Shown here: positions 1 through 51,095 of the stretch, in pieces
Layout of the letters: each line of letters opens with the position of its first letter
How positions within the stretch are numbered: position 1 is the first letter of the stretch
Assembly (NCBI GenBank): GCA_018712835.1
Contig: DVGF01000025.1
Location: 1 to 51,095, forward strand
Length of the DNA stretch: 51,095 bases
Origin: Candidatus Ventrenecus stercoripullorum
Lineage (GTDB): Bacteria; Bacillota_I; Bacilli_A; RF39; UBA660
Direction of reading: 5' to 3'
Notes under the pieces: generated by a model
What the model saw: the letters and a program-made list of their open reading frames with translations, nothing else
Database searches by the model: none
Told to the model about the DNA's origin: nothing
Made by a program: the position numbers and the translations under genes

Positions 1-1503
1 GAAACGAAACTAGCAACTTATATTATTGTTTGTTGTACAATTTTGGTATTAGGAATTAGTTATGCCGTGTTTTTTCAAGTCAATCAAAACAGTAATAATC
101 AAGTGGTAGAAGCAGGAGATTTAACATTCACGTATCAAGATGGTAATCAAATTACATCAAGTAGTAAAAGTTCTTGTTTTGAACCGATGAGTGATGATGA
201 AGCAGGACTTTATTCTTCTAATTGTGCTTATCAATTTAGTGTGCAAAATACAGGATCATTGATGGGGAGTTATACCCTAACATTAACAGCAAATTCTGCT
301 AATACAGCACCAGCTGACCAGGTGAAGGTAATACTAAAAAGACAAAATGCAGAAGGAATATTAGAAACAGTAGAAAGCTTTCCAAAAAAGGTAAGTGAAA
401 TAACTAATGGGATTTTACTAGAAAATGGAGAAATCAATGTAGGAGAAAGTATTGTTTATAGTATTCAACTTTATGTGGATGAAAGTACTGTGACAGACCC
501 TAATGTGGACAGTGGAACAGCATATAACATTGATTATATGATTAATGGAACTGCAACAGTGCATGAGAGTCAAGATATTAGTACAGAGCCACCAGCTCCT
601 ACTGCAGTTGATAAAATCAAAGAGATAGCAGCTTCTAATCCAGACCAAATTGTAGAGGATGGAACTTCAGATAACAATTTAAGATATATTGGATCAAATC
701 CAAATAATTATGTGTCATTCAATGGAGAGCTATGGCGAATTATTGGAGTTATGAATAACATCGATGATGGAGCAGGAAACAAAGAAACAAGGGTTAAAAT
801 TGTTAGAAATGAGTCTATAGGGGAGTATAGTTGGGATTATGATGGCACAGCGAGTAGTGATAAATATAATAATGATTGGAGCACATCAACATTAATGAAC
901 TTATTAAATAATGGAGCATACTACAATCGGACTACAGGAATTTATTATAATAACAGTACTGAGGCAATAACTGTAGATTTTTCGAGTAACGGATTAACAA
1001 GTGAAGCAAAGTCTATGATAAGTAATGCCGTGTGGAATTTGGGAGGAACAACAAATTATAAGAGTGATACTGATGGACTTGCTAGTCATTTCTATGGATA
1101 TGAACGAGGAACTGAGGTCGCTAGTGGAAGACCAACAGAATGGACAGGACAAGTCGGACTCATATATCCAAGTGATTATGGGTATGCAACGAGTGGCGGA
1201 AGTACCACGGATAGAACAACATGTTTGTCAAAAGCATTACATAGCTGGGATAGTTTAAGTTATAGTGATTGTAAAAATAATGCATGGATATACAAAAGTG
1301 GCATACATCAATGGACATTAACTCCATATCCTGGTTTTGATTCTTCCTTATTCTATGTGCTTAACGATGGCTCTATGGGTAGTCCTAGTCCTACTGCGGC
1401 ACCTGTTCCAGATCCGGTCTTTCCTGTTACTTATCTATCTTCTAACGTAAAAATTACAGGTGGAGATGGTAGTGAGTCAAATCCATTTACTTTAGGCTTA
1501 TAA
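1..1503 (+). CDS. Surface protein, 5'-truncated: TasA/camelysin-like N-domain plus C-terminal putative C-type-lectin-like (DUF6273-like) domain
   Basis: Frame is open from base 1 (ETKLATYIIVCCTILVLGISYAVF, a hydrophobic signal). Contains NNYVSFNGELWRIIG, GLIYPSDY, WTLTP...PVTYL and GDGSESNPF motifs shared with 32647..33942. Confidence 0.7.
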   Translation, partial: ETKLATYIIVCCTILVLGISYAVFFQVNQNSNNQVVEAGDLTFTYQDGNQITSSSKSSCFEPMSDDEAGLYSSNCAYQFSVQNTGSLMGSYTLTLTANSANTAPADQVKVILKRQNAEGILETVESFPKKVSEITNGILLENGEINVGESIVYSIQLYVDESTVTDPNVDSGTAYNIDYMINGTATVHESQDISTEPPAPTAVDKIKEIAASNPDQIVEDGTSDNNLRYIGSNPNNYVSFNGELWRIIGVMNNIDDGAGNKETRVKIVRNESIGEYSWDYDGTASSDKYNNDWSTSTLMNLLNNGAYYNRTTGIYYNNSTEAITVDFSSNGLTSEAKSMISNAVWNLGGTTNYKSDTDGLASHFYGYERGTEVASGRPTEWTGQVGLIYPSDYGYATSGGSTTDRTTCLSKALHSWDSLSYSDCKNNAWIYKSGIHQWTLTPYPGFDSSLFYVLNDGSMGSPSPTAAPVPDPVFPVTYLSSNVKITGGDGSESNPFTLGL

Positions 1504-1536
1504 TATATCTTTACTAAAAGAAAGAAGGAGTGAAAT

Positions 1537-3252
1537 ATGAAGCTCAAATATAAAATACTTATGGCAATCATTGCAGTGGCAGTTGGTTTATGTTTAATGA
1601 TCTATCAAAGTTATGCTTTGTGGGTTGTTACATTATCAGGACAAGAAAATATTGTGGAGGTCGGGTGTTTTAATATTGAATTTATTGAAAATACTAGTTC
1701 GATAGCCTTAAGTAATTCTTATCCTGTGAGTGATGAAAAAGGAATGAGTGGAGAAGCTTATTCTTTTACGATTACTAATAAGTGTACAGTAGACTCTGCT
1801 TATCAAGTGACACTTAATACCCTTAATGCGAACACTATGGGAGATGATAAAGTTAAATACGTTATCTACAAAGATAATGAGAGTAAACCAAGCATAGGCC
1901 AACTTGTAAATAGTGCACCAATCAATGCGGATAAAGCAAATATTACAGTTACAGATTTAAAAGAATCTTATATCATAGCTAGTGGAGAATTAAAAGGAGC
2001 AGCCGAAGAAAACGGAACAGGTGAGAGTCACACCTATAACGTGTATTTATGGATTGATGAAAGTGCTGGAAATGAAGTAGAAAACACAAGATTTGAGGCA
2101 AGTATTAATATTGTGAATGCAAGTACAAGAATATTAGAAGGTTATGAAAAATGTGTACAAGATTATGGAGAAGATAATCCAGAGTGTCAAATCATGGCCA
2201 ATGTTGACACAACTGGGTCTTGTCCAACAGTGAACGATGATGGAACAGTAAACGTAACAAGTGCGGAGTCTAGTGCTAGTCTTATTTGTACAGCACCAGA
2301 TGACTATGGGACAAGCTATTACTTTAGAGGAGCTGTAGAAAATAACTATGTATATTTTGCTGGATACTATTGGAGAATTTTAAGAGTCAATGGTGATGGA
2401 AGTATCAGAATAATTTATGATGGAACAAGTGCCCATGCAAATGGCGAGTCAAGTACTGATAGACAAATAGGAACAAGCGTGTATAATTCATCAGATAATG
2501 ACAATGTTTATGTTGGCTATATGTATGGAGCAACTGGAGCAAGCACTTATAACGAAACTCATACAAATACTAATGATAGTACAATTAAAACAGTAGTAGA
2601 TAATTGGTATAAAACAAATATAGAAGATGCAGGCTATAGTAGTTATGTTAGTGATACTTTGTTCTGTAATGATAGAAATATGTTTCCATCAGAAGAATTT
2701 ACAATAGATGGATATGTTACATTTACACAAGATGGTTATGGCCAAAATAATACAAATTATCGTTGGGGAGGAGTACCACAGCCATCGTTATCGGAAGAGG
2801 AATATGCTAAATTTTTAACACATCCAAATTTCAAATGTATTCAAAAGAATGATCGGTTTACGGTGGCTGATGAAAGAACTGGCAATGGATCCTTGTCATA
2901 TCCAGTAGCGTTATTAACAACAGATGAAGCATATTTAGCCGGTGGATATGCGGGTGAAGAAAACGAAAAATATTATTTATCTACCGGAAATGAGTACTGG
3001 ACGATGACACCTGACCATTTCGTTAATAGGGCAGATTTTTCTAATGCAACAGGTGCGTATATGCGTTATGTGGGGACTCATGGTGGAGTAGGTCTCATAT
3101 ATGTGATAGAGTGTTTTGAGGATAAGTGCGATATATATGATGAGGAATATGGTGTGACCACTTCTCGTGGTGTGCGCCCTGTTCTTAATCTGAAGTCTGG
3201 TAGTCTGACGGGGGGCTCAGGAACGGCATCTGACCCATATACAGTATCCTGA
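1537..3252 (+). CDS. Surface protein of the same broad family (TasA-like N-domain, C-terminal YWTMTP...GVRPVL domain)
   Basis: SD gaaggag; signal ending QSYALW; NNYVYFAGYYWRILR; C-terminal GVRPVLNL...GSGTASDPY. Confidence 0.7.
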   Translation: MKLKYKILMAIIAVAVGLCLMIYQSYALWVVTLSGQENIVEVGCFNIEFIENTSSIALSNSYPVSDEKGMSGEAYSFTITNKCTVDSAYQVTLNTLNANTMGDDKVKYVIYKDNESKPSIGQLVNSAPINADKANITVTDLKESYIIASGELKGAAEENGTGESHTYNVYLWIDESAGNEVENTRFEASINIVNASTRILEGYEKCVQDYGEDNPECQIMANVDTTGSCPTVNDDGTVNVTSAESSASLICTAPDDYGTSYYFRGAVENNYVYFAGYYWRILRVNGDGSIRIIYDGTSAHANGESSTDRQIGTSVYNSSDNDNVYVGYMYGATGASTYNETHTNTNDSTIKTVVDNWYKTNIEDAGYSSYVSDTLFCNDRNMFPSEEFTIDGYVTFTQDGYGQNNTNYRWGGVPQPSLSEEEYAKFLTHPNFKCIQKNDRFTVADERTGNGSLSYPVALLTTDEAYLAGGYAGEENEKYYLSTGNEYWTMTPDHFVNRADFSNATGAYMRYVGTHGGVGLIYVIECFEDKCDIYDEEYGVTTSRGVRPVLNLKSGSLTGGSGTASDPYTVS

Positions 3253-3690
3253 CCTAAGGACAGTTTTTGATAAAGTAGGATAAATAAAGAGAAAAAGATG
3301 GAGAATTACTCGCCCAGTGAGTATGGATTTCCATCTTTTTAGTTGTAAAGATATAAAAATAATATTTTTAGAAAAATGAAGACACGTAAAAAAGAATTTG
3401 AATATTTCAAATTGAAAAAAGAAGAAAATTGGAATTTCTTTGTTATATGTCATACAAAATAAATGTGAATGGTAAGCGAATGTATTTGGAAGAACAAAAG
3501 GCTCGATGAAATAAAGTTAATCCAGTATTAAATAAGGACATCACTCTCTTTTTTATTCTTTTTCCATCTAGGATATAAGTTTTATGAGTTTCAATTTTTT
3601 CATTCTTGTAACAACGAGAGTTTTTAGAATAGTCAGCTCCTAAAAGAGTGAGATAAGTGACACAGACACATAATAAAGTATACATAGTAG
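3249..3690 (-). mobile_element. Probable IS4-like transposase remnant (3' part plus one end)
   Basis: 80-aa fragment ending KRVMSLFNTGLTLFHRAF...PFTFILYDI resembles C-termini of IS4-type transposases. CTGACCTAAGGACAG at 3249 resembles IS10/IS50-type CTGA termini. Confidence 0.45.
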
Positions 3691-3863
3691 TAAAAGCAAT
3701 AAAATTAATTTTTAATTATTAGCAAAAGGCAAGAGATAATTTATCTTTTATTTTTTTAAAAAATTTTCAATAAAAAAAAGGAAATCGGATTTTTTTCTGT
3801 AATAATATTAGTGAGGGTATGTATTAGAATGTGTGAATTAAACATAGAGAGGAGAGAGTTTTT

Positions 3864-4712
3864 TTGAGTAAAGTTCACACTATAGAATCCCTAAATGGCG
3901 ATTTAGTATTTAAAGAAGTCTTTGGTACACAGAAAAATGTGAGATTTACAGAATATTTATTGGAACTTTTAAAAGGGTATGAAAAACATTCTTTAAAAGG
4001 AAAAGTGACTGTGTTAAATGAAGTTTTTTTAGATAAAACGAAATTAAATGATAAAGGAATTACTTCGGATGTTTTAGCAAAATCTGGGGATAAAGTAATC
4101 GATCTTGAAATGTATACGACTTTCGAAAAAGATGATTTTGAAAAAAGTCTTACTTATCTTACTAGAATTTATGGAACAAGATTAGAAATTGGGGAAAAGT
4201 ATCAAAATCAACCTAAAGTCACTCAGTATAATTTTTGTGTGTCTTCTCATATTTCTGGAATTAATGAATTTGAAACAGATTTTCTGTTTATGGACAGAAA
4301 AACAACCAATATTATTTCTGATAAAATAGAAGGATATATTTATCGCCTTGACAAGCTAGATGATGTGGTTTATGATGATGTTAGAAAAGAAGAATTACGT
4401 AAAATCATGAAAATGATTTATGCGAAGACCAAAGAAGAAAGATTAGAAATAGCGAAAGGAAGTGAAATACTTATGGATTTAGCACAAGTGATGGAAGAAT
4501 TTGTAAATGATGAAGCTGTTTTAAAATATAAAAGTTTGGCTGGAAAAAACGAAGAGATCGCGAGAAGAAATGGAAGGCGTGAAGGAAGAAAAGAAGGAAC
4601 TCAATTGGAAAGATGTAATATAGCTAAGAATTTATTAAAAGATCATTTAGATATCAATAAAATTATGCAGTATACTGGACTTACGAAACAAGAGATTTTA
4701 AGATTACAGTAA
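3864..4712 (+). CDS. Rpn family recombination-promoting nuclease / PD-(D/E)XK putative transposase
   Basis: DLVFKEVFG N-terminus; D-x-L...IDLEM; C-terminal EGRKEG...IAKNLLK...I...TGL; SD gaggag before TTG. Confidence 0.85.
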   Translation: MSKVHTIESLNGDLVFKEVFGTQKNVRFTEYLLELLKGYEKHSLKGKVTVLNEVFLDKTKLNDKGITSDVLAKSGDKVIDLEMYTTFEKDDFEKSLTYLTRIYGTRLEIGEKYQNQPKVTQYNFCVSSHISGINEFETDFLFMDRKTTNIISDKIEGYIYRLDKLDDVVYDDVRKEELRKIMKMIYAKTKEERLEIAKGSEILMDLAQVMEEFVNDEAVLKYKSLAGKNEEIARRNGRREGRKEGTQLERCNIAKNLLKDHLDINKIMQYTGLTKQEILRLQ

Positions 4713-4789
4713 AGTTAGTATATTTTATTTGTTTTTTCTTATACTATATTTAGGAGGATTATTTATTCTCCTCCATTTTTTGTTTGTTT

Positions 4790-4816
4790 TTAGCACTCTA
4801 TATTGACAAGTGCTAA
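4790..4816 (+). promoter_or_regulatory. CIRCE element (HrcA operator) overlapping sigma-A promoter of clpB
   Basis: TTAGCACTC-N9-AAGTGCTAA (1 mismatch to consensus); TTGACA 4803-4808, 17 bp, TG-TAAAAT 4826-4831. Confidence 0.9.
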
Positions 4817-4855
4817 TTATGGTGGTAAAATGTATATAGTTTGGAGGTGGATGAT

Positions 4856-6964
4856 ATGTATCCAGAGAATAATGATGAATTAAAAAATGTTTTAGAAAAG
4901 TATGGACGAGATATTACGAAGAATGTGAAGGATAATAAAGTAGACCCAGTGATTGGGCGTGATGAAGAAATTCGTAATGTCATTCGTATTTTATCTCGTA
5001 AAAGTAAAAATAATCCAGTATTAATTGGAGAACCTGGTGTTGGTAAAACGGCGATTGTTGAAGGACTTGCTCAACGTATTGTGAAGGGTGATGTGCCAAA
5101 TAGTTTGAAAAATAAAACAGTTTGGGAGCTTGATTTAGGTGCTTTGGTTGCTGGTGCAAAGTATCGTGGTGAATTTGAGGAAAGATTAAAAGCTGTTTTA
5201 AAAGAAATTAAAGATAGTGATGGAAATATCATTATGTTTATTGATGAAATTCACATGATTGTTGGTAGTGGTGCTGAAGGAGCAATGGATGTATCTAATA
5301 TGTTAAAACCAATGCTTGCACGTGGTGAAATTCATGTAATTGGGGCAACTACTTTAAATGAGTATCGTAAGTATATTGAAAAAGATGGAGCTTTGGAGCG
5401 AAGATTTCAAAAGGTTTTAGTAAGTGAGCCTACGGTCCAAGATACAATTACTATTTTACGTGGGTTAAAGGAACGTTTTGAAATATTCCATGGTGTTAGT
5501 ATTAAAGATAATGCTTTAGTTGCTGCGGCTACTTTGTCTGACCGTTATATTACAGATCGATATCTTCCTGATAAAGCAATTGACTTAGTAGATGAAGCGT
5601 GTGCAACGATTAAGATGCAACTTGACTCTGTACCAGTAGATTTAGATAATTTAACTCGTAAGATTATGAGTCTGGAAATTGAACGGCAAGCCCTAAAGAA
5701 GGAAAAAGATGAGATTTCTAAAGCACGTCTTTCTAAGATCGATGAAGAATTATCGCATTTAAAAGTAGAAGAAAGTGACATGCGTAAGAAGTGGGAGTCT
5801 GAAAAGACTATTAAAGATGAGATTAACAAGAAGAAAGAGGAATTAGAGAAAGCAAAATTTGATTTATCTACGGCTGAAAATAATTATGATTTGGAGACTA
5901 GTGCAAAACTACGTCATGGTACTATTCCAAGACTTGAAAAGGAATTACAAGAACTTCGTGATGGAGAGCAAAATAGTATTTTATCCGATGTCGTTGATGA
6001 GGAAGGAATTGCCAATATTATTTCTCGTTGGACGCATATTCCTGTTAGTAAGTTAGTTAGCAGTGAAAGGGAAAAACTACTTCATTTAAGTGATCGATTA
6101 AAGATGCGTGTGATTGGTCAAGATGATGCGATTCATCGTGTTAGTGAAGCTATTTTACGTGCTCGTAGTGGCATTAAAGATCCGAATCGCCCGATTGGTT
6201 CGTTTATCTTTTTAGGACCTACTGGTGTTGGTAAAACTGAGGTTGCAAGAAGTCTTGCATATGAGTTATTTGATGATGAACGTCACATGATAAGGATTGA
6301 CTGTTCTGAGTATATGGAAGCATTTAATGTTTCGCGTCTTATTGGTGCTCCTCCAGGATATGTTGGATATGATGAAGGTGGTGTTCTTACTGAGGCTGTT
6401 CGTCGTAATCCTTATAGTATTGTCTTATTTGATGAGATTGAAAAAGCGCATAAAGATGTCTTTAATATCTTGTTACAGATTTTAGATGATGGACGACTTA
6501 CTGATAGTCAAGGTAGAACGGTAGACTTTAAAAACACGATTATTATTATGACAAGTAATTTGGGTAGTGAATATATCTTGGAAGGACGAGAGAATGCGAA
6601 AGAACTCGTTTATGAAGAATTAAGACATGAGTTTAGACCAGAACTTATTAATCGTATTGATGAGATTATTGTCTTTAATTCTTTACAAAAAGATTCTGTT
6701 GGTTTAATCTTAGATAAGATTTTGAAAGAAATTAGTAATCGTTTAGGAGAAAAACAACTTAAATTAGAGCTTAGTGATAAAGCACGTGAGAAAGTCATTG
6801 AAGAGTCATTTGATCCACAGTTTGGAGCAAGACCTATTAAGAGGTATGTGACTCAGCATATTGAAACGCTTATTGCACATAAACTAATTGAATCTGATTT
6901 GAAACCAGGTAATACTTTATATATTGATGTAAATAATGATACGTTTGTTATTTCTATTCATTAA
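4856..6964 (+). CDS. clpB: ClpB disaggregase lacking the N-terminal Clp-repeat domain
   Basis: Two AAA modules ([16 protein letters not shown]), long coiled-coil middle domain, GAKYRG and GYVG pore loops; start moved to ATG 4856 after GGAGGTG. Confidence 0.93.
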
Positions 6965-6990
6965 AAAAGTCGCTAAAAAGCGATTTTTTT
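6963..6990. terminator. Intrinsic, probably bidirectional, terminator after clpB
   Basis: aaaaaagtcgct-aaaa-agcgattttttt. Confidence 0.7.
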
Positions 6991-7081
6991 AATGGTTATG
7001 ATACAATGCCATTGAAAATTAGTGACACAAGTGTCAGTAAAATTCAGTGAGAGTATTGTTTTTGTTAGAAGAGCTATAAAA

Positions 7082-8338
7082 TTATATTTCTTTATAAAAT
7101 ACTTTCATTATTTTATAGAGTTCGTAAATGTCATTTATGTTTGCTACTTCTACGGAAGAGTGCATGGCAAGTTCGGGCACTCCTACTTCTAGTGATTTAA
7201 TGCTTACGTGACGAAGGGATAGTCCACTTAAGGTAGAACCACCTGTGATATCGTTTTTAGCGGTAGAGTCTTGATAGAGTATATTGTGTTTTTTACATAG
7301 AGATTTGATGATGGATGAAAAGTAAGCATCCGTAGTTGAAGATATTTCTTTGATGATGGTAAATCCTTTTCCTAAAAAAGCTTTGCCTGTTTCATCGGAT
7401 AATTCTGGATGGTTTGGATGGACGGCGTGGGTATTATCAGAGCTTATTAAAAAAGATTTGGCAAGAGTAGGGGCAATTTCTATTTCTAGTGACGCGGCTA
7501 TTCTTTTTAAAGTATCTAGTAAAAAGTTTGAGTCTGCTCCTTCACGGGTTAAGCTTCCGATTTCTTCGTTGTTAAAAGAACAAAATACTAAAATGTTGTT
7601 TCCATTTGTTTCTAGAAAACTTTCTAGAGAAGAGTAGACACTGGTGATGTTGTCAATTCTAGGACTTAGAAGTAAATCTTGTTTTAGTCCGATTGTCTGG
7701 GGATTTAAACTATTGTATAAGAATAGTTCGTAATCCATTAATTTTTCTTGTGGTTTTAATGTTTCTTCTAATAAGTGAGACCAAGAGTCTTCTTTATCGG
7801 TAATAGCAAATATTGGTTGTAAATCTGTTTGGGCATTTAAATCAAGATTTGTGTTTGCTTTGTCGTTTAAGTGAATAGCAACGCTTGGAACAATGGCCAT
7901 TGGTTTTTTAAAGTCGACAATTCGTTTTTCTATTTTATCCTTTTTTTCTACGATGATACGGCCGGCGAGTGATAAAGGGTGGTCTAGCCATCCGTAGTTT
8001 AATAATCCGCCATAAGGCATGATGTTATATTTTAAGTAGTTGTCTTTAATATGATTGCCACTTGGTTTTAGAAGAAGTGATGGTGTATCACAGTGAGAAG
8101 TAATGATTAGAAATTTTTCTTTGTAATTTATTGGTATTTTAAAGGCTACAAGACTGGCATCATTTCTTGTTATATAAAAGAGTCCTTCGTTTAATTTCCA
8201 GTTGTCTTCTTCGTTTAATTTCGTGAAATTTTGTTTTTTTAATCTTTCTTCTATTGTGTTTACACATGTAAAAGCACAAGTAGAAGAAGTGATAAATTTT
8301 TTTAAATTGTTTGTAAATGTTGTTTTATTCATAATCAT
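7082..8338 (-). CDS. M18 family (aspartyl) aminopeptidase
   Basis: SHCDTP, YGGLLNYGWLDHPLSLAGR, RIDN, NEEIGS, SDNTHAVHPN, AMHS motifs. Confidence 0.92.
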   Translation of the reverse strand: MIMNKTTFTNNLKKFITSSTCAFTCVNTIEERLKKQNFTKLNEEDNWKLNEGLFYITRNDASLVAFKIPINYKEKFLIITSHCDTPSLLLKPSGNHIKDNYLKYNIMPYGGLLNYGWLDHPLSLAGRIIVEKKDKIEKRIVDFKKPMAIVPSVAIHLNDKANTNLDLNAQTDLQPIFAITDKEDSWSHLLEETLKPQEKLMDYELFLYNSLNPQTIGLKQDLLLSPRIDNITSVYSSLESFLETNGNNILVFCSFNNEEIGSLTREGADSNFLLDTLKRIAASLEIEIAPTLAKSFLISSDNTHAVHPNHPELSDETGKAFLGKGFTIIKEISSTTDAYFSSIIKSLCKKHNILYQDSTAKNDITGGSTLSGLSLRHVSIKSLEVGVPELAMHSSVEVANINDIYELYKIMKVFYKEI

Positions 8339-8438
8339 CCCTTTTTTAGTTTGGGTGTTTTTTTCCTTTAATATACTTGATTTTTTGGGGGTTTTATAGT
8401 AAAATCGTTTCTGTTCGTAAAAAAGGAGTGTTGAATTT

Positions 8439-9848
8439 ATGAAAAAAACAAAAATTGTATGTAGTATAGGGCCTGCTAGTAATACTGTTCCTGTGATGGA
8501 GAAGATGGTACAAGCTGGTATGAATGTGGCACGTATTAATTTTTCTCATGCTACAATAGAAGAAAGAGAACAAGCTATTAGTACAGTTCGTGAAGTTCGT
8601 AAGAAAACTGGCATGAATGTAGCTATTTTATGGGATACAAAGGGGCCAGAATTCCGTTGTGGTGTTATGGAAGGAGACGGGATTGATTTAGTTGCTGGTA
8701 AGACTGTTCGTTTAGTTAAAGAAAGTGTTGTTGGTACTGCAGAACGTTTTAGTGTGAATCATCCTGAAGCAATTGATTCTTTAAATCCTGGAGATACTGT
8801 TTTACTTGAAAATGCTAAAATGAAATTAGAAGTAGTCAGTAAGGAAGATGATGGTGTTACTTGTAATATCATTAGTGGTGGACATTTAGGAAATCGTAAG
8901 AGTATGAGTGCGCCTGGTGTAAAACTTGATATTCCATTTATTAGTGATGAAGACCGTGAAGATTTGATTTATGCATGCGAACATGGAGGAGAGTTTGTTG
9001 CGTTATCTTTTGTAAACTCAAAAGAAGATGTTTTAGAAGCAAAAGAACTTTTAAAAGAGCATGGTAGAGAAGATTTACAAATTATTTGTAAGATTGAAAG
9101 TGCTTTAGGAATTCAAAATTTGGAAAGCATCTTAGATGTTAGTGATGGAATTATGGTAGCACGTGGAGACTTAGGTACAGAAATTCCTAGTGAAGTTGTG
9201 CCAATTGAACAAAAGAAGATGATTAAAGTATGTCGTCGTCGTAATAAGATTTGTATTGTGGCAACAGAAATGCTTGAAACAATGATGGAAAATGCTCGTC
9301 CAAAAAGAGCAGAAACAAGTGATATTGCGAATGCTGTATTAGATGGAACAGATGCAGTGATGTTATCTGGTGAAACGACGGTTGGTAAACATCCAGTAGA
9401 AACAGTTGAAGCTATGGCACGTATTTGTGAAGTAACGGAACAATATGCTGATTATAATTACGTAGAAGAAATGCGTTTTGTAGTAAATGCAAGAGACGCG
9501 ATTGCAACAGCGGTTGTGGATACGGCAAATCGCTTGAATGCAAAGCTTATTACCACTGCTACTGTTCATGGTAGAACAGCGCGTTTAATTAGTAATTTTA
9601 GACCAAAAGCACCAGTTTTAGCTTTGACACCAAGTGAAAAAGAAGGACGTAAGCTTATGCTTAATTATGGTATTTATCCAGTATTAATGCCTTTAATGAA
9701 TTCAACGGATGAAGTATTAGAACACAGTGTTTCTGAAGCTAAGAGATTTATGGATCTTTCTAGTGGAGATATCGTTGTTATTACGGGAGGTTTCCCTAAT
9801 ACAGATGAAAATAGAACAACAAACTTAATGAAGATTGAAATTATCTAG
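8439..9848 (+). CDS. pyk: Pyruvate kinase
   Basis: KTKIVCSIGPAS, RINFSH, DTKGPE, MVARGDLG, DAVMLSGET. Confidence 0.98.
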   Translation: MKKTKIVCSIGPASNTVPVMEKMVQAGMNVARINFSHATIEEREQAISTVREVRKKTGMNVAILWDTKGPEFRCGVMEGDGIDLVAGKTVRLVKESVVGTAERFSVNHPEAIDSLNPGDTVLLENAKMKLEVVSKEDDGVTCNIISGGHLGNRKSMSAPGVKLDIPFISDEDREDLIYACEHGGEFVALSFVNSKEDVLEAKELLKEHGREDLQIICKIESALGIQNLESILDVSDGIMVARGDLGTEIPSEVVPIEQKKMIKVCRRRNKICIVATEMLETMMENARPKRAETSDIANAVLDGTDAVMLSGETTVGKHPVETVEAMARICEVTEQYADYNYVEEMRFVVNARDAIATAVVDTANRLNAKLITTATVHGRTARLISNFRPKAPVLALTPSEKEGRKLMLNYGIYPVLMPLMNSTDEVLEHSVSEAKRFMDLSSGDIVVITGGFPNTDENRTTNLMKIEII

Positions 9849-9941
9849 GGAAGAGTTTACACTTTTTAGGACTTTTACTTGACTTCAAAGGTAATAACCT
9901 TTAAAATAAATGTAGTAAAGGAAAAGAAATGAGGTTATATT

Positions 9942-10331
9942 ATGGGAACGGAAATTGGAACTGAAACAATGGGATTTTGTGCTAATACTGCGAATATTTG
10001 GCAAGTTGTTGGATATGTATTATTAGCTTTTAAAATAGTTATTCCAATTTTGTTAATTATATTTGGTATGTTAGATTTAGGAAAAGCTGTTATTGCTTCT
10101 AAAGATGACGAGATTAAAAAAGCAACAAAATCTTTAGCTATGCGTGCAGTTTCTGCAGTAGTTATTTTCTTTATTCCAACTATCGTTGGTTTAGTATTAG
10201 GATTAATTTCTAATTTCTCTGAATCTGGAGCACAAGATGATTGGAATACTTGTAGAGCTTGTATTACAAGTCCGAATAGTCCAGAATGTGATAATTATGC
10301 TGATGAAGCATGGAATGGAGGAGTTCAATAA
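9942..10331 (+). CDS. VirB2/TrbC-like pilin paralog 1 (minimal, no signal peptide)
   Basis: C...KIVIPILLIIFGMLDLGKAVIASKDDEIKKATKSL..R.VSAVVIFFIP two-helix hairpin, then CRAC...C. Confidence 0.7.
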   Translation: MGTEIGTETMGFCANTANIWQVVGYVLLAFKIVIPILLIIFGMLDLGKAVIASKDDEIKKATKSLAMRAVSAVVIFFIPTIVGLVLGLISNFSESGAQDDWNTCRACITSPNSPECDNYADEAWNGGVQ

Positions 10332-10410
10332 GAAATTATTGAACTTTTTTCTTGCTTTTTTTCTTTTTTTGACTAATAATATTTTTAGCAGTATAGAAAG
10401 GTGAAATTCA

Positions 10411-11022
10411 ATGATTCTAAAAAAAGAAATTTTTAGGGATGATTATATTTTGCGGATTTATAAAATTGTGAATAGAATTGATCATGAATTAGATCATTTA
10501 AGTTTAGAGGTAGCTCGTAAGTATCAACAATTAGGGGTATTGGGAGTTTTTAATTCGGAAGTGGCTTTGTTGGATTCTCAAGTAGAAACTGTTATGGGAA
10601 AACCTTTTTTAAAAAAAATGAAAAAACATCCTACTGTAAAACAGGCTTTTCGAGAATGCCATTTTAAGTTGGTGAAATTAACAAGAAACTGGAATTATTT
10701 TTTACAGAAAAAAGTTATGTATCAAGATGTAGAATATTTTGTTTATGATATGATATTTATGAATATTACAGAAGAAGAATTTAGAGAATATGTTTTGGGG
10801 AAAAAATCTGGACTTCGTAATGCTTTTATAGCTTGTCAAGAATTTTTAAAAGGGTTAAAGAATGATTTTCAAATGCCTATTTCTATAGAGAAAGAGTATT
10901 TTCGTGAACCGAGTATGAAAGAATGTTTGGAGCAGTGGAATTCGGAAGATGAAAATGAGGAAAACATTGATTTTGTTAATCCTCAGGAGACTCTTTCTTA
11001 TGAAAGGAAGAAAACTAGTTAA
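10411..11022 (+). CDS. Hypothetical soluble protein
   Basis: 203-aa ORF with SD gaaaggtga and terminator after it; no motif recognised. Confidence 0.6.
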   Translation: MILKKEIFRDDYILRIYKIVNRIDHELDHLSLEVARKYQQLGVLGVFNSEVALLDSQVETVMGKPFLKKMKKHPTVKQAFRECHFKLVKLTRNWNYFLQKKVMYQDVEYFVYDMIFMNITEEEFREYVLGKKSGLRNAFIACQEFLKGLKNDFQMPISIEKEYFREPSMKECLEQWNSEDENEENIDFVNPQETLSYERKKTS

Positions 11023-11082
11023 AATCTACTAGTTTTTTTGTGGTTTTATTGGTATACTTAAGAAGTAAAGTTTGGTGATACG

Positions 11083-12591
11083 ATGAAGAAGTTTTTAATA
11101 AGTATTTTTGTATTATTTGCTTTTTTTGGAATGATTGGTACTGTAGAGGCTAGGGAATTATCTAGAACTTGTCGTTATACAGATGGTAGCGAAAATAGTA
11201 TAGTGTATTTGTTTGTTTATTCTGATGGTGATTCGACTGCATATATTCGTAAAGATCGTGGTTCATTTAGAAATGAGAGCGATGGTCGCGGAGATCCTGA
11301 AACTGATGTTAATAATTGGGATTCATCAAAATATTCTAATAGTTGTCCAGAATATTTAGCATATAATGGACGTCTTGATTTTGGCTATTCAGTCCATGTT
11401 GGTGATACTGAAGAATCTTTAGATTATAGACCCGGTCCTATTTTAAGTTTGAGTAATTTCGACGGAATTGATGCTACATGTTCTTATGATGTGAATTTGA
11501 GTAATGGTTCTACTAATACTTTTACACTTACTGTTTATCGGGATGGTTTTGTTGTAGGAGATCCTTTAACGCTCGGTGAAGGTGGTGAAAATTTTGGGCC
11601 TATGGGAGGTATCAATTACCATTTGGGGGATGTTTATGAAGAAATGTATAATGATGCTGGTCAATTAAGACAGTGTCCTATTTTGTCTTTTTGCGAAGAA
11701 TCTTCTGCTAATGTTTATGAGGTAAAACCAGGAGGTACAATTTGTTCTAATGGAGAAACTGGCCAAAGATTAACTAGTCATGGTACTAATAATGTATCTG
11801 GTATCGAAGAAGAAGAAGATCAATCTCGCAATGTTTGTTCAGAACCACGTTATGCTTCCGATAATATATCAGGGCACCAATATATTATAGATTTTTATTT
11901 TAATCAAAATGGTGAAAAGTATTTTCGAGTATCAAGAAACGATAATACATCTCAAGGCGGAGATGCTCCATATAATGGTGATATTCTTGTTGACAATTTG
12001 CTTTTTAGAGTTGATCCTGATTATTATGATGTTTATTGGGAAGATTGTGATAGCACGGAAATTTATTTGCGTGCTCCAGAAGGTGTTTACGAAGTTCGTC
12101 AAATTACAGGAGTGAATGATGAAATGTATTCTACTGCTCCAGAAGACTCTAACGGATTTGAAACGGATAATACTGCGTCTATCGAAGAGCCAGATGAACC
12201 TTGGAATCCACATCAAGTTTGTCAAGGAGATAACTGTAATATTTCTATGGAAAAAATTTGTACAGATAGTAACGTATCTAATACATTGCATTCTATAGGG
12301 ATTCTTATTGTTATTATTAAAGTTTTAGTTCCAGCTGTTATTATTATTATTGGCATTAAAAATTTATTTATGATTATCACTTCTGGCAAAGAAGATGATG
12401 TTAAAAAATATGCAAAATCAATAGCTCTTCGTATTATTATAGGTGTAGGTATTTTCTTGCTTCCGAGTATCATTAATTTTATTTATGATGCAGCGCAAGA
12501 TGTTATTGGTGAAGGGCAAGCGAATGGCTTTGATAATTGCTGGAATTGTTTGTTTGATCTTGATCAATGTGATACTTCCGGAAATGATTGA
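11083..12591 (+). CDS. Pilin paralog 2: signal peptide, about 370-aa Cys-rich acidic extracellular region, C-terminal VirB2-like hairpin
   Basis: MKKFL...VEA signal; KVLVPAVIIIIGIKNLFMIITSGKEDDVKKYAKSIALRIIIGVGIFLLP; CWNC...C. Confidence 0.7.
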   Translation: MKKFLISIFVLFAFFGMIGTVEARELSRTCRYTDGSENSIVYLFVYSDGDSTAYIRKDRGSFRNESDGRGDPETDVNNWDSSKYSNSCPEYLAYNGRLDFGYSVHVGDTEESLDYRPGPILSLSNFDGIDATCSYDVNLSNGSTNTFTLTVYRDGFVVGDPLTLGEGGENFGPMGGINYHLGDVYEEMYNDAGQLRQCPILSFCEESSANVYEVKPGGTICSNGETGQRLTSHGTNNVSGIEEEEDQSRNVCSEPRYASDNISGHQYIIDFYFNQNGEKYFRVSRNDNTSQGGDAPYNGDILVDNLLFRVDPDYYDVYWEDCDSTEIYLRAPEGVYEVRQITGVNDEMYSTAPEDSNGFETDNTASIEEPDEPWNPHQVCQGDNCNISMEKICTDSNVSNTLHSIGILIVIIKVLVPAVIIIIGIKNLFMIITSGKEDDVKKYAKSIALRIIIGVGIFLLPSIINFIYDAAQDVIGEGQANGFDNCWNCLFDLDQCDTSGND

Positions 12592-12665
12592 TTGAGGTAT
12601 GAAAAAAAATAGTGTATAATATTTAGGTAGTTTGTGTTTACTACAGAAAGTAAAAGGGATGATTT

Positions 12666-13157
12666 ATGAAGAGAGTACTCGTGTTTTTATGTTTGTGTTT
12701 GTGTTTACCTACTTTAGTATATGCTGAAACGGATGATAGATATCCTGCTACTGAGGATCGTTATCCTAATAATGGGCTTACTCCAGAAGAAGAAGCACTA
12801 CGACAGGATTCTGTGTCTTCTGATGGTAACGAAAATGTTCCACAATCTGATTTATATACGCATTGTCCTATTTTTGTAGATGAAAGTGATGGCCAACCTA
12901 CGGAACTTTATAATATGTTGCAAGATCTCTTTAATTTGATTAAGATAGCGTCTCCTGCCTTAGTAATAGTTTTATCTACTATTGATTATCTTGGGGCTAT
13001 TGCAAAATCTAATGATGACGCGGTTAAGAAGGCAAATAGTAGGACTGTTAAACGTATTATTATTGGATTAGCCATCTTTTTCTTACCGTTTTTGTTGGAT
13101 ATAGTTTTTGAAATTTTTGGTTTAGTAGATGTTAGTCGATGTGGAATAGGGACATAA
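12666..13157 (+). CDS. Pilin paralog 3 with signal peptide
   Basis: LVYA signal; KIASPALVIVLSTIDYLGAIAKSNDDAVKKANSRTVKRIIIGLAIFFLP. Confidence 0.7.
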   Translation: MKRVLVFLCLCLCLPTLVYAETDDRYPATEDRYPNNGLTPEEEALRQDSVSSDGNENVPQSDLYTHCPIFVDESDGQPTELYNMLQDLFNLIKIASPALVIVLSTIDYLGAIAKSNDDAVKKANSRTVKRIIIGLAIFFLPFLLDIVFEIFGLVDVSRCGIGT

Positions 13158-13171
13158 GTGAGGTGTTTTAA

Positions 13172-15211
13172 ATGATAGCATTTTTTCCACTTACTGGAAA
13201 TTGGTGGCATAGTTTATTTCAAAAGATATTATTATTTTTGGACTCGGTAGTTTATTGGGCTGTTTCAATGTGTTATCAGTTATTTGTAAAGTTAGCTACT
13301 TTTAAATTATTTGACAATGATTTTTATAGTGAATTTGCAAATAGGATTTATGCTATTTTAGGCGTATTTATGTTATTTTATTTAGCATACGCATTACTAA
13401 ACGCTTTGATTGATCCTGAAAAATTAACTGGAGATAAAGGAGTTTCTAAACTTGCTTCAAATCTTGTTATATCTCTTATATTATTAGGTTTGATTCCAAC
13501 TATTTTTGATTATGCATATAGAATTCAGAATTATATATTATCATCTAATATTATTGGCGCTATTATTATGGATCAATCGACAACTGATCCTAATGTTGAT
13601 GATGATGCTGCCCATCAAGAGTCGATGATTACATTTGGAGATTCACTAGCTTTTACGGTTTTGAATACTTTTGTTAACCCTGATGGATATAATGTGAAAG
13701 CGGCTGATAATTATACGTGGTACGATTTTAAAATAGAGGTATTGGAGGAGAGTAATTATTCTAATCTTCCTGCCTTTTCAGATGCTACTGTTGGTGAACA
13801 GGTTGATCTTGAAACAAATCAAGATGTAATAGTTACTTACTACGGTTTTATATCTACTGCTACGGGTATTTTTTTGATATATATTATCCTATCATTTACC
13901 CTTGATTTAGGGGTTCGGGTTATTAAATTGGCTTTTTGTCAATTAATTGCTCCAATTCCTATTATCATGAGAGCAATGCCAAATAAAAAGAGTGTATTTG
14001 ATAAATGGGTGAAAACAACATTATCGGTTTTTTTCGAGGTATTTGTAAGAGTTGCTATAATGTATATTGCTGTGTATTTTATTAAGTCCATATGGGAATA
14101 TAACATATTTCAAGAATTTACTGGAATATTAGGAAAAGTTGCTCTAGTTGTTATAATTTTAGGAATTTTTTCATTTGTAAAACAAGCTCCAAAAATGATT
14201 AGTGATATGTTAGGCATTGAGTCTGGAAACTTGAAACTTGGAATTGGCGAAAAACTAAAAGCTGGGGGGTTCTTTGCAGGTGGTGCTATGTTGGGTGCTG
14301 GAGTTACTGGCTTAATACAGCGAGGTTTTAGTGGAATTTCGAATATTGGAAATAAATGGGGTGCTACGCATGGCTTATTGAATAAAGGAAAGTTAATAGC
14401 TGGAGGTCTTGTTGGAACTGCTGGTTCTATGATAGCTGGAAGTGCTTCAGGTATGTTTAATGCTTACCGAAATGGCGGAAAAGACGCGAAGGGTTTTGGT
14501 GATATGAAGAAAGCGGCTTCTGCTGGTGCACAAAAAAGTTTGCAAAACAAATTGGCTCGCGATCGTTATAAAGCAGTAAATAATGGTACGCTTGGTAGTG
14601 CTAAAGCTCATGGCATGGAGATGTTAAGTGGTATGAAAGAATGGGCTACCGGAACAGGGTTTACTAATAGTATTTTGTCTAAAATTAAATTTAGAGATGA
14701 TTTGAAAGAAACATATGATAATTCTTATAAGGAATTATTTGAAACACCAGAATATAAAAGATATGATGAATTATTAAAAGATTTGAAAGCTAAACAAGCA
14801 GCAGGAGTAACAGAAGTTAATGGGCAGAGTGTTGCTAGTCAGATAGCTATTCTTGATAATAAATTAAATCAAATGCGTACTGATACTATTCATAATAAAC
14901 GCGAAGCTGTTGCTTATGCTGCATATAACCTTGCTCAATTTGCTAAGGAAAATGCTAAAGCCGCTCGTGAGGCTGGATTTAATTTAAATGGTATCAATGT
15001 AGATGATTTGGTTCTTAAAGGAAATGACGTTTATAATAAATCTACTGGTGCGGTATTAAGTGAAGCTGAATTAAATCAAATTTTTGAGGCAACAAATGGT
15101 GTTAAAGCTCAAGTGAAGAGATTAAATGAAGAAAACAAGAGCTTGAAACAAAGTGTTGCATATAAAGAAGAACAGAAAAAACAAGCTGCATCAAAGAAGA
15201 ATCAAAGTTGA
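13172..15211 (+). CDS. Extended VirB6/TrbL-like polytopic membrane protein
   Basis: Multiple TM segments; RVIKLAFCQLIAPIPI...FDKWVK...KQAPKMISDMLG pattern; position between pilins and PrgI/VirB4. Confidence 0.7.
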   Translation: MIAFFPLTGNWWHSLFQKILLFLDSVVYWAVSMCYQLFVKLATFKLFDNDFYSEFANRIYAILGVFMLFYLAYALLNALIDPEKLTGDKGVSKLASNLVISLILLGLIPTIFDYAYRIQNYILSSNIIGAIIMDQSTTDPNVDDDAAHQESMITFGDSLAFTVLNTFVNPDGYNVKAADNYTWYDFKIEVLEESNYSNLPAFSDATVGEQVDLETNQDVIVTYYGFISTATGIFLIYIILSFTLDLGVRVIKLAFCQLIAPIPIIMRAMPNKKSVFDKWVKTTLSVFFEVFVRVAIMYIAVYFIKSIWEYNIFQEFTGILGKVALVVIILGIFSFVKQAPKMISDMLGIESGNLKLGIGEKLKAGGFFAGGAMLGAGVTGLIQRGFSGISNIGNKWGATHGLLNKGKLIAGGLVGTAGSMIAGSASGMFNAYRNGGKDAKGFGDMKKAASAGAQKSLQNKLARDRYKAVNNGTLGSAKAHGMEMLSGMKEWATGTGFTNSILSKIKFRDDLKETYDNSYKELFETPEYKRYDELLKDLKAKQAAGVTEVNGQSVASQIAILDNKLNQMRTDTIHNKREAVAYAAYNLAQFAKENAKAAREAGFNLNGINVDDLVLKGNDVYNKSTGAVLSEAELNQIFEATNGVKAQVKRLNEENKSLKQSVAYKEEQKKQAASKKNQS

Positions 15212-15228
15212 TAGAAAGGGGATAGAAT

Positions 15229-15537
15229 ATGGATCAATATTTAATACCGGCCAATACAAAGAAGTCAAAACTTATTTTAGGCTTCTTTACACCTGTTGAT
15301 TTAGCAATTTTTGGTGTTGGTTGTTTAATTACAATTATTATGTTATTTGTGTTTCAAGGTATGACTTTTCAACAAGCTTTGTTGGTATTACTTCCGGCAA
15401 TGGTTTCTGGATTTCTAGTGATGCCTGTTCCTAATTATCATAATGTATTGCAATTAATTACGAATATTATAACGTTTTTGTTTAATAGAAGAAGGTATTA
15501 TTGGAAAGGCTGGTGTATTAGAGATGGCGAAAAATAA
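15229..15537 (+). CDS. PrgI/VirB3-like small membrane protein
   Basis: YLIPAN...LILGFFT..DL, two TM helices, RRYYW terminus; upstream of VirB4. Confidence 0.75.
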   Translation: MDQYLIPANTKKSKLILGFFTPVDLAIFGVGCLITIIMLFVFQGMTFQQALLVLLPAMVSGFLVMPVPNYHNVLQLITNIITFLFNRRRYYWKGWCIRDGEK

Positions 15538-16090
15538 AGAAGATGTTGCTAGTAAGTGGAGTGAAGATTGGGTACCTATTAAAAATATTATGAATGGTAT
15601 GATTCAGTTAGAATCTGGAGAATATGTCACAGGGATTAAGATAGCTCCTCGTAATATTTTTATTTTGGATTCTGGAACTCGGGATAATGTAATATATCAA
15701 CTTCAAAATTTTTATAATTCGATTAATTTTGAATTTTGGTTAGTTGTTGCTGATCGTCCGGTAGATATTAACGTGTATCTTTCGCAGCTTCAAATACTAT
15801 ATAATCGTGCTACAAATGCCAATACTCGTAAGTTAATTCAACAAGATATTAATAAAGCAAATATGTTTATGAGTGCTGAATATAACGTCGTTGATACAGA
15901 ATATTATATTTTATTTAAAGAAAGAAAGATGGATGTTATTCAAAAGAGATTACATTCTATGATTAGTAATTTAGCTAATTGTGGGTTAAATAGTCAACAA
16001 ACTAGTAATAATGACTTGCGTGTTATTTTGGATAATTTCTTTAATGGTGGTGCTGCTACAACATTTAGTGGAATGGTAGGTGTTGGTTAA
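15524..16090 (+). CDS. VirB4-accessory protein (TrsD-like / VirB4 N-terminal-like)
   Basis: Overlaps both neighbours (TAATG coupling with the ATPase); PIKNIMNGMIQLESG...NFYNSINF...RPVDINVYL. Confidence 0.6.
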   Translation: MAKNKEDVASKWSEDWVPIKNIMNGMIQLESGEYVTGIKIAPRNIFILDSGTRDNVIYQLQNFYNSINFEFWLVVADRPVDINVYLSQLQILYNRATNANTRKLIQQDINKANMFMSAEYNVVDTEYYILFKERKMDVIQKRLHSMISNLANCGLNSQQTSNNDLRVILDNFFNGGAATTFSGMVGVG

Positions 16091-17874
16091 TGAATATTAA
16101 AGCACAGATTGCTCCTAAAGGAGTGGAATTTAAAGCTACTGAATTTATGATGAGTGGTAAGTATTGTACTGTTCTTACAATTGTTAGTTATCCAAAGTAT
16201 ATTCAACAAGGATATCTTGCCAATTTGACAAATCTTTCAGGAATTAAGATTGTTGCGAAACACATTCCGATTGAACTTTCTACTTTGCAACGAATGATTA
16301 ATAAAGAAATTGCAGATTTAAAGCAACGTTATCAAACGGAACATGATAAAACTATTCAAGAAAGAATTCGTCAAGATTATGAATCTTTGGAACAATTTAT
16401 TTCGCAATTGGTTGCAACTCAAGCTAGAATTTATGATTTTCAATTACATGTTTTAGTATCTGCAGATACAAAAGATGAAATGGAAAATAAAAAGATGCAA
16501 GTAAGAAATTATTTGGATGCTTTAGGAATGCGTGGAATCTCTTTGATGTTTGAACAAGAGAAAGTAATTAAATCGATGATTCCTATTTTCCCTAAACAAG
16601 ATGTAGAAGATCGTGTGGGAACACCAATCCCATCCCCGACGATCGCGGCAATGTATCCATTTATTTTTGATAGTATTAAAGACCCTGGAAACAGTACTTT
16701 ATTTGGAGTAGATTTCTCAGGTGGAGTTATTTTATTTAATCAGTTTTTGTATCAAATTAAGAAAGAAAATAATCGTAATAATGCTAATATTATTATTCTT
16801 GGTGCTTCTGGTTCTGGTAAATCTACTGCGGCTAAGTTATTAATTCGTAGTCATTTGCGTAATGAATATAAAGTTGTTTGTATCGACCCTGAAGGTGAGC
16901 TTGAAGAAATGGCTCGGAGTATGGGTGGTGACTTCTTAGACCTTGGTAAGGGTGGAGACTTCGGTATGGTTAATCCTCTTGAAATTGTTTTAGATGCGGA
17001 TCAAGAGGAAATTAATCAAGGACTTGGTTATACAGTACTTACTAAGACTTTACAACAATTACAAGCTTTTATGAAATATTATAGTCCTGATATCGAAGAA
17101 GATGTTCTTACGATGTTTACGGAAGTTGTTCAGGATACCTATAAACGTTATAAAATTGATTTTGATACTGATTTTACGCAGTTTACTAGCCAAGATTATC
17201 CGACATTTGATGATGTGTACGCTACAATTAAGGGACGTCTCCTTTCCATGACTGAAAAAACTCATGAACGTGATATTATGGAAAGACTAGAACTTAAAAT
17301 TCGTCCTTTAACAAAAGAGCTTCGTTATTTCTTTACAGGACATACGACTTTAAATATTCAAAGTGATTTTATTGTCTTTAATATTCGAGAGTTAATGACT
17401 TCTGCTGAAAATATTAAAAATGCTTTGTTCTTTAATATTTTGAAGTATGCATGGGGTTTATGTTTGGATAGTTCTGTTAATACTGTTATGTATGTGGATG
17501 AAGCTCATACGTTGTTATCTAGTCGAAATGAGTTGGGTGCTGAGTTTTTAGCAAATATTCAAAGACGTAGTCGTAAGTATAATACAGGAACCATTATTAT
17601 TACTCAACAACCAACAGACTTTGCTGCTCCTAATATTTTAATTCATGGAAAAGCAATTTTCGACAATGCTTCTTATTACTTAGTTATGGGACTTAAGAAA
17701 CAGGCAGTGGATGATTTGTCTCAACTTATTGATTTAAATGAAAGTGAAAAAGACAGTATTAAATATTATAATCAAGGAGAAGGTTTGTTTGTTTGTGGAA
17801 ACAGACGAATGAGAATTAATATTATTGTTACTCAAGAAGAATTGGATTCTTTTGGATCTGGAGGAGGATTATAG
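16090..17874 (+). CDS. virB4: VirB4-family T4SS ATPase
   Basis: NANIIILGASGSGKS Walker A, IDPEGE, MYVDEAH Walker B, RSRKYN, ITQ, GEGLF. Confidence 0.9.
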   Translation: MNIKAQIAPKGVEFKATEFMMSGKYCTVLTIVSYPKYIQQGYLANLTNLSGIKIVAKHIPIELSTLQRMINKEIADLKQRYQTEHDKTIQERIRQDYESLEQFISQLVATQARIYDFQLHVLVSADTKDEMENKKMQVRNYLDALGMRGISLMFEQEKVIKSMIPIFPKQDVEDRVGTPIPSPTIAAMYPFIFDSIKDPGNSTLFGVDFSGGVILFNQFLYQIKKENNRNNANIIILGASGSGKSTAAKLLIRSHLRNEYKVVCIDPEGELEEMARSMGGDFLDLGKGGDFGMVNPLEIVLDADQEEINQGLGYTVLTKTLQQLQAFMKYYSPDIEEDVLTMFTEVVQDTYKRYKIDFDTDFTQFTSQDYPTFDDVYATIKGRLLSMTEKTHERDIMERLELKIRPLTKELRYFFTGHTTLNIQSDFIVFNIRELMTSAENIKNALFFNILKYAWGLCLDSSVNTVMYVDEAHTLLSSRNELGAEFLANIQRRSRKYNTGTIIITQQPTDFAAPNILIHGKAIFDNASYYLVMGLKKQAVDDLSQLIDLNESEKDSIKYYNQGEGLFVCGNRRMRINIIVTQEELDSFGSGGGL

Positions 17875-17886
17875 TCCTTCTTTTTT
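17860..17886 (+). terminator. Intrinsic terminator closing the T4SS operon
   Basis: gaggaggatt-ata-gtccttc followed by a T run. Confidence 0.65.
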
Positions 17887-18037
17887 GATTTTTGTGGCTA
17901 TGTAATTGTTTTAAATATTATTTTGTGATACAATGTAACTAGAAAGAACTTGTTCTTTCTAACTCAAAAAAGTATAATATGGATGTTTTATTCATATTAT
18001 ACTGGTAGGACACAAAAAAGAACTATCTGACTTTCAC

Positions 18038-18066
18038 TTGTTAGATGCTTCTCAGTCCTATATAAT
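18038..18066 (+). promoter_or_regulatory. Putative promoter of an antisense RNA to the peptide gene
   Basis: TTGTTA-17 bp-TATAAT with no plus-strand ORF immediately downstream. Confidence 0.5.
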
Positions 18067-18116
18067 GGTTGTGAGAAAGCACCTATTCAGAGATGAGTAG
18101 GTGTTTTCGCTATTGT

Positions 18117-18188
18117 TTAATCCTTTTTGGAAGGATAAATTTTTGATAGTACTATTAAAAGTATTATCAAGACTATTAAATAGACCAT
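18117..18188 (-). CDS. Putative type I toxin peptide MVYLIVLIILLIVLSKIYPSKKD (23 aa)
   Basis: Hand-translated; hydrophobic helix plus basic tail; GAAAGGA upstream; lies inside a transcript whose ends are complementary. Confidence 0.55.
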   Translation of the reverse strand: MVYLIVLIILLIVLSKIYPSKKD

Positions 18189-18407
18189 TTATAATTCCTT
18201 TCATAAGGACCACCTCCTTCTAAAAATTAAATATATCTTTTTAGAACCGAGGGAAAAACACCTAACAATCAGATAGTTCTATTTCATTATATAATAATAA
18301 ACTTCTTTTTTCTATAAATTTTATGTGATTTTATGAATTAAAGAATTTTTACAATCTTTCTTGTTTTAAAAATATATTATGATGATGTTAAACGGAAGGT
18401 GATACTT

Positions 18408-18877
18408 TTGAAAAGTAAATACTATATATCAAAAGAGGATAATATTTTTTTGCCAAAAGAAAATTAGTTGATAATATTTATAAGAGTACTGTTTTGGAAG
18501 GCATCCGTGTTACTATAGAGGATGTTTATGCTTTTATGCAAAATGTAAATACTGGAACTATTTAGCACCCAAAGATGCCAAGCGAATGTGATTATGATTC
18601 AGAGTTAAAGAGTATTTTATCAATATCTAATTCTTTAGAGAGATGTATTACTTTGTTTTGCTTTATTCAACGGAGTCAAATGTTTTTAGATGGAAATAAG
18701 CGTGTGGCTAACTTGGTAGCCAATAAAGAGATGATCCGAAATGGTGAAGGTATTTTATCCGTACCAGTAGAAAAAATAGGAGAATATTTTACGTATCTTA
18801 TTCATTACTATGAAACAGGTGATATGACTGAGATTAAAAACTTTCTTTATCAAAATTGTATTGATGGAGTAGAGTGA
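18408..18877 (+). pseudogene. Fic/Doc family pseudogene
   Basis: TTG start gives KSKYYISKEDNIF; frameshift in a T run; AKRKLVDNIYKSTVLEGI then a stop; apparent internal deletion; QMFLDGNKR Fic-type motif in 18575..18877. Confidence 0.8.
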
Positions 18878-18948
18878 TTTTCATAGCCTTATTAGGGCTT
18901 TTTTTCTTGTGTTCCACTCACTCTTAGCATATAATACTAGTAAGGACG

Positions 18949-20244
18949 GTGAAGTATATGAGTCTTGTAACCCTTTTGCCTGCAGATAAGTATGTTGTTG
19001 TAAATAAAACGATTTTAACAGAGCAGGATCGAAAGTATTTAGTAAGTCTTTATGAACCAATCATTGGGTCGCTTGCCGTTAGTTTATATCTTACTTTATG
19101 GAGAGATTTGGATCGATATAATCTAGTTAGTGTTGATTATACGCATCATCATTTGATGACAATTTTGAAAAGTAATTTGGACAATATTAAGCTTGCTCGT
19201 AAAACACTCGAGGCAGTAGGGCTTGTGAAAACGTATTATGAAGCAGGAGAACCTAACAATTATGTTTATGAACTTTATTCGCCAATGACACCGAAAGAGT
19301 TTTTTGCGAATCCTATATTTAATATTGTTTTATATAATAATATAGGAAGTACAGAGTACGAAATGTTAAAACAAGAATTTAGTCCTCTTCATTTCTCATT
19401 AAAAGGATACGTTGATATTACAACCCCATTTGATAAGGTTTTTAAATCTAGTAGTGAGGCGGTTGAAACGTTTGATGCTGTAGGGCGAGAAGAAGGGACA
19501 ATTGCTATGCAAGATCAAGTTGATTTTGATTTACTTGTTTCTAGTTTGCCGAAAGGGCTTGTGACAGAAAAAACGTTTACTAAGAGGATGAAGAGTCTTA
19601 TTAATAATTTAGCGTTGGTCTATAATTTAGATACTTTAAAAATGTGTGAGATTATCAGACTTTCTTTGAATGAAAAAGGGTGTATTGATAAAGAATTTTT
19701 ACGAATTCAAACTAGAAAATATTATCAATATAATCATCATGGAAAATTACCAACTTTGGTGTATCGTACGCAGCCTGAATATTTAAAAAGTCCTTCTGGG
19801 GATACTAGTAAAAAAGGACGAATTATTGAAGTATTTGAAAATACATCACCATATGATTTTTTAAAATCAAAGTATCAAAATGGTAATCCAACACAGAGAG
19901 ATTTAAAACTTTTGGAGTATCTTTTAGTCGATGTGGAACTTAAGCCTGCTGTTGTAAATGTATTAATTGATTATGTCTTAAAGAAAAATAATAATAAATT
20001 AAATACTGCTTTTGTGGAGACGATTGCCGGACAGTGGAAACGGCTTAATATACAGACTGCAAAAGATGCGATGGAAGTAGCTGAAAAGGAACATAAGAAA
20101 TATACGAATCGTTTACAAAAAGAAACAAATAAAAGGGTTAGTAATGAAACACCAGTTTGGTTTGATGAAAAGATTAGTAAAGAAACTTTAAGTGAAGAAG
20201 AAGAAACAGAACTTGAGGATATGTTAAAGAAGTATAAGGATTAG
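18949..20244 (+). CDS. dnaB: Replication initiation/membrane attachment protein DnaB (Bacillota type)
   Basis: LYEPIIGSLAVSLY, LEAVGL, VVNVLIDY, IAGQW motifs; upstream of dnaI. Confidence 0.92.
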   Translation: MKYMSLVTLLPADKYVVVNKTILTEQDRKYLVSLYEPIIGSLAVSLYLTLWRDLDRYNLVSVDYTHHHLMTILKSNLDNIKLARKTLEAVGLVKTYYEAGEPNNYVYELYSPMTPKEFFANPIFNIVLYNNIGSTEYEMLKQEFSPLHFSLKGYVDITTPFDKVFKSSSEAVETFDAVGREEGTIAMQDQVDFDLLVSSLPKGLVTEKTFTKRMKSLINNLALVYNLDTLKMCEIIRLSLNEKGCIDKEFLRIQTRKYYQYNHHGKLPTLVYRTQPEYLKSPSGDTSKKGRIIEVFENTSPYDFLKSKYQNGNPTQRDLKLLEYLLVDVELKPAVVNVLIDYVLKKNNNKLNTAFVETIAGQWKRLNIQTAKDAMEVAEKEHKKYTNRLQKETNKRVSNETPVWFDEKISKETLSEEEETELEDMLKKYKD

Positions 20245-20250
20245 GGTAGT

Positions 20251-20967
20251 ATGGACATTAAAGAGATTAAAACTTTCGAAGATATGGAACGTTATATATT
20301 AGAAAGAAACAGAGTTATTGATTGTTTTGATTCTTTAGTATTGCAATCATTGATGCAAAATATGAAAGAAAATCAATTGGTGTTGATTTTTAAAAAAGAT
20401 TATTTTTACAATGTAACGATTGAAAAAATTTCAGATTGGTATAGACCTTATATAGAGCATCAGTATTCTAAAAGTTTACCAATTATGCAAGGCTTTATTA
20501 GTGAATGTAATGAAGTATGGTTTCGTATCCCAAAAGCGATAGAAAATCCTTGGAATGCTGGTGAGCGAATGAGTGAGTTATCTCGTGATAATTATTATGT
20601 TGATGATAATATCATATGGTATCAAGAGTGGCTGAATATTCGCGATTCAAGAATGAAAAATAAAGTTTCCATTTTATATGAAGATGATAGTATTTTAATT
20701 TTTGTGATTTTTGTTAAAGTAGATAAGATAAAATTCAATAATGAAACACAGGGTCTTGAATTTAATCATCCTATTTATGGAGTAAATCCGAAATTACAAT
20801 GGCAAATCTATTTAACAGATCATTATTATCATCATTATAAAGTGAAAGGGTATGATGAGTTTTTGCATGAACAAGGCCAGGAATATATCAAAGAAAGGTT
20901 AGAAAAAAACAAAGAAATATTAGAATTTTATCGAAAAGAGTTTACATTAGAACGGAAAAGATGGTGA
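20251..20967 (+). CDS. Hypothetical protein between dnaB and dnaI
   Basis: 238-aa ORF tightly spaced between both genes; no motif recognised. Confidence 0.65.
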   Translation: MDIKEIKTFEDMERYILERNRVIDCFDSLVLQSLMQNMKENQLVLIFKKDYFYNVTIEKISDWYRPYIEHQYSKSLPIMQGFISECNEVWFRIPKAIENPWNAGERMSELSRDNYYVDDNIIWYQEWLNIRDSRMKNKVSILYEDDSILIFVIFVKVDKIKFNNETQGLEFNHPIYGVNPKLQWQIYLTDHYYHHYKVKGYDEFLHEQGQEYIKERLEKNKEILEFYRKEFTLERKRW

Positions 20968-20975
20968 TTTAGGAT

Positions 20976-21857
20976 ATGGAAATAACGTTTACAAAAAGAA
21001 ATCAAGAAGAGCTAGAAAAGAATTTTATGGATGCAATGAAAAATCCTAAGTTTCAAAATTTAGTGAAACGTTTAGGGTGGAGTAAAGAAGAAGTATTATC
21101 ACGGACTACAAAGTTACAAGATACTTTAGATGAACTTCAAAATTGTGCAAATTGTAAAGGATTATATATGTGTAAAAATCTTTATGCTGGACATGTCTCT
21201 ATGCCAAAGAAGGAAGAGGGACGAATTTATTTTACTTATGCTCCTTGTAAATATAAAAAACGAGAAGTGGAACAAAAGAAAGCTCATTTAAGTGAACAAG
21301 ATATTTGTAAAATGGCTCGAATGAAAGATATTGATGTGAAAGATAAAAAACGGATGCAAGTGATTAAATGGTTAGATCAGTTTTTTGAAGAGTATGATTT
21401 TTCTAAAAATATGAAGGGACTTTATTTGCATGGTAATTTTGGTTGTGGAAAGACTTTTTTAGTAAGTGCGTTACTTCATGAATTAGAGGAAAAAAAGAAT
21501 GTGGGTGTAGAGCTTGTTTATTTTCCAGAAATTTTAAGGGAATTAAAGAGTGATTGGGAAATGTATGAACATTCAATGAAACGTTATTGTACAGTTGATA
21601 TTTTATGTATTGATGATATTGGTGCGGAAAAGGTGAGTGAGTGGAGTCGTGATGAGGTTTTAGGAACTATTTTACAAACACGAATGAATCATAATTTAAC
21701 AACGTTTTTTACTTCTAATTTGACTAAGCAAGAATTAGAAAATCATTTTATTATGAATGATAGGGCTGATGAAAGAATTAAAGCCAGACGAATTATGGAA
21801 CGAATTAATCAACTTACCGAGGATATGGAACTTTTAAGTGAAAATAGAAGAAAGTAA
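20976..21857 (+). CDS. dnaI: Primosomal helicase loader DnaI
   Basis: CxxC Zn motif, KGLYLHGNFGCGKT, IDDIGAE, TFFTSN, RIMERI. Confidence 0.95.
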   Translation: MEITFTKRNQEELEKNFMDAMKNPKFQNLVKRLGWSKEEVLSRTTKLQDTLDELQNCANCKGLYMCKNLYAGHVSMPKKEEGRIYFTYAPCKYKKREVEQKKAHLSEQDICKMARMKDIDVKDKKRMQVIKWLDQFFEEYDFSKNMKGLYLHGNFGCGKTFLVSALLHELEEKKNVGVELVYFPEILRELKSDWEMYEHSMKRYCTVDILCIDDIGAEKVSEWSRDEVLGTILQTRMNHNLTTFFTSNLTKQELENHFIMNDRADERIKARRIMERINQLTEDMELLSENRRK

Positions 21858-21947
21858 GCTTGGTTTTGGGTTTTCATCACTAGTGTAAAATACACTAGTT
21901 TTTTTGTTTGTTTATTGATATAATTGACATGTAAGTTTGGTGATACT

Positions 21948-22472
21948 ATGAAAAAAGTTTTTATTATATTTTTATCTTTCTTATTTCTTGGGGGATTAAT
22001 AGAAAGTGTTTCTGCTAAAACGATTGATTATCCAGAACAAGTTATTTCACCAGTTTCTATGGGTTCTTCTTTCCATCTTTTGGATGGAGAAGCTAATGAT
22101 ATTACTGTAAATGATATTTGTTCTATGCCATCGTATCGGAAACCAATGTTATTTTTAGGAAAAATATTAAATTTTGTTAAAATTATTGTGCCAATTGTGA
22201 TTATTGTTTTTGGAGTGCTTGATTTTTATAAAGCAATTACTTCTAGTAAAGATGAAGGGCTTAGCAAAGCTTTTAAATCACTTATTATTCGGGCGATAGC
22301 TGGTGTTTGTATCTTTTTGTTACCAGGAATTGTTCAACTTGTTTTAAATATGGTCAATGAGTGGAGTGATTATTCTAATAATTGGTGTTGTTGTACAGAA
22401 TGCTTGTTAAATGGTGATTGTGATGTTAATTCTTGTAGTAGTGATTCTTGTCGTATAGAAGGGATGGATTAA
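21948..22472 (+). CDS. Pilin paralog 4 with signal peptide and Cys-rich tail
   Basis: VSA signal; KIIVPIVIIVFGVLDFYKAITSSKDEGLSKAFKSLIIRAIAGVCIFLLP; WCCCTECLLNGDCDVNSCSSDSC. Confidence 0.7.
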   Translation: MKKVFIIFLSFLFLGGLIESVSAKTIDYPEQVISPVSMGSSFHLLDGEANDITVNDICSMPSYRKPMLFLGKILNFVKIIVPIVIIVFGVLDFYKAITSSKDEGLSKAFKSLIIRAIAGVCIFLLPGIVQLVLNMVNEWSDYSNNWCCCTECLLNGDCDVNSCSSDSCRIEGMD

Positions 22473-22474
22473 TT

Positions 22475-23284
22475 ATGAAGTTTAAATATTGGTTGATTGC
22501 GTTACTTGCTTTTGTTGCATGGGTTCCTAATGCTTTTGCTGTAGCATATTATTATCGCGTAGATAATGGAAATTATTTACTTTGTGATGGTACAAAATGT
22601 GATGAAGTAGAGCCGGGTCAGCAAGGCGTAACGTTCAATTTGGCAGCTGGCCAGATTACTTATAATGGTATTGTTTTTCAGTATGATTCTGTACAGCAAG
22701 AAAATTATAATAATTCCATGATAGGGCAAACAAGAATGTTTTATTATGTAGATGATAATGGTCGTTATGTATTGTGTACTCAAGTTGGTAGTTGTGAACG
22801 TTATACTTTTGATGGGTTATCTAGTCAGGGTGCAGTTATTACGACTGGAAGTACAGTTACCATGGTAGATGGCACGACTTATTACTATAATTCTATTCAA
22901 TCTGGGAATAGTTCTAACGAAGAATCTTCTAATAACAATAGTAATGCTTCTGATATTGATGTAGAGGATTCTGCAACATGTGGAAGATTAAAAGAGCCGT
23001 TGATGTTTATTGGAAATATAGTGTTAGTTGTGAAAATTGCGATTCCAATTATTATTATTGCTCTTGGAATGATGGATTTCTTTAAAGCTATTACAGGTTC
23101 TAAAGATGAAGAAATTAGGAAAGCTGCTAAATCTTTTGTTTTACGAGTAGCGGCTGGTGCTATTATTTTCTTTATTCCAACGGTCATTAGTGTTGTATTC
23201 TCATTAATTTCTTCTTGGGTAGATTTAAAAGGAGAATTTAATGCTTGTCAAAAGTGTATTTTAAATGTTAGGAGTTGTGAGTAA
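22475..23284 (+). CDS. Pilin paralog 5 with signal peptide and two Tyr/Cys repeats
   Basis: AFA signal; KIAIPIIIIALGMMDFFKAITGSKDEEIRKAAKSFVLRVAAGAIIFFIP; CQKC...C. Confidence 0.7.
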   Translation: MKFKYWLIALLAFVAWVPNAFAVAYYYRVDNGNYLLCDGTKCDEVEPGQQGVTFNLAAGQITYNGIVFQYDSVQQENYNNSMIGQTRMFYYVDDNGRYVLCTQVGSCERYTFDGLSSQGAVITTGSTVTMVDGTTYYYNSIQSGNSSNEESSNNNSNASDIDVEDSATCGRLKEPLMFIGNIVLVVKIAIPIIIIALGMMDFFKAITGSKDEEIRKAAKSFVLRVAAGAIIFFIPTVISVVFSLISSWVDLKGEFNACQKCILNVRSCE

Positions 23285-23598
23285 TGGATTATTGTTCTGG
23301 ACTTAGTAGTACTTTTATCTTTATAGGACATATTGTTCGAATTGCTAAAATTTTTATTCCAATTATTATTATTGGTATGGGAATGATGGATTTATTTAAG
23401 GCCATTGTTGGGTCAAAGGAAGATACGCTTGGAAAGGCAGTAAAGTCTTTAGTATTTCGGGCGATTGCTGGGGTATGTATTTTCTTTTTGCCAGCCCTTA
23501 TCAGTCTGATATTTAGTTGGGTTGATACTTGGAACGAGGATGAGTTCTGGGGATGCTTTAATTGTATTTGGGATGTCGGTAGTTGTATTGATGAATAA
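23284..23598 (+). CDS. Pilin paralog 6 (minimal)
   Basis: TAATG coupled; KIFIPIIIIGMGMMDLFKAIVGSKEDTLGKAVKSLVFRAIAGVCIFFLP; CFNC...C. Confidence 0.7.
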   Translation: MDYCSGLSSTFIFIGHIVRIAKIFIPIIIIGMGMMDLFKAIVGSKEDTLGKAVKSLVFRAIAGVCIFFLPALISLIFSWVDTWNEDEFWGCFNCIWDVGSCIDE

Positions 23599-23693
23599 AT
23601 ACTAGGAAAATTTCTTAGTATTTTTTTTACCCGCTTTCTTGTAATAAGGATTACTTTTTGATACAATATCATTGTACAAAAGTAGGTGATGTT

Positions 23694-23933
23694 ATGGATA
23701 ATACGACCTTATTTGATGTGCAACTATTAGCTAAAGCAAACGTAAAGATGATTTTAAAGGAAGTATATCAATTATTAGAAGAAAGAGGATATCAACCAAT
23801 TAATCAAATTGTTGGTTATTTGATGAGTGGGGATCCCGGGTACATTTCTTCTTATAAAGGTGCGAGAGAAAAGATTATGTCTATTGATCGAGCTATGTTG
23901 TTAGCTTATATTTTACAGGAATATTTAAAATGA
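23694..23933 (+). CDS. ireB: IreB/ReoM family (UPF0297) regulatory phosphoprotein
   Basis: EERGYQPINQIVGYLMSGDPGYI. Confidence 0.93.
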   Translation: MDNTTLFDVQLLAKANVKMILKEVYQLLEERGYQPINQIVGYLMSGDPGYISSYKGAREKIMSIDRAMLLAYILQEYLK

Positions 23934-24352
23934 GGTATTTAGGACTTGATTTAGGGACTAAAACGTTGGGAGTGGCTGTTAGTGATGTTTCTAATACATT
24001 TGCACTTCCTTTAAAGACTCTCCATTTTCCAGTAAATGAATATGATAAAGTATTAGGAGAGTTAGAGAATATTGTACAAGAAAAGCATATTACAGCTTTT
24101 GTTTTAGGACTTCCTAAAAATATGGATAATTCTTGTGGTTTTGCAGCAGAAAGAAGTACTTCTTTTGCGGAAATTTTGAAAGAAAAATTTCATATGCCAG
24201 TGTATTTTGTTGATGAGAGATTAACAACGAAAGAAGCAGAACGCATTTTACTGGCTAGTGATAAGTCTCGAAAAAAAAGAAAAAAGGTCATTGATAATGT
24301 TGCTTCCGCATTAATATTAGAAACATTTTTAAAAGAAAGGATGGAAAAATGA
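23930..24352 (+). CDS. ruvX: YqgF/RuvX family nuclease
   Basis: LGLDLGTKTLGVAVSD, GLPKNMD, DERLTT. Confidence 0.95.
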   Translation: MRYLGLDLGTKTLGVAVSDVSNTFALPLKTLHFPVNEYDKVLGELENIVQEKHITAFVLGLPKNMDNSCGFAAERSTSFAEILKEKFHMPVYFVDERLTTKEAERILLASDKSRKKRKKVIDNVASALILETFLKERMEK

Positions 24353-24627
24353 AAGAGAAAGAATCAGTAACAAACGATGTTTTTGTTTTAGAGGGTGAAG
24401 ATGGAGTAGAGAAGGAATATCAAAAATTATTTGCTTTTGAATCTTCTGAAACAAATAAAAATTATATTGTTTATACAGATAATACAAAAGATGATAGTGG
24501 AAATCTTAGAGTGTATGCTAATGTATATGAAAAAAACGGAAAAGTATTGGGGGCTTTGGAAACAGAAGAGGAATGGAATACTGTAGAAAGTATTTATGCT
24601 AAATTATCAGAGAAAGTAGGCGACTAA
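24349..24627 (+). CDS. DUF1292 domain protein
   Basis: Acidic, KNYIVY...ETEEEW; conserved position after ruvX. Confidence 0.8.
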   Translation: MKEKESVTNDVFVLEGEDGVEKEYQKLFAFESSETNKNYIVYTDNTKDDSGNLRVYANVYEKNGKVLGALETEEEWNTVESIYAKLSEKVGD

Positions 24628-24630
24628 TTC

Positions 24631-25695
24631 ATGAAGAAAGTTCTTTTCATACTTGGTGGTATTTTGTTACTGCTTATTATTTTGGGGGTCTCTTTTTATT
24701 TTTGGGGGATGGGCGCTAAGTCTAGTGATACGAATTTGGTGACTTTTGTAATTTCTAATGGCACAAGTAAAACAACTGTTGCTAAGAATTTAGAACAAGA
24801 TGGTCTTATTCGAAGTCAATATGTATTAGATTTCTATTTGTTTTTTAGCCGTGATAATATTCAGGCTGGAGAATATGAACTTAGTCCTTCGATGACTCCA
24901 AAACAGATGATTGAAAAGTTTTCAAACGGGGATGTCAAGATTAATACGGTGAGTGTGACATTACGTGAAGGACTTCGAATTACGGATTATGCTAGTGAAC
25001 TTTCTAAAAATTTGGATTTTACGGAAGAAGAGTTTTTGGCACAAGTTAATGATTCTACATTTTTAGAAGAATTAGTGAATTCTGGAGAGTATTGGTTTTT
25101 AACAAGTGATATTTTAGATGGTAATATTTATTATGGATTAGAGGGATATTTGTATCCTGATACTTATGAATTTTTAGAAACGGCTACTCCACGAGAGGTA
25201 ATTACGACATTACTTAAACAAACAGGGACTAAATTAGAGCCTTATAAAGATGCGATTACAAATAGTGGATATACGGCTCATCAAATTTTAACTCTTGCGT
25301 CTATTGTTGAGAAAGAAGCAAATACGCCAGAAGATCGTAAGACGGCTGCTCAAGTATTTTATTCTAGACTTCGTGATAATTGGTCTTTAGGAAGTGATGT
25401 GACTACTTACTATGGAGTTTTAAAAAGTCTAGATGATTATTTGACGGCTGATGATATTAATAATGTGAATCCTTATAATACCCGTTTGACAGATGGGCAA
25501 ATGAATGGTAAACTACCTATTGGACCGATTTGTAATTCGGATATTAGTAGTATTGATGCGGTGTTAAATCCAAGTGATACCAATTATTACTACTTTGTTG
25601 CTAATACTTGTACTGGAGAAGTATTCTTTCAAGAAAATTATTCTGAGTTTATTTCTAAAGCACAAGAACTGCAAAGTATCTGTGCAACAAATTAA
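24631..25695 (+). CDS. mltG: Endolytic transglycosylase MltG
   Basis: N-terminal TM, LEGYLYPDTY, LASIVEKE, NPYNT, LPIGPICN. Confidence 0.95.
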   Translation: MKKVLFILGGILLLLIILGVSFYFWGMGAKSSDTNLVTFVISNGTSKTTVAKNLEQDGLIRSQYVLDFYLFFSRDNIQAGEYELSPSMTPKQMIEKFSNGDVKINTVSVTLREGLRITDYASELSKNLDFTEEEFLAQVNDSTFLEELVNSGEYWFLTSDILDGNIYYGLEGYLYPDTYEFLETATPREVITTLLKQTGTKLEPYKDAITNSGYTAHQILTLASIVEKEANTPEDRKTAAQVFYSRLRDNWSLGSDVTTYYGVLKSLDDYLTADDINNVNPYNTRLTDGQMNGKLPIGPICNSDISSIDAVLNPSDTNYYYFVANTCTGEVFFQENYSEFISKAQELQSICATN

Positions 25696-25709
25696 AGAAA
25701 GTGAGTATT

Positions 25710-26309
25710 ATGAAAAATTTAATATTAGAAATGGAAGAATATGCCAAAGAACATAATGTTCCGATTATTGAAAAAGAGAGTATTGCTTTTCTTATGAAAT
25801 TTATTAAACAACATGATATTAAGAATGTTTTAGAGATTGGTAGTGCTATTGGTTATTCTGGTATTTTAATGGCTTCTAGTAGTAGACAAGTGAAAGTTAC
25901 AACGATTGAGCGTGATGAGACAAATTATATGGAAGCTTTAAAAAATGTGAAAAAATGTGGTTTTGAAGGTAAAGTGACGGTTGTCTTTCAGGATGCTTTA
26001 GAACTTAATTTAGCAGAAGGTACAGAATATGATTTGATTTTTATTGATGCTGCAAAAGGACAATATAAGAAGTTTTTTGAAAAATATAAGTATTTTTTAG
26101 CACCTGGAGGAGCAATTATTACTGATAATTTAAAGTTTCATGGATATGTTGGAAAGTCTGATAAGATTGAAAGTAAGAATTTAAGACAACTAGTTGGAAA
26201 AATAGAAGGGTATATTGACTTTTTGAAAACTAATGAAGAGTTTGATACAGAGTTTTTGGATATTGGGGACGGACTTTCTGTTAGTGTAAGGAAAAATGAT
26301 GAAAAATAA
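25710..26309 (+). CDS. trmR: O-methyltransferase (YrrM/TrmR-like)
   Basis: LEIGSAIGYS, FIDAAKGQY, GDGL; synteny with mltG and U32 genes. Confidence 0.85.
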   Translation: MKNLILEMEEYAKEHNVPIIEKESIAFLMKFIKQHDIKNVLEIGSAIGYSGILMASSSRQVKVTTIERDETNYMEALKNVKKCGFEGKVTVVFQDALELNLAEGTEYDLIFIDAAKGQYKKFFEKYKYFLAPGGAIITDNLKFHGYVGKSDKIESKNLRQLVGKIEGYIDFLKTNEEFDTEFLDIGDGLSVSVRKNDEK

Positions 26310-27087
26310 ATATCTTGTTTTAGCTGGAAATAATAAGTTAGAGAAAGTGGATAATACCCTTTTTCTTTTTCCGTTAAAGGGCTACTGCGTTGGAATGAGT
26401 CATGAGTATGCTATTCAAGAAATTCCAAAAGGTTCTTACATTTATGTCAATCGACTTTTTGATTCTTCGCTCATGAATTCTTTTATAGAACTTTATCCTT
26501 TTATTTTAAAATGTGCTCAGGGTATTGTTTTTGAAGATTTAGGCGTTTTAGAAGTGTTAAAAGAAAAGAATAGTCCTTTAAAAACTATATTATATGCAAC
26601 TCATGCAGTTTGTAGTTTAGAGACTACTTTAGCTTATCTTTCTTATGTTGACTCGGTTATTTTGTCTCCTGATATTACCTTAGAAGAAATAAAATATATT
26701 TCTAGTCAAGCGAAGGTTGGGGCTGTTTTGTTTGGACATTTGCCACTTATGTATTCTAGAAGGCAGTTAGTTACTAATTATGCGAGACATTTTGGTGTAG
26801 AGAAAACAAATCCATTTCTTATTAAAGAACCAATTCATAATAAAGAGTTTCTTTTAGTAGAAAATGAATATGGAACTGTTTTGTATGATAATGCAGTATA
26901 TAATGGATATGAACTACTTGATTGTCCGTGTGAGTATTATCTTCTTAATTTGGAATTTACTCAAATTGAACATTTTTCAGAGTGGTTAAAAGAATTTGAA
27001 GCTGGTCAATATCCATCTACTTCTTCTTTCTTTTTGCATCAAGAGACGATTTACCGGCTACCGCCAAAGGAGGAACGTCATGATTGA
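26296..27087 (+). CDS. Peptidase U32 family protein (YrrN/TrhP1-like)
   Basis: LSPDITLEEI, FGHLPLMYSRRQLVTNY, ENEYGT; synteny. Confidence 0.75.
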   Translation: MMKNKYLVLAGNNKLEKVDNTLFLFPLKGYCVGMSHEYAIQEIPKGSYIYVNRLFDSSLMNSFIELYPFILKCAQGIVFEDLGVLEVLKEKNSPLKTILYATHAVCSLETTLAYLSYVDSVILSPDITLEEIKYISSQAKVGAVLFGHLPLMYSRRQLVTNYARHFGVEKTNPFLIKEPIHNKEFLLVENEYGTVLYDNAVYNGYELLDCPCEYYLLNLEFTQIEHFSEWLKEFEAGQYPSTSSFFLHQETIYRLPPKEERHD

Positions 27088-28270
27088 ATTACTCGCACCA
27101 GCAGGTGATTTAGAAAAATTAAAGTTTGCTTTTCATTATGGAGCTGACGCGGTTTATATCGGAGGGCAAAATTTTAGTTTAAGAGCGAATGCAAAGAACT
27201 TTTCTTTAGAAGATATCAAGGTAGGAGTAGAATATGCTCATAAGATGCAAAAAAGAGTTTATGTAACTGTTAATATTATTTTTCATAATAAGGATACAGA
27301 AGGGTTAGAAGAGTATCTATGGGAATTATCAAGAATTCATGTGGATGCGGTAATTGTAAGTGATTTGTTTGTTATAGAGCTTATTCGTAAACAGAATATT
27401 CCTTTGGAAGTTCATTTGTCTACTCAGGCAAGTGTTTTAAATCATAAGAGTGCTTCTTTTTATAAAAGCTTAGGAGTCACAAGAATTGTTTTAGCACGTG
27501 AGGCAAGTAGGGAAGATATTAAGGCGATTAAGGAAAGTACTGATTTAGAGCTTGAATGTTTTGTTCATGGAGCTATGTGTACTTCTCTTTCGGGACGTTG
27601 TGTGTTATCCAATCGTCTTACTAATCGTGATGCAAACCGCGGGGGATGTGCTCAGATTTGCCGTTGGGTTTTTGAGGTGGAAGATTCTCCTAAGTTTAGT
27701 ATGACAAGTAAAGATTTGAATATGATACCTTATTTGGAAGAAATGATTACGTCGGGCGTTAATTCTTTTAAAGTGGAAGGACGAATGAGAGGAATTTATT
27801 ATATCGCGACGGTTATTTTATGTTACCGAAGAATGTTAGATAAAATAAAGGACCATTCCTTAACAAAGGAAGATGAAGCATATTATTTAGCCCTTCTTAA
27901 CCGAGTAGCTAATCGTGAGAGTAGTCCACAGTTTTTTGATAAACTTCCTGGTGAGAAAGAACAGTATTTTTTAGGGCGACAAGAAGTTTCTAATCAAGAT
28001 TTTTTAGGATTAGTTTTAGATTATGATGAAAAAGAACAGATTGTTACTTTAGAACAAAGAAATTATTTTAAAGTTGGCGATGAAGTACAATTTTTTGGAC
28101 CAAATATGGAAACTTTTTCGTATACAGTTCATACAATATGGAATGAAAATGGAGAAGAAATTTCTGTAGCAAATCATCCTAATATGATTTTAAAAATGCC
28201 ACTTGACAGACATGTGTCAAGGCTTGATATGATGCGGATAAAAGTGTTTGACAAAGAGTCTTTTTTATAG
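27080..28270 (+). CDS. Peptidase U32 family protein (YrrO/TrhP2-like, tRNA hydroxylation)
   Basis: ELLAPAG, GADAVY, HGAMC...GRC...NRGGCAQICR, KVEGRM; start moved to ATG after AGGAGG. Confidence 0.9.
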   Translation: MIELLAPAGDLEKLKFAFHYGADAVYIGGQNFSLRANAKNFSLEDIKVGVEYAHKMQKRVYVTVNIIFHNKDTEGLEEYLWELSRIHVDAVIVSDLFVIELIRKQNIPLEVHLSTQASVLNHKSASFYKSLGVTRIVLAREASREDIKAIKESTDLELECFVHGAMCTSLSGRCVLSNRLTNRDANRGGCAQICRWVFEVEDSPKFSMTSKDLNMIPYLEEMITSGVNSFKVEGRMRGIYYIATVILCYRRMLDKIKDHSLTKEDEAYYLALLNRVANRESSPQFFDKLPGEKEQYFLGRQEVSNQDFLGLVLDYDEKEQIVTLEQRNYFKVGDEVQFFGPNMETFSYTVHTIWNENGEEISVANHPNMILKMPLDRHVSRLDMMRIKVFDKESFL

Positions 28271-28276
28271 TATGAT
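28248..28276 (+). promoter_or_regulatory. Sigma-A promoter for greA
   Basis: TTGACA-17 bp-TATGAT. Confidence 0.7.
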
Positions 28277-28311
28277 GTTGCACGATTGATTGATTAGAAA
28301 GTGATGATGAA

Positions 28312-28776
28312 ATGAAAGAACAAGAATTTATTTTGACTCCAGAAGGTTATTTGGAGTTGGAAACAGAATTAAATGAGTTAAAAACGGTGGTAAGACCACG
28401 TATTATAAAGGATTTAAAGGATGCTAGAGCTCAAGGAGATTTGTCTGAAAATGCAGATTATGACTCTGCTCGTGATGAACAAGCTCAAGTAGAAGCACGA
28501 ATTAAAGAATTAGAATATAAGTTAGAACATAGTACGATTGCTGATGCTGGTTCTAAGGATACTGCTACGATAGGTTCAACTGTTGTTATTTTGTATGACG
28601 ATGGTGAAGAAGATGAGTATAAAATCGTTGGTTCTATGGAAGCAGATCCTTTTGAAAATAAGATTTCTAATGAAAGTCCAATTGGTCAAGCTGTGATTGG
28701 TCATAAAAAAGGAGAAACAATTGAAGTATCTAGTCCTAATGGAAGTTATTCTGTTACATTAAAGGACATTAAATAA
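28312..28776 (+). CDS. greA: Transcription elongation factor GreA
   Basis: ARAQGDLSENADY, ISNESPIG. Confidence 0.97.
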   Translation: MKEQEFILTPEGYLELETELNELKTVVRPRIIKDLKDARAQGDLSENADYDSARDEQAQVEARIKELEYKLEHSTIADAGSKDTATIGSTVVILYDDGEEDEYKIVGSMEADPFENKISNESPIGQAVIGHKKGETIEVSSPNGSYSVTLKDIK

Positions 28777-28788
28777 GGAGGGTTTGGT

Positions 28789-29538
28789 ATGTTTGAAAGT
28801 GCCAAATCTTTTTTTGAAACTTTTTCCCATGATTATTTGGCTAAAGAAAAAGATAAATATTTATTTCAAGTTAAGTATAATCATACTTATCAGGTTGTAG
28901 AATATACGAAAGAGCTTGTTGAAAGTTTAGGCTGGGACTCAAAAAAACAAGAGCTTGCATTTACGATTGCTATTTTTCATGATTTAGGAAGATTTGTCCA
29001 AGCAAAACAATTTAAAAGATTTCACGATGCTCAAGACTCGTTTGACCATGCAAAGGAAAGTGTGCAAATATTAAAGCGTCAGGATTGGTTTTTTCAAAAT
29101 GATATTTCGAAAGAGGATGAAGATATTATTTGTTTTGCAATTTATCACCATAATAAACTTTCTTTGCCAGAGGAGGAAACACTCAGAATGGAGGCAGCTA
29201 AGCTTATTCGGGATACAGATAAGCTTGCTAATTTAAGGAGTGTTTCTTGTACTCATGATGTAGAGACAAATCCTGCAGAAAAGAAAATTCTTCCAGAAAA
29301 CTTGGAACTCTATTTTCATAATCAGTGTATTCCTAAGAAAAACCAAGTAAGTGCGTTAGACCATGTATTATTGCAAATTTGTTTTCTTTATGATTTTAAT
29401 TATAAGGAAAGTGTTCGTTTATGTATGGAAGAACATCTATTTGAACCATATTTTGCATTTTTAGAAAAGTATCTTGAGGAAAGTTTATATCTGAAAATAA
29501 AAAAACATTTTGAGGAATATGTGGCTACAAATTCTTAG
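28789..29538 (+). CDS. HD domain protein
   Basis: KYNHT, FHDLGRF, DHA, HHN, IRDTDK. Confidence 0.88.
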   Translation: MFESAKSFFETFSHDYLAKEKDKYLFQVKYNHTYQVVEYTKELVESLGWDSKKQELAFTIAIFHDLGRFVQAKQFKRFHDAQDSFDHAKESVQILKRQDWFFQNDISKEDEDIICFAIYHHNKLSLPEEETLRMEAAKLIRDTDKLANLRSVSCTHDVETNPAEKKILPENLELYFHNQCIPKKNQVSALDHVLLQICFLYDFNYKESVRLCMEEHLFEPYFAFLEKYLEESLYLKIKKHFEEYVATNS

Positions 29539-29627
29539 GAAAAGTTTCTTTAAAAAGTGGAAAAGACCGTATAGTGTCTTTTTTTTTGTGGAAAAAAATG
29601 CTATAATCCTTATAAGGATGTGGTAAC

Positions 29628-29972
29628 GTGTTACGTAATAATAAAGGATATAGTATTAAAGAAATGATTATTTTATGTGCTGTCTTAGCAATTGTTTTTG
29701 CTATTGGGATTGTGAAAGTAAGTTATGCGTATCAAGATGCAGACAACACTGCTGAGATGGAAGTGGTATGGAATGATACTTTACTTCAAGCTGCCCGAGT
29801 TTATGTGGAAGCTCATCCAGAAGAATTTACTGATGCGGAAACATATTTTTATGGTAGTGAATTAGTAGAAAATAATTATTTTATTGATGTAGATGATGTA
29901 GATGTAGATAATGTTCGTTTTAAAGTGACTCGGGCTTCGGGTAGTGAAGATTATCAGGTGGAGATTGCATAA
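29628..29972 (+). CDS. Type IV pilin-like protein
   Basis: NNKG|YSIKEMII class III signal with E at +5, followed by a hydrophobic helix. Confidence 0.65.
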   Translation: MLRNNKGYSIKEMIILCAVLAIVFAIGIVKVSYAYQDADNTAEMEVVWNDTLLQAARVYVEAHPEEFTDAETYFYGSELVENNYFIDVDDVDVDNVRFKVTRASGSEDYQVEIA

Positions 29973-29975
29973 TTT

Positions 29976-31844
29976 ATGGCTATTACAAAAACTAAATTTG
30001 TTGAATATACGCGTTGTGATAGGTATGTTTTTTTAGAAGATATTCGGCGTGAATTTTTGCAAAATCCTATTAGTTATCAGGAATATAAGGAACAAGAAGA
30101 AGCGATGCAGTTGCAAGAAATTCGAGATGCGATGTTTGAAGGGAGCACGGGAGATTATCAGGATAAAACTGTTCAGGAAAATGCTCAGTTAAAAGCAATG
30201 AACCCTTATTATAAAAGAGTAGAAATTGAAGCTGGAAGACTTGCTAGTAAGATATTTCCAGGAGATATTATTTATGCCGAAAAAACAAATGATCAAAAGT
30301 GTTTTTCTTTTTGTTATAAGGAAATTCCTTTTCTTTGTTATGTTGATATTTATAATGAAAAGGGAGAAAACGTTAATATTATTGAAGTGAAGGCAACCAC
30401 TTCGAAAAAATATACAGAACTTACTGGGGGATATTATAAAAGTCAAAAGTATTCTATTTTTTCTTGTGAAAACAATATTCATCGATTAAAAGGGGAAATT
30501 GCAGGATATCCTCTTACGGAAGAAATGGATTTAAAAACTTATGAAACATTAAAAAAGAAATTGTTAGACCGTTATGGAATAGGGTCTTATATTTATGATT
30601 TGGCTGTACAAAGATTTATTTTGGAAGGACAATATAAAGAACAAAAGAAAGAAGAAGAGCTACAACATATTCATTATTATTTAGGTGTTTTAAATGCAGA
30701 CTATGTGTATGATGGCTTGATGGAAAATGGACGTGAAGTTTATCAGACGGATGCTAGAGGTAATGAATTAATTACGTTTTTTGATATGACTGAAATTACG
30801 AGGAAGTATCAATTTCAAGTGAAGCTTGATGCAGAACGTCTTATCAAAAATATTGAAGAGCCTAATATCCGAGAAGTTCCGTTAGGTGTTTCTTGCGGTT
30901 TTAAAAAACAAACTCAATGTAAATATTTTACGCCTGTATGTGGTCATAAAATTCCAGAAAAAAATAGTTCGCTAAGTTACGTGAATAATCCTTCTGGTTT
31001 TTGTATGGAAAATGGAAAGCGTATAAAGGGATTAGAACTTATTAATGCAGGGTATCTTCATATGCTAGATGTTCCAGAAGCGTGGATTACGAAGGACAAT
31101 CATTTTATTCAAAGGGAATGTGTTAAAACTCACACCCTATTTATGCAAAAAGAAAAGATTCGAAAGGCTATCGAAACTTTAGAATATCCAATTTATCATT
31201 TAGATTTTGAAACGTTTCCTTCTCCTGTTCCGCGGTTTCGTGGAGAAAGACCTTATACCCAAAGTCCTTTTGAGTTTAGTTTACATATTGAACGTGCTCC
31301 GGGCGTTTGTGATAAAGAGAAAGATAATATTATTTTTCTTGCGAAAACAACAAATGATGAACGAAAGGAACTTGTAGAGTGTTTACTAGAGCATGTCGAT
31401 GTGAACAAAGGAACTCTTCTTGCTCAGAATGTTTCGTTTGAAAAGGGAAGAATAAAAGAGTTAGCTTCTATTTATCCAGAATATCATGATGATTTAATGA
31501 AATTATATCATAGAGGATTTGATTTACTATGGATTGTCAATAATCATAAAGAGTTGTATGAGAAACTAGGTTTTTCTAAGAAGGAAATTGATACGTTTAA
31601 TTTTTATGATGAAAGACTATCGGGTTCGTTTTCTATTAAGAAAACTTTACCGATTTTTAGTGAGCTAACTTATGCTAATTTAGATGTAAAAAATGGTACG
31701 GAAGCGATTATAGAATATGCTAATTATAATTCTATGACAAAGGAAGAGCTTTTGAAAACACAAGAGGCACTTCGTATTTATTGTCAGCAAGATACGTGGG
31801 CGATGGTAGAAATTTTAAATGCTTTACGAAAACTTGTTTCTTAA
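29976..31844 (+). CDS. DUF2779-like nuclease (PD-(D/E)XK domain plus RNase H-like exonuclease)
   Basis: VDI...IIEVK; YHLDFET, PFEFSLH, SFEK, SIKK, YCQQDT. Confidence 0.8.
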   Translation: MAITKTKFVEYTRCDRYVFLEDIRREFLQNPISYQEYKEQEEAMQLQEIRDAMFEGSTGDYQDKTVQENAQLKAMNPYYKRVEIEAGRLASKIFPGDIIYAEKTNDQKCFSFCYKEIPFLCYVDIYNEKGENVNIIEVKATTSKKYTELTGGYYKSQKYSIFSCENNIHRLKGEIAGYPLTEEMDLKTYETLKKKLLDRYGIGSYIYDLAVQRFILEGQYKEQKKEEELQHIHYYLGVLNADYVYDGLMENGREVYQTDARGNELITFFDMTEITRKYQFQVKLDAERLIKNIEEPNIREVPLGVSCGFKKQTQCKYFTPVCGHKIPEKNSSLSYVNNPSGFCMENGKRIKGLELINAGYLHMLDVPEAWITKDNHFIQRECVKTHTLFMQKEKIRKAIETLEYPIYHLDFETFPSPVPRFRGERPYTQSPFEFSLHIERAPGVCDKEKDNIIFLAKTTNDERKELVECLLEHVDVNKGTLLAQNVSFEKGRIKELASIYPEYHDDLMKLYHRGFDLLWIVNNHKELYEKLGFSKKEIDTFNFYDERLSGSFSIKKTLPIFSELTYANLDVKNGTEAIIEYANYNSMTKEELLKTQEALRIYCQQDTWAMVEILNALRKLVS

Positions 31845-31926
31845 AAAAATCGTCAATCTTTTGTCAATAAATGGTGTAATTCTTGTATGAGTCGTTAAAA
31901 TTTTAGTATTATAGTACTGTAAGGAC

Positions 31927-32145
31927 GTGATAAATATGTTATATCCATCTATTGATAAATTACTTACTATTGTTGATTCTAAGTATAAACTTGTTCATGT
32001 TGCATCGATTCGTAGTAAACAGATGTTAGAAAATCATCATTATCAAATGGCTGAGAATGAATATCATAATAAGAGAACAATTGGACGAGCTTTAGAAGAA
32101 TTGGATAAAGGACTTATTACTGTGATTACACACGGAGAAAAATAA
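31927..32145 (+). CDS. rpoZ: RNA polymerase omega subunit
   Basis: MLYPSIDKLL..VDSKYKLV...ALEE. Confidence 0.93.
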   Translation: MINMLYPSIDKLLTIVDSKYKLVHVASIRSKQMLENHHYQMAENEYHNKRTIGRALEELDKGLITVITHGEK

Positions 32146-32335
32146 GTCTTTTTTTCTTGGCTTTCGTTTCTGATAATTTGGTGAGTGCTTTATGAGATTA
32201 TTCAAAAATATAAAAAATAGTTCTCGTTTTTTATTGTGTGTCAATCATATGTTTGCTATAATAATATTTGGATATATCTGAAATTCAGGTGCTTTCCCTT
32301 TCTTTCTAAATAAAAAACAAGAAAGGGTGATATTT

Positions 32336-32425
32336 ATGCGTAAAATAGAAAAAAATTTCTTTTGCATAATTTATCTATTATTCATGGTAATATTTTTATT
32401 ACTTTTTATTATTATTTTCAAATAA
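32336..32425 (+). CDS. Putative type I toxin peptide MRKIEKNFFCIIYLLFMVIFLLLFIIIFK (29 aa)
   Basis: Hand-translated; SD GAAAGGGTGA; promoter TTGTGT-17-TGcTATAAT (32234-32262); complementary transcript ends. Confidence 0.65.
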   Translation: MRKIEKNFFCIIYLLFMVIFLLLFIIIFK

Positions 32426-32646
32426 TAATATAAATAATAAAGGCACCTTCATCAGCATTTGCTGAATCGGGTGCCAACCACAAAAAAATGGGATTGCATC
32501 TGATCTCTACTTCAGATATATCCTTTTTTATTTTATGAAATTTCTTTCATCTATATACATGATAGCATAAATTTTTATTTTTTTCAATTTTTCTTGACGG
32601 GGGAGGGGTTTTGTAGCTTACAATATATTTAAGGTAGGCGAGTGTC

Positions 32647-33942
32647 ATGAAACTAGAGAAATTTAAAGAAAAAAATAAAAAGAAAACGTTTATTATAGTA
32701 TTTACAGTATGCTCTGTATTCTTACTAGCAGGAGTATTTTTGTATACAAGTTTTGCGAGTTTTACTGAAGATAAAAAGTTTAATGTGATTAATGGAACAT
32801 ATCAAGACCCAGGAGACTTGTATTTCGCAGTATATGTTGATGGAGAAATAACAAATACTTTTCCTTCTAAAGATAGTGGATATACGTTAGATATTACTCA
32901 AAGTAGTTGTACGAATGGTGCAACAATATCTTGGGATAATGAGACATGGAGTGCTTTAGTTAATTTTTCCAATTATTCTACAGGAAATACGAGCCGAACA
33001 AAGAGTACGATGTATTTTAAGGAAATGTCATTTACTGATTCAATCTTAGCATGTAATGATACAGCAGCAAATTACATAAAAGATAATGCTAGTTTATCAA
33101 AAGAAATCGCAACAGATGATCCAGATAATAACGCAAGGTACATAGGCGCTAATCCAAATAACTATGTATCATTTAATAATGAATTATGGAGAATCATAGG
33201 TGCATTTAATAACATCGATAATGGAACAGGAACAAAAGAAACAAGATTAAAAATAATTAGAGATGAACCATTAGGAATCTATAGTTGGGATAGTAAGGGA
33301 AGTTATGCAGAAAATGATTGGAGTAAAAGCGTTCTGCAACAAGTACTAAATTCGGGAGCATATTACAATCGAACAACTGGAATGTGTTCGATGAATATCA
33401 GTGGGACAATGGAAGCATGTGATTTTAGTTCTAATGGTTTAACAAGTGAAGCTAAAACTATGATTGATAATGCTGTGTGGAATTTAGGCGGAACAGCAAG
33501 TTATACTGCTAATAGCAATGGTTTAGCTGTTCATTTTTATGGATACGAAAGAGGAACTAATGTTTATAGTGGAAGATCAACGACATGGATAGGGCAGATA
33601 GGACTTATGTATGCAAGCGACTATGGATATGCGACAAGTGGTGAAGGGACAACGGATAGAGCTTCGTGTTTAGAAATAGCATTGAATAGTTGGGGAACTC
33701 TCGGTTATAGTGAATGCTATAATAATGATTGGTTATATGATAGTACTAGTGATCAATGGACTTTAACTTTGTATTCTGGCGGTTCAGATCATGGCTTTGC
33801 TGTAAGTTGCGGTGGTGACGTGTATTATATTTATGGAACTCGCGCTGGAAAAGCAGTATCTCCCGTCTTATATCTTTCTTCTAATGTAAAAATTACTGGT
33901 GGAACAGGAAAGGAAAGTGATCCGTTTATTTTGAGTTTGTGA
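32647..33942 (+). CDS. Surface protein, paralog of 1..1503 in its C-terminal domain
   Basis: N-terminal TM ending YTSFA; near-identical blocks NPNNYVSFN.ELWRIIG, DFSSNGLTSEAK, HFYGYERGT, YLSSNVKITGG. Confidence 0.75.
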   Translation: MKLEKFKEKNKKKTFIIVFTVCSVFLLAGVFLYTSFASFTEDKKFNVINGTYQDPGDLYFAVYVDGEITNTFPSKDSGYTLDITQSSCTNGATISWDNETWSALVNFSNYSTGNTSRTKSTMYFKEMSFTDSILACNDTAANYIKDNASLSKEIATDDPDNNARYIGANPNNYVSFNNELWRIIGAFNNIDNGTGTKETRLKIIRDEPLGIYSWDSKGSYAENDWSKSVLQQVLNSGAYYNRTTGMCSMNISGTMEACDFSSNGLTSEAKTMIDNAVWNLGGTASYTANSNGLAVHFYGYERGTNVYSGRSTTWIGQIGLMYASDYGYATSGEGTTDRASCLEIALNSWGTLGYSECYNNDWLYDSTSDQWTLTLYSGGSDHGFAVSCGGDVYYIYGTRAGKAVSPVLYLSSNVKITGGTGKESDPFILSL

Positions 33943-34040
33943 TTTTAAAGTTTTTCTTATGCGAAATTTTTAAAAATGTGACAAAGAAACAGACAAAATT
34001 TAAAAAAACTCATAAATTATCATTGAAAGGAGAATAATTT

Positions 34041-34814
34041 ATGAGTCGAATTTTGTTAGATGGAGAAAATCAAATCACCAATCCGTATACGAATAGTCAT
34101 CCAGCTGTAGATGTTGTTAAAAAGTGGTATCAGCAGGATACAGTAATTGCTCATAGTGCGGGCGAAGTTGTTATGGTGCAAACAGGGCAGAGACATAATC
34201 CTGGATCTACTGGTAATGCAAGTTATGGAAATTTTGTGAAAATTCGTCATGATGATGGTTATTATACATTATATGCGCATTTAAAAGAAGTGTACGTAAA
34301 AAAAGGAGACCGTGTGAATAAGGCAGCTCGTCTTGGTTATATGGGAGATACTGGCAATGCTTATGGGGTACATTTACATTTTGAAATTCGAAATCAAAGT
34401 GATGTACGGATTGACCCAGAACCTTATTTAGACCGTGATTTGCCAAGTAATGTTAGTGAGAAGAGATATCAGGTTTATGATAATGTTAAAAAGTATTGGC
34501 TTCCTAACGTACTTGTTGGTTCTAGTGACTATGCTGGTAATTTTGGAAATGCTATTGGTGGAGTGTATGCGGATACTTATCGGATGCGGGTTCACGATAT
34601 GAACAAAGGATACTGGCTTCCGTGGGTAGAAAATAGACGGGATTATGCTGGAAATCTTGGTAATAGTATTGATGGAGTACAAATTGAAGGCGCTACTTAC
34701 CGAGTTCATTTGAGAGGTGGTTCGTGGCTTTCTTGGGTTAATAAGGTAGATAATACAAATAATGGGTATGCAGGCATTTATGGGAAAGCAATTGACGCAA
34801 TACAAATAAAATAG
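34041..34814 (+). CDS. M23 metallopeptidase with C-terminal cell-wall-binding-type repeats
   Basis: HPAVD, YAHL, HLHFE; three repeats of R/QV(H/Y)....WL..V...YAG..G..I. Confidence 0.88.
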   Translation: MSRILLDGENQITNPYTNSHPAVDVVKKWYQQDTVIAHSAGEVVMVQTGQRHNPGSTGNASYGNFVKIRHDDGYYTLYAHLKEVYVKKGDRVNKAARLGYMGDTGNAYGVHLHFEIRNQSDVRIDPEPYLDRDLPSNVSEKRYQVYDNVKKYWLPNVLVGSSDYAGNFGNAIGGVYADTYRMRVHDMNKGYWLPWVENRRDYAGNLGNSIDGVQIEGATYRVHLRGGSWLSWVNKVDNTNNGYAGIYGKAIDAIQIK

Positions 34815-34826
34815 ACAAATAGGGTT

Positions 34827-35222
34827 CTACTTGTCTTTTTTCATGTTTTTTGTTAATTTTCTTATATAACCTTTTTTCTTTTGGTTAGGTGTTGGAATAT
34901 ATGGTATCAAAGACTCTTTATCTACAAATAAGTCATAATCTTTTTCTGGAGTTGTAGTAATATGTTTTTGTAATACATCAAGTCTTTGTGATAATGGATT
35001 CTTTTGTTCATCTGGAGCATTTAGCCAGATATAGTTTTCTTCATCTATTTTTAGTAGTATTGCTCCTTCATATGCTGTTTGAGTATAGCGATGAAGGGTG
35101 CTACATGTTATGTGCCCTAATTCAAAATCTGGGATTACATGTTCTTTTCCGTATATAGTATAGTGATAGATATCTAAACACCTTTCAATTCTTCCAGTCA
35201 ATATTTCCTTTGTTTCTTTCAT
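34827..35222 (-). CDS. Hypothetical protein
   Basis: 131 aa with SD gaaagga; downstream of the tRNA on the same strand. Confidence 0.6.
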   Translation of the reverse strand: MKETKEILTGRIERCLDIYHYTIYGKEHVIPDFELGHITCSTLHRYTQTAYEGAILLKIDEENYIWLNAPDEQKNPLSQRLDVLQKHITTTPEKDYDLFVDKESLIPYIPTPNQKKKGYIRKLTKNMKKDK

Positions 35223-35279
35223 AAATTCATTCCTTTCATATAAATAAAAAAACCTTTATACAAAGGGATATATTCTTAA

Positions 35280-35356
35280 TGGTGGAGGACGTGGGACTCG
35301 AACCCGCGACCCTCTGCGTGCAGGGCAGATGCTCTAGCCAACTGAGCTAGTCCCCC
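35280..35356 (-). tRNA. tRNA-Ala(TGC), 77 nt, CCA encoded
   Basis: Cloverleaf GGGGGAC.../GTCCTCC-ACCA with G3:U70, TTCGAGT T-loop, anticodon stem TCTGC/GCAGA. Confidence 0.93.
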
Positions 35357-35510
35357 AAAGAACAAATTAATCTTACCATAGAAATATGACAACTGCAAGC
35401 TTTTTTTTATATTTTCATCATATTTTTTGCTTTTTTTCTAAAAAAGAAAGATTTTGTAGCAAAATTTGTATTCTTATTATATAATGATTTTAGAAAGTGA
35501 GTGGAGATTT

Positions 35511-36506
35511 ATGAATGGTTTTACCAATGAAACGGTTACTAAAGAGTATCGAAGACTAAGAAATATGGTTTTTATCGGTTTGTTTTTAGTTGCGGTTTCT
35601 ATCATGTTTATTGTGTATGGAATTTTTAGGGAAGGAAATGTAGAGTCTATTTCTTTAGCTGATCAAATGGAAAGTGGATTACAAACGGATGAATATGCTT
35701 ATATTGATGTTAGTGCTGAGCCGCTTGGATTTGCTTATTTTGAAGGGGAAGAGGATTATTATTTCTATTATGTGTTTGATGAAGATTATATGTACATTAT
35801 GAGAATGAGAGATAATACCTATGAGTCATTATTAACAGATGATATAGCAGAAAATCCAATTCGTATCAGTGGTATGACTAAGACGATACCAGAAGATATT
35901 AAAGAAATTGCTATTGAAGTTTATAATGAAGATTTGGAAGAAGAATATCAAATTACAGCAAGTGATTTTACAAATTATTTTAATAATGTTTATCTAGATG
36001 CTGAGGCACTTCCTTTAACAGATACGGATGTATTTATTATTCTTGGAGTTGTTGCTATTGTTGTTGGAGCAGTTTTCTTATTATGTGGAGCGATTATGAT
36101 AGTGCGTTATAAGAAAAATATTAAGAAGTTAACTGAGGAAGATATTCATAAAATTGATGAAGAATTAAATGATAAAGATACATTTTTCTATAAAAATGCA
36201 CATGTTTCTTTAACAAAAAATTATATTGTTAATTTTGGAAATACTTTTGATGTTATTAGCTATAAAGATATTGTTTGGATTTATCCTTATGAAATTAGAC
36301 AACGTGGTGTAAAAACTAGTCAAAGTATTCAAATCATGACAAAAGATGGTAAGATGCATGGTGTGGCAAGTTTGAGTACTCATACGAAAAAGGTTCGAGA
36401 AGTATTTGAGGAAATTTATGAGACTATTGTTAAGAAAAGTACAAATGCTTTAGTTGGATATTCTAAAGAGAATAAAAAACTTGCTAAAGAAAAAGTGAAT
36501 AAGTAG
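35511..36506 (+). CDS. Two-TM membrane protein of unknown function
   Basis: Two TM segments, acidic extracellular loop, cytoplasmic domain (YKDIVWIY). Confidence 0.7.
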   Translation: MNGFTNETVTKEYRRLRNMVFIGLFLVAVSIMFIVYGIFREGNVESISLADQMESGLQTDEYAYIDVSAEPLGFAYFEGEEDYYFYYVFDEDYMYIMRMRDNTYESLLTDDIAENPIRISGMTKTIPEDIKEIAIEVYNEDLEEEYQITASDFTNYFNNVYLDAEALPLTDTDVFIILGVVAIVVGAVFLLCGAIMIVRYKKNIKKLTEEDIHKIDEELNDKDTFFYKNAHVSLTKNYIVNFGNTFDVISYKDIVWIYPYEIRQRGVKTSQSIQIMTKDGKMHGVASLSTHTKKVREVFEEIYETIVKKSTNALVGYSKENKKLAKEKVNK

Positions 36507-36628
36507 GAGCTACTGGAAAAACCAGTAGTTTTTTAGTTAAAATCAGCTTTTTTTGAGAATAAATCTCAAAAAAGTTTATTTTTTGCTAAAAATGCGTATA
36601 ATATAGTGTGAAAGGGAAAAAGAAAAAA

Positions 36629-37867
36629 ATGTTGATTAGATTTAGTTTTAAAAACTTTAAATCTTTTAAAGATGAAAATGTGTTAGATATGGAAGCTACT
36701 TCCTTAAAGGAACATGAATATAATGTAGTAAAAACAAAACAGATTCATCTTTTAAAGGTTGCGGCAATTTATGGAGCTAATGCGAGTGGAAAAACGAATG
36801 TATTACAGGCTTTTGATTATATGAAAGAAAGAATATTAGTAAGTGATGATTCTCAAAAAAATTCTTCAATGAATGAAGATAATGTATATAGTTTTATGAT
36901 AAATAATCAGCCAATACATTTGGAGGTTGAGATATTAACTAAAAATAATAAAATTTATAAGTATGGTTTTGATGTATTACAAGATCGCATTGTTTCAGAA
37001 TGGCTTTATAAAAAAAAGGTAAATAAGTTTTATTCAATTTTTGAAAGAAAAAAAAATAATGTTATTATGAAATTTAATAATAAGTTTTCAAAACTAACTA
37101 ATATTGACGAAAGATCTTTGTTTTTAAATATATATAGTAAAATAGATAAAGACAATGAGGACTTTAATAACGTTTATAATTGGTTTATCAATGCCAATTA
37201 TTTAGATTTAGGCAATCCAAAATTTGAAGATTTTATCAATACTAGAATTTCTTTAAAAATATTGAGTGATGAAAAATATAAAAAAGAATTGTTAAGATTT
37301 ATTCATACGTTTGATTCAGGGATAGAAGGAATTAAAACTACCCCTAATTCTTTAGAAGAAGTACAAAATAATAATAAAGTAGTTAAGTTAGAATTGGTTC
37401 ATAAAGGAGAAAATAATGAATTGAAAGCATTACCTTTAGAACTAGAGTCAAATGGTACTAGAAAAATGTTTCATTTATTTGATTTCTTTATGGAAGCATT
37501 AAAAAATGGAATGGTGCTATTTATAGATGAATTAGATGCGAAATTGCATCCATTATTAACAAGATATATTATAAATTTATTTCATAATAGTGAAACTAAT
37601 ATAGGCAATGGACAGCTTATATATTCTACTCATGATACTGTAAACTTAAACAAGGATACATTTAGAAGAGATGAGATCTGGTTTACTGAAAAAAATAGGG
37701 ACGGTGTATCAGAAATGTATGCTTTATCTGATTATATTTTAGATGATGAAAATCATAAAACTGGTAAAAAAGTTAGGAATGATGCAACGTACAACAAAGA
37801 TTATTTAACTGGAAGATATGGTGCAGTTCCGGTTTTAGAAGAGTTTGAGATTCGTCATGAGAAATAA
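36629..37867 (+). CDS. RloA/AbiLi-like ABC-type (AAA_21) ATPase
   Basis: NFKSFKD, IYGANASGKTN, ESNGT, IDELDAKLHP, STHD, RRDEIWF, YLTGRYGAVP. Confidence 0.9.
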   Translation: MLIRFSFKNFKSFKDENVLDMEATSLKEHEYNVVKTKQIHLLKVAAIYGANASGKTNVLQAFDYMKERILVSDDSQKNSSMNEDNVYSFMINNQPIHLEVEILTKNNKIYKYGFDVLQDRIVSEWLYKKKVNKFYSIFERKKNNVIMKFNNKFSKLTNIDERSLFLNIYSKIDKDNEDFNNVYNWFINANYLDLGNPKFEDFINTRISLKILSDEKYKKELLRFIHTFDSGIEGIKTTPNSLEEVQNNNKVVKLELVHKGENNELKALPLELESNGTRKMFHLFDFFMEALKNGMVLFIDELDAKLHPLLTRYIINLFHNSETNIGNGQLIYSTHDTVNLNKDTFRRDEIWFTEKNRDGVSEMYALSDYILDDENHKTGKKVRNDATYNKDYLTGRYGAVPVLEEFEIRHEK

Positions 37868-38499
37868 TTATATTTCAAGGAAAGATAGATTAAGGAGTAA
37901 AAGGCGAGCACCAGCTAATTACTTAATTGTGTGTGAAGGAAAGAAAACGAAAGCCTAATTATTTTAATGAATTAAAGAAAAAAATTAATGAAAAATTTGG
38001 AAACAAAGTGAATGTTTTAATGCCTAATATTGAAGTAAAAGGGACTAGAAGAAATACTGTAGATTTAGTAAAGTATACTCAAAAGTATGTTAATCATTCT
38101 AGTAAAGTATATGGACAAGTTTGGGTGGTGTTTGATAAGGATGATTATAGTGATGAACAATTTAATAAAGCAGTAGAAAATTGTGATTATAATGCTTGTT
38201 GGTCGAATCCAAATTTTGAATTATGGTTGTTATCTCATTTAAAGAAAGTTACTAAATATGTTTCTAAAGATAATATCTTGGATGAACTGAATAAGGAATT
38301 TCAAAGGAACGGGTTAGGCGAATACAATAAAAATGATGCAGACATTTTTAAGAAAATCACAAAGGATGGAAAAATACACTGTGTGATTAAAAATTATGAG
38401 TATATGGAAAATCTTAATGAAGATGGACAATTATCAGAAAGAAATCCAATGACAAAGGTTTATAAAATCGTGAGCGAATTAACAGAATATTTAGATTAG
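37857..38499 (+). pseudogene. RloB/AbiLii-family gene with a +1 frameshift near 37950
   Basis: ATG 37857 gives ...YLIVCEGKKT then stop at 37956-37958; continues in +1 frame PNYF...VWVVFDKD...SNPNFELWLLSH...NPMT. Confidence 0.85.
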
Positions 38500-38648
38500 T
38501 TTTTATATTTTTTTCATTGAGGACTAGTGCTATGTTTTTTTTGAATTCTTTCTCTTATGGAGAAAGAGTATTTTTTTACTTGAAAATTGATGGATATATC
38601 GTGTAAAATAGTATACGTAAAAATAGGGTAGGAAGTAGAGGTTCTATC

Positions 38649-40370
38649 ATGAAAAAAGAATATAAGCGAACTCTTAGTATTATTGTAGTTATTCTTTTAA
38701 TTGTTGTTAATTTTGCTTTCTTTTGGATTGGGTATCAAAGTTTTATGTATCCAAAGCTCAGTGAGTTTTCTATTACAAATGTAGAAAGTGTTGGTGAAGC
38801 ACTTGTTTTAAACGTAACAAGTTCTAATCATGCGACTAAGTATGAAGCAAAGGTGTTAAAAGATGATGAGGTTGTTTATCAAACGACAAGTGACTCTGAG
38901 GCTATTCCTTTAACTAATTTTACGGCAAATTATAATGAGACATTTACTATAGATGTTGTTGCGTACAATAAAAATGATGAGAAAATAAAGAGTACTAATC
39001 AGCTTTTATATACCTATCAAGATGCGACATTTTTAACTACTCAGGACCATTATGTTACAGAAAATCAAGATATGGTTTTGTATTTGGATGGTTATGACTT
39101 TCAAGAGAGTTATACTGTTGAATTGCTTTATAATCAGAATAAAATTTATGAGTGTGAAGTTAATGGAGCAGATATAGTTATTCCTCGTGATGTGGTAGAA
39201 GGTTATTCCGGACGTATTACAGCTCATCTTAAAAATAGTGAGAACCGAATTATTAGTACATTTAATTTTTATTTAAATACACCAGTGGTAGGAAAGCTAA
39301 CTTTGCTTAGTCCTAATGATGGATATCGTACGAGATGGAATGATGTTACTCTCGAATTTTTAGGAGGAGAGAACGCTAATCATTTTTATGCTAATTTGTA
39401 TGTAGGAGATACGCTTGTTAATCGTTTGGAAGTTCCTAAATATGAAAAGTCGGTGGTAATTCCTGCTAGTGCTTTTTCAGAAAATACGGATTATAGAATC
39501 GTGTTAGAAGCAGTGTATGAAGATTATGTGGAGATTGCTGAAACACTTAGTGTGAATGTTAGTATAGGCTCAAAGGAAACAACTAATCCAGTTTATGTAT
39601 CTCATAATCCGACATTTATTCGGGCTGGAACAAAGGTTGAGCTTAAATCTAGAACTAATCATGCGACTATTTATTATACAACTGATGGAAGTGACCCGAC
39701 TACTTCTAGTGCTGTTTATAAAGAACCATTTGTGATACAAGAGAATATGACGATTAAAACGTTTGCAGTCTCTGATAATCGGTATGACTCAGTGATTAAT
39801 ACTTATAATTTTCAAGTACGAGATAAAAATTTAGTAATTTATTTGAGTCCAAGTAACCAGAATGGAAATTATGGAGTAGAGAGTACTGGGTTTACAACTG
39901 AGATGGAAATTATGAACCAGATTGCTGATGTTGTGGAAAGTACTTTAAAAAATAATGGGGTTATTGTGTATCGTAATTATCCTAGTGGGGATATTAATGC
40001 TTGGGTGGCTGCAAGTAACTATGTTCGAGCAGATTTTCATTTGGCAATTCATTCGAATGCTTCTGCTAGTCACGAAGCACGGGGAATTGAAATTTATGTT
40101 GATGATGCACAGTCTAATGCCCTTTCTATCGCGACAAATATTTATAATAATTTGTGGAGTATTTATCCGGGAAATAATGTTTCTACCTATAATCGTGGGG
40201 TAAAATATGCGAATGGGTCACTTGGAGAGGTTAATGATGATTTCTTGCCAACCGGTGCTTTAATTGAAGTTGCTTATCATGATCAGTATGACGATGCGTT
40301 GTGGATTATGCAAAATATTAATACTATTGGAGAAAATATTGCTAATTCCATACTTTCCTATTATAATTAA
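38649..40370 (+). CDS. Membrane-anchored N-acetylmuramoyl-L-alanine amidase (Amidase_3) with Ig/Fn3-associated stalk
   Basis: N-terminal TM; IYYTTDGSDPT; IYLSPSNQ, E, AIHSNA, LIEVAYHD. Confidence 0.85.
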   Translation: MKKEYKRTLSIIVVILLIVVNFAFFWIGYQSFMYPKLSEFSITNVESVGEALVLNVTSSNHATKYEAKVLKDDEVVYQTTSDSEAIPLTNFTANYNETFTIDVVAYNKNDEKIKSTNQLLYTYQDATFLTTQDHYVTENQDMVLYLDGYDFQESYTVELLYNQNKIYECEVNGADIVIPRDVVEGYSGRITAHLKNSENRIISTFNFYLNTPVVGKLTLLSPNDGYRTRWNDVTLEFLGGENANHFYANLYVGDTLVNRLEVPKYEKSVVIPASAFSENTDYRIVLEAVYEDYVEIAETLSVNVSIGSKETTNPVYVSHNPTFIRAGTKVELKSRTNHATIYYTTDGSDPTTSSAVYKEPFVIQENMTIKTFAVSDNRYDSVINTYNFQVRDKNLVIYLSPSNQNGNYGVESTGFTTEMEIMNQIADVVESTLKNNGVIVYRNYPSGDINAWVAASNYVRADFHLAIHSNASASHEARGIEIYVDDAQSNALSIATNIYNNLWSIYPGNNVSTYNRGVKYANGSLGEVNDDFLPTGALIEVAYHDQYDDALWIMQNINTIGENIANSILSYYN

Positions 40371-40390
40371 GGTATAGAAAGAGAGTTGTT

Positions 40391-41392
40391 ATGAAATATA
40401 TTACATTTGCTGTACCATGCTATAACTCAGAAAGTTATATGGAACATTGTATCGAATCTTTGTTAGTTGGAGGGCGTGATGTTGAAATTATCGTAGTAGA
40501 TGATGGAAGCACGGATAATACTGCTAAAATAGCAGATAAGTATGAAAAGAAATATCCCGATATTGTTCGAGCTGTTCATAAGGAAAATGGTGGTCATGGG
40601 TCTGGCGTGAATAAAGGGCTTGAACTTGCTACTGGTCTTTATTATAAAGTTGTTGACTCTGATGACTGGGTAGATGAAGAGTCTTTGAAAAAAGTGCTTG
40701 ATACCATAAAAAAATTAAAGAAAGATAATACTTTAGTGGATATGATGGTTGTCAATTATGTTTATGAAAGACATAATGAACAAAAAGAAATTAAATACGT
40801 GAATACTTTGCCAGAAGGTAAGGTCTTTGGTTGGGACGAAGTAGGTAAGTTTCGAAAAGATGCTTATTTGCTTATGCATTCCGTTATTTATAATACTGAG
40901 TTTTTAAGAAAAACAGGTCTTAAGTTACCAGAGAAGACTTTTTATGTTGATAATATTTTTGTGTATTATCCACTTCCTTATATTAAAACTATGTATTATT
41001 TAAATATTCCTTTTTATCGTTATTTTATTGGAAGAGATGACCAATCTGTCAATGAGAAAACGATGATAAAAAGAATTGACCAACAATTATATGTAAACAA
41101 ATTGATGATTGATTTTTATAATCCTTATGATTATTGGGAAACAAATAAAAATTTAGCAAAGTATTTAATTCATTATATTGATATTATTATGAGTGTTTCT
41201 TCGATATTACTACAAATTTCTAATACGGAAGAACATCAACAAAAAAGAAAAGAATTGTGGGAATATTTGAAAAAGAAGAACCCAAAATTATATAAAACTT
41301 GTAAGTTAAGTGTGTCTGGGGCGACATGCTTACCAAGATTTTTAGCAATTCCAGGGTATAAAGTTGCCCAAAAGATTTATAAATTTAATTAA
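40391..41392 (+). CDS. Glycosyltransferase family 2
   Basis: VPCYN, VDDGSTD, NGGHG, VDSDD. Confidence 0.93.
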   Translation: MKYITFAVPCYNSESYMEHCIESLLVGGRDVEIIVVDDGSTDNTAKIADKYEKKYPDIVRAVHKENGGHGSGVNKGLELATGLYYKVVDSDDWVDEESLKKVLDTIKKLKKDNTLVDMMVVNYVYERHNEQKEIKYVNTLPEGKVFGWDEVGKFRKDAYLLMHSVIYNTEFLRKTGLKLPEKTFYVDNIFVYYPLPYIKTMYYLNIPFYRYFIGRDDQSVNEKTMIKRIDQQLYVNKLMIDFYNPYDYWETNKNLAKYLIHYIDIIMSVSSILLQISNTEEHQQKRKELWEYLKKKNPKLYKTCKLSVSGATCLPRFLAIPGYKVAQKIYKFN

Positions 41393-41416
41393 GTATCTTT
41401 GAAGGGATGAAAAAAC

Positions 41417-41878
41417 ATGGAAGAAAGTATCATTTATTTACCTACACAATGTGAAGATCGTATTCAGATTTGTAGAGTAGTATATGATGCTTTTTTTCTT
41501 GATGAAAAAGTACAGGAATGGAAGAGGGCTTTTCTTTGTCAACCAATCGATTACCATTTTATTCTTTCTAGTTTTGAGAGATTTTCTTATACAGTGTGTT
41601 TGGGAGAATATTTAGAGAAAAGTTATTATCTTTTTAATCATTTTTGTTTTTTTAGAAATTATGTTTGTTATCATGAATTATCTTTGGAATATCAACAAAT
41701 GTATCTTCGTTTTTTAAAAGAGTTTCTAACTTTGTTTTCTTTTGACTATCTTGGTATTGTTACTTGTAACGATTATGAAAGTCGTTTTCCAAAATGTTTG
41801 ATAAGACAAGCGTTTGAAGTACAAAAAATGATTGCTTCTTCTAATCAATTTGTTTTGGCAATGCGGGAACGTTTTTAA
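41417..41878 (+). CDS. Hypothetical protein
   Basis: 153-aa ORF with SD; no motif recognised. Confidence 0.5.
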   Translation: MEESIIYLPTQCEDRIQICRVVYDAFFLDEKVQEWKRAFLCQPIDYHFILSSFERFSYTVCLGEYLEKSYYLFNHFCFFRNYVCYHELSLEYQQMYLRFLKEFLTLFSFDYLGIVTCNDYESRFPKCLIRQAFEVQKMIASSNQFVLAMRERF

Positions 41879-41922
41879 AAATTCTATCTATTTTATCTAA
41901 GGAATGGTATAATGGTCTTAGG

Positions 41923-42672
41923 GTGAGGCGTGTGAAGAAAAGAAATATTGGGAAGCGGATTTGTATAGGGATTGGAATTGTCCTTGTTTTGCTGGCAGTT
42001 CTTTATATTTTGTTTGTTAACTTTATACAAAAGAAGGCTGAGTTGTTAGAACAAGAGTTTTCTCATATTGAAGAAATATCTCAAAGAGGGACCATTGATT
42101 ATGACAGCGTCTATTATTATACTAACCGTACTGTTTTAGATGGAACTTTTGGAGAGATTGAAAGAGCTACTAAAAATTATATTCGTGATGTCTATCAAGA
42201 GGTAGAAGGGCTAGATGCGATTATAAATAGTTCTGATTTTCAGAATTTGCTCACGGTTCCGGTAATTTTGGAAGATGGACCTCTTTTTGTAGAAAGTCAG
42301 GCTTATGTAGAACAAACAAGGAAAGATTTGGAAAAGAAGAAAGATGCAATGATCGCTTTATTAGAGGAAGATAAAATCATGGAATATTATTCTGATGTGC
42401 ACGGTATTTTTTCTGATTTAATTCGTGAGGAGTTAAAAGCATCTGTTCTTTCAGACTTTCAATCTACAAAGGAAGAGATTGAAAATATGATGGCTATGTT
42501 AGATGATTATTTGGTATTAATTTCTAATACGATGTCCTTTTTGACAGAGAATAAAGATAGTTGGGAGTTGGAAGGAGAATATATTTCTTTTGCTACTGAT
42601 GAGCTTTATAATACTTATGAAGCGTTTATTACTAGGATTAATGATTTGTCGTATCAATTAAATTCTATTTAG
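41923..42672 (+). CDS. Membrane-anchored helical hypothetical protein
   Basis: Basic N-terminus plus TM, acidic helical remainder. Confidence 0.65.
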   Translation: MRRVKKRNIGKRICIGIGIVLVLLAVLYILFVNFIQKKAELLEQEFSHIEEISQRGTIDYDSVYYYTNRTVLDGTFGEIERATKNYIRDVYQEVEGLDAIINSSDFQNLLTVPVILEDGPLFVESQAYVEQTRKDLEKKKDAMIALLEEDKIMEYYSDVHGIFSDLIREELKASVLSDFQSTKEEIENMMAMLDDYLVLISNTMSFLTENKDSWELEGEYISFATDELYNTYEAFITRINDLSYQLNSI

Positions 42673-42689
42673 TTAGAAAAGAGGAATTT

Positions 42690-43658
42690 ATGAAATTTTT
42701 TAAGAAGATTGTTTCTGTTTTGATGGTTTTTCTTTTCGTTATTACTAGTGTTTTTCTTACCATTTCTCTTGTTATGAAATGGAATTTACAAGAGGAAAAG
42801 CTTAGTGCGACTCTTAAGGAGGCAGATATTAGTTTTTTGCTTCATTCTTTTGGAGAAGAAGGACAAAGGCTTATCGAAGATACTAGAGGTATGCTTGAGA
42901 CGATAGGAATTCCAAGTGATACGACTTTAGATGTTTTAAATAGTGATGCGACAAAGGATTTTCTTAGTAAATATCTTATTGAAATTTTAAATTATTTTCT
43001 TTATCAAACGCCTGTGCCAGAGGTTACAGCAGAGGATATCAGGGATCTTGTTATCGAGAATTATGAAGTAGTAGAACAATCCTTAGAAGCAAAAGGACTA
43101 ACATTTACTGAAGCTCAGAAGGAATTTATTGAAAATAATTTGGAAAAGTATTCAAAAGTAATTATGGATTTTTTTCCAACTATGAATTTGTTAACGCAGA
43201 AGATTTTAGAGAATGTTACTTTTTATCAAGGATTTAGTTTACAGGATATGATGGGATTTTTAGGATGGCTTACTTCTTGGAAAACTATCTTTATTCTAGG
43301 AATTTGTGATTTGGTGTTCCTTGTTGTTTTATTCTTGTGTAATTTACAGCAAAGAAAGTTTTGGAATTTCTTACAAAAAGCAATGTACGGGTATGTTTTT
43401 CTTTTTATTGCAATAGAGATTTTGCTTAGTACAGTAGTGAAAGAATATATTATGAAAGAAGTTTTAAGTGCTCAGGAATTTACTAATTATATGGTAAATG
43501 CTCTTTGTAAAGATTTATGGATTTTTATTTTTATAGGAATTGTTGTTTTATTCTTTTGTGGACATTTTAAGAAAGGAAGGAAGAAATATGCGTCAATACT
43601 TGATGAATTATACCCAAGAAGTGGAGAAGAAATTAAAAAAGAAAGTAGAAAAAAATGA
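42690..43658 (+). CDS. Hypothetical membrane protein
   Basis: SD gagga; about 4 TM segments. Confidence 0.65.
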   Translation: MKFFKKIVSVLMVFLFVITSVFLTISLVMKWNLQEEKLSATLKEADISFLLHSFGEEGQRLIEDTRGMLETIGIPSDTTLDVLNSDATKDFLSKYLIEILNYFLYQTPVPEVTAEDIRDLVIENYEVVEQSLEAKGLTFTEAQKEFIENNLEKYSKVIMDFFPTMNLLTQKILENVTFYQGFSLQDMMGFLGWLTSWKTIFILGICDLVFLVVLFLCNLQQRKFWNFLQKAMYGYVFLFIAIEILLSTVVKEYIMKEVLSAQEFTNYMVNALCKDLWIFIFIGIVVLFFCGHFKKGRKKYASILDELYPRSGEEIKKESRKK

Positions 43659-43917
43659 TTTGGGAGAATTAGAAGTTAAAATTGCTTTTTTTCAACATGA
43701 GAGACTTATTCATTTGTTAGTTACTTTAGCTTTTGCTATTTTTGCTTTGGTATTTTTAGCACTTGGTATGGTTTCTTATGTCTTTTTAATTATTTTTGCG
43801 ATTTTAATTATTTTTTTACTCTTCTATATTGTTCATTATTTCTTTTTAGAAAATCATGTGCAATATTTATATAAGTTATATGATGAGATGAATGAAAAAG
43901 TAAATAAAAATTCTTAA
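43588..43917 (+). CDS. Small two-TM membrane protein
   Basis: FFQHERLIHLLVT...YIVHYFFLEN.VQ.LY; start after gaaaggaagg. Confidence 0.7.
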   Translation: MRQYLMNYTQEVEKKLKKKVEKNDLGELEVKIAFFQHERLIHLLVTLAFAIFALVFLALGMVSYVFLIIFAILIIFLLFYIVHYFFLENHVQYLYKLYDEMNEKVNKNS

Positions 43918-44064
43918 AAGAGTGGATGAATGGAGTAGTTTTACTTTTTTGTTTGGAAAAAGATAGTCTGTGAGCTTTCTTCTTGGTTATCAATTTCTGT
44001 CAAATAACGCAAAGATGTTTTGCATTATTTTCGTTTCTTTTATATAATTATTATGGTGAAGGAT

Positions 44065-46299
44065 ATGGCAAAGAAAAAGAAAACATCAAGTGAAAATAGT
44101 AAAAGTACTGGTTATAGTGTTGAGTTAACTGGTCTTGTCTTAATTTTAATAGGGCTTATAGGCTTTGGTTTTGGGCCAGTTGGGGCTTTGATTAAGAAAT
44201 TTGCAATGTTTTTAATGGGAGAATGGTGGCCATTTATACTAATTTTTGTACTTATTTGTGGTTTTTATATGTTAATTAAAAGAAAACTTCCAAATTTCTT
44301 TAGTGCAAGGTATATTGGTTTTTATTTATTAGTGATTGTTATTTTGACAATTAGTCATTTGACTTTTGCAACGATGGTGGAGAAGCCTTCTGATATTTTT
44401 CAAGCAACTTTAGATAATTATATGAGTCGTGTTGCAAGTATTGGGGCAAATAATGCTCTTGCAAGTTCTGGTCAACAATCGATTGTGATTGGTGGTGGGA
44501 TTATTGGAGCGGTGACGTCTTTTGCTTTTGACTCTTTGTTTGGTATTAACGGAACATATATTGTGCTTGCTTTTGTAGGGTTGTTTGGTATTGTCTTGCT
44601 CTTTAATGTTAATTTGTCGAATCTACTTAATAATATGATTGGTAAGTTTAAATCTTTCAAGAAGAAGAGCGAGGAAGATCATGAGGAAGATGAAGTAGAA
44701 AAACGTGAGAAAGAACTTGATAGGCGGTTACATCAAGCTGATGAGGAAGAGGAATTACCAAAATCGATTATTGTGAATAGTGTGGAGGAATTGAAACATC
44801 ATGAGCCTTTAAAAGAGGAAGTTATGCCTACGGTTGTTGTTTCTAAAAATCCAAATTATCATTTGCCTCCGATGTCGTTACTTGATAATCCAGAGAAGTC
44901 TAAAAAAGTGAATTCTAATCAGTTTTTGATTAATAATAAACAGAATTTGGAGAGAGTTTTAAATGATTTTCAAATTGCTGGGAAAGTCGTAGATATTCAT
45001 ATGGGACCAAGTGTTACTCAGTTTGAGGTGGTTGTGCCTAGTGGAACAAAGGTCAGTCGTATTAGTTCTATTAATCGTGAGATTGCACTTGCCCTAGCGG
45101 CGAAGGATGTCCGTATTGAGGCACCTATTCCTGGTAAAAGTACGATAGGAATTGAAATTCCTAATCAAGCTATTTCGTCTGTACGAATTAAAGAAATTTT
45201 AGCATCTAAAACAATGTTAGAAGCGAAAGGTGGCCTACAAGTTGCTTTAGGAAAAGATATTATGGGTAATCCAAGATGTACGGATTTAACCAAAATGCCT
45301 CACTTATTAGTAGCTGGTTCTACTGGTTCTGGTAAATCTGTGTGTATTAATAGTATGATTGCTTCTCTTTTGATGCGTTATACACCAGATGAAGTGAAGC
45401 TTGTGTTAGTAGACCCTAAGCAAGTAGAACTTTCTAATTATAATGGAGTGCCACATTTACTTTGTCCAGTCGTAACAGACCCAAAGAAAGCAAGTTTGGT
45501 TCTTCAAAAAGTCGTTTCGGAAATGGATAGACGTTATCACGTGTTTGCCGAGAAGGGGGCTAAAAAGATTGATGATTATAATCGAATGATTGAAAAAGAA
45601 AATCAAAGTCATCCGGATAGTCCGACTCCGAAGATGCATTATATTGTGGTAATTGTCGATGAAATGGCAGATTTGATGATTGTTGCAAAGAAAGAAGTAG
45701 AAGACTCTATTATGAGAATTACTCAACTTGCAAGAGCTGCAGGAATTCATTTAATTGTAGCTACTCAAAGACCTAGTACAGATGTTATTACTGGTGTTGT
45801 TAAAACCAATATTCCATCTCGTATTGCTTTTAGTGTTGCAAGTAACGTAGACTCTAGAACTATCTTGGACTGTGTTGGAGCAGAGAAGTTACTTGGAAAA
45901 GGAGATATGTTATTCCTTCCAATGGGTGAGAATACTCCTATTCGTATTCAAGGATGTTTTATTTCTGATGATGAAATTAGAAGATTAATTGATTATGTTT
46001 GTAAAGAACAGCAGGCTAGTTATGATGAGTCTTTAACAACTACTTTAAGTTCTAGTTCTTCTAGCAGTGGTTCTCCGGGAGATGTAGAAGAATATGATGA
46101 TCCGATGTACAATGAGATTGTAGACTTTGCAATTCAAACTGGTAAGATTAGTGCTTCTTTAATTCAAAGAAGATTTCGATTTGGATATAACAGGGCAGCT
46201 AGAGTTATTGACTTATTAGAGGAAAGAGGAATTATAGGACCTCAAAATGGTTCGAAGCCTCGTGAAGTGTTAGTAAAAGTAAAAGAGCAAGAAGAGTAA
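44065..46299 (+). CDS. ftsK: DNA translocase FtsK/SpoIIIE
   Basis: N-terminal TMs, RIEAPIPGK, PHLLVAGSTGSGKS, ATQRPS, gamma domain GYNRAAR. Confidence 0.97.
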   Translation: MAKKKKTSSENSKSTGYSVELTGLVLILIGLIGFGFGPVGALIKKFAMFLMGEWWPFILIFVLICGFYMLIKRKLPNFFSARYIGFYLLVIVILTISHLTFATMVEKPSDIFQATLDNYMSRVASIGANNALASSGQQSIVIGGGIIGAVTSFAFDSLFGINGTYIVLAFVGLFGIVLLFNVNLSNLLNNMIGKFKSFKKKSEEDHEEDEVEKREKELDRRLHQADEEEELPKSIIVNSVEELKHHEPLKEEVMPTVVVSKNPNYHLPPMSLLDNPEKSKKVNSNQFLINNKQNLERVLNDFQIAGKVVDIHMGPSVTQFEVVVPSGTKVSRISSINREIALALAAKDVRIEAPIPGKSTIGIEIPNQAISSVRIKEILASKTMLEAKGGLQVALGKDIMGNPRCTDLTKMPHLLVAGSTGSGKSVCINSMIASLLMRYTPDEVKLVLVDPKQVELSNYNGVPHLLCPVVTDPKKASLVLQKVVSEMDRRYHVFAEKGAKKIDDYNRMIEKENQSHPDSPTPKMHYIVVIVDEMADLMIVAKKEVEDSIMRITQLARAAGIHLIVATQRPSTDVITGVVKTNIPSRIAFSVASNVDSRTILDCVGAEKLLGKGDMLFLPMGENTPIRIQGCFISDDEIRRLIDYVCKEQQASYDESLTTTLSSSSSSSGSPGDVEEYDDPMYNEIVDFAIQTGKISASLIQRRFRFGYNRAARVIDLLEERGIIGPQNGSKPREVLVKVKEQEE

Positions 46300-46439
46300 A
46301 TTCTTCTTGTTTTAGTTTATTTAGTAAAATTGACAAACTATTTTAAATTCTCCTTTTCTTTTGCTTTTTCAAGTATAAATCTTTACTTTTTCTTAATTCT
46401 TATTTATAATAAACGGTAATGTTTACGGGAGTGAAGTGT

Positions 46440-48755
46440 ATGGCTAAGACGTTACCGGTAATGTTACTCAAGAAATTTGTGTTATTACCTAATCAAGAAG
46501 TGAAATTAGAGCTTAATAATGAACTTTCCCATAAAATTATTGATTTAAGTGAAAATGAATATCAAAATAAGCTTGTGATTGTTTCGCCAAAAGATTCGTT
46601 GGAAGAAGTTCCTTTAGTAGAAGATTTACCGGTTATAGCCGTGGAAGCTAGTATTGTTAAAAGAATTTTATTATCGCCTAATCATGAACGAATTACACTT
46701 GTTGGTAACAGAAGAATTAAAGTTCAAAAATATTTTAATTGCTCTCGTATTCCGGATGCCCTACAGTGTGACTATTATATTCCTCAACTTCCTAAATTGA
46801 ATAATGTTGATGAACTTTCTCATAAAAGGGAATTAATGAAGTTGTTAAAACAATATGTTAAGACTTCTCCTACTATTGATAACTCGATTTTACAAGAGAT
46901 TAATGAAGAAATGTCTTTGGACGAAATGACAGATCGTATGGCTTTTTTCCTTCCTATGCATTTAGATAAAAAGTTGTCTTATGTTGAAGAAATTAATCCT
47001 TTAAAGAGAGCAGATAAGCTCATTGAAGATTTTATTGTTGAATTACAAATTTTAAAATTAGACCAAAAAATTAATGTTGCGGTTCAAAAAGAATTAGAGG
47101 CTAGTCAAAAAGAGTTTGTGTTACGTGAAAGAATTCATGAATTACAAAAAGAGCTTGGGGATAGTGATCAAAAGAATAAAGAAGCAGAGCAGTATTTAGA
47201 AAAGTTGAAATCTTTAGAGTTATCTCATCGAACAAAGCAAAAGATTGAAAAGGAAATTCGTAAATATGAATTTATGAATGAAATGAGTCCGGACCTTTCT
47301 TTTATTCGTAATTATTTAGATACTTTCTTTTCGCTTCCTTGGAATGAAGAGACGATTGAAGCGACGGATTTGAATTATATTAAAAATACTTTGAATAAAA
47401 CACATTATGGATTAAAAGAAGTGAAGGAACGTATTTTAGAATATGCAGCGATGAAACAACGTAATCCAATGCTTAATAGTCCTATTCTTTGTTTGGTAGG
47501 TCCTCCTGGTGTTGGAAAAAGTACGATTGCTTCTTCTATTGCGGCAAGTCTTCATCGAAATTTCTATAAAATCAGTGTTGGAGGCCTTAATGACTCAGCT
47601 GAACTCATTGGACATAGACGAACTTATTTAGGGTCTAGTCCTGGTAAAATTATTCAAGCTTTGCAAAAATGTGGAAGTAAGAACCCTGTGTTACTTATTG
47701 ATGAAGTCGATAAAATGGTAAAGGATTATAAGGGAGACCCTGCAAGTGTATTATTAGATGTGTTAGACCCTAATTTAAATCAAACATTTACGGATGCTTA
47801 TTTAGAAGAACCTTTTGACCTTAGTCATGTGTTGTTTATTTTAACTGCGAATTATAAAGAGGATATTCCGTTAGAACTTCGTGACCGGTTGGAAATCATT
47901 GAACTTTCTAGTTATACTATTTTAGAAAAATCAAAGCTTGCTTTTGATTATCTTTTACCAAGTATTTATTTAGAATACCATTTATCACAGGAGGAAGTTA
48001 CTTTTACAGAAGAAGCAATTGAACATGTTATTTTAAATTATACAAGTGAAGCAGGAGTACGTGATTTAAGAAGAAAATTAGAAACAATTCTTAGAAAAAC
48101 TATTATGGATAGTGTGAAGGATAAAAAGAATTTGCAGTTAGTAATTGATAAGAAGGATATTAAAAAATATTTAGATGAAACTCTTTCTTTTACTTGTTTT
48201 CGTCCAAAGTTACATACAAGTGGACTTGTGAATGGTCTTGCTGTGACTGGCGTTGGTGGAGTTGTGATGCCAATTGAGTCTACTTTGTATGATGGAACAG
48301 GAAAAATCATTATGACTGGTCTTTTAGGTGATGTGATGAAAGAGTCTTTGAATGTTGTAATGAGTTATTTAAAAGCAAATGCTAAGTATTTTCAAATTAA
48401 TGAAAATTATTTTGAACAGAAAGATGTCCATATTCATGTGTTAGAAGGGTCTGTGCCTAAAAATGGACCGAGTGCTGGTGTTGCGATTACGACTAGTTTA
48501 ATTAGTTTGTATACGAACAAGAAAATATCTAGTGATATTGCTATGACAGGAGAGATGACTTTACGGGGAGAAATATTGCCTGTCGGGGGAATTAAAGAGA
48601 AAGTTATCAGTGCTTATAATCAACAAATTCATACGATTTATTTACCGAAAGCAAATGAAATTGATGTAAAAAAAGTTCCAAAAGAAATCCGTGATAGTAT
48701 GCATATTGTGTTTGTAAAACAATATAAAGATATTTATAATTTGTTGTTTCTTTAA
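46440..48755 (+). CDS. lon: Lon protease
   Basis: GPPGVGKS, GHRRTY, GPSAG, GGIKEK. Confidence 0.96.
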   Translation: MAKTLPVMLLKKFVLLPNQEVKLELNNELSHKIIDLSENEYQNKLVIVSPKDSLEEVPLVEDLPVIAVEASIVKRILLSPNHERITLVGNRRIKVQKYFNCSRIPDALQCDYYIPQLPKLNNVDELSHKRELMKLLKQYVKTSPTIDNSILQEINEEMSLDEMTDRMAFFLPMHLDKKLSYVEEINPLKRADKLIEDFIVELQILKLDQKINVAVQKELEASQKEFVLRERIHELQKELGDSDQKNKEAEQYLEKLKSLELSHRTKQKIEKEIRKYEFMNEMSPDLSFIRNYLDTFFSLPWNEETIEATDLNYIKNTLNKTHYGLKEVKERILEYAAMKQRNPMLNSPILCLVGPPGVGKSTIASSIAASLHRNFYKISVGGLNDSAELIGHRRTYLGSSPGKIIQALQKCGSKNPVLLIDEVDKMVKDYKGDPASVLLDVLDPNLNQTFTDAYLEEPFDLSHVLFILTANYKEDIPLELRDRLEIIELSSYTILEKSKLAFDYLLPSIYLEYHLSQEEVTFTEEAIEHVILNYTSEAGVRDLRRKLETILRKTIMDSVKDKKNLQLVIDKKDIKKYLDETLSFTCFRPKLHTSGLVNGLAVTGVGGVVMPIESTLYDGTGKIIMTGLLGDVMKESLNVVMSYLKANAKYFQINENYFEQKDVHIHVLEGSVPKNGPSAGVAITTSLISLYTNKKISSDIAMTGEMTLRGEILPVGGIKEKVISAYNQQIHTIYLPKANEIDVKKVPKEIRDSMHIVFVKQYKDIYNLLFL

Positions 48756-48852
48756 GTTTTGTGATAAAATAAGGTTGTAGTGTGATAAACAACATGCCTA
48801 TATTCATGTTTAAGAATATATTATGAGTAGTAGTTAGGAAAGGAGGGATAGT

Positions 48853-50049
48853 GTGAATTGTGATGATTTTCCAATGTTAAAGAAGGATATTATTTATTTG
48901 GATAATGGAGCAACGACTTTAAAACCACAGTGTGTGATTGATAAAATAAAAGATTATTATGAGAATTATTCTGCGAATACACATCGTGGGGATTATGATA
49001 TTTCTTTTAAAGTAGATCAGGAATATGAAAATACAAGAGAACTCGTTCGGAAGTTTATTCATGCAAAATATAAAGAAGAGATTGTGTTTACTAGTGGGGC
49101 TACACAGAGTTTGAATATGATTGCATTTGGTTTTTTTGGAAAATTTCTAGAGCCTGGTGATGAGATTTTAATTACACAGAGTGAACACGCTTCCAATGTA
49201 CTTCCTTGGTTTGTATTACAAAAAAAGTTAGGGGTTATTGTGCGTTATATTCCGCTTGATAGTAATCATTATGTGACAATAGAGAATGTGCGTGATGCTA
49301 TTACTCCTCATACAAAGGTGATTAGTTTAGCGGGAATTACTAATGTTTTAGGTGATGAGCGTCCAATGGAGGAAATTTGTAAGCTTGCTCATGAAAGAAA
49401 TATCTTTGTGGTGATGGATGCGGCTCAAAGTGTAGGCCATAGAAAAATTGATGTTGAAGAACTAGATGTGGATTTTTTAGCTTTTTCTGGTCATAAAATG
49501 TGTGGACCAACTGGTGTAGGGGTTTTGTATGGAAAAAAGAAACTTTTAGAAGAGATGGAACCTCAAAATTTTGGGGGAGGTATGAATGAGTCTTTTGATA
49601 ATGCAGATGAGATTTATTTAAAAGATCTCCCAACAAGATTAGAGGCAGGAACTCCGAATATTGCTGGTGTGATTGGTCTTGGAGAGGCTATTAAGTATTT
49701 AGATAGTATTGGAATGGAACGTATCGCAGAGTATGAAAAGAATTTAAGAAAGTATGCGATTAATAAGCTTATTGATATTCCATATATTGATATTCTAAAT
49801 CTTGAAAGTGATAGTGGTATTATTTCTTTTAATGTCGATGGAGTATTTTCCCAAGATGTGGCGTACTATTTAAATAAGTATAATTTATGTGTCAGAGCTG
49901 GTAATCATTGTGCAAAGATTTTGAAAGAAGAAGTAGGTGTTTCTAACAGCTTACGAGTTAGCCTTTATTTTTATAATACAGAGAGTGATATTGATGCTTT
50001 GGTAGAGTTATTACGGAATAAAGAAAAGATTATGGAAGAGATGATTTAA
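48853..50049 (+). CDS. sufS: SufS-type cysteine desulfurase
   Basis: YLDNGATT, FSGHKM, EAGTP, RAGNHCA. Confidence 0.93.
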   Translation: MNCDDFPMLKKDIIYLDNGATTLKPQCVIDKIKDYYENYSANTHRGDYDISFKVDQEYENTRELVRKFIHAKYKEEIVFTSGATQSLNMIAFGFFGKFLEPGDEILITQSEHASNVLPWFVLQKKLGVIVRYIPLDSNHYVTIENVRDAITPHTKVISLAGITNVLGDERPMEEICKLAHERNIFVVMDAAQSVGHRKIDVEELDVDFLAFSGHKMCGPTGVGVLYGKKKLLEEMEPQNFGGGMNESFDNADEIYLKDLPTRLEAGTPNIAGVIGLGEAIKYLDSIGMERIAEYEKNLRKYAINKLIDIPYIDILNLESDSGIISFNVDGVFSQDVAYYLNKYNLCVRAGNHCAKILKEEVGVSNSLRVSLYFYNTESDIDALVELLRNKEKIMEEMI

Positions 50050-50480
50050 TGGATACAGAAAAGAAAAGAGAGATTATTATGAAGCATTATAGTAATCCTA
50101 AAAATAGAAAATTGCCAGAGGAAGAAGGCTATGAAAAAGTGAATACTGCGAATTCTTCTTGTGTTGATAATTTAGATATCTATGTGAAAATAGAAAATAA
50201 TAAAATCAAAGATATTACTTTTATGGGAGAAGCTTGTGCGATTAGTATTTCTTCTACTTCGATTATGATTAATAATTTGATTGGTAAATCCATTGAAGAA
50301 GCATATCACTATATAGAACAGTTTGAGAGTATGGTAAGTGAGTCTTCTTATGACAAAGAACTTTTAGGTGATGCGAATGCTTACTTTGATATTGCAAGTC
50401 AAGGACATCGTAAGACTTGTGCTTTACTACCTTATATTGGAATGAAAAAGATATTAGAAAACTGTAGGAAAGAGAAGTAA
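50049..50480 (+). CDS. sufU: SufU Fe-S assembly protein
   Basis: HYSNP, SCVD, CAIS, RKTCA; coupled to sufS. Confidence 0.92.
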   Translation: MDTEKKREIIMKHYSNPKNRKLPEEEGYEKVNTANSSCVDNLDIYVKIENNKIKDITFMGEACAISISSTSIMINNLIGKSIEEAYHYIEQFESMVSESSYDKELLGDANAYFDIASQGHRKTCALLPYIGMKKILENCRKEK

Positions 50481-50519
50481 TCTCTTTTTTCTTTGCATAT
50501 TCTTTAATAGGTGGTATGT

Positions 50520-50741
50520 ATGAATTTATCTGATTTACAAAGAAAAGATATTATTGGTATTTCTAGTGGTAAAAAGTTAGGAAGAATTATTGATGCCGTG
50601 ATGAATGAACAAGGTTTGATTGAATACTTTATTGTGATGGATCGAAAGTTTTTCAAGTTTTGGAAAGCAAATGAGGAACATAGTATTACGATGAAAGATA
50701 TAAAGAAAATTGGAAGTGATGTGATATTAGTAGATCAATGA
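50520..50741 (+). CDS. YlmC/YmxH family PRC-barrel protein
   Basis: LSDLQRKDII...GKKLGRIID...IKKIGSDVILV. Confidence 0.88.
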   Translation: MNLSDLQRKDIIGISSGKKLGRIIDAVMNEQGLIEYFIVMDRKFFKFWKANEEHSITMKDIKKIGSDVILVDQ

Positions 50742-50984
50742 ATCTACTTTTTTAGTGTCAATCTATTGTAAAGTGTTAGACTCATTTCTATATGGATAAA
50801 ATACCCCATGATGATACAAACTACTACTAGATAGAACAAAAAGTTTGAAAAAAACAATATTTTTCTTGTTCTTACAACAGTTGTGTATTAAAATAAAGCT
50901 AAAGAGTACGAACCCCACCCTTAAAGATCATAAGGAGTGGAGAAAAAATTAAAATTTTTACTCCAAACTATTGACAGTATGGGG

Positions 50985-51095
50985 GGAGACTGACCGAAAA
51001 TCAGAAGTAAGGTAAGAAAACACATCCAGAATTTGATATAATGGAGATATCAAGAAGTAAGGATGTGTTTTTTGATGAGTGTAAAAAAAGGGCAA
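50985..51095 (+). mobile_element. Possible left end of an insertion sequence (IS3-like), truncated by the window
   Basis: GACTGACCG start; hairpin aaaacacatcc/ggatgtgtttt enclosing TATAAT; ORF start MSVKKGQ at 51075. Confidence 0.35.

What the first reader, a model, noticed from the sequence alone, without database searches (positions are those of the whole stretch)
9942..23598. Six paralogous Cys-flanked VirB2-like pilins with interchangeable N-terminal cargo
Seen: 9942, 11083, 12666, 21948, 22475 and 23284 all share K(I/V)xxPxxxI...S/G-x-D/E...K....R.....IF(F/L)(I/L)P. Each has a Cys before helix 1, and five of six end in CxxC-(x)n-C (12666 has one C-terminal Cys). Two are bare pilins. Four have Sec signals plus extensions from about 30 to about 370 aa. 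Established: TrbC/VirB2 pilins are small two-helix hairpins, some cyclised head to tail. Inference: disulfides may staple the termini here, and the extended copies may be minor or tip pilins displaying variable adhesins.
Basis: partly seen in the sequence, partly recalled or inferred. Interest (0 to 1): 0.85.

Follow-up and report, generated by a model that had tools for sequence, protein, structure and literature searches.

The report
Six-class pilin array of a core secretion system
Six related small membrane-hairpin proteins in this gut bacterium look like the building blocks of a surface fibre made by a DNA/protein-transfer machine that a whole family of tiny-genome gut bacteria keeps in its chromosome, which is unusual for bacteria with a single membrane.

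Summary
Six ORFs share a ~100-aa C-terminal two-helix domain; a profile of them finds exactly these six in the 1.38-Mb assembly. The domain is a divergent branch of Pfam PF18895 T4SS_pilin and is kin to the pilin-like proteins of Mycoplasma ICEs. The AF2 model is a helical hairpin, consistent with VirB2 but not diagnostic.

The six are not recent duplicates. They are six old classes with a conserved order upstream of VirB6-VirB3-(VirB4 N-domain)-VirB4. The machine is not a mobile element. The VirB4 ortholog is in 191 of 200 high-quality genomes and 93 of 98 genera of the family, and is not found in 218 genomes of 26 other Bacilli families.

Flanking cysteines obey a parity rule: an even total in 190 of 197 proteins and in 205 of 221 database proteins. 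This supports a disulfide staple between the N- and C-flanks.

N-terminal extensions are replaced wholesale between genomes whose VirB4 is 99% identical, but mostly within a class.

Pilus formation and adhesin function are inferred, not shown. The closest analogue is the essential pilin array of the Patescibacteria T4SS.

The parts
9942..10331 (+). Class A pilin, bare (129 aa, no leader, Cys 1+3). Candidate major subunit.
   Evidence: PF18895 at 29.3 bits against a cut-off of 26.6. Relatives at 45% or more domain identity occur in 34 loci, median length 127 aa, and stand first in the array wherever the class is present among the loci printed.
10411..11022 (+). ORF of 203 aa inside the array. 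No family and no TM segment seen. It may not belong to the system.
   Evidence: No Pfam or NCBIfam hit. The region aligns at DNA level in L029. No match was found in the arrays of G006 or G020.
11083..12591 (+). Class B pilin (502 aa): signal peptide, ~365-aa Cys-rich extension, pilin domain with Cys 3+3.
   Evidence: Domain alignment. The extension is replaced in L029. The extension has no family and no usable Atlas hit.
12666..13157 (+). Class F pilin (163 aa): signal peptide, short extension, pilin domain with Cys 1+1. In relatives it is the gene next to virB6.
   Evidence: Class lengths range from 147 to 623 aa, with Cys 1+1 in 21 of 24.
13172..15211 (+). VirB6-like polytopic membrane protein (679 aa).
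   Evidence: NCBIfam Mbov_0396 ICE TM protein at 29.2 bits, below the cut-off. It sits upstream of VirB3 and VirB4, and is 44-48% identical in the genus. Its N-terminus weakly resembles the pilin hairpin.
15229..15537 (+). VirB3/PrgI-like small membrane protein (102 aa).
   Evidence: Weak PrgI and TcpE hits. It maps to positions 2-96 of the 894-position VirB4_plasma model. It is 73-81% identical in the genus.
15524..16090 (+). Separate VirB4 N-terminal-domain protein (188 aa). TrsD-like by position; no TrsD profile was tested.
   Evidence: Maps to VirB4_plasma positions 96-276, E 1.5e-15. It is 88-91% identical in the genus and is always a separate ORF.
16090..17874 (+). VirB4 ATPase (594 aa).
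   Evidence: VirB4_plasma at 338.6 bits and CD1110 family at 183.8 bits. Orthologs are in 24 of 24 genus genomes and in 191 of 200 high-quality genomes of the order.
21948..22472 (+). Class C pilin (174 aa from the ATG): signal peptide, ~35-aa extension, Cys 1+7.
   Evidence: PF18895 at 23.0 bits and Mbov_0395 pilin-like at 16.7 bits. The ortholog in L029 is 404 aa with an unrelated extension.
22475..23284 (+). Class D pilin (269 aa from the ATG): signal peptide, conserved two-repeat beta-rich extension (four invariant Cys), S/N-rich linker, pilin domain with Cys 1+3.
   Evidence: 13 full-length orthologs at 43-75% identity. In the AF2 model the extension (residues 25-140) is beta-rich with 10-residue block pLDDT of 61-90, the linker is disordered, and the rest is a hairpin.
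23284..23598 (+). Class E pilin, bare here (104 aa, Cys 1+3). Orthologs are 104-301 aa.
   Evidence: AF2 gives pLDDT 84.6 with helices 3-42, 46-80 and 86-96.

Best explanation
The six genes encode six anciently diverged classes of T4SS_pilin-family (VirB2-like) proteins. They belong to a chromosomal, vertically inherited type IV secretion system. In the window that system comprises VirB6-like, VirB3-like, VirB4 N-domain and VirB4 proteins. On another contig it has an M23-peptidase/lysozyme wall hydrolase and a VirD4 coupling protein.

Shown: the family assignment by profile; the hairpin model; the conserved class order; family-wide conservation of the ATPase; the Cys parity rule; and replacement of extensions between close genomes.

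Inferred mechanism: each protein inserts as a two-helix hairpin with the K-rich loop in the cytoplasm and both ends outside. The single Cys before helix 1 pairs with a Cys of the C-terminal tail. This disulfide staples the termini and would do by oxidation what RP4 TrbC and Ti VirB2 do by head-to-tail cyclisation (that comparison is recalled knowledge). Further tail Cys pair among themselves. VirB4 and VirB6 then extract the subunits and assemble a heteropolymeric surface fibre. The leaderless class A protein is the likely bulk subunit. The classes with extensions decorate the fibre with Cys-rich beta domains that contact other cells. Some extensions diversify by allelic replacement.

What the machine transfers (DNA or protein) is open.
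For: Family. PF18895 matches 9942 above its cut-off and 21924 just below it. Of 138 family members, 70 match PF18895 and 4 match T4SS_CagC. Eighteen of 138 match Mbov_0395 pilin-like. Atlas neighbours include clusters with PF18895 in 97% of members, and with PF18895 in 59% plus TrbC in 33% (a lead only).

Fold. The AF2 model of the 104-aa protein is two long helices plus a short third, pLDDT 84.6. The whole 69-residue R388 pilin chain 8s6h_A aligns at Z 6.1, rmsd 2.6.

Context. All six, and 191 pilin ORFs in 80 related loci, lie on the VirB4 strand. All but two of those printed lie upstream of VirB6-VirB3-VirB4. The pilin profile is found in 24 of 24 genus genomes plus G025, G030 and G037, and in 0 of 13 other class genomes.

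Core status. VirB4 orthologs are in 191 of 200 high-quality genomes and 93 of 98 genera. They are in 0 of 218 genomes of 26 other Bacilli families. VirB4 is 86-99% identical within the genus, while neighbouring housekeeping ORFs are 36-84% identical. The T4CP is in 24 of 24 genus genomes. The best plasmid VirB4 is only 27.8% identical.

Staple. The N-side has exactly one Cys in 169 of 197 proteins. The C-side count is odd in 191 of 197. The total is even in 190 of 197. The classes are 1+1 (62), 1+3 (93), 1+7 (11) and 3+3 (13). In 221 database proteins the total is even in 205. Totals of 2 and 6 fit disulfides, not Cys4 metal sites.

Extensions. Between the window and L029 (VirB4 99% identical), the signal peptide and pilin domain are 78-85% identical, but the middle parts of classes B and C share no similarity. 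Extensions hold 2.7 Cys per 100 aa, against 1.18 in long ORFs of the genome.

Transcription (weak). Contigs from RNA libraries of one chicken-gut study cover 9924-10288 and 22305-23500 without any difference.
Against: No filament is shown. The hairpin fold is generic: 376 chains reach Z >= 5, unrelated helical hairpins score higher, and Foldseek finds nothing at E <= 0.001.

Four of the six window proteins have no PF18895 hit at E <= 0.01, and none has a PF04956 TrbC hit. A family profile finds no solved relative by sequence.

I could not read model coordinates, so no Cys-Cys distance was measured.

No VKOR, DsbA-like Thioredoxin_4 or DsbB was found in the assembly (82% complete), and the habitat is anoxic, so the route of oxidation is unexplained.

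Extensions of up to ~500 aa are hard to fit on every subunit of a VirB2-type lattice.

The sequences counted are related to one another, so the parity counts overstate independence.

The RNA-library contigs may stem from contaminating DNA.
Confidence: 0.55

Rival explanations
1. The hairpins are membrane anchors, not polymerising pilins. Each protein stays in the cytoplasmic membrane, and its C-terminal two-helix domain merely tethers an N-terminal surface domain. The bare copies would be accessory membrane parts of the translocon.
For: Most family members carry sizeable N-terminal domains. Among 221 evaluable database proteins, the median length is 205 aa and 92 are 250 aa or longer. The VirB6-like protein seems to carry a similar hairpin at its N-terminus: hhalign probability 49.7%, and 31 of 138 pilin domains hit the Mbov_0396 TM family. 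That would fit a membrane-resident module. No filament evidence exists.
Against: A leaderless ~127-aa class with no cargo is the most widely conserved class (34 loci), which an anchor role does not explain. The domain matches pilin profiles. A strictly kept staple of the two outside ends is expected for a subunit that leaves the membrane rather than for an anchor. Six classes in fixed order resemble major and minor subunit sets.
Confidence: 0.22
2. The flanking cysteines bind a metal (for example a Cys4 zinc site made of the N-flank Cys and the CxxC...C tail) rather than forming disulfides. The ends would still be clamped, but by a different chemistry.
For: The commonest class has 1+3 = 4 Cys with a CxxC (93 of 197). 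No Dsb or VKOR machinery was found. The gut is anoxic.
Against: Class 1+1 (62 of 197), class 3+3 (13) and class 1+5 (2) give totals of 2 and 6, which cannot form Cys4 sites. Yet all keep an even total. The sites lie outside the cell by the inferred topology, where Cys4 zinc sites are uncommon (established knowledge).
Confidence: 0.1
3. The cluster is part of an integrative conjugative element or its remnant, and the pilin-like genes are ordinary ICE cargo, as in Mycoplasma ICEs.
For: The best NCBIfam matches are Mycoplasma ICE families: VirB4_plasma at 338.6 bits, plus Mbov_0396 and Mbov_0395. The flanks of the cluster differ between species. A B. thuringiensis conjugative plasmid has the same order TrbL-PrgI-(210 aa)-VirB4-hydrolase.
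Against: The ortholog is present in 191 of 200 high-quality genomes of the order, usually once per genome. VirB4 is more conserved than the housekeeping neighbours. No relaxase or integrase lies beside it in the window. PF03432 and PF02486 are not found in the genome. Typical ICE-type VirB4 genes (about 820 aa, 24-27% identity) occur in addition in some genus genomes. No plasmid VirB4 exceeds 27.8% identity.
Confidence: 0.04

Closest known systems
Chromosomal T4SS of Patescibacteria with VirB2-like pilin arrays (Southlakia epibionticum ML1, Nanosynbacter lyticus TM7x). Sources: PMC12102498 (abstract, sections 8, 12, 13 and 15 in passages); PMC10633639 (passages); PMC12857230 (passages).
   Same: It is a chromosomal, lineage-wide system in small genomes, not on a mobile element. 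The gene set matches: VirB4, a separate VirB4-N-like protein (TrsD), PrgI/VirB3, VirB6, a peptidase plus lysozyme, and a T4CP that is often encoded elsewhere. Pilin genes are detected with PF18895 and stand in arrays (2-11 genes there; six in Southlakia). The copies are sequence-divergent but structurally alike. No relaxase lies beside the system.
   Different: The host here is a Bacillota lineage (class Bacilli), not Patescibacteria. The Cys staple, the six fixed classes and the large swapped N-terminal extensions are not mentioned in the passages I read. Here the T4CP is as conserved as VirB4. Whether the two VirB4 clades are sisters was not tested. Essentiality is known only for Southlakia.
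Mycoplasma ICE conjugation module: NCBIfam Mbov_0395 pilin-like (NF045849), Mbov_0396 TM protein (NF045889) and Mbov_0397 VirB4_plasma (NF045975).
   Same: These are the best NCBIfam matches for VirB4 (338.6 bits), for the VirB6-like protein, and for part of the pilin domains (18 of 138). The order is the same: small pilin-like gene, TM protein, VirB4.
   Different: All scores are below the curated cut-offs (338.6 against 590; 16.7 against 40). There, VirB3, the N-domain and VirB4 are one 894-position protein, whereas here they are three ORFs. There the module is on an ICE, whereas here it is a core chromosomal system. These organisms keep murG and murB, seen in loci L054 and L055.
Head-to-tail cyclised P-type pilins (RP4 TrbC, Ti VirB2). 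This is recalled knowledge; no sequences were compared here.
   Same: They are a two-helix hairpin with both ends outside, and the two ends are covalently joined.
   Different: The join here would be a disulfide between flanking Cys, not a peptide bond made by a dedicated peptidase. PF04956 does not match the six proteins at E <= 0.01. N-terminal cargo would be incompatible with cyclisation.
Tandem VirB2 paralogue arrays of Bartonella and Anaplasma T4SS (as cited in PMC12102498, section 13).
   Same: Several divergent pilin genes stand beside one machine, and are thought to vary the exposed surface.
   Different: Those are diderm pathogens of animals with short pilins. Here there are six conserved classes with distinct Cys patterns and long extensions.

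Membership tests
Pfam PF18895 T4SS_pilin | Match to the family profile at or above the gathering score (26.6 bits) | tested here: met
   Protein 9942 scores 29.3 bits. Protein 21924 scores 23.0 bits, below the cut-off. The other four have no hit at E <= 0.01. The six are mutually homologous. Of 138 family members, 70 match at E <= 0.01.
Pfam PF18895 T4SS_pilin | Encoded beside T4SS core genes (VirB4, VirB6, VirB3) | tested here: met
   The pilin profile co-occurs with this VirB4 lineage.
TrbC/VirB2 pilins (PF04956) | Direct profile match | tested here: not met
   None of the six has a PF04956 hit at E <= 0.01. PF04956 is not among the 25 families listed for the 138 members; 33 families matched in all, so 8 were not shown.
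TrbC/VirB2 pilins (PF04956) | Two-helix hairpin fold like solved conjugative pilins | tested here: inconclusive
   AF2 gives a hairpin at pLDDT 84.6. R388 pilin 8s6h_A aligns at Z 6.1, rmsd 2.6, over 69 residues, at rank 41 among generic helical hairpins. Foldseek finds nothing at E <= 0.001.
TrbC/VirB2 pilins (PF04956) | Polymerises with lipid into an extracellular pilus | not testable with these tools
   This needs microscopy or biochemistry.
NCBIfam NF045849 Mbov_0395 pilin-like (Mycoplasma ICE) | Score at or above the curated cut-off (40 bits), and location on an ICE | tested here: not met
   The best window protein scores 16.7 bits. Of 138 members, 18 match at E <= 0.01. The locus is a core chromosomal system.
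Patescibacteria-type chromosomal T4SS with pilin array | Gene set VirB4 + separate N-domain protein + VirB3/PrgI + VirB6 + array of VirB2-like genes, conserved across a lineage, with no relaxase beside it | tested here: met
   No relaxase family is found in the window. TrsD identity rests on position and on the VirB4_plasma model, not on a TrsD profile.
Patescibacteria-type chromosomal T4SS with pilin array | VirB4 falls in the Patescibacteria clade | not tested
Patescibacteria-type chromosomal T4SS with pilin array | Required for growth | not testable with these tools
   The organism is uncultured.

The most novel reading that the evidence does not exclude
A whole family of uncultured, small-genome (0.7-1.6 Mb) gut Bacilli carries, as a core trait, a pilus-forming T4SS of the same make-up as the one Patescibacteria need for epibiotic growth. 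The fibre would be built from six disulfide-stapled pilin classes whose exposed domains are exchanged between strains. If so, these Bacillota depend on physical contact with partner cells. The monoderm T4SS pilus would not be a peculiarity of Patescibacteria. It would be a recurring, possibly homologous, device of genome-reduced bacteria.
Probability: 0.2. Interest if true: 0.9.

Novelty: new variant of a known kind. Interest (0 to 1): 0.72.

Why it matters
A 2025 review states that VirB2 pilins are not found in Gram-positive T4SSs, with the single exception of Patescibacteria, and calls those systems unique among monoderms in their potential to make conjugative pili (PMC12857230, passages read).

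Here a Bacillota lineage of about a hundred genera keeps such a system in its core genome, with a richer pilin set. That would give a second, independent lineage in which to ask what a chromosomal monoderm T4SS pilus is for. It also gives two concrete, testable features: a cysteine staple in place of cyclisation, and strain-variable displayed domains. Both are likely determinants of partner or host specificity in abundant but uncultured gut bacteria.

My searches for RF39 with 'type IV secretion', VirB4, pilin or conjugation found no paper describing it. A search on lineage names led to one paper on these orders in which 'secretion', 'conjugat' and 'pili' do not occur.

Tried and rejected
- Complex prediction with four copies of the 104-aa pilin and alignment A3 gave no verdict (score 0.00, controls not run). 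It says nothing either way.
- A profile search of A3 against PDB sequences gave only chance membrane hits with E >= 0.15.
- Foldseek on both models found nothing at E <= 0.001. The beta-rich extension of class D therefore has no recognised fold.
- The Atlas search for the class B extension gave no usable hit, and its own model is poor, pTM 0.32.
- DNA uptake replacing a missing competence pilus was considered and set aside. The genome has ComEC and three T2SSE-type ATPases.
- An ICE origin was rejected (see rivals).
- The 126-aa 'conjugal transfer protein' upstream of TrbL on a B. thuringiensis plasmid was tested as a possible Gram-positive pilin. hhalign against A3 gave probability 0.6% and there was no Pfam hit, so no link is shown.
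- I tried to fetch plasmid R388 by a recalled accession to obtain a bona fide VirB2. The record is not in the collection, so no direct profile comparison with curated VirB2/TrbC was made.
- Shuffling of extensions between classes was sought. Only 9 of 126 similar pairs cross classes, and those involve ambiguous class calls.
- RNA-library contigs leave some bins of the stretch without cover in runs X3 and X4. This is not interpreted.
Full report
**Observation.** Their C-terminal ~100 residues align with the motif as described. An HMM built from the six domains, searched against all 9825 stop-to-stop ORFs of 40 aa or more in the assembly (1.38 Mb, 65 contigs, 82% complete), finds these six at E 5e-50 to 4e-32. 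Nothing else scores below E 0.37. Two proteins (129 and 104 aa) start a few residues before helix 1. The other four begin with typical signal peptides and carry extensions of about 35, 45, 145 and 365 aa (read). The cysteine pattern is as stated.

**Family.**
- Pfam PF18895 T4SS_pilin matches 9942 at 29.3 bits (cut-off 26.6) and 21924 at 23.0 bits. The other four have no hit at E <= 0.01, and none matches PF04956 TrbC.
- I collected 191 further members from 80 related loci and aligned 138 non-redundant domains (A3). Of these 138, 70 match PF18895 and 4 match T4SS_CagC.
- Against NCBIfam, 18 match the Mbov_0395 pilin-like family, 27 match MMCAP2_0566 and 31 match the Mbov_0396 TM family of Mycoplasma ICEs. 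For the window proteins, the Mbov_0395 and Mbov_0396 matches score below the curated cut-offs.
- A profile of A3 finds 10,797 representatives of 50%-identity clusters at E <= 0.001, and 8,411 at E <= 1e-10. Among the best 150, the domain is at the C-terminus in nearly all, and protein lengths run from 104 to 564 aa.
- The family is therefore a large, divergent branch of T4SS_pilin.

**Fold.** AF2 with A3 gives the 104-aa protein as helices 3-42, 46-80 and 86-96, pLDDT 84.6. This is the expected hairpin, but the search is not discriminating. Foldseek finds nothing at E <= 0.001. In the exhaustive alignment, the R388 pilin 8s6h_A aligns over all of its 69 residues at Z 6.1, rmsd 2.6, but only at rank 41 among unrelated helical hairpins scoring Z 6-6.8. 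A sequence profile finds no solved relative.

**Cysteine staple.**
- The window examined is 28 residues before helix 1, plus everything after the FFLP motif.
- Across 197 proteins, 169 have exactly one N-side Cys, 191 have an odd C-side count, and 190 have an even total. The classes are 1+1 (62), 1+3 (93), 1+7 (11), 3+3 (13) and 1+5 (2).
- Of the 233 database proteins returned could be evaluated. Of these, 205 have an even total and 217 an odd C-side count.
- The sequences are related, so these are not independent trials. But the rule holds across classes that differ in number.
- By the inferred topology (signal peptide, then helix, K-rich loop, helix), both flanks are outside the cell. An N-flank to C-tail disulfide is the simplest reading. 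Totals of 2 and 6 argue against Cys4 metal sites.
- Against this reading: no VKOR, Thioredoxin_4 or DsbB gene was found in the incomplete genome, and I could not measure distances in the models.

**Six classes, not six copies.**
- Assigning the 191 relatives to the nearest window protein gives six classes, each with its own Cys signature:

| Class | Window gene | Features |
|---|---|---|
| A | 9942 | bare, median 127 aa, Cys 1+3, in 34 loci |
| B | 11083 | 377-544 aa, Cys 3+3 |
| C | 21948 | Cys 1+7, 78-428 aa |
| D | 22475 | median 277 aa, Cys 1+3 |
| E | 23284 | 104-301 aa, Cys 1+3 |
| F | 12666 | Cys 1+1, 147-623 aa |

- In L030 and L036 the order is A-B-C-D-E-F; L041 and L049 show it with B doubled. 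The array lies directly upstream of virB6.
- In the window, the C-D-E block stands behind dnaB-orf238-dnaI instead. Two other genomes show the same arrangement: L029 and G023. RNA-library contigs bridge both new junctions, at 21682-22292 and 23470-23938. It is therefore a real rearrangement.

**Extensions.**
- Window and L029 have 99% identical VirB4 and are collinear at 78-94% DNA identity, except over the class B and class C extensions (11151-12199 and 21955-22106) and orf238.
- Class B is 502 aa in the window against 377 aa in L029. Class C is 182 aa against 404 aa. The signal peptides are recognisably similar and the pilin domains are 78-85% identical, but the middle parts are unrelated.
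- The window's class B extension resembles those of L049, L041 and L034, whereas L029's resembles that of L051. Alleles are thus distributed against genome relatedness.
- Exchange is mostly within classes: 117 same-class against 9 cross-class similar pairs. Thirty-four of 114 extensions have no similar partner in the sample.
- Class D is different. Thirteen orthologs are 43-75% identical over their full length. They have two YYY..D.G.Y.LC...C repeats with four invariant Cys, then an S/N-rich linker.
- AF2 models the class D extension as beta-rich, with 10-residue block pLDDT of 61-90 and 55 residues below 50 elsewhere in the model. It has no significant PDB match.
- Extensions hold 2.7 Cys per 100 aa, against 1.18 in long ORFs of the genome. 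The Cys count is even in 79 of 116, with approximate boundaries.

**The machine.**
- Downstream of class F lie a 679-aa VirB6-like protein and a 102-aa VirB3/PrgI-like protein. Then come a 188-aa protein matching positions 96-276 of the 894-position VirB4_plasma model, and a 594-aa VirB4 matching positions 294-891.
- The three-ORF split is conserved in every relative inspected.
- On contig C49 lie a 681-aa Peptidase_M23 + Phage_lysozyme2 protein, a 306-aa protein of no family, and a 743-aa VirD4-type coupling protein. Homologues of the hydrolase and the coupling protein lie directly downstream of virB4 in G037, and the coupling protein lies about 2 kb downstream in G030.
- No PF03432 or PF02486 relaxase was found. 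Two Mob_Pre genes lie on other contigs.

**Distribution.**
- VirB4 orthologs are in 24 of 24 genus genomes at 86-99% identity.
- They are in 192 of 201 genomes of the order sample at E <= 1e-100. That is 191 of 200 high-quality genomes, 93 of 98 genera, and 0 of 1 in the second family.
- In the class sample they are in 26 of 27 genomes of the own family, 1 of 1 in f7, 1 of 3 in f14, and 0 of 218 genomes of 26 other families.
- At least 540 species-representative loci encode a relative. Their titles name uncultured Bacilli or Tenericutes from animal and human guts. One source names the organism of a 91%-identical class E protein as Candidatus Ventrenecus avicola. That this lineage is GTDB order RF39 is my recollection, not a tool result.
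- VirB4 and the N-domain protein (88-91% identical) are more conserved than any housekeeping ORF in the same loci (36-84%). VirB6 (44-48%) and the pilins (40-65%) evolve fast.
- The T4CP is in 24 of 24 genus genomes at 74-93% identity.
- The pilin profile occurs in the 24 genus genomes (1-12 matches each) and in G025, G030 and G037. It does not occur in the 13 other class genomes, four of which have only ICE-type VirB4 genes at 24-30% identity. G025 has a pilin match but no VirB4 match with this query.
- No plasmid VirB4 exceeds 27.8% identity. The best, on a B. thuringiensis conjugative plasmid, has the same order TrbL-PrgI-(210 aa)-VirB4-hydrolase, but with a relaxase and T4CP beside it.

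**Interpretation.** The evidence fits a vertically inherited, strongly constrained ATPase core with fast-evolving exposed parts. It is a domesticated monoderm conjugation-type machine that has VirB2-like subunits.
- I infer a heteropolymeric fibre with class A as the bulk subunit and the extended classes as decorating or specialised subunits.
- I infer a disulfide staple that plays the part of pilin cyclisation.
- I infer contact with other cells as the purpose.
- The conserved T4CP leaves DNA or protein transfer open.
- ComEC and T2SSE ATPases are present, so the machine need not stand in for a competence pilus.
- The main rival is that the hairpin is only a membrane anchor.

**Comparison with print.** Patescibacteria have a chromosomal T4SS with VirB4, TrsD, PrgI/VirB3, VirB6 and arrays of 2-11 VirB2-like genes detected with PF18895. 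It has no relaxase and is essential in Southlakia (PMC12102498, PMC10633639; passages and named sections read). A 2025 review calls this the one exception to the absence of VirB2 in Gram-positive systems (PMC12857230, passages). My searches for such a system in RF39-like Bacilli returned nothing relevant. A search on lineage names led to a paper on these orders that mentions neither secretion nor pili (find only).

**Expression.** Contigs from four RNA libraries of one chicken-gut study cover the pilin and T4SS genes. Record 9 covers 9924-10288 and record 16 covers 22305-23500, both without differences. The tool warns that DNA can be present in such libraries and that contigs cannot rank genes, so this is only a weak hint of transcription.

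Noticed in passing
window 13172-13681 (N-terminus of the VirB6-like protein); L029-L108: The iterated pilin HMM also picks up residues ~30-145 of 67 non-pilin ORFs, nearly all VirB6-like by length and position, at 19-43 bits among the 40 lowest scores printed. hhalign of the pilin alignment A3 against 45 VirB6 N-termini gives probability 49.7%, E 1.7e-4, over 42 columns (loop and helix 2, LPTIF-type motif). Of 138 pilin domains, 31 hit the Mbov_0396 VirB6-like family. VirB6 may carry a pilin-like hairpin, perhaps a template at the pilus base.
   Followed up: partly
window 17875-21923 and 21924-23598: The class C-D-E pilin block is displaced from the array to a site behind dnaB-orf238-dnaI. The same arrangement occurs in L029 and G023. 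Other genus members keep all the pilin genes contiguous.
   Followed up: yes
window 20251-20967: A 238-aa ORF lies between dnaB and dnaI. It has no family, and it is one of the stretches with no DNA similarity to the otherwise collinear L029.
   Followed up: no
window 10411-11022: A 203-aa ORF with no family and no TM segment sits between the class A and class B pilin genes. The region aligns in L029. No match was found in the arrays of G006 or G020.
   Followed up: no
window 18575-18877; G000:C49:31619-32548: A 100-aa ORF with a weak Fic match looks like a fragment. A full RhuM + Fic protein (310 aa) lies near the T4CP on contig C49.
   Followed up: no
L054, L055, L062: In three relatives (VirB4 80-81% identical), virB3, the N-domain gene and virB4 stand without VirB6 or pilin genes upstream. 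In L054 and L055 the upstream genes look like cell-wall and division genes, which I took for murG, murB and ftsQ from their translations; no family scan was run. The upstream ORFs in L062 are different. So the system can be split over the chromosome.
   Followed up: partly
G000:C16:14947-15612 and C27:3090-3614: Two Mob_Pre (MOBV-type) relaxase genes lie elsewhere in the genome. They may belong to small mobilisable elements that could use the chromosomal T4SS.
   Followed up: no
G037:C76 (L022) and G030:C10 (L023): Two genomes of other families of the class carry the same system (VirB4 69% and 60% identical), with the T4CP close downstream of virB4 (the hydrolase homologue between them in G037). 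In G037's family only 1 of 3 genomes has it. This could be transfer between lineages or the ancestral contiguous layout.
   Followed up: partly
G000:C49:18459-23626: Two long sigma-70-family proteins (480 and 653 aa) and a YunB sporulation protein homologue lie just upstream of the hydrolase-T4CP module.
   Followed up: no
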